Shown: positions 1 through 64,000, counted from the first letter of the stretch. The stretch: 64,000 nt of DNA from Rhizodiscina lignyota (GCA_010015805.1 ML978122.1:2514453-2578452), one strand, 5' to 3'. Made by a program: numbers and translations. The notes: generated by a model from the letters alone, not told the origin.

Positions 1-526
1 ACCCTTCGCAACAAGAGAGAGTTGAAACGCTTGTCTCGTTGCCCCGCTTAGCCTTGCTGGCCTTATGCAACAACCCTCACGCCGCATTTGCCATCGCCAT
101 TCCACCAAAAGTTGGGCATAACAAGATCAGGGCTGAAATCACCGTTAAACCGTTGCGATCTGTCAATTGGACTATCTAACGGCGCCTTTCTGTATGTTCG
201 CCGTCGTTTTGTACATAGGAGGGATGTCCACGTACTGATCAGGCCATGCATAGGCTTCCGAATTCGACCTACGGGCCTCAAAAAGCATACCTACACTACG
301 TTCCAACCTCTGCACGCCCGCCAGTGCGCATCATACCTGCACCCCTCTAAAAACCTCTCGGCCAGTACGCATCCGCTCAAGTTGGCTCTCTCGCCGATCA
401 CTTGAGACACAAGATCGTCGGCTTCGACAATCCCACCAGCCGCAATTGGGGTTTCAACACCCAGCCGAGCGGGATATCTTCGATCTCATATTAGGCCACG
501 CATAGAGATTGAGAAGGATCGCGTTC

Positions 527-2826
527 ATGGCTGCTGCTGTCGCGAGACCGCCCCCCATTCCATCACGTTCCTCCACCCCACCTCCGACACTCAGCATCAA
601 CACCTCTTCTCGTGGCACACCTGCTCCGGTCCCAAACAAGCACTTACCGATATGCTCCCCAGGACCACGGCCAGATCATGGACTACAAACTCCGCCGGCC
701 TCGCCACCACAGAAGGAATCTGTTATCGAGCAGGCATCTCTCCTCTTCCCTCCCGACGCATATGACAAGCTTCCCGGGAATGACACACTCTACTCGATCT
801 CAGCCGCTCAAGTAGCTCGAGCAGTCGACCACCTCGCGTCACAGCCGATTCCTGATCCAAAGCAAGTATTTCCATGGCTGCACGGCCTTCATGCCGAGAA
901 TCAAATGCAGCTGCAGTTCTTCGTTCAGAGACGCAAGGCCCTACGAAAGACGCCGAAGTGCATTCGTGGCATAACAATCGTCAAGGTCGGAGGAGATCTG
1001 TCACACTCGAAGCTGAGGGGTGCCATATCACCTGAGGAGCTCATGCCTCCGCAAGGCTGCAAAGACTACTGTGGCAACTTTATTGACGTTGACCCTCGCG
1101 ACGGTTTCAGTGTTAGGAACTTCCAGATCCAAGCCTGCAAGATGGCGACGGTATCTGATGTGGTGGTCTACGCCGACGTTGATACAAGTCGTAAGGAGTT
1201 GTTGAGAGTAGCATCAAAGATCGCTCTTTCCCAAAAGGCAATAAGGAAGAAGTCTGCCGAGGTCGGGGAAGAATTGCCAACGTACAATACTTTTGTGGTT
1301 TCTGGTGAGTCTTAGGGCGTGCACTGTGTGGGAATTCTCTTATTAACTCTTAGAGACTCCTTTAAAACCTTCGAGACCGATTATCCGGAGCTAGTCTCGA
1401 TCGATTCCTGTGGTGACATGACTGGGAAGGTCGTCGATTTCTGTAAGTATTAGCTATACCGTCTTACTGTGCAACCACTAACAATCATCTTTAGTCCATC
1501 GTGAGCGTCTAGAAATGCATACCATGTCTTCTGCTTCCGAGATTGCACCCAACGTCTTTCTTGGTCCTACTCCAGATCTGGCCAACTTCCCACCGGCATC
1601 ACCGGACCAGGCAGAATATGATGTCTACATCGAAGCTAGTGACCTAGCTCAGATCCCAGACACCCGGACATTGCAAGCGATGAAGTCACTCCTCGACCAG
1701 CCTGATCATACTCCGCTGCAGCTTGAGTTTCCATCATCAGGAAGTATCATGCCACCCACCTGGTCTCAAGCTGAAGCTGATGGACTGATGGAGATGTGCC
1801 ATTGGATCCACGACATCGCAACTGCTGCACCCGATATCACAGACCACGACCTTGGCTCGTCTGTCGATAGTTGTGGTGACTCTGTCATGCGTTCTCCTTC
1901 GCCTCCGTCTCGCTCTTCACCGATCATCCCACTAAAGCGGACACCGAAGCGGGTTCTGATTCACTGTACCGATGGATACACCGAATCAACTTTGCTGGGC
2001 ATGACGTACTTCATGTTCGTTCACGCGCTGCCGGTCGCGACTGCCTGGGTTAAGCTACACCGCGATAACCTTCGCAACTTTTTTGCGTATCCCTCTGATG
2101 TTTCTCTCCTCACCTCCATTCAACCTCGGATTCTTCAAGAGTCACCGAAGAATTCCTCTTCAGATGGCCTCTCATGCACCTTGCCGAACATGCCTCAAGA
2201 CCCAGCTTGGTTAGCGAGGATCGATGGATCTCTCCCCAGCAGAATCCTTCCGTATATGTATCTCGGCAATCTTGGTCATGCCAATAATCCGGAGTTACTA
2301 AAAGAGCTGGGCATTAGTCGCATTCTTTCTGTCGGCGAACCGGTTAGCTGGTCCGAAGCCACACGGAAAGATTGGGGCCACGAGAATCTGCTCTTCATAG
2401 ATAACGTTCAGGATAATGGTGTCGATCCGTTGACCAGTGAATTCGGTCGATGCTTGGCGTTCATTGAGAAGGGCAAGCTGGACGGCACTTCCACACTGGT
2501 ACATTGCAGAGTTGGCGTTTCTCGAAGCGCGACAATTTGCATCGCTGAGGTCATGAACGAGTTGGGTTTGTCGTTTCCGCGGGCATACTGCTTTGTACGG
2601 GCGAGGCGGTTGAATGTCATCATTCAGCCTCATCTGCGCTTCACGTAAGTCCGAACGTCCTTTCCACCACGAATGGTTAGTTTATTAATGGTATTGTAGT
2701 TATGAGCTCCTCAAGTGGGAGGAGTACCAACGCATACGCCGCAACGAACCGCTTCGCCGAGAACTTGAATGGGCTACGATATGCCGCGAGATTGCTCTTA
2801 TGAACAAGCCTTACTCGCGGCAATAG
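527..2826 (+). CDS. PPS1: Dual-specificity protein phosphatase PPS1-like; introns 1305-1355, 1443-1494, 2645-2699
   Basis: VFPWLHGLH and GFSVRNFQIQ N-terminal motifs, a degenerate first DSP site (HCTDGYTES), a catalytic HCRVGVSRS site; the splice sites join the ORFs in frame up to TAG at 2824-2826. Confidence 0.9.
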
Positions 2827-4360
2827 CGTCGCTTTTTGATTCTCTTCACCTTCCATACGTGTCTCTGTCTCTGTGCTTATTGGTCGATGCTTGTCGTCAA
2901 CTAATATCCAGTTCAGTTACGCGTGGATGGAAGACCTCCGTCAGGGTTGGATTGAGAGCTCATTTGCTCACATTGTTCAGCCTTGCCGGATTCCACACCT
3001 TTCACCTTTTGAATCTCTTCCCTTCGTACAGATACCCCGCGCTTCACCTTACCTCATTGTATTTTCGATCTTCGAAAGGCACCTAGGGTTTGGGAGAGCG
3101 GAGCATAGCGGGTATATGCGTTGTACGAATCACACGGGCATGGGCACATTCACGACTCTGGAACGACGTTATGGCTTTGGATGCGATACGGATACATGAT
3201 CATGGCATATGAAGGGCAACGGGCGCGTTATGAACTGTCGTTTACGATACCACTTTTCAGGATATGGGCGTGTTCTGGTTTGTTTACTATATGGACTGCT
3301 TTTTTCTCTCGACGTTTAGGATGACTTCAGAAGGGTCTGGCGGTCTGGGCGCTTGGCGTCTGGAGAAGGGCCCAAAAATGGACCTTTTCGTCGGAGCTGG
3401 CTGGCATTTGCCGAAAAGCTGCGTGTTTGCTCATTTTCTCTTGAAGTTTTGAGAATGTGCTGTTGCTCCTCGGCTGCTGGGCTGATATCGAGCAATCATT
3501 TTGCTTTCTCCGTGGACGCGCGGGCTTACCTTTCTCGGTGTATTAGTTGTACTCATTTGAAAGGTTCTTTGCTGCCCGCTTTGCTCATTCGATCTTGCTT
3601 TCTCGCTTTGCCCCACACGCGTTTGATGTAAAAGCTGGTATCGTGACGGCCTGGCTAGCTGGAAGTCTTACATTCTACCTTACTCTGAGCATTTCCTGTC
3701 TTTGCGTGAAGTGGTGACTGAACGCACGCACTGAAAACCTCACGCTAAGTCTTTTAAGCCTTAATCTAAAGTGGAAATTATAAAGGCGAGGATGTTAAGG
3801 AATAGTGGCTGTCCGCTTCCATCTTTGAGATGACACCCGAGCCGCAGTATTGGTGTGTAGGAAACCGGTGTATGCGGCAGTGCCGCAGAGTGGTATACGT
3901 GAGAAAAAGACAAGCAACCGGAAGGCAGCAGGCATGCAAGAAGATGTCGTCCCCGAAGGCTGGTATCGTATATCGGTGGGTTACTCAGCTCTCCCCAAAC
4001 ATAAACGATAACGCCGTCCAGGATATATGCATGTATCTCACTTGGTACCGACAAAGACTGGAGACACGTTTCCTCCTTCCCGCTGATAATCCGGCTGCGC
4101 CCTATCACGGAAAGGGTGTGATAAAGCGACTTCTGTATACATCCTTCTATACGTCACATCAGAGTAGCCTCCTTCCAACGCCTCCACTAATAAAATGTAT
4201 GGGGCACTAGCAGCTACAGATGGTTCGTTGCCACCTTACACCGGTGATATGCATTCACCTGTACTTGCAGCTGCGGGGCTGTTACCGCCCGCTCACACGA
4301 CAACACCATGGGGGAATATACAAGAAGCAACGAACCAGACGTTTTCTAATGCTGCCAAAG

Positions 4361-5994
4361 ATGGCTCCAAAGGCTAGCTCCACACCAAAGACTCTGGCAG
4401 CCCATCCTCCGAGCGTCGAAGAAGGGTTAATACCCGCCATTCGAAGGCTCATTTCTTCAGTCAAGGCAGTGAGCTCTCTTAACGACTTTGAGCTCATTGC
4501 CGACCAATTTGACTCAACTGAACGACTTCAAGGCGAGCTTGAGGAGAAGGAGACGCAATTGGACGTACACCTGAAGTCGGTTGGGAAATTAGTAAATGAG
4601 AAGGCTTCTCTCGAACTGTCACTCGAAGAGAGAGACGAGACAGTAAATAAGGCTGAGAAGAAAGCGGACAGCTTACAGAAGCGCGTCCAGCAGCTTGAAG
4701 AAGCAATACATAAGCAGAATGACATCCTGACAAAATTCAAAGCCAAAACAATAGATCAGGAAAAGGAGCTGAAGGCACGGGAGGAGCAGGTCAAACAGCT
4801 AGGAAGAAAGCTTCGCGAAGAGCAAGACCGCGCAACACAGTTTGAGGAGGGCTTGAAGCTCCTAAACACTCAACACGCTGCGACCGCCGAAAAGCATGAG
4901 ACGACTGAACGCAGGCTTGCAGAAATCGAGACATATATGAGACGGCTTCGTCATGAAGAACCTAAAGTCTTGTAAGTACTTCGCTAGCAGAGCAAAAGAC
5001 TAATTTGATCATAACCCAAGAGACAGGGTCAACAGAATGAACGCTCTATGGGCGAACACATTCAATCTGGTAGCTACGTACTTCAAGGAGAATCTTCCTA
5101 ATGATTGCCTCAAGGTAAGTCCAACTCATGGCCCCAAAATTCCTCGCACTGAACAATCTTTGGCAGAAAGCATCAGCGTGGGAGTTGCTCCAAGATCCTG
5201 ATATTTTCAACCACCGTGTACCTTTGCCAAGGACAAACTCTGCTCCCGCTAAGCAGATGCGCATCGCTGTTATCCTGGCTATTATTGCCAGGCTCCTTGA
5301 CAAGCACATCTTCTACCTGACACACGAATTAGAAGAGCACAGCGGGATTCGTACCACATTGCTTCAAATTGCGGTAGATCACAGTGCAAAGGAGTCATTT
5401 GTACGATCAGTACTTCTTTCCTTGTCTCCAGAGGACGAAGAAGCCACAACTGAGAGAATCAATACCTTCAGGGAACAAGTCATGGCTTACGTGGAAGAGC
5501 TTCTTGGGACGTCCGCTGCTGCGACTTTTAACTCTGAATTGGAGAAGATTGCTCGAAGCGCCTACGAAACTTGGGATGCTGTCCGAACCACTACGGAAAG
5601 GTACGAGCCGACTTTTGATGCCGACATAGAACAATTTGAATGGAACACCCTTGATTTGGATGCTGCTGTCCCGAATGAAAACACCAGACGTGCAGCTATC
5701 TCTGGTGGGAGGGATGACGAACTTCTAATCGTTCTTCCACAGTTCTACGTGGTCAAAAATAACAAGCCACCTCAGCTCATCGCTGACGGCACTGTGTTGA
5801 GACGCTCTCAATCGCTAGCTGCAGCGCAAGAGGAAAACAGACAAAAGTCAAATCCGGCTTTTGCGAAGACGGCGTCGAAGGGCCAGTCTGCTAGACGAAT
5901 GAGTAGGGTTAATACTCTTCCGATTTCGCCAGAGCTCAATGGCAACCAGGACGTTGAACCTTTTTTAGGCCAGGAGCATGGAGGAAACAACTAA
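4361..5994 (+). CDS. Uncharacterised fungal coiled-coil protein; introns 4972-5026, 5115-5166
   Basis: Long E/K/Q-rich heptad region followed by a globular-looking region (VPLPRTNSAPAKQMRIAVIL); two GT-AG introns connect ORFs 4220 and 5128 in frame. Confidence 0.75.
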
Positions 5995-6061
5995 AGTGGA
6001 GAAAGAGACTTCTTTGCAGTTTATTCTAACTTAAGTTTTGGTATCTTCTCTGTCTTTCGCC

Positions 6062-6250
6062 TTACGTACAAGGCCTTAATATCACCTCGTCGGCTTTCGG
6101 AATAGTTAGTTCAGGGGGCTTCGGCATATCTCTAAGTAATCTATCTAGGTTGAGTGGATACAAACTTGTAGCGGCAAAGCCAGCCTTGATATTCTTTCGC
6201 GTGAACGCTCTGGCCCTTATAGGGCTAAATAAAGGCCCGGTAAGAAAATT
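6062..6250 (-). mobile_element. Fragment of a pogo/Fot1-like DDE transposase (relic)
   Basis: Translation FSPIRARAFTRKNIKAGFAATSLYPLNLDRLLRDMPKPPELTIPKADEV resembles the region following the DDE domain of fungal pogo/Fot1 transposases; no complete ORF or TIRs seen. Confidence 0.7.
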
Positions 6251-6586
6251 AATGTTGACATCGTCGTGAACGAGATTGTGACAGATCGCCTCGAGGAGCA
6301 TCTTCGAGTTGCGAACGATGACAGGCCATGTCCGGCCGCTGGCGAGCTTATGTGTCCAGTAGATATGGTCGACGCCCTAGTTGAACGCGACCTCGCGATG
6401 TTTTGCTAGGAAGTCGAAGAGTCCCCCAAAGTCGACTGTACATGCGAGGATGTCTTCAATCTTTTCGAATGTCCCCTGACGATCCTGAGGCGAGCTGATC
6501 TGTTTGATCTTTGGTCGCTGTAACGTCTGGATTGTTCGTTGAGACGGAATTCAGGTGGCGATTGATGGACTTGTTTGTCTCCTCCT

Positions 6587-6935
6587 TTTAAGCAAATTCC
6601 ACTCTGCGGTCCCTCCAGCTGCACCCATGACTTGGCTTGACCCAGATATGGATATTGTCTTCGCCAGGGGAGGTAGCTTGAAGCGCAAGTTGAAATTGCG
6701 CGTTGTCGATGATTATCCTACTCTTGCATCTACTACTTTTGGTGTTGATAACTTCTACTCTCAGCTCGTAGTCCTTTGGATAAAGCTGCGTCTTGTCGAA
6801 TAGTAGCGCTTCCAGTTGCTTAAGCTTAACGAGGTCGACGATCTCATTATCAGGCTTGACTTTGCTGATAATAGACAGTAGTAACAGTTCTCTCGTCTCC
6901 AGAAACTCCGGTAGACCAGGGACGCCATCGGATTA
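6587..6935 (-). pseudogene. Degenerate coding fragment of unknown family
   Basis: Stop-free frame without a start codon reading VPGLPEFLETRELLLLSIISKVKPDNEIVDLVKLKQLEALLFDK...IHIWVKP, bounded by TAA codons; adjacent to the transposon relic. Confidence 0.35.
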
Positions 6936-7480
6936 GATCACCAGTTTCTGCGAACGCCAGGGATCTCTCGAGGCGGAAGAAGGTTGGCATTCTCGTCAAG
7001 CGGTTTGGGAAGCGTTGCTGGCATGTCTGCGGACAAAGAATATCGTCGCATCTCTGCATGTCGTGCCATTCAGCTTCCATCCCCGACTCTAAAAGCGTGC
7101 TGCTATGCAGCTATGCTCGAAGACCAATAGTGCAAATTGCCTTCATCTGGCCGAAGTGTCTCGCAGGTAGGTCTTGAGGTCGATTTGCCGGGAATGCATG
7201 AAAGAGAGCTGCTCTGGAAAGTTATTCTAATTCGGAACAGGCTCTCGCTTTCCCTCAAATGATTATTAGATTCGGCGGTGATTATGAGTAGAACTATCGA
7301 AGAGTGATACACAGCTAAGGGAGCGTACTATTAGAGAACGAGGAGATATTCCGAGACAGTCAAGCGAACGTCAGGAATAGCGAACCACTCAGACCTTGAA
7401 TGGAAGAAATCCTCCAACCACGTACTATCCCCATATAGTTATCATCCACACAGAGTTAGCTCTCCTCCGGCAAAATCATT

Positions 7481-8965
7481 TCACTTGATGTTCGCAGCCG
7501 GAACCTGAATATCATTCAGCGGCACAAGCGTCGCCACCGAAATATGCGGCCAGCTAAGCGTATTGAAATTGAGAAGCACATTCTGGGAATACTGGATCTG
7601 AATTGCCTCGCACTGATATGTGCCCTTCTTAATGGGCTTGTCCGTCGGGAACGCAAATATCGGGACTGTGTCTGGCACAAACTGAGGAACCGTATTCGGT
7701 GTCGGGCTCGGGAACAATCTGAGCTGCTTGGGCTTACCATGCTCCACGCCAGGTTGCCAGTCTGCTGTGACGTTGATAGAGTATTGCACGCGCGAGATCC
7801 AGAATGTAGATTCAACTTTCGCGGCGCTGGCGTTGGGCTGGGCCGCTGCGTTTACGACACCGCCGTCGAGAAAGGCGATATTCGCCGTTCCATTGGCTTC
7901 CGCCTTCAGGTTTGTGGCCGCTGTCGTGAGGTCGCTTTTGATCTGTGTCGCCTCCGCAGTGGTGAATGTTCCCATTCTTCCGACCGCATCGTTCAGTGTG
8001 TTGGCTGCCATGAGGTACGGGCAGGCTTGCTGTTTGAGAGGGGTCTCCAGAGGAGTTGTCTTGACGGTAAATGTGACGGTGTCCAGGATCTTCTTCCCGG
8101 CATTGTGTGCGATGAGAAGGGAGTTCGGATTCGTCAGCATGTCTTGGGTAATGGCGCCATTGGATTTGAATTGTGACAGGTCTTTTGGCTCTCTAGTCGT
8201 TGCCTGGTTGTTTATGTCAAACTCGACGAAAGGTATGAGGCTTTTAGGATCGCCGATTCGAAACGGAGTAGAGTCGGTAGGGGAAATGACCGGTGGCACG
8301 TTCGCCTTGGTAGCTGCCTGGCCTTGAGCATTAATTGTTGTTCCATGGGGAATTGATGCCATGCGAGAAATCGTAGCATTATTCGGATTCGGACTAGACG
8401 CTGGGATATGCACAAACAATCCAGGCTCAAAATGAATATCTGTGATATCTTTCTGGCGACTCGCGTCTTTGGCCTTGCCGTTTTTAAAGACATCGATGCG
8501 TTTCCCCTCCTGTCCTGTAACATCTCTCACGACTTGGACATAGTGTATGCCACGAAGAAAGATGTCTCTCTGATCACCGACGCCACGGTTGGGAACTGGA
8601 CCAAGATCTCCAGTCTTCAAGTCGGATGGGAATGTCCACGTTTCGTGCGTGAGGTTGAGCTCGAGGCGCTCAGGGCCAGGGAACTTATCCGACTTTGACC
8701 CCACGTTTTGAGGACGGAATATGAGGTTGAACCCCGGTCCAGAAAAGACTCCTGCAAAGTTGGCAATGGCTTCCCCAAAGGTCTGCTGTGGTGTAAGTAT
8801 AGGTTGTTGAGTAACTTGAAAATGGACACCAGGAGGCTTCGGCACGAGGTTCGAGTCAGCTGATTGAAGCTTGAAGTCTACAGGCAAGGATATGCCGGGG
8901 ATATCATCGCGAAAGAGCTCCTGAGGTGGAGGAACGTCGTCGGCGAGAATTGATCGAGAAGCCAT
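7481..8965 (-). CDS. Intronless 494-aa protein, putative FMP-type peroxidase / heme-binding protein family
   Basis: Motifs GFNLIFRP, LELNLTHET, VPNRG, IHFEPG, RMASIPHGTT, STFWI and IQYSQNVLLNF..SWPHISVATL, recalled as typical of this family. Confidence 0.65.
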   Translation of the reverse strand: MASRSILADDVPPPQELFRDDIPGISLPVDFKLQSADSNLVPKPPGVHFQVTQQPILTPQQTFGEAIANFAGVFSGPGFNLIFRPQNVGSKSDKFPGPERLELNLTHETWTFPSDLKTGDLGPVPNRGVGDQRDIFLRGIHYVQVVRDVTGQEGKRIDVFKNGKAKDASRQKDITDIHFEPGLFVHIPASSPNPNNATISRMASIPHGTTINAQGQAATKANVPPVISPTDSTPFRIGDPKSLIPFVEFDINNQATTREPKDLSQFKSNGAITQDMLTNPNSLLIAHNAGKKILDTVTFTVKTTPLETPLKQQACPYLMAANTLNDAVGRMGTFTTAEATQIKSDLTTAATNLKAEANGTANIAFLDGGVVNAAAQPNASAAKVESTFWISRVQYSINVTADWQPGVEHGKPKQLRLFPSPTPNTVPQFVPDTVPIFAFPTDKPIKKGTYQCEAIQIQYSQNVLLNFNTLSWPHISVATLVPLNDIQVPAANIK

Positions 8966-10930
8966 ATCTACAGTTGGTAGTGTGAATGATAGCGTGGAAT
9001 AGAACCAGTAGTATCCTAGATATGCGACAGTACAATCTCTGAGCCTTTGAGGATATTGAGAATCAGGAGACGAGAATCATGGAACGAGATGGCAGTTCAT
9101 ATCAACGAGGTGTCTAGCTTCTTAAATATTGATTTGGTACTCCTCCTCCCCCTTTAGGCGGTCAGGTAGAGCTGAAGAGCGCATAAAAGGCTGCATGAGA
9201 AGTCGTCGCACTGCGTGACAGAAACAAGGGGCACGTGCAAAGCATAGTACTCATATGGGCGTTTTCGACCTAGATTTTTAGTTGTACGTCGAGGCAAAGC
9301 ACTGCTGAGAAGTCCAAGTTCAGCTCCCATGCGCTGTTTCCAATCAGCACCCGTAAGTATTCGTCTTGCATCGTGCTGGCGGTCTGGATGCCTTGCCAAG
9401 TCAACGCGTGATCGTGTTGATCCTCCGAAAAAGTCTCACTTGAGCGCATCTCCTGCACTCGTCGACAGCGATGAAGCATCCGCCTTTATCCACTACTGCT
9501 ATTGCTGCTGCTGCTACTGATCAGCGACGCGAAAGGAGTGCTGGAAGCGGTTGAGATGCAGATAGATTCAACGACTATTGCAGCTGAGGAATGTAGTCGG
9601 TTTCCTAGCTCTTGGAGGATAACAGTCGCAGCGAATGGTCGGTCTGATGCCTTCTAGATCAACGCCATGTTGCACTTTCACATGCAATACTCCTTGGGAA
9701 GAGAGCGCAAGACGGCTTGTTACAGAGGGAATGCATGTCTCATCTCTCTCCTTCAGTTAGCTGTCGTTGAGAGAGACTTTGGACCGTCCTGCGGAGTCCA
9801 TTTCGGTGAAAGCAAATCAAAGGCCAAGGCCTCGCCCGAGACCCCGCACAACACCAGAGATGATACGAGCAGTTCATTTCAGCTCACCTGGGATGTTTCT
9901 GCAGTGGATTGGCTGATAAGTTTCTGGGTCGGTCGGTTTGAAGAGCTGAAGTTCGCGCCGCTGGTGCCAGCTGCAGGAAGCCTGCTTGGCACGGTTTCGG
10001 CGCTTCAGCCTTGAAAATGGGCCTGTAAAGCGTTGGTGAGCTTGTTAGAAAGGTGCATTCGCGTTAAAATAGGTACCTGCTACTTTTCAGCCTAAGTTGG
10101 CTCGTTCAACTCTCGTAGATAAGTGCGGTGTGGACATAAGGTTGACCCTTGGTGTGATATCCGCTCTACGCTAAGCAATTTCAGGGTAGTTGGATTCAGC
10201 CTAAACCAATAAAAGCTAATTTACTATCATGAATAGGGAAATCTAATCTGATGGACATCATGTAGTGAATATTCAAAGCTCAAAACAATGTCCATTCGAG
10301 CTGCAAACAAGCCTCGCAGGACCAGCCAAAGAAAGCTGCTCTAGGCCTAATGCAGAAGCTACTTATGGATCTGCCTAAGAAGCCTTGTTGGCGGGGCCGC
10401 TCAGCCTACGATTTGATTCCGCAGGACTATACTCCTATCCTCACTAAAGTTAATACCATCCAGGCAGACACGTAACAAACGCTATATGTGGCATCATTGC
10501 CCAATCCGATACCAACACCGTCTTCACAGTGACGGGAGATTCCGACAATCTCAAGAGACGGAGTTACCCGATGCAACACCTTCGGTGACCTTCTATGGTG
10601 ATGTAATGTAAACGTGTTTGGAGCGCCCATGACTCGATTTCCCAGCCTTACAGAAGCTGGACCCCAATCTTATTGGCAAAAATTCGCCGATCCCTCCACG
10701 TGGCAAGCCACCTCTGGCGCTTAGCACGTTTCGAACACACAACATCGTGCACAGACCACTTCGTAATTATTAAGTTCGATTCGAACATCACGACTTCGAT
10801 AGAGAGATCGTGGGATACAGTTCAGCTCTTTTTGATTGCTTTTCTGTATCAATAGATAGACCATCGTGCTGGCGGCTTTGTAGATAGTGCCCAATGCTCT
10901 TCTTTGCTCCGCCAGTTCCTCGTGGTGCTC

Positions 10931-11064
10931 TTTCGCGTGCTTTCGCGTGCTTTCACATGTCGAGTGACAGCTCAAGACAGTGACTCAGAGGCTGGCACTG
11001 AAACGCAGTCTCTTAGTTATGAGAGGCTAGTGTTGTATTAAGGATAGGCTAGTGCTGGATTAAG
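10931..11064. repeat. Short tandem duplications in low-coding DNA
   Basis: tttcgcgtgc x2 at 10931-10950; aggctagtg(t/c)tg(t/g)attaagg x2 at about 11024-11064. Confidence 0.6.
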
Positions 11065-11670
11065 GTTTCGATATCGGAGCGTCATGTTGTCACCTGCGCT
11101 CATACGGCGCTTGCCGCACGCTGTGCACAGGCCATCGAGCAGGGGATTCCAAAGGTATAAATACTTCTCACTTTCCCTCGCACTTCCTCTTCTTCTTTCT
11201 TCGAGCCACAGGGCAGCGCCTTCAGGAAACTGTTCTCACCGAAGACCTTCTGGTCGGGGAAACCCGATCAGCTAAGGGGAGAATGGGGATCAAGGGGGTT
11301 CTGTCAGGCCATTTTCCTATTCTTGAGGTCATTTGGACTCCTTCCTCTTTCGCGGCCCCCCAGGGGGCGCAGTGCTTGAGGTCGTGATCGTCCTTTGGTA
11401 CTCATGCTCCTCCACACTTCGGTTGGAGGGAATTTTTGGAACCCAATATGAGCCTCTTGCTGCTCAGCCATCAATGGCTAAAAGCAAGACCTTTTTTTCA
11501 CTCTCATCTCGGCCTTGTGCCGGGGGCTTGCGAAGAAAAACTTGAATCTTTTGTTTTGTTTTTGAGCATCCACCGATACTCATCCTCGCAGGTTGAAAGC
11601 CATCGAGACCTCTTCCATCACCACTCATATCCTGTATACGGTGTCGAAGAAGAAACAAATTGAATTGGCA

Positions 11671-11710
<40 letters not shown>

Positions 11711-11711
11711 G
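11671..11711. repeat. (GTT)13 microsatellite
   Basis: Direct reading of the sequence. Confidence 0.95.
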
Positions 11712-12523
11712 CTATGAATGACTTGGTGGGAGACGTGACAGTGAAGCTATTCACTTACTCTTTCACTTGCTTTGCCGCACACATTCTGTTAAAGTGATCT
11801 TTGCCCATGCTCTTCTTCAGTCACGAAGGACTTTCCCTCTCGCAACAGCTCTTATCAAATGCTTCATGCGACCGAATGCTGTTAAATTGGTGATGCTGTT
11901 TCTGTCTCTGCAGAGGAGGATAGCTTGACATCGCTGACGTTCAAGGTTATGCCGTCGCTCTAACCGCTTCCAGACTTGATGACCTGCTACGGCCCACGCA
12001 ATATTCGTAGCGTTTATTGCCCAATGTGATCTTGAAGCTCTTCTTTATGACAATTATGAGCTGTGGAATATATTGCAGATCTTTTATAGACGGCGATGCC
12101 TGTGCTGAAGCGTAACCATGTGCAGCTCCATGTCTGGAATCATGCAAGACTATTTCGTCCGCACAAGTCGAATTCGGAGAAAGATGCCCTTCGTCAACGG
12201 CCACGGCAAGTTCACAGCAAAACTTTAAATGCACCTCCGACGTCTGCCTGTCAGACCTCTCATCGCCATCCCGTGAGACGTGAAGCTTCGAGTACACATG
12301 CCTTTGCTGTCTCCTCCAGCGTAGTCAGTAACTCGCCATCTCTGGCACAGGTAAGTGAGCGGAAGCGTGCCGCCCGTCAACTAAGGAGACGTGCCGAAAA
12401 CGTCGCGATTGTCATCGGATGCAACCCCGCGTTCCCTTGCCATGAGAAGATACAATTGTAGATTTGGAATTGCTATCTTCATTTCTAAGCTCTCAGTCTC
12501 CGCATAGCGCTTCCTTTTAATTA

Positions 12524-13738
12524 ATGTCTGCCCGTTCCTCTCTCGCGCGACTCACTGCTCTGCGTTCGCACTTCCACACCAATCTGCGACCCCAGCTAAG
12601 CTCTTCCACACCAGCTGCACCTACGAGATCGTTCCAGACAGCAGCGCCGACAATGGCACCCCTCCCCAAGACCATGAAGGCCGTCGAAATCGACGAGACT
12701 GGCGGCGTCGAAGTCCTCAAGTACCGCGACGTGCCCGTCCCAGAGCCAAAGGCAGGCCAATTGCTCGTCAAGAACGATGTCGCGGGCATCAATTACATCG
12801 ACACGTGCGCAATCTCCACCCTTCAACCCTCACAACTATGCCTTCTCCTCCATGAGCAAGACTGAGCTGACGCGTTGTGACTCACCAGCTACTTCCGCTC
12901 CGGCCTCTACAAACCGCCCACCTTTCCCTACCGCCTCGGACGCGAGTCCGCCGGCACCGTCATCGCTCTCGGCCCCTCCTCCGCAGACGCGAATTACTAC
13001 GGCATCAAGGAGGGCGACCACGTCATCTGCCTCTCCGAGGCGACATACGCGCAATACTCAGCCGTCCCCGCAGTCAAGACCCTCAAGATACCATCAGGCG
13101 TGAGCAGCGAGACCGCATGCGCAGCGTTCCTGCAGGGCCTCACGGCGCTCACGATGATACGCGAGAGCTATGCGGTGCAGAAGGGCGATTGGATACTGGT
13201 GCATGCGGCGGCGGGAGGGACAGGGCAGTGGCTTGTGAGGTTGTTGCACGCGACGGGGGCGAAGACGATTGCGACGGCGAGCACGGACGAGAAGCTGGCG
13301 CTTGCGAAGAAGCTCGGCGCGGACGTGCTGGTCAACTACTCGAACGAGGACGTCAAGGCGAAGGTCATGGAGGCCACAGGCGGGAAGGGCGTTGCGGCCG
13401 TGTTTGACGGCGTGGGCAAAACGACGTTCGATTTATCGCTGGACTGTCTCGCGCGGAAGGGTACGCTGGCCAGCTTTGGCAATGCCTCGGGCGCAGTGCC
13501 ACCGTTTGCAATTGCACGGCTCAGTGGCAAGAACATCAAGTTGTTAAGGCCGACGCTGTTCCAATATATTGATACGAGGGAAGAGCTGGAGCACTATGTC
13601 AACGAGATGTTTGGACTGATTAAGGAGCACAATTGGGAAGTGCCGGTGCACAAGGTGTATCCGCTGAGTGAAGCAGGAACGGCACAGGAAGATCTCACGG
13701 GCAGGAAGACGACAGGGAAGCTGTTACTGAAACCGTGA
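12524..13738 (+). CDS. ZTA1: NADPH:quinone oxidoreductase (zeta-crystallin/MDR family); intron 12805-12888; second in-frame ATG at 12653
   Basis: GINYIDTYFRSGLY across the splice junction; LVHAAAGGTG, VFDGVGKTTF and GRKTTGKLLL motifs. Confidence 0.9.
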
Positions 13739-13977
13739 ACAAAAAGTCGAAAGTGAATTGATCCATTCGTTGGAGGGTATCTAACATTTTGCTAGAAGTA
13801 AAGTGACCGCCCATGTTTTCAGTGAAAGAAAAGCTTCGATTCAATCAACCAAAGCATCGCCGAGTCTGTTCCATGAAGCCCAATTTTTGTTATGCAATCT
13901 GTGACACATCGATGAACAACTCGTCAGTGAAATTTGACCTTCTCTGCACCAAGAGTAGGTTCCTAGAACCACATCAT

Positions 13978-15880
13978 TTAATCAGTGTCACTTTTAGAAG
14001 GCTCGCCAACTTCTTCATCCTCATCCTCTTCAGTCTTCCACGTCACCGGCTTGATCGGCTTCGGCACCAGCTCGTTTGGGAGATACGTGAAGAAGCTGCA
14101 GTACGTGCGGCTCACGGTGTCGATGTTCCAGAGGCTGGGGCCGTCTTTGTCCTTGAGCGCGAGACGGCGGATCGTGGCCTCCATCTTCATTCCCAGGAAG
14201 ACGCTCTTGAGGATGTGATCTTCGACCCAGAACTCGTAGTCGGGGAACTCGTCCTTCTTGGTCGTGGTTGCAGAGTCCTTCTGAGCTTTTGGTACATCCC
14301 ACGTCTGGAAGTCGGGCACCTCCCACTTCTTGCACCACATGCGCCCCAGCATCTTGGCCTCGATATCCTCCTTGATCTTCGGATCCAGATATACCTCCTC
14401 TGCCCGATGATCACCGAACTCAATCTTGGTAACCTCAAGTCCAAGCGTCTTCTCCTCGGCCACAACCAGCTGTTCGGAAAGGGATTGGCGCAACACGGCC
14501 ATCGGCTTGAACAACTCCTCTGACCCATGCGCCGTAAGTGCCAGCGCCAACAGAGCCTTGGCCTTGTCATCCGACATGCCCGATCCACCTTCCTTACTTC
14601 CCCACACCTCATCACCGTACACGTTCTCGGTCACATCTTGCATCCATGCCGCCGTGCTCTTGACATAAAGGCCCTCGTGATAGCCACCAGTCAACACGGA
14701 ACATGCGACATTGAAGTCACCGGGCAAGTGGAGGCCAGCAGCAAAGACATTGGGCAGCTCCTCTGCAGCGAGGTTGCAGACGGCCTTCGCTGCCTGGATG
14801 CTGGCGATGAGATCGCGCTCGGCAGTCGGAGAGCAGACATCGTGGATGAGAAGATAGTTGTAGAAGTTTGCCAGAATACGAGTCGTGAGCAGATATTCGT
14901 TTGGCGGAACGACGGTTGGGAGGAAAGAGGACCTATGCTAAAGTTATAAAACCGGCTCTTCCAGTAACACTAAATGTGGGGGAAAGAAACATACAAGAAT
15001 CCCTTGACCACGCCTTCGAAGTCCACGACCCACTTGCGCTCGCTTGGATCCTTGTCGTCACCAACTTGATACTTGCTCTTCACCTCCGAAATCTCCAGTG
15101 CCGACATGCCTTCCAAGTCATTCTTGCTGAGTCCAGCGAATTGATTCACCACAGCCTCAATCCCGCCGTACTTCAAGAACGCGCCGAAGATGTTCATGTT
15201 GCTCTGATGAAACTTGCGGCGTCCGGTGTAGCGATGGATGGCGACTTGGATACGAGCGTGAAACGGCTCATCAGGATCGTAGATCTGGCGCTCCTCGGCG
15301 TACTCGGCAGGAGTGACGGGCGGATCAGTGTAGTACTCCTCGAAGCCAGTGGGCTTGAGCATGCCCTTCGTCATTTCCGGCTTGTTTGGGTCACGCTGAG
15401 GGCCCGTCACGATGTTTGGCGGCAACTTTGCCTTCTGCTGGCCACCGAATTGCTTCTCCACGTTTGGAAGCGCGACATAGTCGATGTCACCATCGGGCCA
15501 GTGATACGGGATCTTGCGGCGGATTCTCTTGTCAGGCGTGATCTCCAGGAAGGGAGACTTCTTGAGCGCGGCAACGACCGCGGCGAGAGGCTTGAAGCGC
15601 TTCATCTTGGAAAAGCTCATGACGTGCTTGACGGAGATCGTGTCGTTGGCGTTGCCGTTCATATGCATCCTGAGGTACGAGTCGGTGGCGAGGTTTTCGT
15701 CAGAGAAGTAGAATTCTACCTGTACGTAAAGTTAATATGTCCAAGAGAATTGAGTGTGAATGGAGCGCTTGCCTGACGGCGGATCTCGTCTGCTTCGGGG
15801 TGCTCTTGAGGATCTTGCTCAGCGGTAGCCATGGAAGGCGTCTCGCCTGCAGTGCGTTCAACCTTTGACATTGCAGCCAT
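13978..15880 (-). CDS. arb1: La-motif + Arb1 (Argonaute-binding protein 1) fusion protein; introns 15720-15772 (GC-AG) and 14933-14994
   Basis: Spliced N-terminus IRRQVEFYFSDENL..D.YL..SFSKMK is a La motif; PTGFEEYYTDPPVTPAE..EERQIYD..RIQVAIHRY and NFYNYLLIHDVC match the Arb1 family. Confidence 0.8.
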
Positions 15881-17771
15881 GTTGTTGGATGGTTGAGTCA
15901 AGTGGTTGTGTGAGCTCAAGGAATGCAAATGAGAGTGCAAAGGGAGAGGATGAACGAAGGAACCAATTTCCGAAAAGGTTGTGTTTACTTGAAGCTTAAG
16001 CTCCCGCGGGAGACAGTGCGTAAAACGCGGCGCGCGAATTGTGGTGTCAAGTGAAGCGAACGGTGTGAAAACACGATCAGTCGGAAACGCGCAGGAAACG
16101 AGAGCAAGAGCGTTCCCGACTCGCAGAGGAAGTGAATGAAATGCTTAAAGAAAGGATCATTTGGATAACATCTTTCATTCGAATCCTCCGCCCTTTTCAC
16201 GCCTCTCACGACGCGTCGAGTTTTCACGCGTTGAGGTTCTTCGCAGACGCTGCTCCAGTGATGACGTCCATGGCGTTCCTTCCGTCTTCCAGCCCTACGA
16301 ACGAGGCACAAGCCAGAAAAAGCAGAGCCACACACGTTTCAGGACGTCTTATCATAGAACTTCCATTATTCTCTTCTTTCGTTCAGCCATCCAACAACTC
16401 ACGGGAGTGTGACACTTCTGATATGTATCGTGTCTGGATGTATCTCAGCTAACCACAGACGGCAAAGGATAACAAATCAAACGCATACTTGAATAGGCAA
16501 AAGCCTCGTCTCAGTAGCAGCTTTTAGGACCCCATGCAGGGCAGAAGCTATGTCCTGCTAGACAATTTGCCAGTCATCTAACTCTTGAAGAGTGGTACAC
16601 AACTGACATATCTTCTCAAGCAACGAACATGCGCTCCATTCCTGCTGTCAAAGTCTGGACTGTCTCTAATGCTCAAGCTGTTCCGTTCCTAAGCTGGCCG
16701 GAAGCCAGCGACCGCCAGTCTGCTCTGAGTGACACGAATTCAACCGGGCGTTGGCTGTCAGGCTCACTCGGATCACCATTGACATTATAAAGAAATACCA
16801 ATTCAGCTATAGCCTCTAGGGTCGAACGCTCGATTACGAACGCTGCGACTAAAAATACCGAGCATTTCTCCACCTAATCCAAATACGATCTCTCTACACT
16901 GCTTTCGGTTGGCTGCCGATCTCCCGATTCTGCACTCAGCCCCCTGGACGAGATAAGCGCTACACCAAACTCGAACCTACATCAGCTCTCTCGCAGATCG
17001 ATCAAATGATGCACTACATCTGTGGCACTGTGCGAACCTCGATACACCCTCGATCTTGAGTCCTTATGTAAGACCACGCATCTACTAGGTGCAGGGTTGC
17101 AAAGGTCCCCATCAAAGTCTAGTATTGATAATTATTGGGACGGCTCTCACTGGCTCAACCTCATCTGGTATTTCTCGCCTTTTCCGTCTTGATGACACTC
17201 GCAGATGCTCGGATCGTACGGACACGGTAGTCAGGCTCGCCGTCAGTCGCCGTCACAGGCACAAGGTCATCTTCTTACTCAACTTTAACCCCTATATCAG
17301 CGTATGACTGGCCACCACAACCAAGGGCATACGCAACATCCTCGCTGGCCTTGCTGCATTTCGCTACAGCTGCACTGGAAGCGAGGAGCGACCCCAGACT
17401 TGGACCAACATTCCCGTCCAGTTTACAAGAAGACGAAAATCCTGAAACACGCCGAGCTGATGAGATGCAGCACGGATTATTGTTCCCCGCTGTATTCGCG
17501 CCTGGAAATGCCCTTACGCTCAATACGGTCCTTTTTGGATGTCGTCAGAGGTACCAGGAACGATCGAAAGAAGCCTCGCCTAGCCCCCAGATTTGGCATC
17601 TTTTCAGCCAAGAGTATATAGGGTCAGCTCTTATGCTTCTCAGACTTCTCGATATATTTCACAAATTTTCTATTGACAAAAGCCAAGAGCTACCATTTCC
17701 GCTATCTCTTTTTTTCCATCTACTATTTTCCTAGTTTTCCTACTTCCCTTTTTTCCTTACCTAATATCAAA

Positions 17772-18524
17772 ATGAAGCTCTCGCTTGCTAGCTGCCTCAT
17801 TCTGGCCCTCGGCGTCACTGCCGTCCCTCTCGAGGAGCGTCAAAACGTCGTCGCGTCTACTCAGGCCGTAGCGGACAGCAACGGATCGAATAACGTTGTG
17901 GCTGCCACCAGTGCCAACGCAGGCGGGCCTGCCACAACTCCAGCTGTCCAACAACTCGACTCCATCCCGAAGGCACCCGCCCCAGCCCCAGCGAAGCCGG
18001 ACACCAGCACTATTCCTTCGAACCTTGCGGCCATGATTCCTTCCGACATCTTGGACGGTTCGCACGCCTCCTCGCTCGCCGCGTCCCTGAGCAGCTCTGG
18101 AGCGGAGGCAGCAGCCAACGCCATGACCTCCGACTTCTTGAAGAACGCTGACTTCCCGAGCACCTTCCACAAGTGCAGCGGCACATCCAAACCCGACGGT
18201 TCTATGTACGCAGAGTATTTCTTCGACAAGGTGTCATCCAAGAACTACAAGTCTTTCTGCCCCGACTGGGAGAAGGCCATCAAGGGAAACAAGAAGTGCC
18301 CCAAGGAGATCTACAGCGGCGAGAACTGGATGAACTGCAAGATTGAGCCATTCGGCTCAAGCGACGCTTACGGCTACTCATCGTTCCATATCCCCAAGGG
18401 CATCGACTCCAAGACTGCCTTCGAGTGTCTGGGTGACACGTACAGCGCCGAGCTCAAGAGCCCCTATGGCAAGATCGGCTCTTGCAGCACCTCCGTTACC
18501 AAGACATCCGTCAAGTTCTACTGA
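17772..18524 (+). CDS. Small secreted protein (250 aa) with a 6-Cys C-terminal domain; candidate effector
   Basis: Signal peptide MKLSLASCLILALGVTA, pro-piece ending EER, A/P/S-rich linker, six Cys after residue ~130; intronless with C/G-rich third codon positions. Confidence 0.8.
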   Translation: MKLSLASCLILALGVTAVPLEERQNVVASTQAVADSNGSNNVVAATSANAGGPATTPAVQQLDSIPKAPAPAPAKPDTSTIPSNLAAMIPSDILDGSHASSLAASLSSSGAEAAANAMTSDFLKNADFPSTFHKCSGTSKPDGSMYAEYFFDKVSSKNYKSFCPDWEKAIKGNKKCPKEIYSGENWMNCKIEPFGSSDAYGYSSFHIPKGIDSKTAFECLGDTYSAELKSPYGKIGSCSTSVTKTSVKFY

Positions 18525-18894
18525 ACTTTGCGGTGAAGGGTTCCCGTTGGCCGTTCGCGGCTCTATGACGGGCGAGAAGAAGGGTCAGGGACCAGGCTGG
18601 CATATGCATGGATGGGCGTTTAAAAAATGAAAAGAAAAATCATAGCGGTAACTTTTAGTCTTAGTCTCTATTCATCTCTTAAGATTCATTCATTCGGCAG
18701 TGCCGTCAAAGTAGACAAATTAAAAAGTACTTTAAATAGCGCTTGACGCTGCCAGACTACGAGCCGACCGAGCCTGCCACGTATCTTATACGCAAACTCA
18801 ATATGGAAACAGTGTGCATTTTGTGCAAATGCCCTTGGGTATCACATATCATACATTTAGTGAGACAGCCGCCCAACCGTAAATGCACCAGATT

Positions 18895-20186
18895 TTACGC
18901 CGTGCCCAAGCCATCTAAGAGATCCTCTAATACTTTTGCCATGCTCCTCACTCCCTGTAGAGCGTTTTCATCCCGGCCTTTGCCAGGCGTCCACCTTGCG
19001 TGCGCGAAATCAATTAGCTTGACTGCCGCGAGCTTCGGACCCAGCTCTTCGTCATCGTCGTATTCATCATCCATCTCTTCGTCAATACCGTCTTCTACTT
19101 CGGCAGCTAGCTTTGCCTTTGTAGCTTCGTAAGCCTCCGGGTCGCCCTCGTACACGAACAGTATGCTCGCAGAGTACATCCGACTCTCCTCATTCTCCAG
19201 TGCCTCCTGGATGCCGCGAAGTTCTCCCGTAAAGTAGCTCAACAGCTCTTGTGCCCTTTCTTGCTCATTGTCTTCTGCGTCGGCCCTCGTACGACAGGGC
19301 ATCCCAATGTACTCCCTAAACCCATCCGCCACGTTCTCCGTAATGAAATTCCGCCCATAAAACTTGGTGTACTTCGTGTATCCACTATCCTCGTCATACT
19401 CCCACATATCGGCCTTCTTCTCGCCCTCCTTCAGCACCTCGTCCTTGACCTTCTCCTTCCCGCCCTTCTCCACTTTGGGCCCGCGCCCCCAGACCTTCAT
19501 CCCCGCTATCCTGAACCCCAAACTCCCACTTGTGCTTCGCGCCGCGACATCATCCAGTCGTGCCCTCTTCGCGGCAGGAGCATCGTCGTCCCATAACCGT
19601 GCGCCCAGCTTGACGTCTAGTATATTTGGCTTCGTGAACCCAGCCGCGACGTCCTCCATCACGATGTGTAGGTCTGTGTCGAGCGGCTTGCCATGCAAGC
19701 GGTCCCCTGACTCTGCGACTGCTGTTCCATTCGCCGTCGCCGTCGCACTTGAAGTCGCTGGGTTGCTCGCGGTCGCGCCAGAGGCGGTTACGTCACCGCT
19801 CGAACCGCTGTTGGAAGTCGAGTTCGAGTCCGAAATAGAGCCACCGCGCGTCAGCGTGCCCATGAACGTCGGCATATATTGTGCGAAGGCTGGATGCTCT
19901 GCCGCGGCGGACTCGTAGAAGGAGACTTCGGCTTGGGTGCATGGCTTGATTACTAGAGCGCCGGAAGCGTCTGAGAGGACGCCCTCGCTAAAGAATGACA
20001 CGAAATATCAGCGGCTGACCCAAATATAAGAACTCTAGACTGAAATCGCGTGCCTGACGCGTGCATGACGCGAGAGGGAAGGAGCTTGTGCTCGTGGCGG
20101 AGGCGAGAGTGAACGTACTGTCCTGCGGCGACATTGTTGTATGCTACGAGCGAATCGGCGTCAATTGGCACGGAGGGTTTTGGCAT
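18895..20186 (-). CDS. IPK2: Inositol polyphosphate multikinase; intron 19988-20118
   Basis: AAGHEGV across the junction; PNILDVKLG (PxxxDxKxG), SASILFVY and KLIDFAH motifs. Confidence 0.9.
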
Positions 20187-20547
20187 ATTCGCAGGAGGGG
20201 GTGGTAGCGTTGTGGAAACATTGATGCAGGAGAGAAAGTTTGTCCTTGAGGTTTTCTGATAAATCACGGCGCCCTGATTGTCGCCCCAATTGAGGTGGTA
20301 TTGCGAATGCTGGGCACGGACCATTTATAGCCGAGCGTAGGTTAATTACGTCGTTTGAAATTGTGATGTTCATTTTGTTTTCTGGCTAATACCCGCTTAG
20401 CTACGCCCAGATATGTATACTGAAAGCCCGTTTGCCCTGTCGGACTCCGATCGCTACGCCGCCCATGCAAATGCCCAACACCCACGCACGTCAAACTCGG
20501 GCCACCATCGTAAAGGCCCGCCCGTGGAATTCAGGCCTTGAAATGAA

Positions 20548-21702
20548 TCATTGGACTACATCTCCGTTTGGCATGACGAAGCCTCTTCCAGAGCTCGTGC
20601 CAGGCCTCTCCCCATTCACTGCCCTGGCCTCCATCTGCAGCTGCTGGCTCGCCGGATCCCGGTTCATCTCGGGTGAAGATACATAGGCGACGGACGTACG
20701 ATTTGAACGCGGCGATTGATCCACCTGCATCGCGTCGCTGCCAGCCGAGGTTGGTGGTTGCGGATGGATAATGTTCTGCTGCTCGAGGCTATGGCTTCTG
20801 CTATGGCCGCTGTGACTGCGCGCATGAGCGTGACCGTTTACACCAATTGCTGGTGAGCCCATTGGCGGAGGCATCGATTGTCCGTTAGTTTGATAGCCAT
20901 AAGGTAACTGTTGCTGTTGAGGTCCTCGTGACTGCCCCTGTGCATCCTCCATCTGAACCTCGCCCTGACCGCTCCGACTCACAGGTCGTGCGGCCCTCTT
21001 CTCGGCCATTTCCGCCTGCTTCTTCGCTTGCTTCTCCTTGAAGTCGCGGTAGCTCTGCGTCCTCGGGACGACGTCGCTCAGGAACTCCAGGTTGTCGATC
21101 CGCGCGACGGCGTTAGCGACATCCTTGTACTGGATATTGCGACGTGGCTTGCGCTCGGATTTGACAACATTGTGCGTCTGTTCGACAAGATACTGCACGA
21201 ACATTTCAGTGGCGACTGTGATGACAAAAGCGGCATTGTTGGAACAGGAGGTTGTGTCGGGGTCTGTGGCGATGATTTTCTTTACTCGGGCAACTGTGAA
21301 ACAAGGAGATTAGAAGAGATTACGGTGCTCTACATGAATCCGTCGTCATAATGAGCCAGATGAAGTTTTCAGTATTCGCAGCTGTTCTCCTCTTGATGGC
21401 GCAGCTCCTACGGCGTTGAAATGCGCTTTGAACGAAACGGTCACGGGACTTCTAAGGGGCTTCATGGGGGGCTTCAATGACTGTTGGATGGGCGTTGAGG
21501 TGCTTTGACAGAGTGTGTAGACAGAATAAGGACGCAAGAAGTATTCAATATCTCGCACACACGGAAAAGTCTGGGGAGGTAAGAACATCCAATGAACGAG
21601 GCTGATTGTTATGGGATAAAGGAGCAGAATCAACTCACGTGGCAAAGATACTGAGCCTGTAAACTCTGTAGGAGGTTGTATTGGCGTATTGTTGTACGGC
21701 AT
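20548..21702 (-). CDS. Histone-fold CBF/NF-Y-like protein (DPB3/DLS1/CHRAC-like); one 345-nt intron at 21294-21638
   Basis: Spliced SLPLARVKKII..D...SNNAAFVITVATEMFVQYL and IQYKDVANAV...LEFLSDVVP. Confidence 0.85.
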
Positions 21703-23726
21703 GGTGATGGTGTGACGGTCGTCGGAATTGGCGAGTCCTTTCGGGAGTTCTTAATGGGTTGCGATGGCTATGAAGCGATTCCAGTCGCGTCAAGACGCGT
21801 GTATTGGACGCGTAGATGCCAAATAGTTCCGTGGACTGATGGCTGATGATGAGTTTCGAAGGTTTGACACGTCCGCGGAGAGTGGAGGTTGAAAGGAAGC
21901 TCGTCAGTGGAGAGGTGTAGTGGCCAAAAATCCGCCCACGCGATCCCTCCCAAACGTTCACCCTGCCGAATGTTTTGGGCTGTGGCTGGAGCTCGTTAAA
22001 ATGTCAACTTGGCTGGACCAATTTGGCCAATAGCGTCGGCGTCTCGGGGCCGCTTGTCACCAGAAAAGGTCGGCCAACCTTACGTTCGTTGTGTGCTTGA
22101 ATTGCGAGTTATCCTAGAGTTATTCGCATACTTAGCATTGGTGCTACCTCAATTCGCAACGTCCCAAGAATTACGATTTATCTGTATCGTGCGTGCCAAC
22201 TATCCATGTATAACCTTGGCATTGTAACCAGTCCAGTACATCGAACCGACGGAAAGAGCCGTCTCCACCTGAACTTTAATCCGTTCAAGAGGCCTCGAAG
22301 CTTCATGTGCCACTTTCTTCTCCCATCCTCTATTTGATCCTCCACGAGATATCATCGTGGAAAGGACCATAGTCTCGATTGCTCCGTACTCGTCCTTTGC
22401 TTCGGCGTGCCACATGCAACATACGACCTACCTGAGTACCTAAGTCATTCCGGACTCAGAGACGCAAGGGTTCACGAACTTCTACGACACTACTTGTAGA
22501 CTTTGTACACAAAAAGTTGCTCATGCTCAGATAATGACTGTATCATAATATCAAGATTTGCCTCATCCGGCAGAGCGGAGAGATACTCTAACTACGATAC
22601 CTACCTCCTCAGTTATTCGCTCCGCCCACTCAAAGTTAAGATACTAATGCAACATTAAAAGTCTAGAAGAAATGAAATGCGGAATTTAGACAACAGAGTT
22701 GAAGAAGTAACTGTGAGGCTGTGAAATGTCCATAGTAGAGTTGTGTGTTCAGAAAGAACATTGCGCTGGCTCCGTGGTCATACGTGGTCTTCGGCGTCCC
22801 GTGTAATGCCGATCGACTACGCCGGCTACCAGGCGATAGTTAGTTTGCTTTTATTGAAAACCTTCTTCTCTCAATCGTAATCCGAGTTTCGTCCTGATGC
22901 ATTGCGCTGTGTGGCGTGACCAAAGCTATTATTTGGCCTTTCGGGGCCCTTGAATTAGAAACCCTAGGACCGAAGAAGGTAATGTTAGTTTGCTAGTCTT
23001 TAGAACCTCGTAGGGCATGACATAACATGCACAGTTGCAGCGGCATATGGCAGCATAGCTGAAACTGAAGGATTCTTAAGGCTGTTTCAGAACCACCTTT
23101 TCCGCTTACGGCGCTTCCAAAGTGGAAATTGTAGAGCGTGTCTATAAACAGAAAAGAGAGTATTATAGAGGGCCCCAATAGATGAATTTATCCACCCCTG
23201 TTCGGAGGTGGAAGTTGCCCCATAGAGGTAATTAGGCGAGGTCAAAGTTCGAAAAGAACTTCCAACTGGCCCCTGTTCTGAAGTGGCTAAACTCGCCTTA
23301 CAGCAAGCAAGAAAGAGACGGCTCTCAGAAAAAAACATATCAGAGTATGGGAAAGTGGATAGATGGGCATATGTCGGTGTTCGTCCAGAAGTTCCATCAA
23401 GGGCCATCAGTTACGCGTTGAAGTACTCTACCCCGTGACAGAGTCTAACGAAAGAGACGTTCGGAGTGGCTTGCTCAGTGCTTAAACACATTACCGTCGA
23501 ACATTTCAAGCAGAAGAAGCCCCTTTTGGGTCGTCATGAAAATTGGAGATGAAGTCGTAGATTTCTACGTACGCGTCTCTCCATCGCGGCTGCCGATAAT
23601 CACGACACGGCAATTGCCGCATTGAGCTTCAGCCTTACGACGGCTTACCTCCAAGGAGAACAACAATTAAACCTTAGCACAAAGCTGCATCAATCTTGCA
23701 AGCTCGTGCACTTTGGATGCGATGAA

Positions 23727-26339
23727 ATGAACCCTCCTGACCAAGCCACTACCTCCTTTCGCTCTCCATCCCACAACCCACGAGCCTCCATAAACCGCCG
23801 AATTTCCACCATCTCCACGCTCTCGGCAGCAGAAGCAGGTCGCGATGCCGATGCCACAGGCACCGATCATGACGTCCACGAGGAAATCGATGAGATAAAG
23901 CGCTACGAAGACTTCACTACCATCGATTGGATTCAAGACGCGGCACGCGCTTCTCAGCGACGAAAGGCGCGGCGATATGAACGCGCCGGGTCGTTCGAGC
24001 GCAAGGGACGCTTAGGCTTCAGATGGTGGCTGCGAGATGCGTGGAATGCAGGCATGGCATGGGTGGTGGTGAGCCTCGTGGGCTTCCTTATAGGGCTCGA
24101 TTCGGCTTTCTTGAACATCGTGACGGAGTGGTTGAGCGACGTCAAGTTGGGATATTGCACAAGAGCGTTCTACCTCAATGAGCAGTTCTGCTGTTGGGGT
24201 GCGGAGAATGGGTGTGATGAATGGAGGAGATGGACGGGTCTCTGGCCGCTCAACTACTTTCTATATATCGCGTTTGCGATGCTGTTCGCATTTACGAGCG
24301 CACGGCTGGTCAAGAGCTTTGCTCCATATGCAGCGGGAAGTGGCATAAGTGAGATCAAGTGCATCATTGCAGGATTTGTAATGAAAGGCTTCTTGGGGTT
24401 CACAACGTTGGTTATTAAGAGTATTGGATTGCCGTTATCAATCGCATCAGGACTATCAGTTGGAAAGGAAGGACCAAGTGTGCACTTTGCGGTGTGCATT
24501 GGCAACGTTGTCTCGAGGATGTTTCCAAAATACGAGCGAAACGCGGCGAAGACTCGAGAAATCCTCAGTGCGTCGGCTGCAGCAGGAGTTGCCGTCGCTT
24601 TTGGTTCACCCATTGGCGGAGTGCTCTTCTCGATGGAAGAAATGTCGAACTACTTCCCACTCAAGACACTGTGGCGCAGCTACTTCTGCGCACTGGTAGC
24701 GACAGCGGCACTGGCAATGATGAATCCTTTCCGTACAGGGCAACTTGTCATGTTCTCCGTTAAGTATGACCGGGCATGGCATTTTTTCGAAATCCCTTTC
24801 TATCTCATACTTGGAGTTTTCGGAGGCCTGTACGGTGCCTTTGTCATCAAGTGGCACCTGCGAGTTACGATGTTCAGGAAGAAATATTTGGCCAAGTATC
24901 CCATCTTAGAAGCTACCATTCTGGCAGCATTCACCGCAGTCCTCTGCTACCCCAACATGTTCCTACGAATCGACATGACCGAAGCGATGGAGCACCTCTT
25001 CCTCGAATGCGAAGGCGACGAAGACTACAATGGCATTTGCGAGCGTGCAAATCGCTGGCGCATGGTTACCTCTCTGCTCATTGCTACTGTTATGCGCACT
25101 TTCTTCGTTATCCTTTCTTACGGCTGCAAAGTCCCAGCAGGTATCTTTGTTCCATCCATGGCCATCGGCGCAACTTTTGGGCGCATGGTCGGTATCCTCG
25201 TACAAGCTCTCCATGACGCTTTCCCGAACTCGAAGTACTTTTCTGCGTGTGGAGCTGATGGAGTCTGCATTACACCAGGCACGTACGCGTTCCTGGGAGC
25301 TGGTGCTGCATTAAGTGGCATTATGCACATTACTGTGTCAGTTGTTGTCATCATGTTCGAGCTCACTGGTGCCTTAACGTACATCCTGCCTACCATGATT
25401 GTCGTCGGCGTCGTTAAAGCAATATCTGGTCGTCTGAGCAAGGGAGGCATAGCAGACCGCATGATCTGGTTCAACGGTTTCCCATTCCTGGACTCGAAGG
25501 AAGAACACACATTCAGCGTCGCTGTAACTGCAGCGATGACAACGGATGTCACGGTTTTACCAGCTACTGGCCTCGAAATACGAGATGTCGAGAAGATCAT
25601 GCAAGACAACGAGTTCCAGGGTTATCCCATCGTCGAGGACCTCACTTCCAGAACCTTGATCGGCTATATTGGCCGCACGGAGCTGAAATATGCTATGGAT
25701 CGTGCAAGACGAGATCACACAGTAGGCCCTCGGGCAAAGTGCCACTTCACTCCACCGCGTAGTCTCCCGGCTGTTACACCGTCGGCCACCAGTCCAGCAA
25801 TCACTTTCGACACTGCCGCATCAGCGGGCCAAATGAGTGTCGATTTCTCTCGATTCATAAATCCCACACCAATAGCGGTGCATCCGCAACTCGCTCTCGA
25901 GACAGTGATGGAACTCTTTAAGAAGATGGGACCTCGAGTCATCCTAGTCGAACATCGCGGCAAACTGGTCGGCTTGGTAACTGTGAAAGACTGTCTGAAG
26001 TATCAGTTCAAAGTTGAACACCAAGAGCATGAGAATGAGCGAATTGAAGGGAACGAGCAAAGGGAGAGAGATATCAGCGTCGACGCACGGATATGGGATG
26101 TGATGGAGCGGGTGACGGGATGGCTGAAGGCGAAATGGGATGCTGGATGGGGCCATGCCAGGGGCCGTTTACGCCTCGGCGAGAGCGGTGGTGGCGGTGG
26201 CAGTGCCAGGTATCGAACTGTGGCGACTGATAGTGAAGAGCAGACTCCAGTCAGCCCTATCGCCCCTGCAAACGAAGAGCTGGGGAGAGGAAGACAGGGG
26301 AGAGATGACCACGTTGAACTCGAGCTTGAAGATAGATGA
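23727..26339 (+). CDS. CLC-family chloride channel/antiporter (GEF1-like) with two CBS domains; intronless
   Basis: YEDFTTIDW, GSGISE, GKEGP and GIFVP motifs; many transmembrane segments; C-terminal CBS pair. Confidence 0.93.
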   Translation: MNPPDQATTSFRSPSHNPRASINRRISTISTLSAAEAGRDADATGTDHDVHEEIDEIKRYEDFTTIDWIQDAARASQRRKARRYERAGSFERKGRLGFRWWLRDAWNAGMAWVVVSLVGFLIGLDSAFLNIVTEWLSDVKLGYCTRAFYLNEQFCCWGAENGCDEWRRWTGLWPLNYFLYIAFAMLFAFTSARLVKSFAPYAAGSGISEIKCIIAGFVMKGFLGFTTLVIKSIGLPLSIASGLSVGKEGPSVHFAVCIGNVVSRMFPKYERNAAKTREILSASAAAGVAVAFGSPIGGVLFSMEEMSNYFPLKTLWRSYFCALVATAALAMMNPFRTGQLVMFSVKYDRAWHFFEIPFYLILGVFGGLYGAFVIKWHLRVTMFRKKYLAKYPILEATILAAFTAVLCYPNMFLRIDMTEAMEHLFLECEGDEDYNGICERANRWRMVTSLLIATVMRTFFVILSYGCKVPAGIFVPSMAIGATFGRMVGILVQALHDAFPNSKYFSACGADGVCITPGTYAFLGAGAALSGIMHITVSVVVIMFELTGALTYILPTMIVVGVVKAISGRLSKGGIADRMIWFNGFPFLDSKEEHTFSVAVTAAMTTDVTVLPATGLEIRDVEKIMQDNEFQGYPIVEDLTSRTLIGYIGRTELKYAMDRARRDHTVGPRAKCHFTPPRSLPAVTPSATSPAITFDTAASAGQMSVDFSRFINPTPIAVHPQLALETVMELFKKMGPRVILVEHRGKLVGLVTVKDCLKYQFKVEHQEHENERIEGNEQRERDISVDARIWDVMERVTGWLKAKWDAGWGHARGRLRLGESGGGGGSARYRTVATDSEEQTPVSPIAPANEELGRGRQGRDDHVELELEDR

Positions 26340-26997
26340 AATGGCCAACTAGTTTTCGCTATTTGAATTAACTTCCTATCTCTTGACTCCATGGCGATAG
26401 ACCCTTAGCTCTTTACACGTTCATCTGGTGTCCATGTAACATGCACGATGCTGAGTCAGTCAAGCCGCCGGACTACGACTGTATATCGTAGCTGAGATAT
26501 TTGTTAACTGCCGCTTCGCGCTTTGCTGGTAAGATCAGGAGTAAGCCGGTGAAGGTTGGCGAGAAAATGAGTGATGAAATGCGGCCACTCTTCCCTCGAC
26601 CGATTCGGTCCGAACGTTCGGTCCGGAGCCTCGAGCAAAATCGGACGTCCGTGGGCTTTCAATCTCTGTCTCCATCTACTCACGGTTACTGTTACAATAT
26701 CAGCACGTAGAAATGGCTTCATGGTGCTAATTGAGGTCCACTAGTCTGCTGCAAGATGAACCGCACCGCTCTTTTACGGGATTTCGGTACTCTACCCTGA
26801 AAGGGTATGCAATTCGTATCAGCCTATGATCTCACACGGTTCTCCTTGGCCTCGCAGCGACGCTTGACAAATGATCACAAATAGAACTAGGCCCATGATC
26901 TTATAGAAATGTAGGGTTTTAATAAAGCCTGACGGGTGAGTATCACTAAACACGTTTCTGCAGCAGTGTTTCATTTATTCCTCAGCCGAATATCGCA

Positions 26998-28013
26998 ATG
27001 ACTCAAACTGAAATGCTTGCAAACTTCCCTCCTCACTTCGGAGCAACGTTTACAAAGACTCTGCATTCCAAACCTGAGGGCTCCACCGACCCTGTAACCA
27101 ACCGCCTTCCATCAAACTTTGTCGTCGTCATCACAGGAGCTGGAAAGAAGTTGGATGACTTGCCGGGGCAGGGTTACTATACCGCAATAGCATATGCGAA
27201 AGCTGGGGCGCATGGGATCTCGATATCCTCACGGACACAATCGGACCTTGACAAAACCAAGGCAGACATACTCAAAATCAACCCCAAAGTTGATGTGCTG
27301 TCGCAAGTTTGTGACGTGACAAAGGATGCCGACGTCCGAAAGCTCGCGGCGGAGGTCAAGAGCCACTTCGGTCGAGTAGACGCCGTTGTATCCAGCGCCG
27401 GCCACACCACGGACTACATTGATAAGGACACGGAAAATCGTCGCTTTCCGAGGGGAGCCGTGGAAGACGAGGGATTCGACCACATCGTCGCTGTCAATCT
27501 CATCGGCAGCCACAATATCGCAAAGCATTTCATTCCGCTCCTTGCGCAGACAAAGGATGGCGTCCAAAGCTTCGTGAATATCACCTCGATGGCGAGTCTC
27601 CTTCCCACGAGTCAAATGACACCGCTGGCATTCAACATTAGCAAGCTGGCCGCAAACCGTATGGTCGAGTCGATGCAAGCCGACCATGGTGACGAGGGCA
27701 TCCTGGCATTCTCTTTGCATCCTGGTTCTGCTTTGACACCAGGAAGTAGACTGCATAGCACAACGAAGGGTGACTTCTGGGAGCAGTGCAAGTACAAGCC
27801 TAAGGCCTTCGTGTTGAGTATGACGCTGATTAAGATCTAGTACTGAGCGATGACCCTGCCCTTTGCGGTGGCTTCTGCACGTGGCTCACCAAAGAGAGAA
27901 GGGAGTGGCTGTCCGGCCGATACGTCTCTTCCAATTGGGATGTTGATGAGCTGGCGAGCATGAAAGATGATATCGTCGAACATGACAAGTTGAAGATGAG
28001 GATGGTTGTATAA
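26998..28013 (+). CDS. Short-chain dehydrogenase/reductase; GC-AG intron 27788-27840; atypical Rossmann motif
   Basis: VVITGAGK..GQG, CDVT, SSAG, SLHPG and C-terminal WLSGRYVSSNWDVDEL; the YxxxK site reads FNISK. Confidence 0.8.
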
Positions 28014-28154
28014 GCATCTCGCTCCGCACGTGATGCTTCATCCTCAATCAGTTATTGCTCACAGTCTATCATCTGTCTCTATTTATTTGTTTTAAGTGTA
28101 CATGGAAGGGAACCAATAGCGTGCGTAGTGTAGACAAAACCAGTTGTTTACAGA

Positions 28155-29436
28155 CTATGCTGCCTCGTCCACTATCTCCAGATTTCCTACTCGGAACTTT
28201 TCGCCTTTCTTATCAGCATAGTCGGTATGGTTATGGTAGCTCTTAACTCTTTCCCTTACGTATTGAGCACCCTTCACAGGATCCGCGTTCTCTTGGTCCT
28301 CTCTGACAAGCCCTAAACGCTTGAGCAATGGAGATGGCACCGGCTTGATGTCGACATCATTACCTGGCCGGACGAAGTAAAACAAGCCCAGTCGTTTTAT
28401 GTGGGTCTGGTCTTCTGGTGGGCGTATAACTCGATGAGTGGTGGATTTAAAGTACCCCGCAGACCAGAAATCCAAAGTATCCCCTACGTTGCATATTATG
28501 CCATCGTCAATTGGGGGAACATATTTCCATTCACCGTTGGGAGTTTTGAGCTGAAGACCGGCAACATTCTGGCTCCAGAGCAAGGTGAGAGACCCGAAGT
28601 CGGTATGTGCCCGTGTCCACGTGTTTTGAACTTTAGCGTCGGCTTCAATCGAGCGCGGATTATATACCATATAGCGGAGATGATCGTCGGACGGTGCATC
28701 ATACAAATGCTGGGACGCAAAGTAACCCTCCGGTAGCTCCAAGATGATGTCGAAGAGCGTGAAAATCTTTTTCGCAACCTCGAGAGCGCGCTTGAAGAAG
28801 AGGAGTGAGCTTCTCGAAAATACGCAGTGTATTTACAATTGGCGAGCTTACCTTTGAGAAGTTCTCAATTTCCTTCCTGTAAGGCTCGAAGAACGGATGG
28901 AACGGCTCCGCCGCGTTTTGCGGGATGAACTTCGCAAAGTTGAAAGCCTCCACGATGTCCTTGACATCCGTGCCCATTACCTTCTTCTCATTATGCTAGA
29001 GTCTTATCAGTGCTTGTCCCATAGATCTGTGTGGACGTACGAACAGCGCGGTAGCCGAAATAGTTACCCTGTGCAAAGTCGCACTTGTATTCGGGCTTGT
29101 TCTTCTCCTCCACAGGGAGATTGAAAAACGCCTGGCCGATGTCATATTGCCTCTCGATATCTTCTTGAGTGAGACCTGCGCCAGTTACGCTGAAAAATCC
29201 AGTTTCATGGACCTAGCAGATTGTCAGAAGCTCGCTTTGGTGTATCGTGCGTTGTGGAGCTCGGGCAGACCCACAGCGTCGCGGAGCTGGTTCGCCAACT
29301 TCTGCTTTCCGCCAGGCTCGTCGAACTTGGCCAAGTCAATGACAACAAACTTTGCCCACGGCAAGTTTTCTTTCGTCTTCGAGGGTCGTTCCCATTTTGG
29401 GAGAGCAATTGGCTCTATCGGTATTGCGGAGGGCAT
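28155..29436 (-). CDS. 2-oxoglutarate/Fe(II) dioxygenase (IPNS-like/DIOX_N family), 3 introns
   Basis: IDLAKF...HETGFF; iron triad HTD...H (AHTDFGSLTLL, STTHRV); NVGD motif. Confidence 0.9.
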
Positions 29437-30405
29437 TTTCGAAGAGTTTGAGGAGTTTGAAGAGTTCGGAGGGTTATGTTGCGCGCCTTTTCAACTCCTT
29501 CTCTCGGGAAATTCCTTGACCTGCTGACTTCAATCAACATCGTGAATTTGACGTCTCTTTATTTCAACTTTTTTTCTTCGTTTGACAGTCTCCGACAACG
29601 GTACAATCGGCACGAGGAAAGGTCTAATCTAAGTTGTCTTCAAGAGCCAGGGAGCATGCTGAATGTGGCAGTAGCGCGCTGATCGGTCGTGTCGAGCACG
29701 CAATTTGGTGACGAATTGTGTGACTGCACGGAACGACCACTAAGCTTCTTTGACAGCAACATTCGTCACTAGTTGATACAATTGTCAAGTCTCGGAAGGC
29801 TGGCGCCGTAAATCTATTTGACACGGATTCATATTTCATTATCTCAGGCTCAAATGCGATACGTTAGGGCTCCTCTTCGGGATGCTGTGATGGCTTAGAG
29901 GCTCAATTGCGTGCAAAACGTTGTAGAAGACGTTACCTGTCTGAATGTCCTATTTAAATATCCTGTACCTCACAGTAGTCGAGCCTTTTCCAGTTCGTGT
30001 TTCATACACATTAGCCACTCGGGACTCAAAACGTAGTGATGTTCTGGAAGACCAAAAATCTCAATGTGGACTTTAGGGGTCAGGAAGAACCAGGCACGCG
30101 GCCAGGAACGGGACTGCATGATCCCCACATAGTACATCTCACTGGTCCTCAGCAATGATAAGATATCCTGGAAGGATCTTTTCTACCGCAGAGAGCCTCT
30201 GGATCCAATGTTCCTCCCTGTGGTGGAACTAAAGGCCCCGTTAGATGGCGTGCTTCGGAGGATTTTCCGCATGGCTGTCTCTCGGAATCATGTCCTTGCC
30301 GTAATGGAGAGGCATAAAGATATTTTGTGCTTCCGTGTACCCAGCTATCATCGAAAATACATCCGCGTCAAGCTACTCCTGGGACACAATTTGTGAATTT
30401 CACCA

Positions 30406-32416
30406 TGGCCGGAACCCCAGTCTCTGTTATCGAGGACGAAAAGGCCTTGCCGCAAAATGCTTCTTCTCGGCATCAAGCCGAGACTCCTGCTAAATCGGCA
30501 GCTCTCAAGTCTGCACATCGAAAAGTTGATCCAAGGCTGCTGATATGGTACTCATTTGTGTACCTGATCATGCGTATGCATGTTTCTAATATCAGCAACG
30601 CTGCTATCATGAATCTTGAACAAGGCGATGGGATCAAGGAGCAATTGGGCAATCTCTCGAGTTCTCAGTGGGCATGGTGTTTGAGTATCTTCTACTATCC
30701 GTACTTGTTCTTCGAGCCTCTCGCGAACCTGGCACTCAAGCGATTCTCCCCTTCGGTATGGATGAGCCGCATTATGGTTAGTTGGGTGAGTACAGCTTCA
30801 CTATTTAATGTTTATCCCGATGCTGAGTATTTCCCTAGGGCATTGTCTCTATGTGCCAAGGAGCGACCCAAAACTATGCTGGACTGCTTGCGACCCGATT
30901 CATGCTCGGTGCCTGTGAGGCCGGCTTTTACCCAGGGGTACTGTAAGTGCCAAAAAGAGCGGACGTCGAACGCGTTGCAATGCTAACAGTGCAGATATCA
31001 CTTGAGCTTCTGGTACCCTACGGAAAGGCTGCCGTTGCGAATCGTAAGTATCTGATCGTCCTCTCTTGTTTTCTCAAATTGGGGCGCCTTTTTAACATGT
31101 CTCAGGGGTTCTTCTATGCCTGCGGAATGTTTTCTGGAACCATTAGTGGACTCTTAGGTAACTCTTCGCTCTGGACGTACGTCACCGCATTCTGATCAAA
31201 TTGATAGCTTATGCCATCTCTTTCATGAACGGAACTGCCGGACTTGCAGGTTGGCGTTGGGTAGGCACAAATTTTACTCGTCCGCAGGGGTCAATACGCT
31301 GATGTTAGGCCAGCTCTTCATCCTGGAAGGAATGCCGATAATTCTATGCGGGGTCTATACGTTCTTCTTTTTACCAAATTGTGAGTTCAGTCCCACCGAA
31401 TGCCATCATTACATCATTTCCATACAGCTAACGAATCATGGCCAACCAGACCCGGAAAATAACAAAATTCTCACCGGAGAGGAACGAGATGCGATATTGG
31501 CAGACCTTCCAGAGCAAGCGCCCTCAATGAAATCAAAAACTTTCAATCTCGAGCAGGTGAAGGACATGTTTCGAAGCCCAAGCTTTATCCCCTTTACGTG
31601 TATCTGGATGTTCCATGGAATCGGCGCTTTTGGGATCACATTCGTGCTACCAACGGTTATATACGAGCTTGGGATTTCGAACACTGCAATTTCTCAGGTC
31701 ATGACAATGGTTAGTGAGCCCGAACATAAGAGGGCAGTCAGAACTGATCTTCATAGCCACCGTCAACCCTCAATTTTCTCTTCCTCGTTATAGTCGCATA
31801 CTTCATTCACATGAAGAAGTTGAGCCCGTGGATTGCGGGCTTGGGAATTGAACTGATGCAAATCATCTGCTACGTTCTCTTGATCACAGTCAAGCCCGCT
31901 ACGGCAAGATATGTCTTCGTAATGATCGCATTTGCGGGGTCCCAGAGCTTCTATCCGATCATTTGGCCAGGTACGACGACGCCCATACTTCAGATGCATT
32001 GGAACTAATGGCTTTACAGAGCGCATACGCGCCACTAGAGGAACTACGTCTGCGGGATTGGCGATTGGCATGACTAATGTGAGTACTGATATCTTACCAG
32101 TAAAGTTGGGTACTAACACTACTTGCAATCAGGGCATTGCCCAGCTCATGGGAATAGTCGTACGTATGAACTTATCGATATTGATGTAGTCGCGCTCACA
32201 ATTACTTAGGGTCCTCAATTATACCAACCGAAGTTCGGTCCGAATTACCATGTCAGCTACTCTTCCTCTATAGGGCTGATTTCGGTGTCTCTGCTATCTA
32301 TCTGCACTTCTTGGTATTTCGTCCGACGCGACGATCGCAAGAGGAGGAACGAGATGCTCGACGATGCTAGCTCCATCGACGACCTCAAGGTTGAGGAGTA
32401 TCAAGAAAAGGCTTGA
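30406..32416 (+). CDS. MFS transporter, allantoate/nicotinate (DAL5/TNA1) type, 10 introns
   Basis: KVDPRLL, NISNA, RFMLGACEAGFYPG and GWRWLFILEG reconstructed through GT-AG junctions. Confidence 0.85.
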
Positions 32417-32607
32417 TCATTCGCATAAACGATACGAATATGACAGAACCAATAGGAGTGGCGAACTTGCCATGCGCATGGAATAGAGATTGGTTCTGTC
32501 GTCTAGATGGATAACGCTTGCATATTGAACAGCGTTGATTTGTCTGCTTCACGAAGCCTACTCAATCATCAAGCATTTCGTATGAGACACACAGTCCTCA
32601 TTGCGTA

Positions 32608-34399
32608 TCATGATCTTCCCATGGCTTTCTCGATGATCTCTAACGCCGCCATCACTTTCTCATCCATAAATCGTCTGCCCACAATCTGCAAAGAAATCGG
32701 AGCACCGATATATTTCTCTGGTTCGTAGAGTTCATAGTTCCACCGATCCTGCTCATTCATGGGCGTATATCCTACCTCCTTTCCATCTTTCTGCACGTCC
32801 ACAGAGGTTACCGGAAATACCACGCCGGGATAATCCAATAGATTCCATTGGCTGGTGTACGGCCAATATTTGGAGGTCTCATGTAGAGGCGCAGCTCCCG
32901 GAGTGACAGGGCAGAGGATAACGTCGACCTCACCATCGCTGGAATCCGCAGTAGCAGCCCAGTGCTTGGCGTAATCATCGCGATATTGGTCGCGCTCCGC
33001 ACAGAGAGCCCAATATTCGTGCATGGTGAGATTTTTGACGCCCGGTTGGTTGATGATCCACTCCGTGAGTGGTAATACCGGCTCACCAGACTCGTGTATC
33101 AAGTTTAAAACAGCTTCGCCGCCGTCAGGGAAGTAAAGTCGTGAGACAATGTCCCATCCCTTCGCATGATCCAACGGCACCCAGTCGACTACTTTATGGC
33201 CAGCAGCAGCGCACGCAGCAGCCACCTCTTTAAGAGCGCGCGTCGTTGGCGGGTGTGGCTTCACTACGCCATCGTGCCATTCGATAGCGATTTTGAGCGG
33301 GCGAGAGAACTTCTCAGGAGTCCATGGCTTCACGGTTATAGAAGGATCGACACGCCACGGTTCGGAATCCAGAATTACTTTCATAAACAAATTTATTGTT
33401 TCACGGCTCACAGTCAGAGGGCCTTGCGTGGAGCCGACAGAATCTCTGCCGACCATTGGGTTCTTAGTGCCTTTCGCCGGTATGCGCCCAGTGGTTGGCT
33501 TAAATCCGTATAGTCCAGTGTCACCAGCCGGAGCTCTGTGAAATGTAAGAATAACTTCTATAATGGTTGTATTGAACTGGGATCTCTGATACCTCACACT
33601 GCCGCCAATATCACCGCCGAGTCCTAAGACACTGCCTCGGAAACCCACAAGCGCCGCTTCCCCACCGCTGCTGCCTCCGGGTGTGAGATTACGGTTGTAC
33701 GGATTGACGGTCCGCCCATAAATATTGTTGATAGTTTCAAGGTGCATAAGAGCTTGCGGTCCTGTCGTACGTGCGTAATATACACATCCGGCGCTGAAGA
33801 GGGTCTCGTTGACCACATTATGCCTTGACAGCCCTCCAATCCAGGCTATATAGCTTCCATGAGTACTCTTGCCCTTGAAAGAATGATATTCTTTAATCTT
33901 TTCATGTCAGCTGCATCGTAATGCGGCAGTCTTTGATAATTCGCAGAGTACTTACGGAGATTGGCAAGCCATGAAGAGGTCCAATGGGCTCAGATAGGGA
34001 ATCGAGATACTTCGCTCTTTCAATGGCCTCATCCCACATGAGTTCAGTGATGCAGTTAACCTAATGGAGTATATCAGATTCCTTTCATTCTCAGAAGGCT
34101 TCGAATAGATGACCGGAAATACGAGAACTCACCGCATATTGCGCTAATGCTGCTCTTCTCAGAAACGCTTTCGTCAACTCCTCGGAAGTCACTTTCTTTG
34201 TTCTCAATAGGTCAAGCAGGGCAATTGGATCGTAATTCTGAGTTAGCTCATACTCTCGATCCGTAAGGTATTGCTTTGGGAGATCCTGGGAGTTTAGAGG
34301 TAAAGGGTCAGGAAGACCCTTGAGAGGAGGATCGATCTTTGATAACGATTCATCTCTGTAGTCTCGGGCGACCTTCGCTTTCTCTTCCCAAGGAGCCAT
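32608..34399 (-). CDS. Amidase-signature family enzyme (acetamidase-like), 3 introns
   Basis: GPLHGLPISIKE, GGSSGGE, DIGGSVRAP and YTSQWNLLDYP motifs. Confidence 0.9.
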
Positions 34400-35004
34400 G
34401 ACACTGTTATGTCGTGAAAGGTGCTATAATAATATCTACAATATTTTGGCGTCTATGTAAAAGGCAAAGCATAATACGATAACAGGAGGGGAACTTGGGC
34501 GGTGGTTACGTAAAATATCGAGCCGGACCGACAGAAGCCACCCACAATTGATAGAGCAAGCCCCTAATAAAAGACGGATGCAATTGTAATGTCAAGACGA
34601 CGTAGAGTGAGCCAAAAAGCTGACTGTCAATTGTGGTAGACGTCATTCAATCCTTTCAGCGGCTTTGCAGTCGCTTCTGCTGTACCTTGAATAAATGCGG
34701 AGATGCATCACCATTTGAACGTCAGAAAGGCCTCCTTAAACTTCGTGCATGTAATGGAAATCTATACATTAGTCATTGCACCTTCTTCGCCCTTTGGTCG
34801 ATTCATACTTCGAGGCACACAATCGGACTTGTCTTTCTATCTTCCACGGAATTCGTACTATACATAGAGGTATAGAATCATTGCCCGTCTCCCCTCTTCG
34901 AACAGCCCCCACGGTGCGTGGAAGCAGGTAGTCTTGGCCTCTTCTACCTCTTCAATTGAGCTCATATCAGCGCGAAAGCATAGTCTTGGCTTAATTCACC
35001 CTCT

Positions 35005-38000
35005 TCATATGACATTCGACAAGAAAGCCTCATTTCGCCAGAACGTCTCCCAAGCCTTCGGCCACCGCTCCTCTCGCAATCCACGCAGCCACTCCTTGAA
35101 TGGAAGCTGTTCTTCACCAATCCGCATCACGCCATTCTTCACTCCTCGCCAGCCGTTGATCGGGCCTCTGACATAGTTGTGATCCTGACCGCACCAGCTT
35201 CGCCAGTACGAATTCGGCTCGCCGGCATTCATTTTGAGCCGTTTCTAAGAGTATGTTAGGTGTGTTTCTGCGGTAGAGATGGGAGGCTCGGCTTACCTGA
35301 TAGCACTCCTCGTTCAAATCGCAATTGGCACATTGAATGCAAAAGTATATTTTTCCCTTGCTCCAATCGCAGAAGTCCAAATCGCAATCTCCATCACACC
35401 AAAGCCAGCGGTCGTCCTCGGGAACGAGGTCTTCTTTATCGTCTTCCGCGGACACTGTCAGCTTGGCGATTTGGTCTGCCACTTCTGCAGTTGCGTCCGA
35501 GATGGGCGTTTTTTCGTCAACCATAACTGTAGCCGTAATTGTAGTTGTGGTCTCTATTATTGTGGGCTGTTGTTCCTTGGTCGCAGCAGCGGGTTCGGTA
35601 GCGGTGCCGTTGGCTTTCTCCTCGTGACTATCTGTCACGCCATTGGTCTCCGTCTTCTCCTGTCCGTTTACTTTGTTCTTATCATCGTTGATTGTCTTCG
35701 TCTCCTCTTCTTTTGAATCATCATCGTCATCATCATCACCATAATTGACGCTCGTATCCGTTACGGAGAACTGGCAGGACAAAGCGATTTGGGCATCCCT
35801 TCCCAATCCTGGCACACAAGCAAGGACCTTTGCCAAAAGCCGGAAACTGACGTTGTCGTTGTAACCGACAGAGTCTGTCAGACCTTCAACACATGTCTTA
35901 AAAGACCTTTCCAGCATCTGCTGGTACTCAATTGATGAACCCACAGTGCGGGTCATAAGTGCTACCATGACAGCCGTCTGTGATTCGTTCCAGTCATCAT
36001 CATTGGCCTGAGCTGGGCCGTCGTCAGCAGAAGTGCGAAGATTAGGCAGCTTCTTCACTCTCTCATAAAGAGCAAGCTTCTGTTTTGGGTCTGTTGTGCC
36101 GCGGAATTCGGTGAATAGCAGATCGGCGAGTTCAAGGCGAAGGTCCAAGAGTACATCCTCGAGAGAGTCAAGGTCTTCATGCTTAAATTCCATGTTTAGG
36201 ACTTTATCCATCATATCAATGGACTTTTTGTTGTCGTGAGCAGCAATGCGATAGACGGTGGCAAGCTCACACATCGGCACTGCAGCCTTTGCTGAACCAC
36301 GACGTAGACTCTTGACGTAGTCCAAATACCATTTCTCCACGCAGTCAACTCCGCGCTGGCCGGCAAGTCTTGCGTATCGCTCGATATTGTCCACGGATTC
36401 AGCTTCATCCCAGTAGTCATAAGTGAAGAGGTACTCGCAGTACCTGTTCCGCTCAGGCTGTGTCCAGGATTCGAGTAAATCGAAGAACCCAGATGGATCG
36501 TCTTCCCAGTCCTTCACGGATGCGTTATAGTCGAGGTCTTTTCCATTCATGGTATCGACATCCGGCCGAATGTTCCTATGTTCCTGGTATGACTTCAGGG
36601 CATCTTCGGGACGTTTGAGGTCACTCTCGCACAATGCCCTCAATAACGTGATACCCTCCGCGCACTTGACAAGCTCTACGTCGTTCTTCCAGTCCGGTGG
36701 GAGGATGACGAATGCTTCGCCGATGATCTTCATTGCCTCCTCGAAGTAAGGAGCTCCAGGCCCGGGTTCGTCGTCGTCATCATCCTCTTCCTCAGATTTG
36801 CCCTTTCCTTCATCGCCAGTCTTCTCTTCATCGTCACCAGATTCTTCTGAGCCGCTATCCGAACCGCTGTCCGAACCGCTATCTGAACCACTATCCCCTT
36901 CATCTTCATCATCTTTTGGTTTCGTCTTCTCTTGCACGTCTCCGCTGGCGGCTTCCTCCCCATTTTCCTCGTTCTCTTCTTCCTCTTCGGCTTTCTCATT
37001 CAAGGCAAGTCCAATCCTCCGCTTTGACAGTGCCTTAATCCAAAATGTCCTGAAATGGCTCATCGTACTCGTCGGCTCCATCACCAAACCCTTTTCACAG
37101 AACTCGATCGCATCTTCATTCTGTTGTCGCCGCTGCAGGACGTTTGCGATAGCGCGGTAAGCATCCGCAGTCTTCTCGATGTCTGGGAAATATTCGATCA
37201 CTTGGAGCACGTCCTTCTTGGTCGTCCACTCCTTGTCGATATCCGCTCCAGCAAGCAGCAAGGCGTGCTTTGCGAACCAGAATGACCATAAAGCATCATT
37301 GAAGTACTGAGTGTGGAACCAGTTCTCAATATGGCCGTGCGCTAGATCCAAGGTCGCCTTCTGCGGCGCATCAGCGAAGCGGATAGTCCACGCCTTCGTT
37401 GTCTCATCAAGAGTCGGCGACTGCGGTGCGTGCTCGAACCAGATTTTAAATTTGGCAAGATACGACAGATTCTTCTCCAGCGCCTCATAGTCCGGCGGAT
37501 GGAGTTTCTCAAACACAAGAGCCACGTTGTTCTCATTCTCCAGAATGCGTTTCAATCCAGTCAAGGCACGGCAGAATTGCTCGTCCGAAATCTCGTCGAG
37601 GTCAATCTCGAGGAAGTGATGCAGCCAGAAGAAAGTAGCATAATCCCGGAGCCGCGGCTCTTTGCCATCTTGGCCTTTCGCTACAGTTGGATCGCATAGG
37701 ATTGTCACCAGCAACTCGAAGATGATTAAGTGTGCTCTCGCTGGTGGAGTGCGGAGACCATCATCTTCAACGTTGATAGCACGGAAGTATTCTCTCAATG
37801 AGCGCTCTTGGAAAGTCAGAGGCGTCTTGCCGCTTTCATCGATGACTTCCGCAGAGGCTTCCTCGCCGGCATGGTCACTATCTTCTGCCTTCTCATCATC
37901 ATCGGCATTTTCTTCCTCGTCGTCCCGCTCTTGCCCCAACTCCAGGATTCGTGCCGACCGTCCAATCACTTCGTCTTCGATATCAAACGTGGTATCCGGA

Positions 38001-40178
38001 TCAGTCAGTTTGATCAAATCACTTGCCTCGTCGAGAGTCAATTGTCGCTTCGAGAAGGCCAGCATGGCGAACAATGTTCGAAGTGTCTCGTATTGCTTCG
38101 GCGTTCTTCCTTTTTGGCACTCACTCAGCAGGAGACCATACAATGACTCAAGTGAGGTTGGCATGTCCCTTTCAAGGTCTTTAAGGACGGCGGATTCACG
38201 GCCGATAGAGCTGAGACGGCGCAACATGTGTTCGATGTAGAGCATACCGTCTGCACTGCGCATAAGTTTGTCTTCGATTCGCCTTCTCGTGTGTCTGTGG
38301 AACTTTCGGACGCGGGGGAGCTTTCTGACTCGCTCTTCGATAAGCTTTTTCATGTCCTTTGCGATGAGATCCTTGGTAATTTCAATACTTGTTGGAGGTG
38401 TCCCTACAAACAGTGACTTGAGCTCTGGTCGACTAGTGAAGAGGACATGAATGTTAAGTTGCTCTTTGGAGATCTGATTGAACAGCTCCGCCATGACCGC
38501 CTGGTCGTCTTCGTGTGCTTCGTCGACGCCGTCCAGGACGAGATATAAGTGTGCGTCCGATTTTGCCGGGAAACGCTCAGCAAAGAATTGATTCCAGGGT
38601 TCTTCATCTACGCTTTTCGAGATTTCTGCAGCGACAGTCTCGCAATACGCACTGTTCTTCTCGGCAATCTGCAAAACGGAGCAGCGAAGAGCGTTTCGAA
38701 AGTTTCGTAGATCGTCGGAATCCTCTCTGAAGAAGAAGTGGGCCACTGAAGTCTTATCAGTGTGGTGGTTTTTCTCTACGTCAAGCGCGATAGAGTTTGC
38801 AAGATAAGTCTTCCCAGTGCCAGCAGTCCCTGAGAGCCACAAAACACGCTGTTGCCCTTCGATCCAAGCTTTATACTGCTCGTTTTCAAAGATCCACGTT
38901 GCTGTTCCTGGCACAAGAGTGTCGGCAATTTCGTCTCTTTGAAGTTTGACTTTCTTCCGTGCTTCGGCTCCGTCGGAGAAATGTCGTCTGACCTGTGCAA
39001 GGGCACGATGCTTCTTACCAGCTGCATCACCTTTGCTTTTGGCACCCTGCTGTTCTTTCTGCTTCTGCTTGCTGCCATCTTGTCCACCTTGGGGTGCTGA
39101 TTGCTTCAGCAGGGCATCAAGCTTTGAGACGATAATCGCATTATGACTCTCAAACTGCGACTCCAACCTCCCGCCGACTTGAGTTACAGTGGTCTCCATC
39201 GAAGTAATGCTCGTCTGTACAACATCCATGCGCATGTCTATATGCTCCACACCCTCTCGGAGCACGGACATGCCTTGGTTTGTTTCTTTCGATAGTGACT
39301 TGATCTCAGACGTATCGTGTAGAATGTCATCCGTCTTCCCATCCAGCCGTGTCGTTGTCTCCTTGATCTCTATGGCAGTTCGCAGTGTGGCAACTCCGAC
39401 AGCTTCGCCGAGCTTCGATATCGCGTCTTCCATAGCACCGTAAGCGCCTGTAAGGGCTGGGTCTCCTGAACCATCTTTCAGATTGTGGAGCCACTTTCGA
39501 AACCTTCCTTTGCCCTTGTAGTCGGCAGCAATGCCACAGAGTGTAAGCATTGACGCGAAGACTTTCCTGACACATCGTTCGAATGGGCTGAGTTTAGGGG
39601 ATTTCTCCTCCAGCATCGAGATGCGATCGAGAAACGAACCCATTTCGTTGAAGAATCCAGCTACGCGGTCGTAATCCGCCTTCACGTCTTTAAAGGTCTG
39701 AAAGACGTATGTGAAAGCCGTCATCAGCGCAGTACTGGAACACAGGTATTAGTTCATTGCTTTTTGTACGTATGTGCAAGGTCTTCTTACCCGGGAATCG
39801 CGGGTGGAAAGACTGAAGCAGCATCTGCAGCCATCTTGGCTCCATTCACAATCTTCTGGATCACGGCGAGGTTGTTGCCGAAGGCTGATCTCACAGCATC
39901 CTAAACCTCGCGTGTCAGTATGCTGTCGATTCGCCGGAGAGTAGTGAGTTGTGTGAGTATTAAAGTTTAGAACCTACCACTTTGCCTTTGTCATGACGAA
40001 ATGAGCCAAATGACTGTTGCTGCTCCTGTGTGCTCGCGATAGCTTCTTCCATGCTCTTGAACTGGAACTTCGTAAGGTCCAATTTTGTCTTTCCTTTGAA
40101 GTCCTCCAGAGCCTCGTTCCATAGCTGAGCCAGATCCGAACCGTCTTCGAGAGGACCGTCTGGCGGTTGGACGACCAT
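35005..40178 (-). CDS. NLR-like STAND protein: Goodbye-type N-terminus, NACHT, TPR-like repeats, C-terminal Cys-rich (ZZ-like) region; introns 39901-39977, 39735-39790, 35245-35296
   Basis: LWNEALEDF..FRHDKG N-terminus; Walker A GTAGTGKT; Walker B LYLVLDGVDE; LFTSRP; WCDGDC..FCIQCANCD. Confidence 0.85.
36851..36896 (-). repeat. 12-nt tandem repeat encoding (DSGS)x4 inside an acidic linker
   Basis: Direct reading; protein GDSGSDSGSDSGSDSGS. Confidence 0.85.
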
Positions 40179-41119
40179 GGTGCTGCAAGTCGGCGAGTGC
40201 GAGAAGTGGGATCGAGGTGGCTTCCGCCGTAATTCAACGCCTTGTTGGCGAACGGTTCAACTAGAAGAAAGATTTCTGCAAACTTAGCGAAAGTGCACGC
40301 TTGAACCCTGAAACAAATTGTTATACAAAGTACGCTCGAACAGATACGACTTTTGAAACGCTGATCAGTTACACAAGGACGATCAATATTGAAAATTTTG
40401 CCCAGAATGAAATTGAAGTTTGCGGAGGCGCGCTTTATAAGACTGTAAGATACATAAAGCCTTGCGACAACCTACAGCGCAAAGAAGTCAACTAATCATG
40501 ATGCATCTCGCGGCGGACCGTTCCTTGCGCAGCTCTCAAAAAGCTTAAGGATGCATGTCCCTCCACACCTCCAACCTCGCCCTAAATGGCAAAAGGCACC
40601 GAGAAGCGCCTGTCTAGCTGAAGATCCATCTTTAAATAGTGTCGGCGTGATATCCACTTTGGATTTGGCCAGCCAGGACGGTGTGGAGCGCGTTTGTGGA
40701 GGTTACGGTTGGATTATTAACAATTTGGGGGCGCTTTTGGCTTGCGAAGCGTGCAGGGGCTGGAACAATTCGATGTCGTCCTTCATCGATTCACCACGGT
40801 ATTCCTGATACAAAGCTGAAGTGTAAGTGGCCCAAATCGCGCCCAAAGGACTGCGAAGGTGCTGTAGTAGTCGAGGTGCATGACTCCTTTGGCCTGCATA
40901 TGTATCGCAGATTGGAGCTGAGAGGTTCAGATTCGGATTTCATGGAAATGAACATCACGTGCCTACGTGAGCCCCGGAAAACGCCACCTCGACGCGTTTT
41001 ACTTCCACTTCGGCGGTCAAATTTCACACGTCAGAGACAACTTCGACAGGTCCGTGCAAGCCTAAAAATCAGCATGGTGATTCACTGTTTTCGTTGAATC
41101 TCAATTCTCAAAGGATACG

Positions 41120-43398
41120 ATGGAGCCGATGGAAGTCGATGCGGCCGCGACGTCGCCTCGCGGGACGAAACGAAAGGCCGATGGAGAACCCATCATTGCT
41201 CCTCGCCGAATTCAGCAGCTATCTGAAGATGTCGTCAATAAGATTGCCGCGGGCGAAATCATTGTTGCTCCAGTTCACGCATTGAAAGAGCTTATCGAGA
41301 ATGCTGTCGATGCAGGCTCCACGGCGCTGGAAATTGTCTTGAAGGAGGGCGGATTAAAACTCCTGCAAATCTCTGATAATGGCTGCGGTATCGACAAAGA
41401 AGACATGGCGATCTTATGCGAGCGTTTCACCACGTCAAAGCTCAAGGCTTTCGAGGACTTGCAATCTATCGGCACATACGGTTTCCGTGGAGAGGCCTTG
41501 GCGAGTATCAGTCATATCGCGCATCTCTCTGTCGCAACGAGGACGAAGGAATCCAGTTGTGCATGGAAAGCGCAGTATTCGGATGGTAAACTGGTGGCAC
41601 CTAAGCCAGGTCAGTCGGCGGAGCCAAAGGCGATCGCAGGACGGCAGGGCACACAGATTACAGTAAGTGTTCTGGCCTCATTAATGCATCCCACGTTTAC
41701 ACATCGCAGGTTGAGGATCTCTTCTATAATGTCCCAACGAGACGGCGAGCCTTTAGATCCGCAAGTGAGGAATACGCAAAAATTCTCGATCTAGTTGGCA
41801 AATACGCCGTTCATTGTGATGGTGTTGGATTCTCCTGCAAAAAGCATGGCGACCCTACCATGGGACTGTCTGTCCCTGCTAATGCCGGTACTATTGATCG
41901 GATCAGGGTTGTTCATGGGAGTGCTGTTGCAAACGAGCTTGTTGAGCTTGCTTGTGAGAGCGAGCGTTGGGGCTTCAAGGCCAAAAGCTGGATCAGCAAC
42001 GCGAATTACAGCGTCAAGCGTACGAGTCTGCTGCTCTTCATCAACCATAGAGCGGTAGATTCGACGCCAATCAAAAAGGCGGTCGAGCAGACATACGCCG
42101 CGTTTCTGCCCAAAGGTGGTCACCCCTTTGTCTATCTCAGCCTGGATATCGATCCAAAGCGAATTGATGTCAATGTACACCCTACGAAACGAGAGGTGCG
42201 ATTCCTCAACGAAGAAGAGATTATCGATATGATATGCGACGAGATTAGATCCAGTCTCGGCAAAGTCGACACAAGCCGGACATTCATGACACAGACACTT
42301 CTCCCGGGCAGCAAGATTCCAGTCATTCGACCGTCTCTCTCTGCCGAAGGCGATGATAGCAGTCCAGATGCAGGCAACAGGAGCGCAGCTGGAACACCCC
42401 GTGCGTCAGCATCAAAAACGAGCGCACAGAAGCCGTATGAGAACAATCTCGTTCGGGTCGACTCTCGCAGTCGCAAGATAACTTCAATGTTACCTCCAAG
42501 CATGCCAAAGGATCCAACTCTGCCTGGCTTAAACGCTCAAGAATCTGCGTCAGATGACATTGAGTACGAATACACAGACCAAGAGCCTACTCTATGCCGC
42601 CTCAGCTCTGTCAAGGAGCTCCGCGCCGAAGTGCGCGATGCCATGCACAATGAGCTCAGCGATGTCTTTGCAAGCCACATCTTCGTTGGCATTGTAGATG
42701 AGCAGCGACGCATAGCTGCCATCCAAGGAGGCGTGAAGCTGTACCTTGTCGACTACGGTATGGTCGCGAACGAATATTTCTACCAAGTCGGACTCACTGA
42801 TTTCGGCAACTTTGGACACATCCGTCTCGACCCCGTACTCAACCTTCAAGAGGTCCTCGAGATAGCAGCAGCGCATGAACAATCCGTGTCTGCCGACGGC
42901 AGTGAGCTGGATTGGCGCGAAGTTCTCTCGTTGGTTAAACAGCAACTCATCGACCGCCGCGAGATGCTTGCGGAGTACTTCTCACTTGAGATCTCTGCTG
43001 AAGGAGAACTTCTGAGTCTTCCACTTCTGACGAAAGGGTATGTCCCCAACATGGCGAAGCTGCCGCGTTTCTTGTTGCGCCTGGGGCCGCATGTCGACTG
43101 GACAGGAGAGAAGGTTTGCTTCCACACCTTTCTGCGGGAGTTGGCAAGCTTCTACACACCTGAGAGTCTGCCGCCAGCATCACCACTCAAACCGCCAAAT
43201 GCTGAGGATGTGATGGAAGTTCAAGAGGAAGAGGAGGACCCGGATATCGTGGCACGGAGACGTCAGCTCAACCGTGCTATTGAGAATCTTCTGTTTCCGG
43301 CTTTCAAGGCTAGGCTTGTCGCTACAAAGGGATTGCTGAAAGGCGTAGTGGAAGTTGCGAACTTGAAGGGCCTGTATCGCGTCTTTGAGCGATGCTGA
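41120..43398 (+). CDS. MLH1: DNA mismatch repair protein MLH1; intron 41663-41709
   Basis: [24 protein letters not shown] and DVNVHPTK motifs; C-terminal FERC. Confidence 0.97.
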
Positions 43399-46113
43399 TG
43401 TGAGTCGCGAGACAGCTATTTGAATATGTATCCTGAGTCGGCACGGCGGCATCAATGACTAGCAAGGCGGAATTTGGCTAAATCCATTCGCAAATTGAAA
43501 AAGCGCAAGACTAGCAAGCAGTTGCTTCCATAACACAGAGTCTCGTATATGTATGCTCAATATGAGTTTGCAGGAGCCAAGCAAATAGTCAAGTTCATGG
43601 AGTACTATCAGGCAAATTAACTGCAAGGAGCAATACGATCTGATCAACACCAGGATATGCGCCGAGACATCGGAGCAAATTCCAGGTTGTACGGAGTACT
43701 ATGTAGCAGGGCAAAGCTTCCCCAGGAACTGCATGTCTTCGCATTCGCGTTCCCTGTGCCATTCATCAAGATAATGGTTTTCCTTTTACCAGCTTCCCAA
43801 TCAGTACCTCGTCGCCTGTGCGGCCACGTTTTTCGTATCCACGTGCAGATTTGCCCTGATCAGCTTTATTCCCATACATCCCTGGCATGTCTATACCTAT
43901 ATGCCGCTAATTATCACCATATCGTTGTACCAAGGTCTGGGGCAGCGGGGAGATGTCATCCTTATCGCGTCAAGAATATCCGGATGAGCTCGCGTGCTAC
44001 GCGACCAGGACCATTTTCCAGCATTGGATGCTGGTCTCTTTCGAGAAAGCGCATTGCAGCTCTCCTTACAATCCCGAAGCTCTTCCGCGGCATTTAGGGA
44101 GATGAGTTTCTGCCGTGGAAGCTCGAGTCAAATTGGAATTTGGAACATGTGCCGTCCACGAGGTCGAGTTCTGTGCCGGGCCGAAGTGATCGAACCCCAG
44201 ACGACCACCATGCGTTCAAGGCGAGGCCCGATGAACGCCACAGAGGCAGGCGAGCCTTGCCCTTGAATTTCATCAACGTGCGAGCCGCACGTACCGGGCA
44301 TGGACTCCCTGTTTTTGTACCTTTGTACTGTACGCCCCTAAGCACTTGGTCGAGATGTCTGTGATATAGGCGCGTAAGATACCCTCTTCTGGATGTCTTA
44401 CGCGCCTACCGCGTTCTTGTTTCAGGTGAGAACCTAAAAGTTTCAATTTTCTGTTTGGTAAAACTGAGTGGCGTTCAGGAGGAAGCGGAGAGGTTTTCAA
44501 ACCATCTCGAAACGCAGTTCTCCCACCATCGTGGAACGCGCCGATATGTGTTGATTCGGACCAATTGTACCATTGTGGCAACGCCAAAAGAAACGTTCCT
44601 CGAGACTCGGAGCCCTCCCCGTCCCCACGTTTGGCGCAATTCGACGCTCGGTCCACGCGTGCTATCTTGACGTCGCCGCTTGTGGCGCCAAGTTAGCAAA
44701 CGATATGACAAGCTTTTCTCGCTAAGAATGGTTCTTAGCAATAATTTCGCCGCAACTATAATCCGTAGTGTAGTGCTTACTCTTTCATCTCTTCAGTCAT
44801 TGCGAGTACAAGAATATACTGACGATAGAAGAATTGTGCCTCTGCCCTACGGTTTCAACATTTTCACGCGGCACGGTGAGCCGTGTTCCACCCGCGTGCT
44901 AAAGCAGTGAGACTGCGTCAATTGGATATCCGGAAGGCTGGTAGGTATGGGTCCATTGTTTCGCACCTGCCCAGGGGAGGATGGAGGGATGGAGGGATTT
45001 TTGACAGGTTCCGGTGCAACATTTGGCGATGCTTACCATGGCCAGGGGATAAGGCCAATGGGGAGCGGTAGTGCGCGTGAGTACCGATCTCCCGGGTGCC
45101 GTGTTTCTGAGAGAGCTTCTGTGCTGCAATTTCGCTGCCATCGTGTGCTCTGTGGTGTTGCGATCGATGCCGGAGAATTGGTTGCGCAAGTGTTCAAGCT
45201 GGGACAGCCACATCCTCAAGACGCTGTATTGCTTGCACCAGATTCGCACACTCTATCGGCAATGCAGACTGGGAGCTATCGATCACGGCTGAAGAAATAG
45301 CAGTTCCATTTTCTAATTGGCTGCACAGCGGTGACGAGTGACGAAGTTGTGCAGCCGGGCAGGGCGGGCAGAAGAAAGTCTCCAGAGAGCGACGCTTGCA
45401 TGGATGCTGCTCGAAGCCTCCTCTGAACTGCGTCTGGCTCGTGGCTGCAGCATTGCCATGTCGAGATGCAAGCCCATAAGCGGACTTTCAGGCACAGGCT
45501 TATGGGCTGCTTCTTAGCTTCTTTCGTCACCATCGTCCGCGTCCGTTCTGCGGTGCCGCAGTGTGGAGCAGGACGGCTGCCCATGCGGAAATCGCCAGGC
45601 GAAGAATACCGATCGTGCTCCGGTGGTGAGCGATAAGAAGGTTGCGCTCGCCAGCCATGGGTTGCATCACCCATCCATTGGGCATGCACATATCAGAAAC
45701 ACTTATGGAGTGTTCGTCCGACGTTTGAGGCGGCTCCTTACGATAAACCCTTCCCTTTCCGAACAACCGACACGAGGGGTGTCCGTCATCAAATCTTGGG
45801 ACTTGGGATACCCAGCAACTGCGTGAATAGGCCCACACGCTCCCCTTGCCACTCGTCGTGCCACTAGGAGAGGTACGCTTGACCCTCTTCCAACCGCGTG
45901 TGGCCAGAAAAAGGAAGTCAACGGCGTTCGCTTCCTCTAGCAAACCTCCCACACTCCCCCGAGCCCCATCGTCATCCCACGTCGACGGACTCGCAGAACC
46001 ATGCGCCGCACGACACTCCGTCCATGAACCCTTTATAATAGTTACGTACATACTTCGACTCTTCCCTGGGGACCCGGAAGGTTGGGCGCACATCTGCGCG
46101 TGCAATTTGAATC

Positions 46114-49100
46114 ATGTCGTCAGGGTAAGTTTTGCGACCTCCGAGCACTTTCTTGCGCATTTTGGCTTTCGCGATGGGGTCTGAAACCATTCCACGCTCG
46201 AAACTACCTTCTGAAGAGAGCTACATTGTAAGCTAATATAATTGATTAATTAGATCCCTCAAAGACGTCGTCAAACTCCTAAATAAGACCTTCGCCGAAC
46301 CTCGCGTGCCATTACCGCTTCCCGATGAGATCATTCACACAATCGAAACATATCTCGAGAGCCACAGTACCATTGACGACCATGATTCTCAGCGGCTTCA
46401 AGATGAACTTCTGAACGTCTATCAGAAGTACGTACCGGATGCGCTGGAGAAGCATGGAGCTTTCGTCAATGTGCTGCGTCATCTACGGCCAGTCATCACA
46501 GGCGAGAAGAGATTGGAGGAGTGGTGGACTTTGGTGATAAGGCCCACGATCGACGCTGTTGGACACAAGAGGGATACGATCGAAGATGCAAGAGAATTCT
46601 TATTGGGAATCCTCGTATTTGACGAGGACGAAGATCCGACCGGAGAGCACGCGAGAATCTCAGCGCATTTCACGCAACGGCTCATCGACGCATATCTCGC
46701 CAGGACAAGGATTCCCTTCAGCGATGGAGCCGTGATCTCCCCAGAGGATGATTTCATAGCACATGAATTGGAGACTGTTCTTGTGACGTTCGGTCGCCGC
46801 AAGCCAAAGGTACCCTTTCAGCACCAATATTCGTCCATTCATTCTGAAAATGGTTTTATTAACAGTAGAGTTGCTAGGAATTTCTTCTTGCCGTCGACAA
46901 CATTTTCGTCCGCCCACAATATCGCGCTCAAGCTCTTGGCCTATTAAGTTCTTTTGTGCGCCTGCAGCCGCCTCACCTTCACCTCGTATTACAAACGCCT
47001 CTCATTGATCACCTCCACAAATGCCTGCTGCTAGACGAATCATCGACGGTAGTAGATCTAGCCGTCACGATCTTGATCATGTTTCTACCGCACATTACGA
47101 GCTCTTTGGTTGCTCATCTTCCGACCTTATTCCTTATCTACAGCAGACTGCTCTGCTGGGACGAGCTGCAGATGTCCTTTGACTCTGAGAAGACAGAAGC
47201 ATCATCTGAGAAAGAAGAACTCGGTCAAGGAGGCGAAGAGCCAGCTACGACAGAAACGATGAATTGGAAAGTCTTGGATCAGCATTTCGACAACATCGAA
47301 TCGAGCAACCCTCGTGTCGACTACCTCTTTACATTCTTGTATGGATTGTTCCCCCTCAACCTTATGGCTTTCATCCGAAAGCCTCGAAAATATCTTAAAT
47401 CTGTGCAATACGTTGGCGCAGATGAGTTGGACCTCCGGCAAGACATGATCCGGTCGAGGACGGAGCCACATCGTAGAGTGCACTTGGTGCATCCCAATTT
47501 TTACCTGACCACAGCCGAGGACGAGCTCAACGACAACCGCTGGGTAAAGAGTGACGCGGCCGACATCGTCACTGAGTGCTTGAATCTGTGCTCGACTGTG
47601 TCAGCTTCACTAAACGATCCCAGCCCACCAGGACCACCAGGGCCACCGCCTACTGGCAAGCTCCCACCGATTCCGAAATCAAAGCCACGCAGAGACATCG
47701 CATCTTTTGATCCTAGCCCAACCACAGATGACGAGACCACGCTAAATAACGACATCTCGCCCAGCGATATGCGCTCCAACTATAGCTGGCGCAACACCCA
47801 ATCAACTGCATTGACATCACGTTCGAGCCAAGGACTCCCAGATCTGCCCAGATTACCAAGATCCTCACGCGCAAGCAGCAGCCATGGGGCTTCGAGGTCC
47901 TCTAGAGGCACTTCACCAGGATCGAGGAGCCGTGATCTTGTGCCGGAGAGTCCAGCGTTGAGGCCCCAACTTCCTTCTCATCCCAGTACGGAGATTCCTG
48001 CGATCGATGTCTCAAAGAGATCATCAGCATCGAAAGACGCATCGACCACTTCCCCGCGCCTGGAAAGTTTTGCACAGGCACTTTCTGCTGCACAGTTTCC
48101 CGTTCCTCCCGCAAGATCACCACCACCGTCGCTCAAGGTTGCTTCTCTACAGCGTGAGAATATGCTTCTTCGGAACGATCTCAACTTCGAGCGCTATCTA
48201 AAGCAGCAACACCTCTCGCATATTGGTCAGCTACAGCGGAAACACATTCGTGAAGCTACGGTGGAGGCTGAGACGCAAAACCTCCTCAACACGAATCGGA
48301 CGCTCAAGGCTAAGCTCACAAAGGCAAGTGAGCAATATGCACAGCTGAAGAGGGAGACCACGACCAGCAGGAGTCAATCGAAGAAGTTTGAGTCGGATCT
48401 CACGTTGAAGGTCAGATCCTACAGGGAGGAAGAGAAGCAGTGGCAATCAGAGGGAGAGAACTTGCGCCAGGAGTGCGCAACGCTGAAGAAGGATTGCGAA
48501 AACCTCCGCCGCCTACTAGTCGAAAGCGAGCAGCGGGAGTTCAACATGCAGAACCAGATGCAGATGCGCAATGCTGACCTTGAAGAGCTCAACACCCTGA
48601 AGGCCGAAGTCGAAAACCTACAGACCAAACTCCACGACTTTGAGATTCGGGAATTGCATTTCGAGAAGTCGGAAGAAGACCGCGATTCATTGCAGTCTGA
48701 AGTGCAGTCTCTTAAAATGATGCTGAACAGCAAAGAGGCTGAGCGCGAACGAACACGCCGAAGTTACGAGATCAAGATCAAGGACCTGGAAGCGAAACTG
48801 GACTCCCCGCGTCCTGGATCACAAGTCGCACAAGGAGCACAGCTTCCAGCCTCCGTGCAGCAGATGCTGGATTCCGCGCTCGCGGCCTCACAGTCTCGAT
48901 TCAACCAGCTCAAGAAAGCGCACACAAAGTTACTACACAAGTACACTGAGCTTGAGATGCACTGTCAGGAGCTGGAAGCCAGCAGTGACGTCTTGGGTAC
49001 CCCGTACATTAGCCCGCATGGTAGCAAAGGTTCTCACGATTTCGACCCCCCATCCGGAAGCTCTAATGGCCTGAGCCCGAGCAGTAGCGTTTCTCGCCGC

Positions 49101-49646
49101 CCACACGCGTTTTCTGAGTCACTCCTGGCCGAGGTCGATGAGATCTTCGGCGAGAATGCTTCTCAGTCCTCAGCTGGAACTCAGTTGCCCCTGCAAGGCG
49201 CAAGGGAGCCACCATCGAGGTTCGACAGCTTGAGCAACCGCAATCAGGCCATGGAACGCGCGCGGGAGAAGGAGGCCGAGCTGGCAGCAGGCTACGAGAG
49301 GAACTTGAGCGGCTTCCTCAGCTACAATCCCACTGCGCCGCTATCATCCTCCAGCGCACGAAGCACAGGTAGTGGAGACAGCAAGGGCAGTGGTGGCACG
49401 GTAATTCCCAAGGAGAAAGTGGGGGCGAAGAGCGACATGAGGATCTACGGTCGAGGTAAGTCACTCTCCCTGTCCATGTCTCCCGCACTCCATCCCAAAG
49501 CGTCTTATGGTCCGATAAGGCTGACCGAATGTGGAACAGGCGGCGCGCAGAACATCGGCAAGAGCAAAACTGGCTCCAAAGCAGGTTCAAGCGACCCGAA
49601 GACGGCGAAGAGTGGAGGCTTCAGGGGCATTAGGGGGATTATGTAA
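46114..49646 (+). CDS. TSC1: Hamartin (tuberous sclerosis 1 homologue); introns 46125-46253, 46810-46877, 49456-49539
   Basis: LFTFLYGLFPLN, HPNF and LLRNDLNFERYLKQQHL motifs; long C-terminal coiled coil. Confidence 0.9.
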
Positions 49647-51406
49647 GATAGGTAATGAAGTTGAAGATGCATTGGGAATACGAAGTACCCCGGAACTTGG
49701 CCGCGTAGCAGGGATCTCACGGAGATGACTTGCGGGGGATATGCGCAACATGCGCGCGATGGTTGGTTTGAATCGACAGAATCAGATGCACCTTTTGGCC
49801 TTTTGGTACAGTGCAGATGCGTTGGATAAACTGAACGACATCACCATCCGTAGAGAAGAATAGTTGGAAATACCACGACTTGGTGAATGTGGTACTCTGC
49901 CTGAATTCTGCTTTCCTGCTCCATAAACGAACTCTTTCTACTAAAGTCTCGTTCCAGACTTCAGCATTTGAGATTTCAAACATGTCGCGTCGCCAATACA
50001 TTAAGATTCTAACTCCAATCTATTTTTTCTGTTCCTGTATGTTTCGAATGAAGTCGCCCTGGGCGAATCTCACAGCGCCCTACGTCCCGACGCGACGGTC
50101 TCTTCACAGGCTCTATATCTATTCTTTGACTCCATCTCAAGAGCAGAGATAATGAATAATGCTCACCAGTCATTCGAAACGCGCACCGCGACTTTGGATT
50201 GTCGTGGCGTGGTTTTGACAGCTGCAGCACTTGAAGATCTCCCTACCAGCCACATGCTCAGTTGCGGAGTGTGGATTCGCGGCTCTGTTCGCCCATCCCG
50301 CGCCTCGAGTGGGCAGACAGAAAGGGCACAGAAACTGTGCTGTGCTCTATCCCACGTTCTACAGGGCTGTCGATCATTATTCCTTGCGATGTTTTCCGTT
50401 TTCGTGATGTTGATCCGACGTCGACTCATGTCCTATGTTCTAGTTCGATGAATGCGCCGCTGGTGGACGCACATTGAGTACTGCATGTTGAGATGTTTCG
50501 AGCCCAGCGCAAGAACATCATCCCACACACCAGAACTGGAAACAGCTAGTCAGAGACAGCATGCTTGAGACGTTAAATGCATATCGATATTGCATGGCGC
50601 ATGAACATAGGGCCACCTAAAAGGGTGTTGAACATATTGAGACCTTGCTCTGAAAGAAGGAACGGCTAGGATGGCCAATGCCACGGAAGAATCGCTTGAT
50701 GCGTGAATATTGAAAGCAGACTCTGCGTAAATAGAAAACAATGAAAATCAATACATCATCTTTGATTGACGCTCATTGAAATGGCTTTAATTACCATTTC
50801 GAGCCTCATTTACTTTTGATTTGAGGGAACCGGAATGAGAGGCTTACACGACAATACATAATGGCCTGTGAGATATTAGAATTGCGGAACTTAAAATACA
50901 ACCTCAGATAGGCACATGTGAAATGTTAAATTGCACTCTAGGTTTACTTTCGAGGTTGTTAGATAGCCTACTCGATCAGCGGGCGAGGCGGGGCAGGTAA
51001 CAAGGCCCTATCATCGGTGAGCTGGCTCAGAAGGCGCAGATGACCACAGAAACAATTGCAGAGTCATTATCAAACTCGGCCGAATGGAGAAATAGCATGG
51101 TAAAACTTAGGTGGCTGGTTGGACTTTTGTCAATAGGGGGATAATGTTCTCGTCGGTCTGGACGCCGATGAACGGCCCCCGCTCCCGAAGGTGGAACTCT
51201 TAGTCTTTCTGCTTGACCCGTAGAATCTTTGGTGTCCAGAATAGCAACGGGTAGCGTTTATTGATATTTTCTATCAAAATTGCATAAATTCTCATTACAG
51301 TTGAGGAGCCCTTTACGGAGTAGTCTGGATGATAGAGTAATGTCTTCCGCCAAGGATTGATGCCGAGGACGTGCCACATTTGAGCTTTACTCGCTGTCTT
51401 GTCTCT

Positions 51407-53131
51407 TTACGCGTTCATACTGATCAAGTCGTTAGACCTTTGGACCTCACTTCTAATGATGGAGATTCTTACTTGATCAATACTGTTTTCGGCTCCGTAA
51501 AGGCGCGAAGTGCCTGCTTGATGTGAGCGAAGACCTCTTACCGCAACAGATGCGTGATCTCACATATTCCCCAAACTCGCGACCGATTCCCGATGCCTTA
51601 CTTCCACCAAAAGGGGCCTGGATGTTCATCTGAGATAAAGTTTTAGTTCATCATTACCCCTCAATCCCACAGGAAGACATACTTGGCTGACACAATTGAC
51701 TCCGACGACACCAGATTGGATTTTCGCCGAGACTCGCAACGCTCGACTCACGTCTTTGGTGAAAACTCCTGCCATCAGCCCATACTCTGTGTCATTAGCG
51801 AAACCAATGACTTCCTCCTCATATTTGAAACTCTGCACTACCGATACTGGTCCGAATACCTCGTCTGTAATGATTTTGGCCCCTGGCTTTGGATTGATGA
51901 AAACCGTCGGAGGGATAAAGCAGCCTTCGGTGCCATGCTGGGCCCCTCCGAGTACAAGTTCAGCCTCAGAATGCGCCTCTTCAATCATCTTTCGAACCCT
52001 TTCGTATGCCCCTTGGTCTACGAGCGGCCCGTAAGCGGTGGTGTCGTCCTGAGGATTCCCGAGCTTATGACTTGCTGCTTCCATACGTTTGCAGTATGCT
52101 TCGAGAAAATCCTGGAATATCTTTTCATGCACATACACTCTTGAGGCGGCCACGCACACTTGACCCGAACGAGCAAGAATCCCATTGACTGTCCAGTTAA
52201 CAGCGTTTTCAAGGTTTGCGTCGTCAAAAACGATAGCTGGACTCTTTCCACCAAGCTCAAGGGTTACACGCTTGAGATTGCTTTTCGCAGCTGCAATTTG
52301 GATCTTCTTTCCCGTTGCAACACTACCAGTGAAGCTGATCTTTCGAATTCGCATATGTTCTGCTAGAAGTGCGCCGGTTCGGCCATCTCCAGAAAGGACT
52401 TGTAGCACTCCAGGAGGGAAGCCCGCTTCTTCGAAAAGAGGCGCAACGGCCAGTGAGCCCAACGGTCCCTTTTCAGAAGGTTTCACGATTAGTACATTGC
52501 CTGTGGCCAAGCAAGGAGCGGCTTTGATGAACAAGGAGGCCACTGGAGAATTATATGGGTTAATGGCGGCGCAAACTCTGGATCGTCGTCAGTTGTCGGG
52601 CAGTATATCACAGTATCTATCGGAAACTCGCCCTAATGGCTCGTGTCGAACCAATTTCACAAATCCATCATCCGCTGGGAAGTAGTCTCCTCGCTGTTTA
52701 TCTGTCCAACCGGCTGCAGCCTCGTTAGCATGTAGGAAGCGAAGGCCGCACAGGATCAACTGACCGTAATACAGCAAGCAATTCTTGATGTAATTCTTTT
52801 CACGTGTCGGAATCAAAGAAATGGGATTACCGGTTGTCAATGAATCCAGGTAGAGGATGTCTGGTAACCGGTCATCGAGTATATTTACGAGCCTCAGGAA
52901 ACAAGCCGAGCGCTCGGCAGCCGTAAAGGTACTCCACGGGCCAGTGAATGCGTCCTCTGCATAGGAAACTGCTAGATCAACATCTTCTGCTCCTGCATTT
53001 GGTACACTCTCGGTGACCAGAGTATTGTCCTTTGGATTCAGTAGAGTCAGAGTCTTTTTCGAAATCGCGTCGACGTATTGACCATTGATGTATAGCTTCG
53101 AATAACTTTTCGGTGACAAAGCAGGTGCCAT
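51407..53131 (-). CDS. Aldehyde dehydrogenase, 5 introns (52578-52631 is GC-AG)
   Basis: EPLGVCAAINPYN, FTGS, LELGGKSP, GQVC, EVFGP and PFGG..SG.GRE motifs. Confidence 0.92.
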
Positions 53132-53421
53132 GATATTGATTTTACTATATTTCTCTTTGACAATACCGCGCTCTCCAGCGAGCTCTCTTTATTTCGCAGG
53201 AATGCTTCCGAAAAGGGACATATCCCGTCACGTTTCGGAGCTGGGCACCGACGATCGGCCCTCGTCTCCGCTCCCTCGGCCCAAGTGTTCTATGGATCTA
53301 CTCCACGATGAACTATATCATCATGAATTCATTTTGCTAATACTTGGGATCTTCTGTTCCTATATTTCTTGTCAGATTTCATTCTCCTGTCGCAATTTTG
53401 ATTCAAGTGCCTAAAACAATC

Positions 53422-54762
53422 ATGGATGCAGTTATTTTCCGAGGTCCATATGACATTGCGGTGGAAAAGAGGCCAAAACCCTCCATCCAGAGCCCGACAG
53501 ATGCTATAGTCAGGGTTATAGTTGCAGGGATTTGTGGAAGGTAAGCATTCGCACACACTATCGCTTTGTCACGTGTTTCTGATCGGTTCTATTCAGTGAG
53601 CTTCACATGTACAGAGGTCACCAAAAGACTGATACCGGGCACATTATGGTAAGTCCAAAGCTAGTATATCATTAGCGATACTAATGGCGAATATCATCAG
53701 GGTCATGAAATGGTCGGTATCGTTGAAGAGGTTGGTTCCGAAGTATCAAACGTCAAGCCGGGCGATCGGGTCGTGAGCACATTCTCTGCAGTTTGGTACG
53801 TTACCTGTGCCCTATTCTGCATTCAAGCTGACACGTTCCATTCATAGTATGTCTTGCTGGTATTGTAAACATTCTTATACGAACCGCTGCATTCACGGAA
53901 GTGCCTTCGGCACGCAGCAATTAGATGGCTCCCAAGCAGAGTTCGTCCGGATACCATTTGCAGACGGCACTCTGGAAATCGCGCCTTTATCAATGCCAAA
54001 CGAGCTTCTGGTCATGATGTGCGACATCTTCCCCACAGGATATTACGGCGCCTCACGGGCAACGGAAGCCTTCGCAACGCTTGACAATCGGACTATTGGC
54101 CTTATGAACGGAGGACCAGTGCAGAGTGGGTCACCGATATTCCAAAAAGGAGAATTTCAGCAGCAGAACATCGGCGACGCAGTATTTGTGTGCATTGGCT
54201 GCGGACCAGTGGGTTTATGCGCGATTTTAACTGCTCGGTCTAAAGGTGTTCGAACGCTATTCGCTATTGATGCCGTAGACGACCGATTAGAGGAGGCGAA
54301 GAACATGGGAGCAATCCCGTTGAAACTGGGGAAAGACGACATCAAGCAGACCATTCTAGAGGCTACAGATGGTAGGGGCGCTGATGCAGTGATTGAGGTT
54401 GTTGGAAACAAAGCAGCCCTGCGATCTGCTTTCGACCTGTTGCGGCCTTGCGGGGTTCTGTCCTCGATCGGCTTCCACCAAGGAGAATTTCCATTCGATG
54501 CACTTGAGAGTTATCAGAAAAATCTAAAGTAAGTGTCACGTTCATGTCATGAAAGCTTTCTATTTACTCCGATTTTAGTGTCAACTTCGGCCGCGCTCCC
54601 GTGCGTGCTGTCTTCCGCGAGTCGCTCGAGTGTCTCGATAGTAACAAGGAGAAGCTCAAGTCGTTCATCAGTCACAAGCTGCCGATATCTGAAGCGCCGC
54701 GTGCATATGCATTATTCGAGAAACAGGAGGCTCGAAAGGTCATTCTGGTGCCCGGAAGATAA
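53422..54762 (+). CDS. Zn-dependent alcohol dehydrogenase (MDR, formaldehyde-dehydrogenase-like), 4 introns
   Basis: GICGSELH and GHE; structural Zn site CMSCWYC...C; DIFPTG; GCGPVG. Confidence 0.9.
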
Positions 54763-55153
54763 GACTCCAGACTGTCACATTAAATGATGTCGCGTTCAAT
54801 CGCACTTTTGCAACATTCCAATCTTCAAGTGTGAAGCAATGCTCGGAGTCCTACCAAGCCTCACCTTGACTAACTGATGCGGCGATCTAGAACATTAACT
54901 AGGCTTTAGTGAAGAATTGTGGAGTACGCGGTCATAAGGGGTTCCTGAATCATGAACCCATCGGAGAGCTTCGCCGACGCCTCGGGCCCGACGCCGATCT
55001 CCACAGCACACACTAAGAAGTCGAAAATATCTCCACGCCCCGGAAGGAAATGTACAATTTGCGGAGCCCCAGGATTTTGAACATGTTAAAGGAGCTTGTC
55101 TTCCGCAATTGAAAGTCTACAGTCAAGACCCCAAATCTTTCACTCTATGAATC

Positions 55154-56978
55154 ATGGCCTCCATCACAACTACTCGTTTTCTGGTTTGTCCACCGTTAGT
55201 ATATCACATATGAGAGATTAACATAATATCAGATCATCCTCTTCGTTGCACTTGGTAGCTTGACGTATGGGTACTGTGCCAGCATCATTGCCACCACGCT
55301 TGGGCAGCCGTCCTTCATCCAGTACTTTGGTTTAGCCACACGTTCAAACGCAACAGCTCTTGAAGGAGCAATCAATGGCCTGTTTCAGACTGGCGGTCTC
55401 TTCGGGACTCTGTCTTGCACTGCAACCGCCGATTGGCTTGGGCGCCGCAAAGCCTTGTTTGTGGGTGGCGTTATTTCCGTCATTGGAGGTGCCCTGCAAG
55501 CGGGATCCGTGAACATTGCAATGTACATCGTTATGCGATTCATCACTGGATTCGGTATCGGTAAGTCATCGTCGAGATGTCTCAGATTGTGTTACTTTCG
55601 GTGCTGATTGTGTGAAGGCGAACTCGTCACATTGGTTCCGCTCTATCAGAGCGAGATTGCTCCACCAAATATTCGCGGCCTCCTCGTTGGTATGCACGGG
55701 GTCCTGATATGCGTCGGTTATGCCATGGCTAGCTGGGTTGGATTTGGCTTCTACTTTGTGAATGCATCAGGAGCACAATGGCGTATCCCACTCGCCATTC
55801 AGTGTCTGCCACCTCTTGCTTTGGCCGTCGGCATCATGTTCCTGCCAGAATCTCCTCGATGGTGTAAGTGTCAGCCTGGCTTCCGACAGTTGTTCATGCT
55901 AATGGGATTAGTGATTGCCCGAGGACGTGAAGATGAAGCGTTCAAGTCGTTTCAGCTCACTAGAGGAGCGACCGATGCGCACGACGACATCGGAATCCAG
56001 AATGACTTTCAGATCTTGAAACAACAAATCCATTTTGAGCAAGAAGAGACGACATCATGGCTTGACCTCGTGAAAAACCCGGGACTGAGGAAGCGCTGCA
56101 TTATCGGATGGCTGACCTTGTTCGGTGCTCAGGGTACAGCTACTCTGGTAATCAACAGTAAGTTGCTCCGGTAATTCTTGTCCAAAAAGAAAATTCATTC
56201 TGACTATTAGACAGATTATGGCCCTTTGCTGTACAAGAGTCTTGGTTTCGATACGGTTCAGCAACTGCTTATCCAGGCTGGTTGGATAACTGTTTGTCCG
56301 TTCGGGAATTATTTCAATGCCTTGGTCGTCGACAAAATCGGAAGGACGCGCTTGCTCATGTTTGGCTTTTCTGGGTGCATTGTCGCACTCATAGGAGAAT
56401 GCATCACTGTGTCTATATTTCAACGCACCGGTGATCGCGGTACTGCTTCAGCGGCAGTATTCTTCCTCTTTCTGCATATCGCTTGGTAAGTGAGCTATAA
56501 AATGGGGGAAGAGCTTTCACTTATTGAAATAAACTAGCTTCTCGGTTTCTGTGGACGCAACCTCGTATATCTACGCGTCTGAGATATTCCCCACTCCAGC
56601 TCGTGCCAAAGGGCTTTCATTCTCCATCACAGGCCTCTTTGTCGCCACTATTGTGTTCTTGGAGGCAGCCCCAACAGCCTTCGCAAATATTGGATGGAAA
56701 TACTACCTCGTTTTTATCTGCATCACTGCAGTGTTGCTTGTGGTGGTGTTTTTCTGGTTCCCGGAGGTAAGTTGGATGACATTTGTCTGGCTGCGGAAGA
56801 CTGTCCAAGCTGACGAATGGCGACGTAGACGAAACAGAAATCACTGGAGGAGATTCACACCCTCTTCGATGGCCATAACGTTCAAGTTAAAGACATTACT
56901 GAGTTCGAGTTCGAGGCACCTGGAGGCCAGAACAAAGAACCGCATGCCTTGGAAGTCGAAAATGCGGGGAGAGTGTAG
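55154..56978 (+). CDS. MFS sugar porter family transporter, 6 introns
   Basis: DWLGRR, PLYQSEIAPP..RG, PESPRW, DKIGR, SEIFP..RAKG and PETK motifs. Confidence 0.9.
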
Positions 56979-57166
56979 GAGAAAGTCCTGTCAGAATACG
57001 GAATATCATTTAATTCCAGGCTCTTAATCGCATGTAATGTCGGTGTTGCAATTGGCTTAGGGGAATCCATCCATCTCTAGACTCTTCATTGACAATGTTC
57101 GACGACACGGAACCACTTGAAGCGTTGAGCGCATGAATCCGTACAAAGCATCAAATTCGGTTAGCC

Positions 57167-58276
57167 TCATCCTCTATTCAATGTATTTCCAGAGCCTTTC
57201 GGGTTTGCCTCCGTGAATTCATCCCAGGCCCTCGCCTTCATTGTCTCCTCGTCCGCCTTATCTATATCATCCTCATCCGGCTCTGGTTGAATGCCAGACT
57301 GTGGACCACCGCCCTCGATGATGCCACCCCTCTTCCTCTCTTCCTCGAGATATTCGTCGATTGTCATTGTTGGAAGGCTATGGTCTGGACGGAAAACTCC
57401 CTGTTGCAGCCTTTGTCTCGTGTCCAAGAGCGTAAAAGGCCGCAATGGCTTCCCGTCCTTACTGAGAATAGGGCCGTTGACCCCTGCAGCCAACAGTGAT
57501 GAATCTAATCGCTCCGAATAGCCGTCTGAATGTTGATCGGTGCGCTGCCGCGCATCATGATTAGTGTAGGCTTGCGGCTGGGGAGGCGGTGCGAAAGCTA
57601 GGATTTGTAGTTCTTGTGCTATTGACTCAAGGGACTGGAAGGTCTGGTGGACACAGAGGTCGATGTTGGTGAGGTGGAGGTTTCGGGCGGCGTTTTCGTC
57701 ATTATGAAGGACAGAAGGGTTCTGTTTCAAATACTAAACGACCGAGTGAGCTAGAAGTCCAACAGATGATCACGATTTGCATACGTCAAGTTTCCGCTTG
57801 AGCTCCTTCTCGTCTTTGAATCTAGCAATCTTCATGTCCCTCCGCGCCGCCGCGTCGGAGGTTGACGCCGTTGAGAAAGCAGTAGGATTTTCCGTGTATC
57901 GTTCCAACAGCCTTGCATCGCCTTTCGATAGTATGTCATAATTATCCAGAAGTTTGAGGAAGCGCTCGTAGCTCTGCTGTGCACGATGAAGGTTCCCCTT
58001 GCGGTCGCCGCCGGTGATCTTGAGGACGAGCTCTGCTAGATGATAGTCGATGAGCAGATATGGGAGGTCGCGGGACGAGATATCATCTAATGTCTCGTTG
58101 GAGCTGAATAGTGAGACTTGGTCCGCAACGCGAAGGCTTTCCTCGAATGTGGTAATGGCAGAGGCGAGATTCTCTTGGAAAGTAGCGGAGATGGTGTTCG
58201 GCGACGCGTCGAGCTCCTTCTGCTTCTCCTCCGCTTTCGCGAACAAGCTCTTCAAGCTCTGAGGCTGATCCTCCAT
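57167..58276 (-). CDS. TAP42: Type 2A phosphatase-associated protein 42 (alpha4); one intron near 57735-57787
   Basis: LFSSNETLDDI, VFRPDHSLPTMTIDEYL and KARAWDEF..NPKGSGNTLNRG motifs. Confidence 0.95.
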
Positions 58277-58645
58277 CCTGCTGTACTTTGAAGTAGGATG
58301 TTTGTTACACGACTTTGGAGTTGGAAGGAACCCTTGAACCCGCCACGACCTAGAAGGTAATGCCGGGTCGAACCTTAATTGCCCCACGCCACGTGATTGC
58401 GCGTACCTCTAAGGTAGTCGCGTTTGCTTCGAGTATTTAGCCTTTTCTTCAGTCTATCTGGGATGCTAACGTGCAACATCACTCGCCAGTTCACTTAGAG
58501 CAAACATTTCGAGATATTCCGTGCTAATGATCGAAACAGCTCCAATTATCTCCGTTGCTCCGTTGTACATCCAACAACAACCCTCCGCAGCCTAACCAGA
58601 CACTTGCCTTTCCTTACATCGCATTCTCCTCTAGTGGAAGCTACA

Positions 58646-61600
58646 ATGGCTCTTACTGAAGAAGAAGTATACAAGACCGATCTCGATGACGACAACGATG
58701 CTGAACATGACTCTGAAGACGACTCCCCGCAAAGTGCAGTACTTCGCCCAATCTCCGCAAGGAAACGCGAACAGCGCGCGATATTTCAGGACTATGTTAC
58801 CAAAAGAGCACAGAACATCACAAAGGAGGAGATCAAGCAAGAGCTGCAGAATGCAGATGATGAGGAGCTTTCGATCAAAGCTCTGATGGCCAAGCATGAG
58901 AATGAGCAGATCACAACACCAAGGGAATATCAACTGGAACTGTTCGAGCGAGCTAAGCAGCAGAACATCATTGCAGTGCTCGATACTGGTTCTGGGAAAA
59001 CACATATCTCCGTGCTTCTACTCCGTCACGTTATCGACCAAGAGCTGGAAGGCAGAGCTGCCGGAAAGCCACCCAAGATTTCCTTCTTCCTTGTCGACTC
59101 AGTAGCGCTTGTGATGCAGCAACATGCAGTTCTCTCTTGCAACCTGAACCAGAATGTCGACCGTATCCACGGCGCCATGGTACCACAGCTGTGGTCCAGA
59201 GAGAAGTGGGAGGGGTATTTCGCCGAGAACATGGTGCTCGTGTGCACAGCAGAAGTTGTTTGCCATGCCTTGGCTCACTCTTTCATCAACATAGAGCAGA
59301 TCAACCTTCTCATATTCGACGAAGCCCATCATGCAAAAAAGGAGCATCCATATGCCAGGATTATCAGAGATCATTATCTGCCGCGAGAAGACAAGACGAA
59401 ATTGCCAAAGATATTTGGGATGACAGCGTCCCCGGTTGATGTCAAGGCTGATGATATCGGTGGAGCAGCCATGGAGCTGGAGCACCTATTGCAGTGCCGG
59501 ATTGCAACGACAAGTGACCTCTCCTTGCTACAGAAATTCGTTTCCCGCCCTGAGGAAAAAGTTACAGAATACCCGGCCCTCCAAGCGCCTTTCGAAACTC
59601 CATTTCATCAGGAGCTAAAGACCCGTTTCGGAGATCTTAATGTTTTCCGAAAATATTTCTCTACCTCTAAAGTAACTGCGGCCGAACTTGGCCCGTGGGC
59701 ATCTGATTTCTACTGGACTTCCGCTTTGGCAGATGCGCAAGCTAGCAAGAAGAGGCGCAAGATTGAGCGCGATTTCAACAAAACTCCTAGCGAAACAGAG
59801 ACACGTGAACTTGATCAACAACTCGCCAAATTGGAAGAGGCGACCGAGCTCGTCAGAAATCATGACTTTGGTGACCCGACGCCAATTACAGTACAACTGA
59901 GCCCCAAGGTGGTGAAATTGCACGAGTGGCTTCTGCAGTACTTCTCACATCCTTCTTCAACGGCTCGATGTATCGTCTTCGTAGAGCGTCGTCACACTGC
60001 GCATTTACTCTGTGAAATATTCACCCGTATCGGAGGTCAATACCTGAAATCCGGCATGTTGACAGGAACAAACAGGGGCGATGAGATCTCAGTTACCTTC
60101 AGACAGCAGATGATTAGCCTACAAAGGTTCCGAAGTGGCGAGGTCAACTGCCTGTTCGCCACGTCTATTGCCGAAGAGGGCCTCGACATCCCGGCTTGCA
60201 ATCTTGTCGTTCGTTTTGACCTCTACAAGACTATGATTCAGTATATCCAATCCAGGGGTCGTGCTAGACATCGTCATTCTCAGTATCTTCATATGATTGA
60301 ACATGGAAATTCCAATCACGATGTATTGGTGCACAACGTTCTGCAGTCCGAAGTATGAGAATTAACAGCTCTCTAAACGTGTAGTACGCTGACAGATGCA
60401 GAAAATAATGCGCAGATTTTGCGAAACGCTACCAGAAGATCGACGACTGGAAGGCAATGATGACATTGACGAATCACAATTGGGTGCTAACATTGGACGC
60501 ACATATACTGAACCGACGACAGGCGCAAAGCTCACATATCATTCAAGCCTCGCCGTGCTAGCACATTTTGTTTCCTCCTTGGTAAGTTTCAATCTCGCTC
60601 AAACTTGTCTCGACTCATGATTTGCCAGCCATCCGAGGGTGACGAGCCACTGACACCGAATTACGTTGTGACTGCTGAAGCTGGTAACTTCATCTGTGAA
60701 GTTATTCTCCCGGAATGCTCTCCTGTTCAAAGGACCATCGGACGCCCAGAGCGTAGAAAGGCACTGGCAAAACGATCTGCTGCATTCGACCTATGTATCC
60801 AGCTTCGGAAGGGAAAATTCCTTAACCAAAATCTATTGCCAATTTATACGAAGCAGCTGCCGGCGATGCGGAATGCGCAGCTTGCCATGAGTTCCAAGAA
60901 GTCCAGCTCGTATGAGATGCAGAGCAAGCCGAAGCTATGGGAACTTGGGCGTGGAGAAATTCCCAATCGACTTTACTTGACCATCCTTGATGTGTCAGAA
61001 GGCTTGGAACGCCCGCAAAGCCCGATTGGCCTGGTGACGCGATATCCACTCCCAGATATCCCACGATTTCCCCTCTTTCTCACATCGGGAAAGATCACAG
61101 GAACTGTGACTCGAACTCTGGAATTGCCTTTCGAGGTCTCTCCCGAGACTATCAGGAATTTCACAACTTTCACGCACTGTGCATGGCTCGATATCTGGAA
61201 CAAGACGTACGAATTCGATCCCGCGAATATGTCTTACTGGATCGTTCCACTCCTTCCTTCGGCTAAGGGAATGGCCCCAACCATTGCAGATATCACGGCA
61301 GACAAATTGATCGACTGTGAGGCTATCTTGCATGTTGTTGAGACCGATGAGTACATCCGCTGGATGCCAGATATGTCTCACGAATCACTTGAAAACAGGT
61401 TTTTTGTAGATCCATGGGATGGCGGACGAAGATGGTTCTCTTCACGCGTGGTGGAAACCATGAGAGCAGGAGACACATTGCCAGTCGATGCTGAAAGGGA
61501 TTCTGCCAAGGCGCGAGGAATTGAGTGTGTTCTGGATTATAGCAACAGCTTGTGGAAGAAGTCTCGCGCGAAAGTCAAGCACGCATGGGACCCGAACCAG

Positions 61601-63398
61601 CCTGTCCTATTGGCTGAGTTCAGGGAGGTCAGGCAAGACTTTCTTGGAGAGTCAAGCAAGCCTGAGAAAGAGAAGCTCACAAAAGCCTTCATTTGCCCAC
61701 AGCCGCTGAGAATTTCTCGAGTAAGTTTCATGAAAGCATTATGCTTGCTTTGAGGCTAACTGATACAGCTGAACCCGTCGTTCGTAGCAATGTGTCTCGT
61801 CCTACCTTCCATAATCCATCGTATCGAATCCTACATGATTGCGCTTGAAGCCTTTGATGTTCTAGGTCTGAAGGTCGAAGCTCCTCTCGCGCTGGAGGCA
61901 ATGACGAAAGACTCCGACAATAGTGGTGAACACGACGAGGAGCGCATCAACTTTCAGCGTGGCATGGGAAATAACTACGAACGGCTGGAGTTTCTCGGCG
62001 ACTGCTTCCTGAAGATGGCAACCACTATCCCTCTCTTCGCGAGAAATCCAACGAATAATGAAGAACAATTCCATATCAAGCGGATGATCATGATTTGTAA
62101 CCAGAACCTATTTACTTCCGCCAAGAAGTTGGAGGTTTTCAAATTCGTCAGATCAAAGGCTCTTTCAAGGTATGCCAAATAATTTCATTGAGATTTGTGC
62201 ACATCTAAGCGATTCTAGATATGGCTGGTATCCAGAAGGACTCAAGCTGCTGAAAGGCAAGGGCCTGAAGAGGAAGGCTGAACAAGACAGCACGCATGCC
62301 TTGAGCGACAAGACCGTCGCAGATGTCTGTGAAGCAGCGATTGGCGCATCATTCTTGCAGTACAATGTCCAGGGAGTTTGGAATCCCGACAGTTGGCAGA
62401 ATGCCATTACGGCCGTCACGAACCTCGTTCAAAACTCAGATCACACGGCTAAGAAATGGTCTGATTACTATGAGCTGTACAGCGTGCCGGAATTTCATCA
62501 CACAAATGCAACCGCAGCTCAGCTCAACATGGCCGCTCAGATTGAGCAAGCCCACTGCTACCACTTCAATTTCCCGAAGCTCCTGCGTTCTGCATTCATG
62601 CACCCTTCTCGCTCCACGCAAATCGAAAAGATACCCTCTTACCAGCGTTTGGAATTCCTCGGCGATGCTCTTCTGGATTTGGCCTGCGTCACGCACCTCT
62701 TCTACAATTACCCCACGAAAGATCCTCAATGGCTTACCGAGCACAAAACGGCCATGGTGTCGAACAGGTTCCTCGGGGCTGTCTGCGTGAAACTAGGTTT
62801 CCATCATCACCTGGTCCATGACTACTCCTCTATTGAGAACAGCATCACAAGCTACGTTCTGGAGGCCACAGAGGCGGAAGCAGATAGCAACGGATCCCCG
62901 GATTATTGGACCAGCATTAAAGAGGCGCCAAAATGCTTGCCGGATATCGTGGAATCCTACATCGGAGCCATATTTGTGGACTCGGGATTCAATTACGGAG
63001 AGGTACAGAGGTTCTTCGACGAGCATATCAAACGCTACTTTGAAGATATGACCATCTACGACACCTTCGCCAGCAATCATCCCATTACGCGATTGCATCA
63101 CCTCCTCGCGATCGATTTCGGCTGCCACGACCATTCTATCATGAGCCAGACCGTTCCTCCTCTGGCTGAGGGTATGACGCCAAAGATCATCGCTGGCTTC
63201 TTGGTTCATGGTCAAGTCATCACAGACGATGTTGGAGATTCGGGGAGATATGCGAAGGAAAGAGCGAGTAAGAAAGCTCTCGTGATGCTGCGAGCGCTGG
63301 CACCATCGCAGTTTAGGCGCAAGTACGGTTGTGATTGCAAGGTTGCTGATGATGAGGAGACTGAAGTAGAGGGTCCTGACTTGGGTACTGCTATATGA
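58646..63398 (+). CDS. DCL1: Dicer-like protein 1; introns approx. 60353-60395, 60582-60628, 61721-61768, 62170-62218
   Basis: DEAH helicase (TGSGKT, DEAHH, EEGLDIP, QSRGRAR); two RNase III signatures ([16 protein letters not shown]); C-terminal dsRBD with C..H..CxC. Confidence 0.95.
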
Positions 63399-64000
63399 AT
63401 CATGATAGACTAGTTGGATACCTTTTTCTCAAAAATTGATGAGAATGACATACCTTTCGGTAACACTCGAGCAGTACAAGTGGCCGATCAAATAGTTGCA
63501 AGTAGCAATGCGAAGAGATGGCTCTTGATATTGGTGCATAAGCATTTTCTACAGCTGCCGCGGACCCTGATCAAACAAGTGTACGCTGCTGAGGGATTGA
63601 TTTCTCGAAGTCTATTGATTGGGTTGAACAGATTCCAGATATCACAAGTGTTCCGGTTATAAGCATCCTTATAATGGTCGTCTTGATTCACTTTTACGCA
63701 TACACAGCATTCAATTTCTCAATTGAAGAGTAACACGTATCAAAATACTCGTCGCATGAAACAAGAAAAACCCGTAAAGTCGCCGCAACCTCGCTGAGCA
63801 GGCATCGGATGCCTCGGAATGCCTTTATCGCGAACATGTGGCAGACACTTCCCGTTTCTGATTTGGGTATATTCCTTTGGTTTCGAATACCTTGGTGAGC
63901 ATATCAGTCATAAAATTCACCCAACTCTCAGGAGTCCACGAAAGATCATTGCGGAGGTTCCAGTAATGATCGAATGCTTTGCTGGAATTAGAGCGGCGTC

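Follow-up and report, generated by a model that had tools for sequence, protein, structure and literature searches.

An Arb1 protein with a stand-alone N-terminal La motif in Rhizodiscina lignyota, a putative RNA 3'-end reader at Argonaute loading

In Schizosaccharomyces pombe, Arb1 is the Argonaute-binding subunit of the ARC complex (Ago1-Arb1-Arb2). It is not known to contain a La motif, in keeping with the 403 positions of the Pfam model. Arb1 and Arb2 are reported to be required in this yeast for loading the siRNA duplex on Ago1 and to hold back release of the passenger strand, and slicing is reported to be inhibited by purified Arb1. Both proteins are described as mostly conserved in those ascomycetes which retain RNAi (PMC9963178). 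Experiments on Arb1 homologues of species other than S. pombe were not found in the literature searched. To our knowledge, the choice of small-RNA duplexes and their hand-over to Argonaute in filamentous fungi are poorly known.

La motifs are found in several groups of RNA-binding proteins (LARPs). In the La module proteins (genuine La, LARP4, LARP6 and LARP7) the motif is followed by an RRM. The La motif of LARP1 is reported to bind RNA 3' ends alone: its pocket residues hold the last two nucleotides, Phe348 stacks onto the terminal base, and binding is abolished by 2'-O-methyl or 3'-phosphate (PMC11259064). In human LARP6 the canonical pocket is described as fully conserved yet dormant, with RNA bound on a different surface (PMC12288881). 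For other LARPs, the reported targets are mRNAs, Pol III transcripts and specialised non-coding RNAs (PMC7928011, PMC11259064). In plant HEN1, a domain with a La motif is described as probably serving in binding and sizing, and together with two dsRBDs it is said to contribute to binding of the small-RNA duplex at its non-target end (PMC4357707).

No paper describing a La motif and Arb1 together was found in the literature searched, which agrees with an earlier note on this DNA whose author was aware of no functional characterisation of such a protein. The 'Arb1' of papers that mention LARPs (their titles concern ribosome or mitochondrial quality control) is presumably an unrelated yeast ABC protein. 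In the available main text of a 2020 census of La proteins, the word 'Argonaute' does not occur (PMC7928011).

The La-Arb1 gene and its first intron

The window (the whole stretch of R. lignyota DNA analysed, 64,000 nucleotides) contains on its minus strand, at 15880-13978, a gene of three exons with 1788 nt in frame, which encodes 595 aa (Table 1). Its start codon, the ATG at 15880, is the first in-frame ATG past an upstream stop, and its stop codon is the TAA at 13980-13978; the ends proposed in the earlier note coincide exactly with these two codons. The spliced N-terminus proposed there was recovered as well, as the joined exons read ...HPEADEIRRQ/VEFYFSDENLATDSYL... (the slash marks the junction). 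Helix 1 of the La motif begins in exon 1, which also encodes the pocket Gln (Q36) and whose HP..DEI.RQ pattern is kept in the aligned homologues. A branch-like TTAAC site lies 12-13 nt upstream of the intron 1 acceptor. The junction left by intron 2 (GFL/SSF) is identical in the deposited protein. In DNA sequencing run X1 the gene's stretch was found unspliced within one contig.

Table 1. Features of the La-Arb1 gene, in positions of the window
Feature	Position	Strand	Description
Exon 1	15773..15880	-	36 codons, first in-frame ATG to ...HPEADEIRRQ
Intron 1	15720..15772	-	53 nt, GC-AG (GCAAGC...TTAAC...ACAG), phase 0, between Q and V codons
Exon 2	14995..15719	-	remainder of La motif, linker and first third of Arb1, single open frame
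Intron 2	14933..14994	-	62 nt, GT-AG (GTATGT...ATAG), phase 2
Exon 3	13978..14932	-	remainder of Arb1, acidic C-terminal tail, TAA stop
La motif	15516..15802 (including intron 1)	-	residues 27-104; Pfam La E 1.3e-18
Linker	15378..15515	-	residues about 105-150; no family match
Arb1 domain	14065..15374 (including intron 2)	-	residues about 152-566; Pfam PF09692

The La motif and Arb1 are confirmed to lie on one gene and in one polypeptide. A single uninterrupted ORF of 253 codons (14970-15731) contains the La motif together with the first 130 residues of Arb1, and the fusion is independent of any splice call because both domains start in this ORF. Pfam searches, suggested as a check in the earlier note, placed both domains far above their cut-offs. 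The exon-2 ORF alone matched La (PF05383) over profile positions 4-59/59 with 67.0 bits (cut-off 37.1) and Arb1 (PF09692; E 1.5e-48) over positions 3-140/403 with 166.4 bits (cut-off 25); the exon-3 ORF matched Arb1 over positions 150-397/403 (E 2.3e-56, 192.1 bits, cut-off 25). Arb1 is present as a full-length domain and the La motif is of the canonical type; the observation of the two together is well above chance. Apart from these two families, the Pfam output held one sub-threshold internalin match. No RRM family was detected at E <= 1 in the exon-2 and exon-3 ORFs, and the spacing of about 45 residues between La and Arb1 is too short for an RRM. In the AlphaFold model of a homologue (P0005), the stretch equivalent to the linker has a pLDDT of 41-58. 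A hidden RRM was rejected on the lack of a Pfam match and of room between the domains; the arrangement claimed earlier, La directly followed by Arb1 with no RRM, holds both in Pfam and in the homologue model. Two separate genes were rejected as well, since the single ORF spans both domains. That the arrangement is an artefact (neighbouring genes wrongly joined, or a pseudogene) is hardly credible: the non-canonical GC donor of intron 1 would fit such a reading, but the uninterrupted ORF effectively refutes it, and the 595 codons without a frame break, the invariant columns in both domains of a 30-homologue alignment and the same arrangement in related proteins (see below) all stand against it.

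The closest database protein is the deposited product of this gene, P0002 (NCBI 'hypothetical protein NA57DRAFT_52839 [Rhizodiscina lignyota]', 592 aa; UniRef name 'HTH La-type RNA-binding domain...'). It is regenerated letter for letter by a GT..AG intron at 15777-15716 (62 nt), and it therefore appears that the annotator avoided the GC donor by moving both splice sites. The deposited protein reads EADEIRQFYF where the GC-AG product reads EADEIRRQVEFYF. The change from EIRRQVEFYF to EIRQFYF is a net loss of 3 residues in helix 1, by which conserved residues of the RNA pocket disappear and the pocket Gln is misplaced. In the 30-row alignment, Q-[VIA]-[ED] precedes the aromatic pair in all 29 other homologues and P0002 is the sole row with a gap there.

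Related genomic loci point the same way. A survey of introns covered 78 related metagenome loci, 53 of them with a La signature. An intron lies exactly between the Q and V/I codons in 29 of the 53; all of these introns have GT donors, they measure 45-78 nt and 19 of them are distinct. Another 17 loci have no intron at this position, and the other 7 have an AG ahead of the V codon, but there the pattern found no donor or the locus ends. As 29 of 53 loci share the position, intron 1 of the window appears to be this conserved intron with GC replacing GT. On a La profile built from 28 homologues, with both versions of this gene left out, the GC-AG product scored 104.2 bits (whole profile) versus 84.7 for the deposited GT-AG product. 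The GC-AG form of intron 1, as called in the earlier note, is supported by the shared position, the scores and the homologue residues as a better fit than the deposited GT/AG alternative. The accompanying warning, that the GC donor could lead gene predictors to truncate the La motif, was right in part: the deposited model has shifted off the GC donor, but the damage is the local net loss of 3 residues and the La motif is not truncated. In the deposited models of this gene and of some relatives, a conserved intron that falls within the RNA pocket is probably spliced wrongly.

The La motif and the Arb1 domain compared with known proteins

The pocket residues of the GC-AG product are Q36, F39, Y40, D49, Y51 and F72. 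Compared with the human La pocket, which we take to be Q20/Y23/Y24/D33/F35/F55, there are two conservative swaps; the structural alignments to 1zh5_A and 9nfa_B, with their offset of +1, agree with these human La numbers. The spacing from the Gln (+3, +4, +13 and +15) is the one reported for human LARP1 Gln333/Tyr336/Tyr337/Asp346/Phe348 (PMC11259064). Among 30 aligned homologues, position 36 is Gln in 29 and a gap in one (the deposited model of this gene), and positions 40 and 49 are Tyr and Asp, respectively, in all 30. The other positions vary more: Y (18), F (8), H (3) or W (1) at position 39, H (18), Y (7), F (4) or N (1) at position 51, and F (22), W (6), L (1) or Y (1) at position 72. 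Judged by its residues, the putative RNA 3'-end pocket is intact and conserved across the family, and the earlier alignment of the pocket by eye was borne out.

Sequence matches of the La part in the PDB were LARP6 (E 2e-9), Dictyostelium La (3.9e-9), LARP1 (8.1e-7), LARP7 (1.2e-5), S. pombe Slr1 (5.5e-5) and human La (6.3e-3). As they are spread over several LARPs, the La part does not clearly belong to any single LARP class. The fold was assessed on the model of P0005, a homologue 35% identical overall to this protein (mean pLDDT 79.0, pTM 0.65; La motif pLDDT 89-96). The model matched the La motifs of LARP7 and LARP1 (Z 12.7, rmsd 2.2 A, 83-84 residues), in the case of LARP1 with 38% identity over 77 Foldseek columns. 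The match to 1zh5_A (human La with UUU-OH) had a Z of 11.8, and that of the La part to the HEN1 chain 3htx_D was weak (Z 5.6, rmsd 3.1 A, 89 residues). The predicted fold of the La motif is the winged-helix La fold.

Compared with S. pombe Arb1, this protein has the same domain, matching PF09692 over 3-397/403, but carries about 150 extra N-terminal residues with the La motif. Its La motif is most like that of LARP1, as it has the same reported pocket residues at the same spacing and no adjoining RRM, and the P0005 model is 31-38% identical to LARP1 where they match. However, no DM15, the C-terminal domain of LARP1, was found by Pfam at E <= 1 in the exon-2 and exon-3 ORFs, and here the La motif is N-terminal and followed by Arb1. 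Genuine La (LARP3) shares the La fold and the pocket, but its sequence match is weak (E 6e-3) and its RRM1 is absent here, so the clamp of the La module for the penultimate nucleotide is absent too. None of the La module proteins corresponds in this respect, as no RRM follows the La motif here. LARP6 is the best PDB match, with FYFSDENL, D.[FY]L and SF.K.K common to both proteins, but it has an RRM and its pocket is the one reported as dormant (PMC12288881). The closest functional analogy is plant HEN1, described as having a La-like domain inside a small-RNA pathway protein. Its structural resemblance is weak, however, and its methyltransferase domain and dsRBDs were not found by Pfam in the exon-2 and exon-3 ORFs.

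A sequence search of the PDB gave no relative for the Arb1 domain. The part encoded by exon 3 was modelled with a pLDDT of 82.2 and a pTM of 0.79. Foldseek gave no match for the Arb1 fold at E <= 0.001, the best Z of a VIA-wide structure search with the exon-3 model was 5.4, within the stated noise, and the ESM Atlas held no usable match for this part. Weak matches to OB-folds recurred in the beta-rich C-terminal residues 157-285 of the exon-3 model (LEF-3, Z 5.3; SSB, 5.0; RPA, 4.9; PriB, 4.7; Rim1, 4.6), and Foldseek matched the same beta part to SSB with a probability of at most 0.66. In the P0005 model, the helical part 166-312 gave weak matches to integrase N-terminal domains (Z 5.8-6.7). 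Both the OB-fold and the integrase matches, coming from models, can serve as leads only.

Distribution among fungi

The survey of the architecture across fungi suggested in the earlier note was conducted with a profile of 30 La-Arb1 proteins, which was searched against 1.84 billion representatives and detected 507 proteins at E <= 1e-30. The best 150 of these 507 were classified by local La and Arb1 profiles; since the La motif formed part of the query profile, this list is biased to proteins that carry it. La and Arb1 were both found in 62 of the 150; another 35 have Arb1 with at least 75 N-terminal residues and no La, in 24 Arb1 is preceded by fewer than 75 residues, and 29 are fragments without the Arb1 start. 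In a word-indexed search with the same alignment, 114 of 120 proteins among the matches listed contain both Pfam domains.

The genera with La-Arb1 include Aureobasidium, Elsinoe, Myriangium, Cladosporium, Zymoseptoria, Pseudocercospora, Hortaea, Diplodia, Macrophomina, Phyllosticta, Plenodomus, Pyrenophora, Didymella, Corynespora, Trypethelium, Patellaria and Lophium, all of which we take to be Dothideomycetes. Taxonomy was looked up for Rhizodiscina, Taxawa and Coleophoma. The named relatives without La are Xylona, Candelina, Arachnomyces, Cladophialophora, Apiospora, Erysiphe and Geoglossum. Two entries of the search are filed under plant assemblies (Quercus and Carpinus).

A phylogenetic tree of the Arb1 domain only (FastTree, 420 columns, unrooted) was built from 202 of 216 near-complete rows, after 14 near-duplicates were dropped. 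One branch with 98% local support splits it into 132 and 70 rows. On the larger side, 127 proteins have La and another 5 have short N-termini, and there is no complete protein without La; every named member of this side presumably belongs to a genus of Dothideomycetes. On the smaller side there are 45 La-less proteins, 23 short ones and 2 with La. These two exceptions are the protein of the Leotiomycete Coleophoma cylindrospora, found beside the Erysiphe group, and P0115. The presence and absence of La on the tree require at least three state changes, and because the tree is unrooted, one old gain followed by losses looks the same on it as separate gains.

Among the named Dothideomycetes, the usual form of Arb1 is La-Arb1. 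The novelty claimed for the architecture in the earlier note was overstated, as both Pfam domains are already present in more than 100 database proteins, and the names in use for them include 'HTH La-type RNA-binding domain-containing protein', 'Argonaute-binding protein 1' and 'La'. La-Arb1 is a lineage-wide, conserved and already annotated variant of Arb1 which apparently has not been described, or, equally, a new LARP architecture.

A possible role at Argonaute loading

The reading favoured here, held with about even confidence, is that of a Dothideomycete Arb1 whose stand-alone N-terminal La motif is a putative RNA 3'-end reader at Argonaute loading. The La motif would clamp the last two or three nucleotides of a free 2',3'-OH RNA end, like LARP1, and the Arb1 domain, as in S. 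pombe, would hold Argonaute and keep slicing and release of the passenger strand in check. The fusion would bring the 3'-end reader into the loading step. Its most likely target would be the 3' overhang of a Dicer-made duplex, by analogy with HEN1, and a U- or A-tailed precursor or the passenger strand may be alternatives. Such 3'-end reading for Argonaute loading, as suggested by the two domain families, is plausible. In its favour are the domain scores, the La fold of the homologue model, the conserved pocket, the LARP1 and HEN1 precedents, the reported retention of Arb1 alongside RNAi (PMC9963178), a Dicer-like gene in the window and the wide distribution of the two domains together.

Two points count against the loader reading. 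Guide 3' ends are bound by Argonaute's own PAZ domain, so that the gain from a second 3'-end reader is not obvious. At the position equivalent to Phe348 of LARP1, 18 of the 30 homologues have His. The reported case of LARP6, which conserves its pocket and is nevertheless dormant, further weighs against deducing 3'-end reading from the pocket alone (PMC12288881). It is conceivable, then, that the protein is an Argonaute co-factor with a dormant La pocket, in which another surface binds structured RNA or protein, or which contributes general RNA affinity. The reported use of a non-canonical surface by LARP6 (PMC12288881), the closest solved La motif by sequence, and the replacement of the stacking Phe by His would suit such a co-factor. 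We regard it as improbable: Gln, Tyr40 and Asp49 are invariant in the 29 other homologues, which fits continued selection (LARP6 conserves them too), and the RRM-less La motif of LARP1 is reported to bind 3' ends with the same residues (PMC11259064).

The doubt may also be placed on the other domain. The protein could bind RNA 3' ends and amount to a new LARP class, with a repurposed Arb1 domain and no part in Argonaute loading; its task might, for example, be the protection or routing of tailed mRNAs or of Pol III transcripts, the kinds of RNA that other LARPs are reported to serve, together with specialised non-coding RNAs (PMC7928011, PMC11259064). The function of Arb1 is, as far as reported, known only from S. 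pombe, and as the domain has neither a solved relative nor a convincing fold match (best Z 5.4, exon-3 model), nothing structural ties it to Argonaute. This explanation is nonetheless unlikely. The Pfam Arb1 match covers nearly the whole profile (3-397/403), Arb1 is reported to track RNAi retention in ascomycetes (PMC9963178), and a Dicer-like gene is found in the same 64-kb window, at about 58.5-63.4 kb. In addition, the Aspergillus terreus Argonaute model AtAGO3 is reported to have an extra Arb1 domain (PMC13194176). If this is true, AtAGO3 would be a second, independent fusion tying Arb1 to Argonaute in filamentous ascomycetes. A search with a profile of 17 La-less relatives found no Argonaute-Arb1 fusions among proteins of 1478-4220 residues, a range which would miss a fusion of about 1350-1450 residues.

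The reading of the La motif as a 3'-end reader at Argonaute loading can be taken further, although only tentatively. La-Arb1 may represent an unrecognised sixth LARP class and at the same time a new kind of Argonaute loader, which is standard in Dothideomycetes and may be older; we consider this possible but rather doubtful. On small-RNA duplexes or their precursors, the La motif would then read the free 3'-OH overhang or a U/A tail added without a template, and this reading would decide which RNAs, or which strand, Argonaute receives. Because the Leotiomycete Coleophoma has La-Arb1, the architecture may go back to the ancestor of a wider group of filamentous ascomycetes and have been lost repeatedly.

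La-Arb1 adds an architecture which is missing from the 2020 census of La-related proteins, as far as its available main text goes (PMC7928011). An Arb1 with a putative 3'-end reader occurs throughout one fungal class, to which major plant pathogens and the tractable, yeast-like Aureobasidium belong. This offers a hypothesis that can be tested by mutation, in which the state of the RNA 3' end may act as a signal for Argonaute loading.

La-bearing exceptions and deposited gene models

In the unrooted Arb1-domain tree, two La-bearing homologues, P0031 (Coleophoma cylindrospora) and P0115, are found on the La-less side, and Coleophoma, a Leotiomycete, adjoins the La-less Erysiphe group. The La-Arb1 fusion either predates Dothideomycetes and was repeatedly lost, or originated more than once.

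Further deposited homologue models are wrong at the same conserved intron, which lies inside the La motif between the Q and V codons. The P0024 model (Pyrenophora seminiperda) reads RRQVRLLVPNMSVEYYF at this point, and the intron appears to have been retained. The P0019 model (Aureobasidium sp.) reads GDEIVEYYF, without the K/R-Q-V residues.

Genomic neighbourhood

Other genes in the window include those listed below. The 1543-codon ORF looks like a fungal NLR-like protein. The Dicer-like gene, identified by domain matches, indicates that the Rhizodiscina lignyota genome has RNAi machinery. It is located ~43 kb from the La-Arb1 gene in the same window, and at this distance functional clustering of the two is unlikely.

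Other genes and ORFs in the window
Feature	Position	Strand	Domains
Zinc-type dehydrogenase / quinone oxidoreductase	12884-13738	+	ADH_zinc_N
Inositol polyphosphate kinase	18895-20004		
CLC channel	23556-26339		
1543-codon ORF	35114-39745	-	NACHT / NPHP3_N / AAA_16
Mlh1	41608-43398		
Hamartin-like protein	46881-49646		
Dicer-like gene (three large ORFs)	58499-63398	+	
Dicer-like ORF	58502-60358	+	ResIII/DEAD/Helicase_C
Dicer-like ORF	60515-61753	+	Dicer_dimer
Dicer-like ORF	62097-63398	+	Ribonuclease_3 + DSRM_2

The dehydrogenase gene is convergent with the La-Arb1 gene, toward whose 3' end it runs. In Aureobasidium subglaciale, a database model of 871 aa (P0021) contains ADH domains together with La and Arb1, and appears to join these two adjacent genes into one model. 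If so, the ADH/La-Arb1 neighbourhood is conserved.

The Arb1 domain and Argonaute

Within the Arb1 domain, the C-terminal, beta-rich portion (residues 157-285 of the exon-3 predicted structure, ~14080-14466, minus strand) recurrently matched OB-fold single-strand-binding proteins with two aligners, but these matches were weak and all below the tool's noise level.

AtAGO3, an Argonaute model of Aspergillus terreus, is reported to carry an Arb1 domain (PMC13194176). Either the two are fused or an adjacent gene was merged into the model, and in both cases Arb1 and Argonaute would be connected in Eurotiomycetes.
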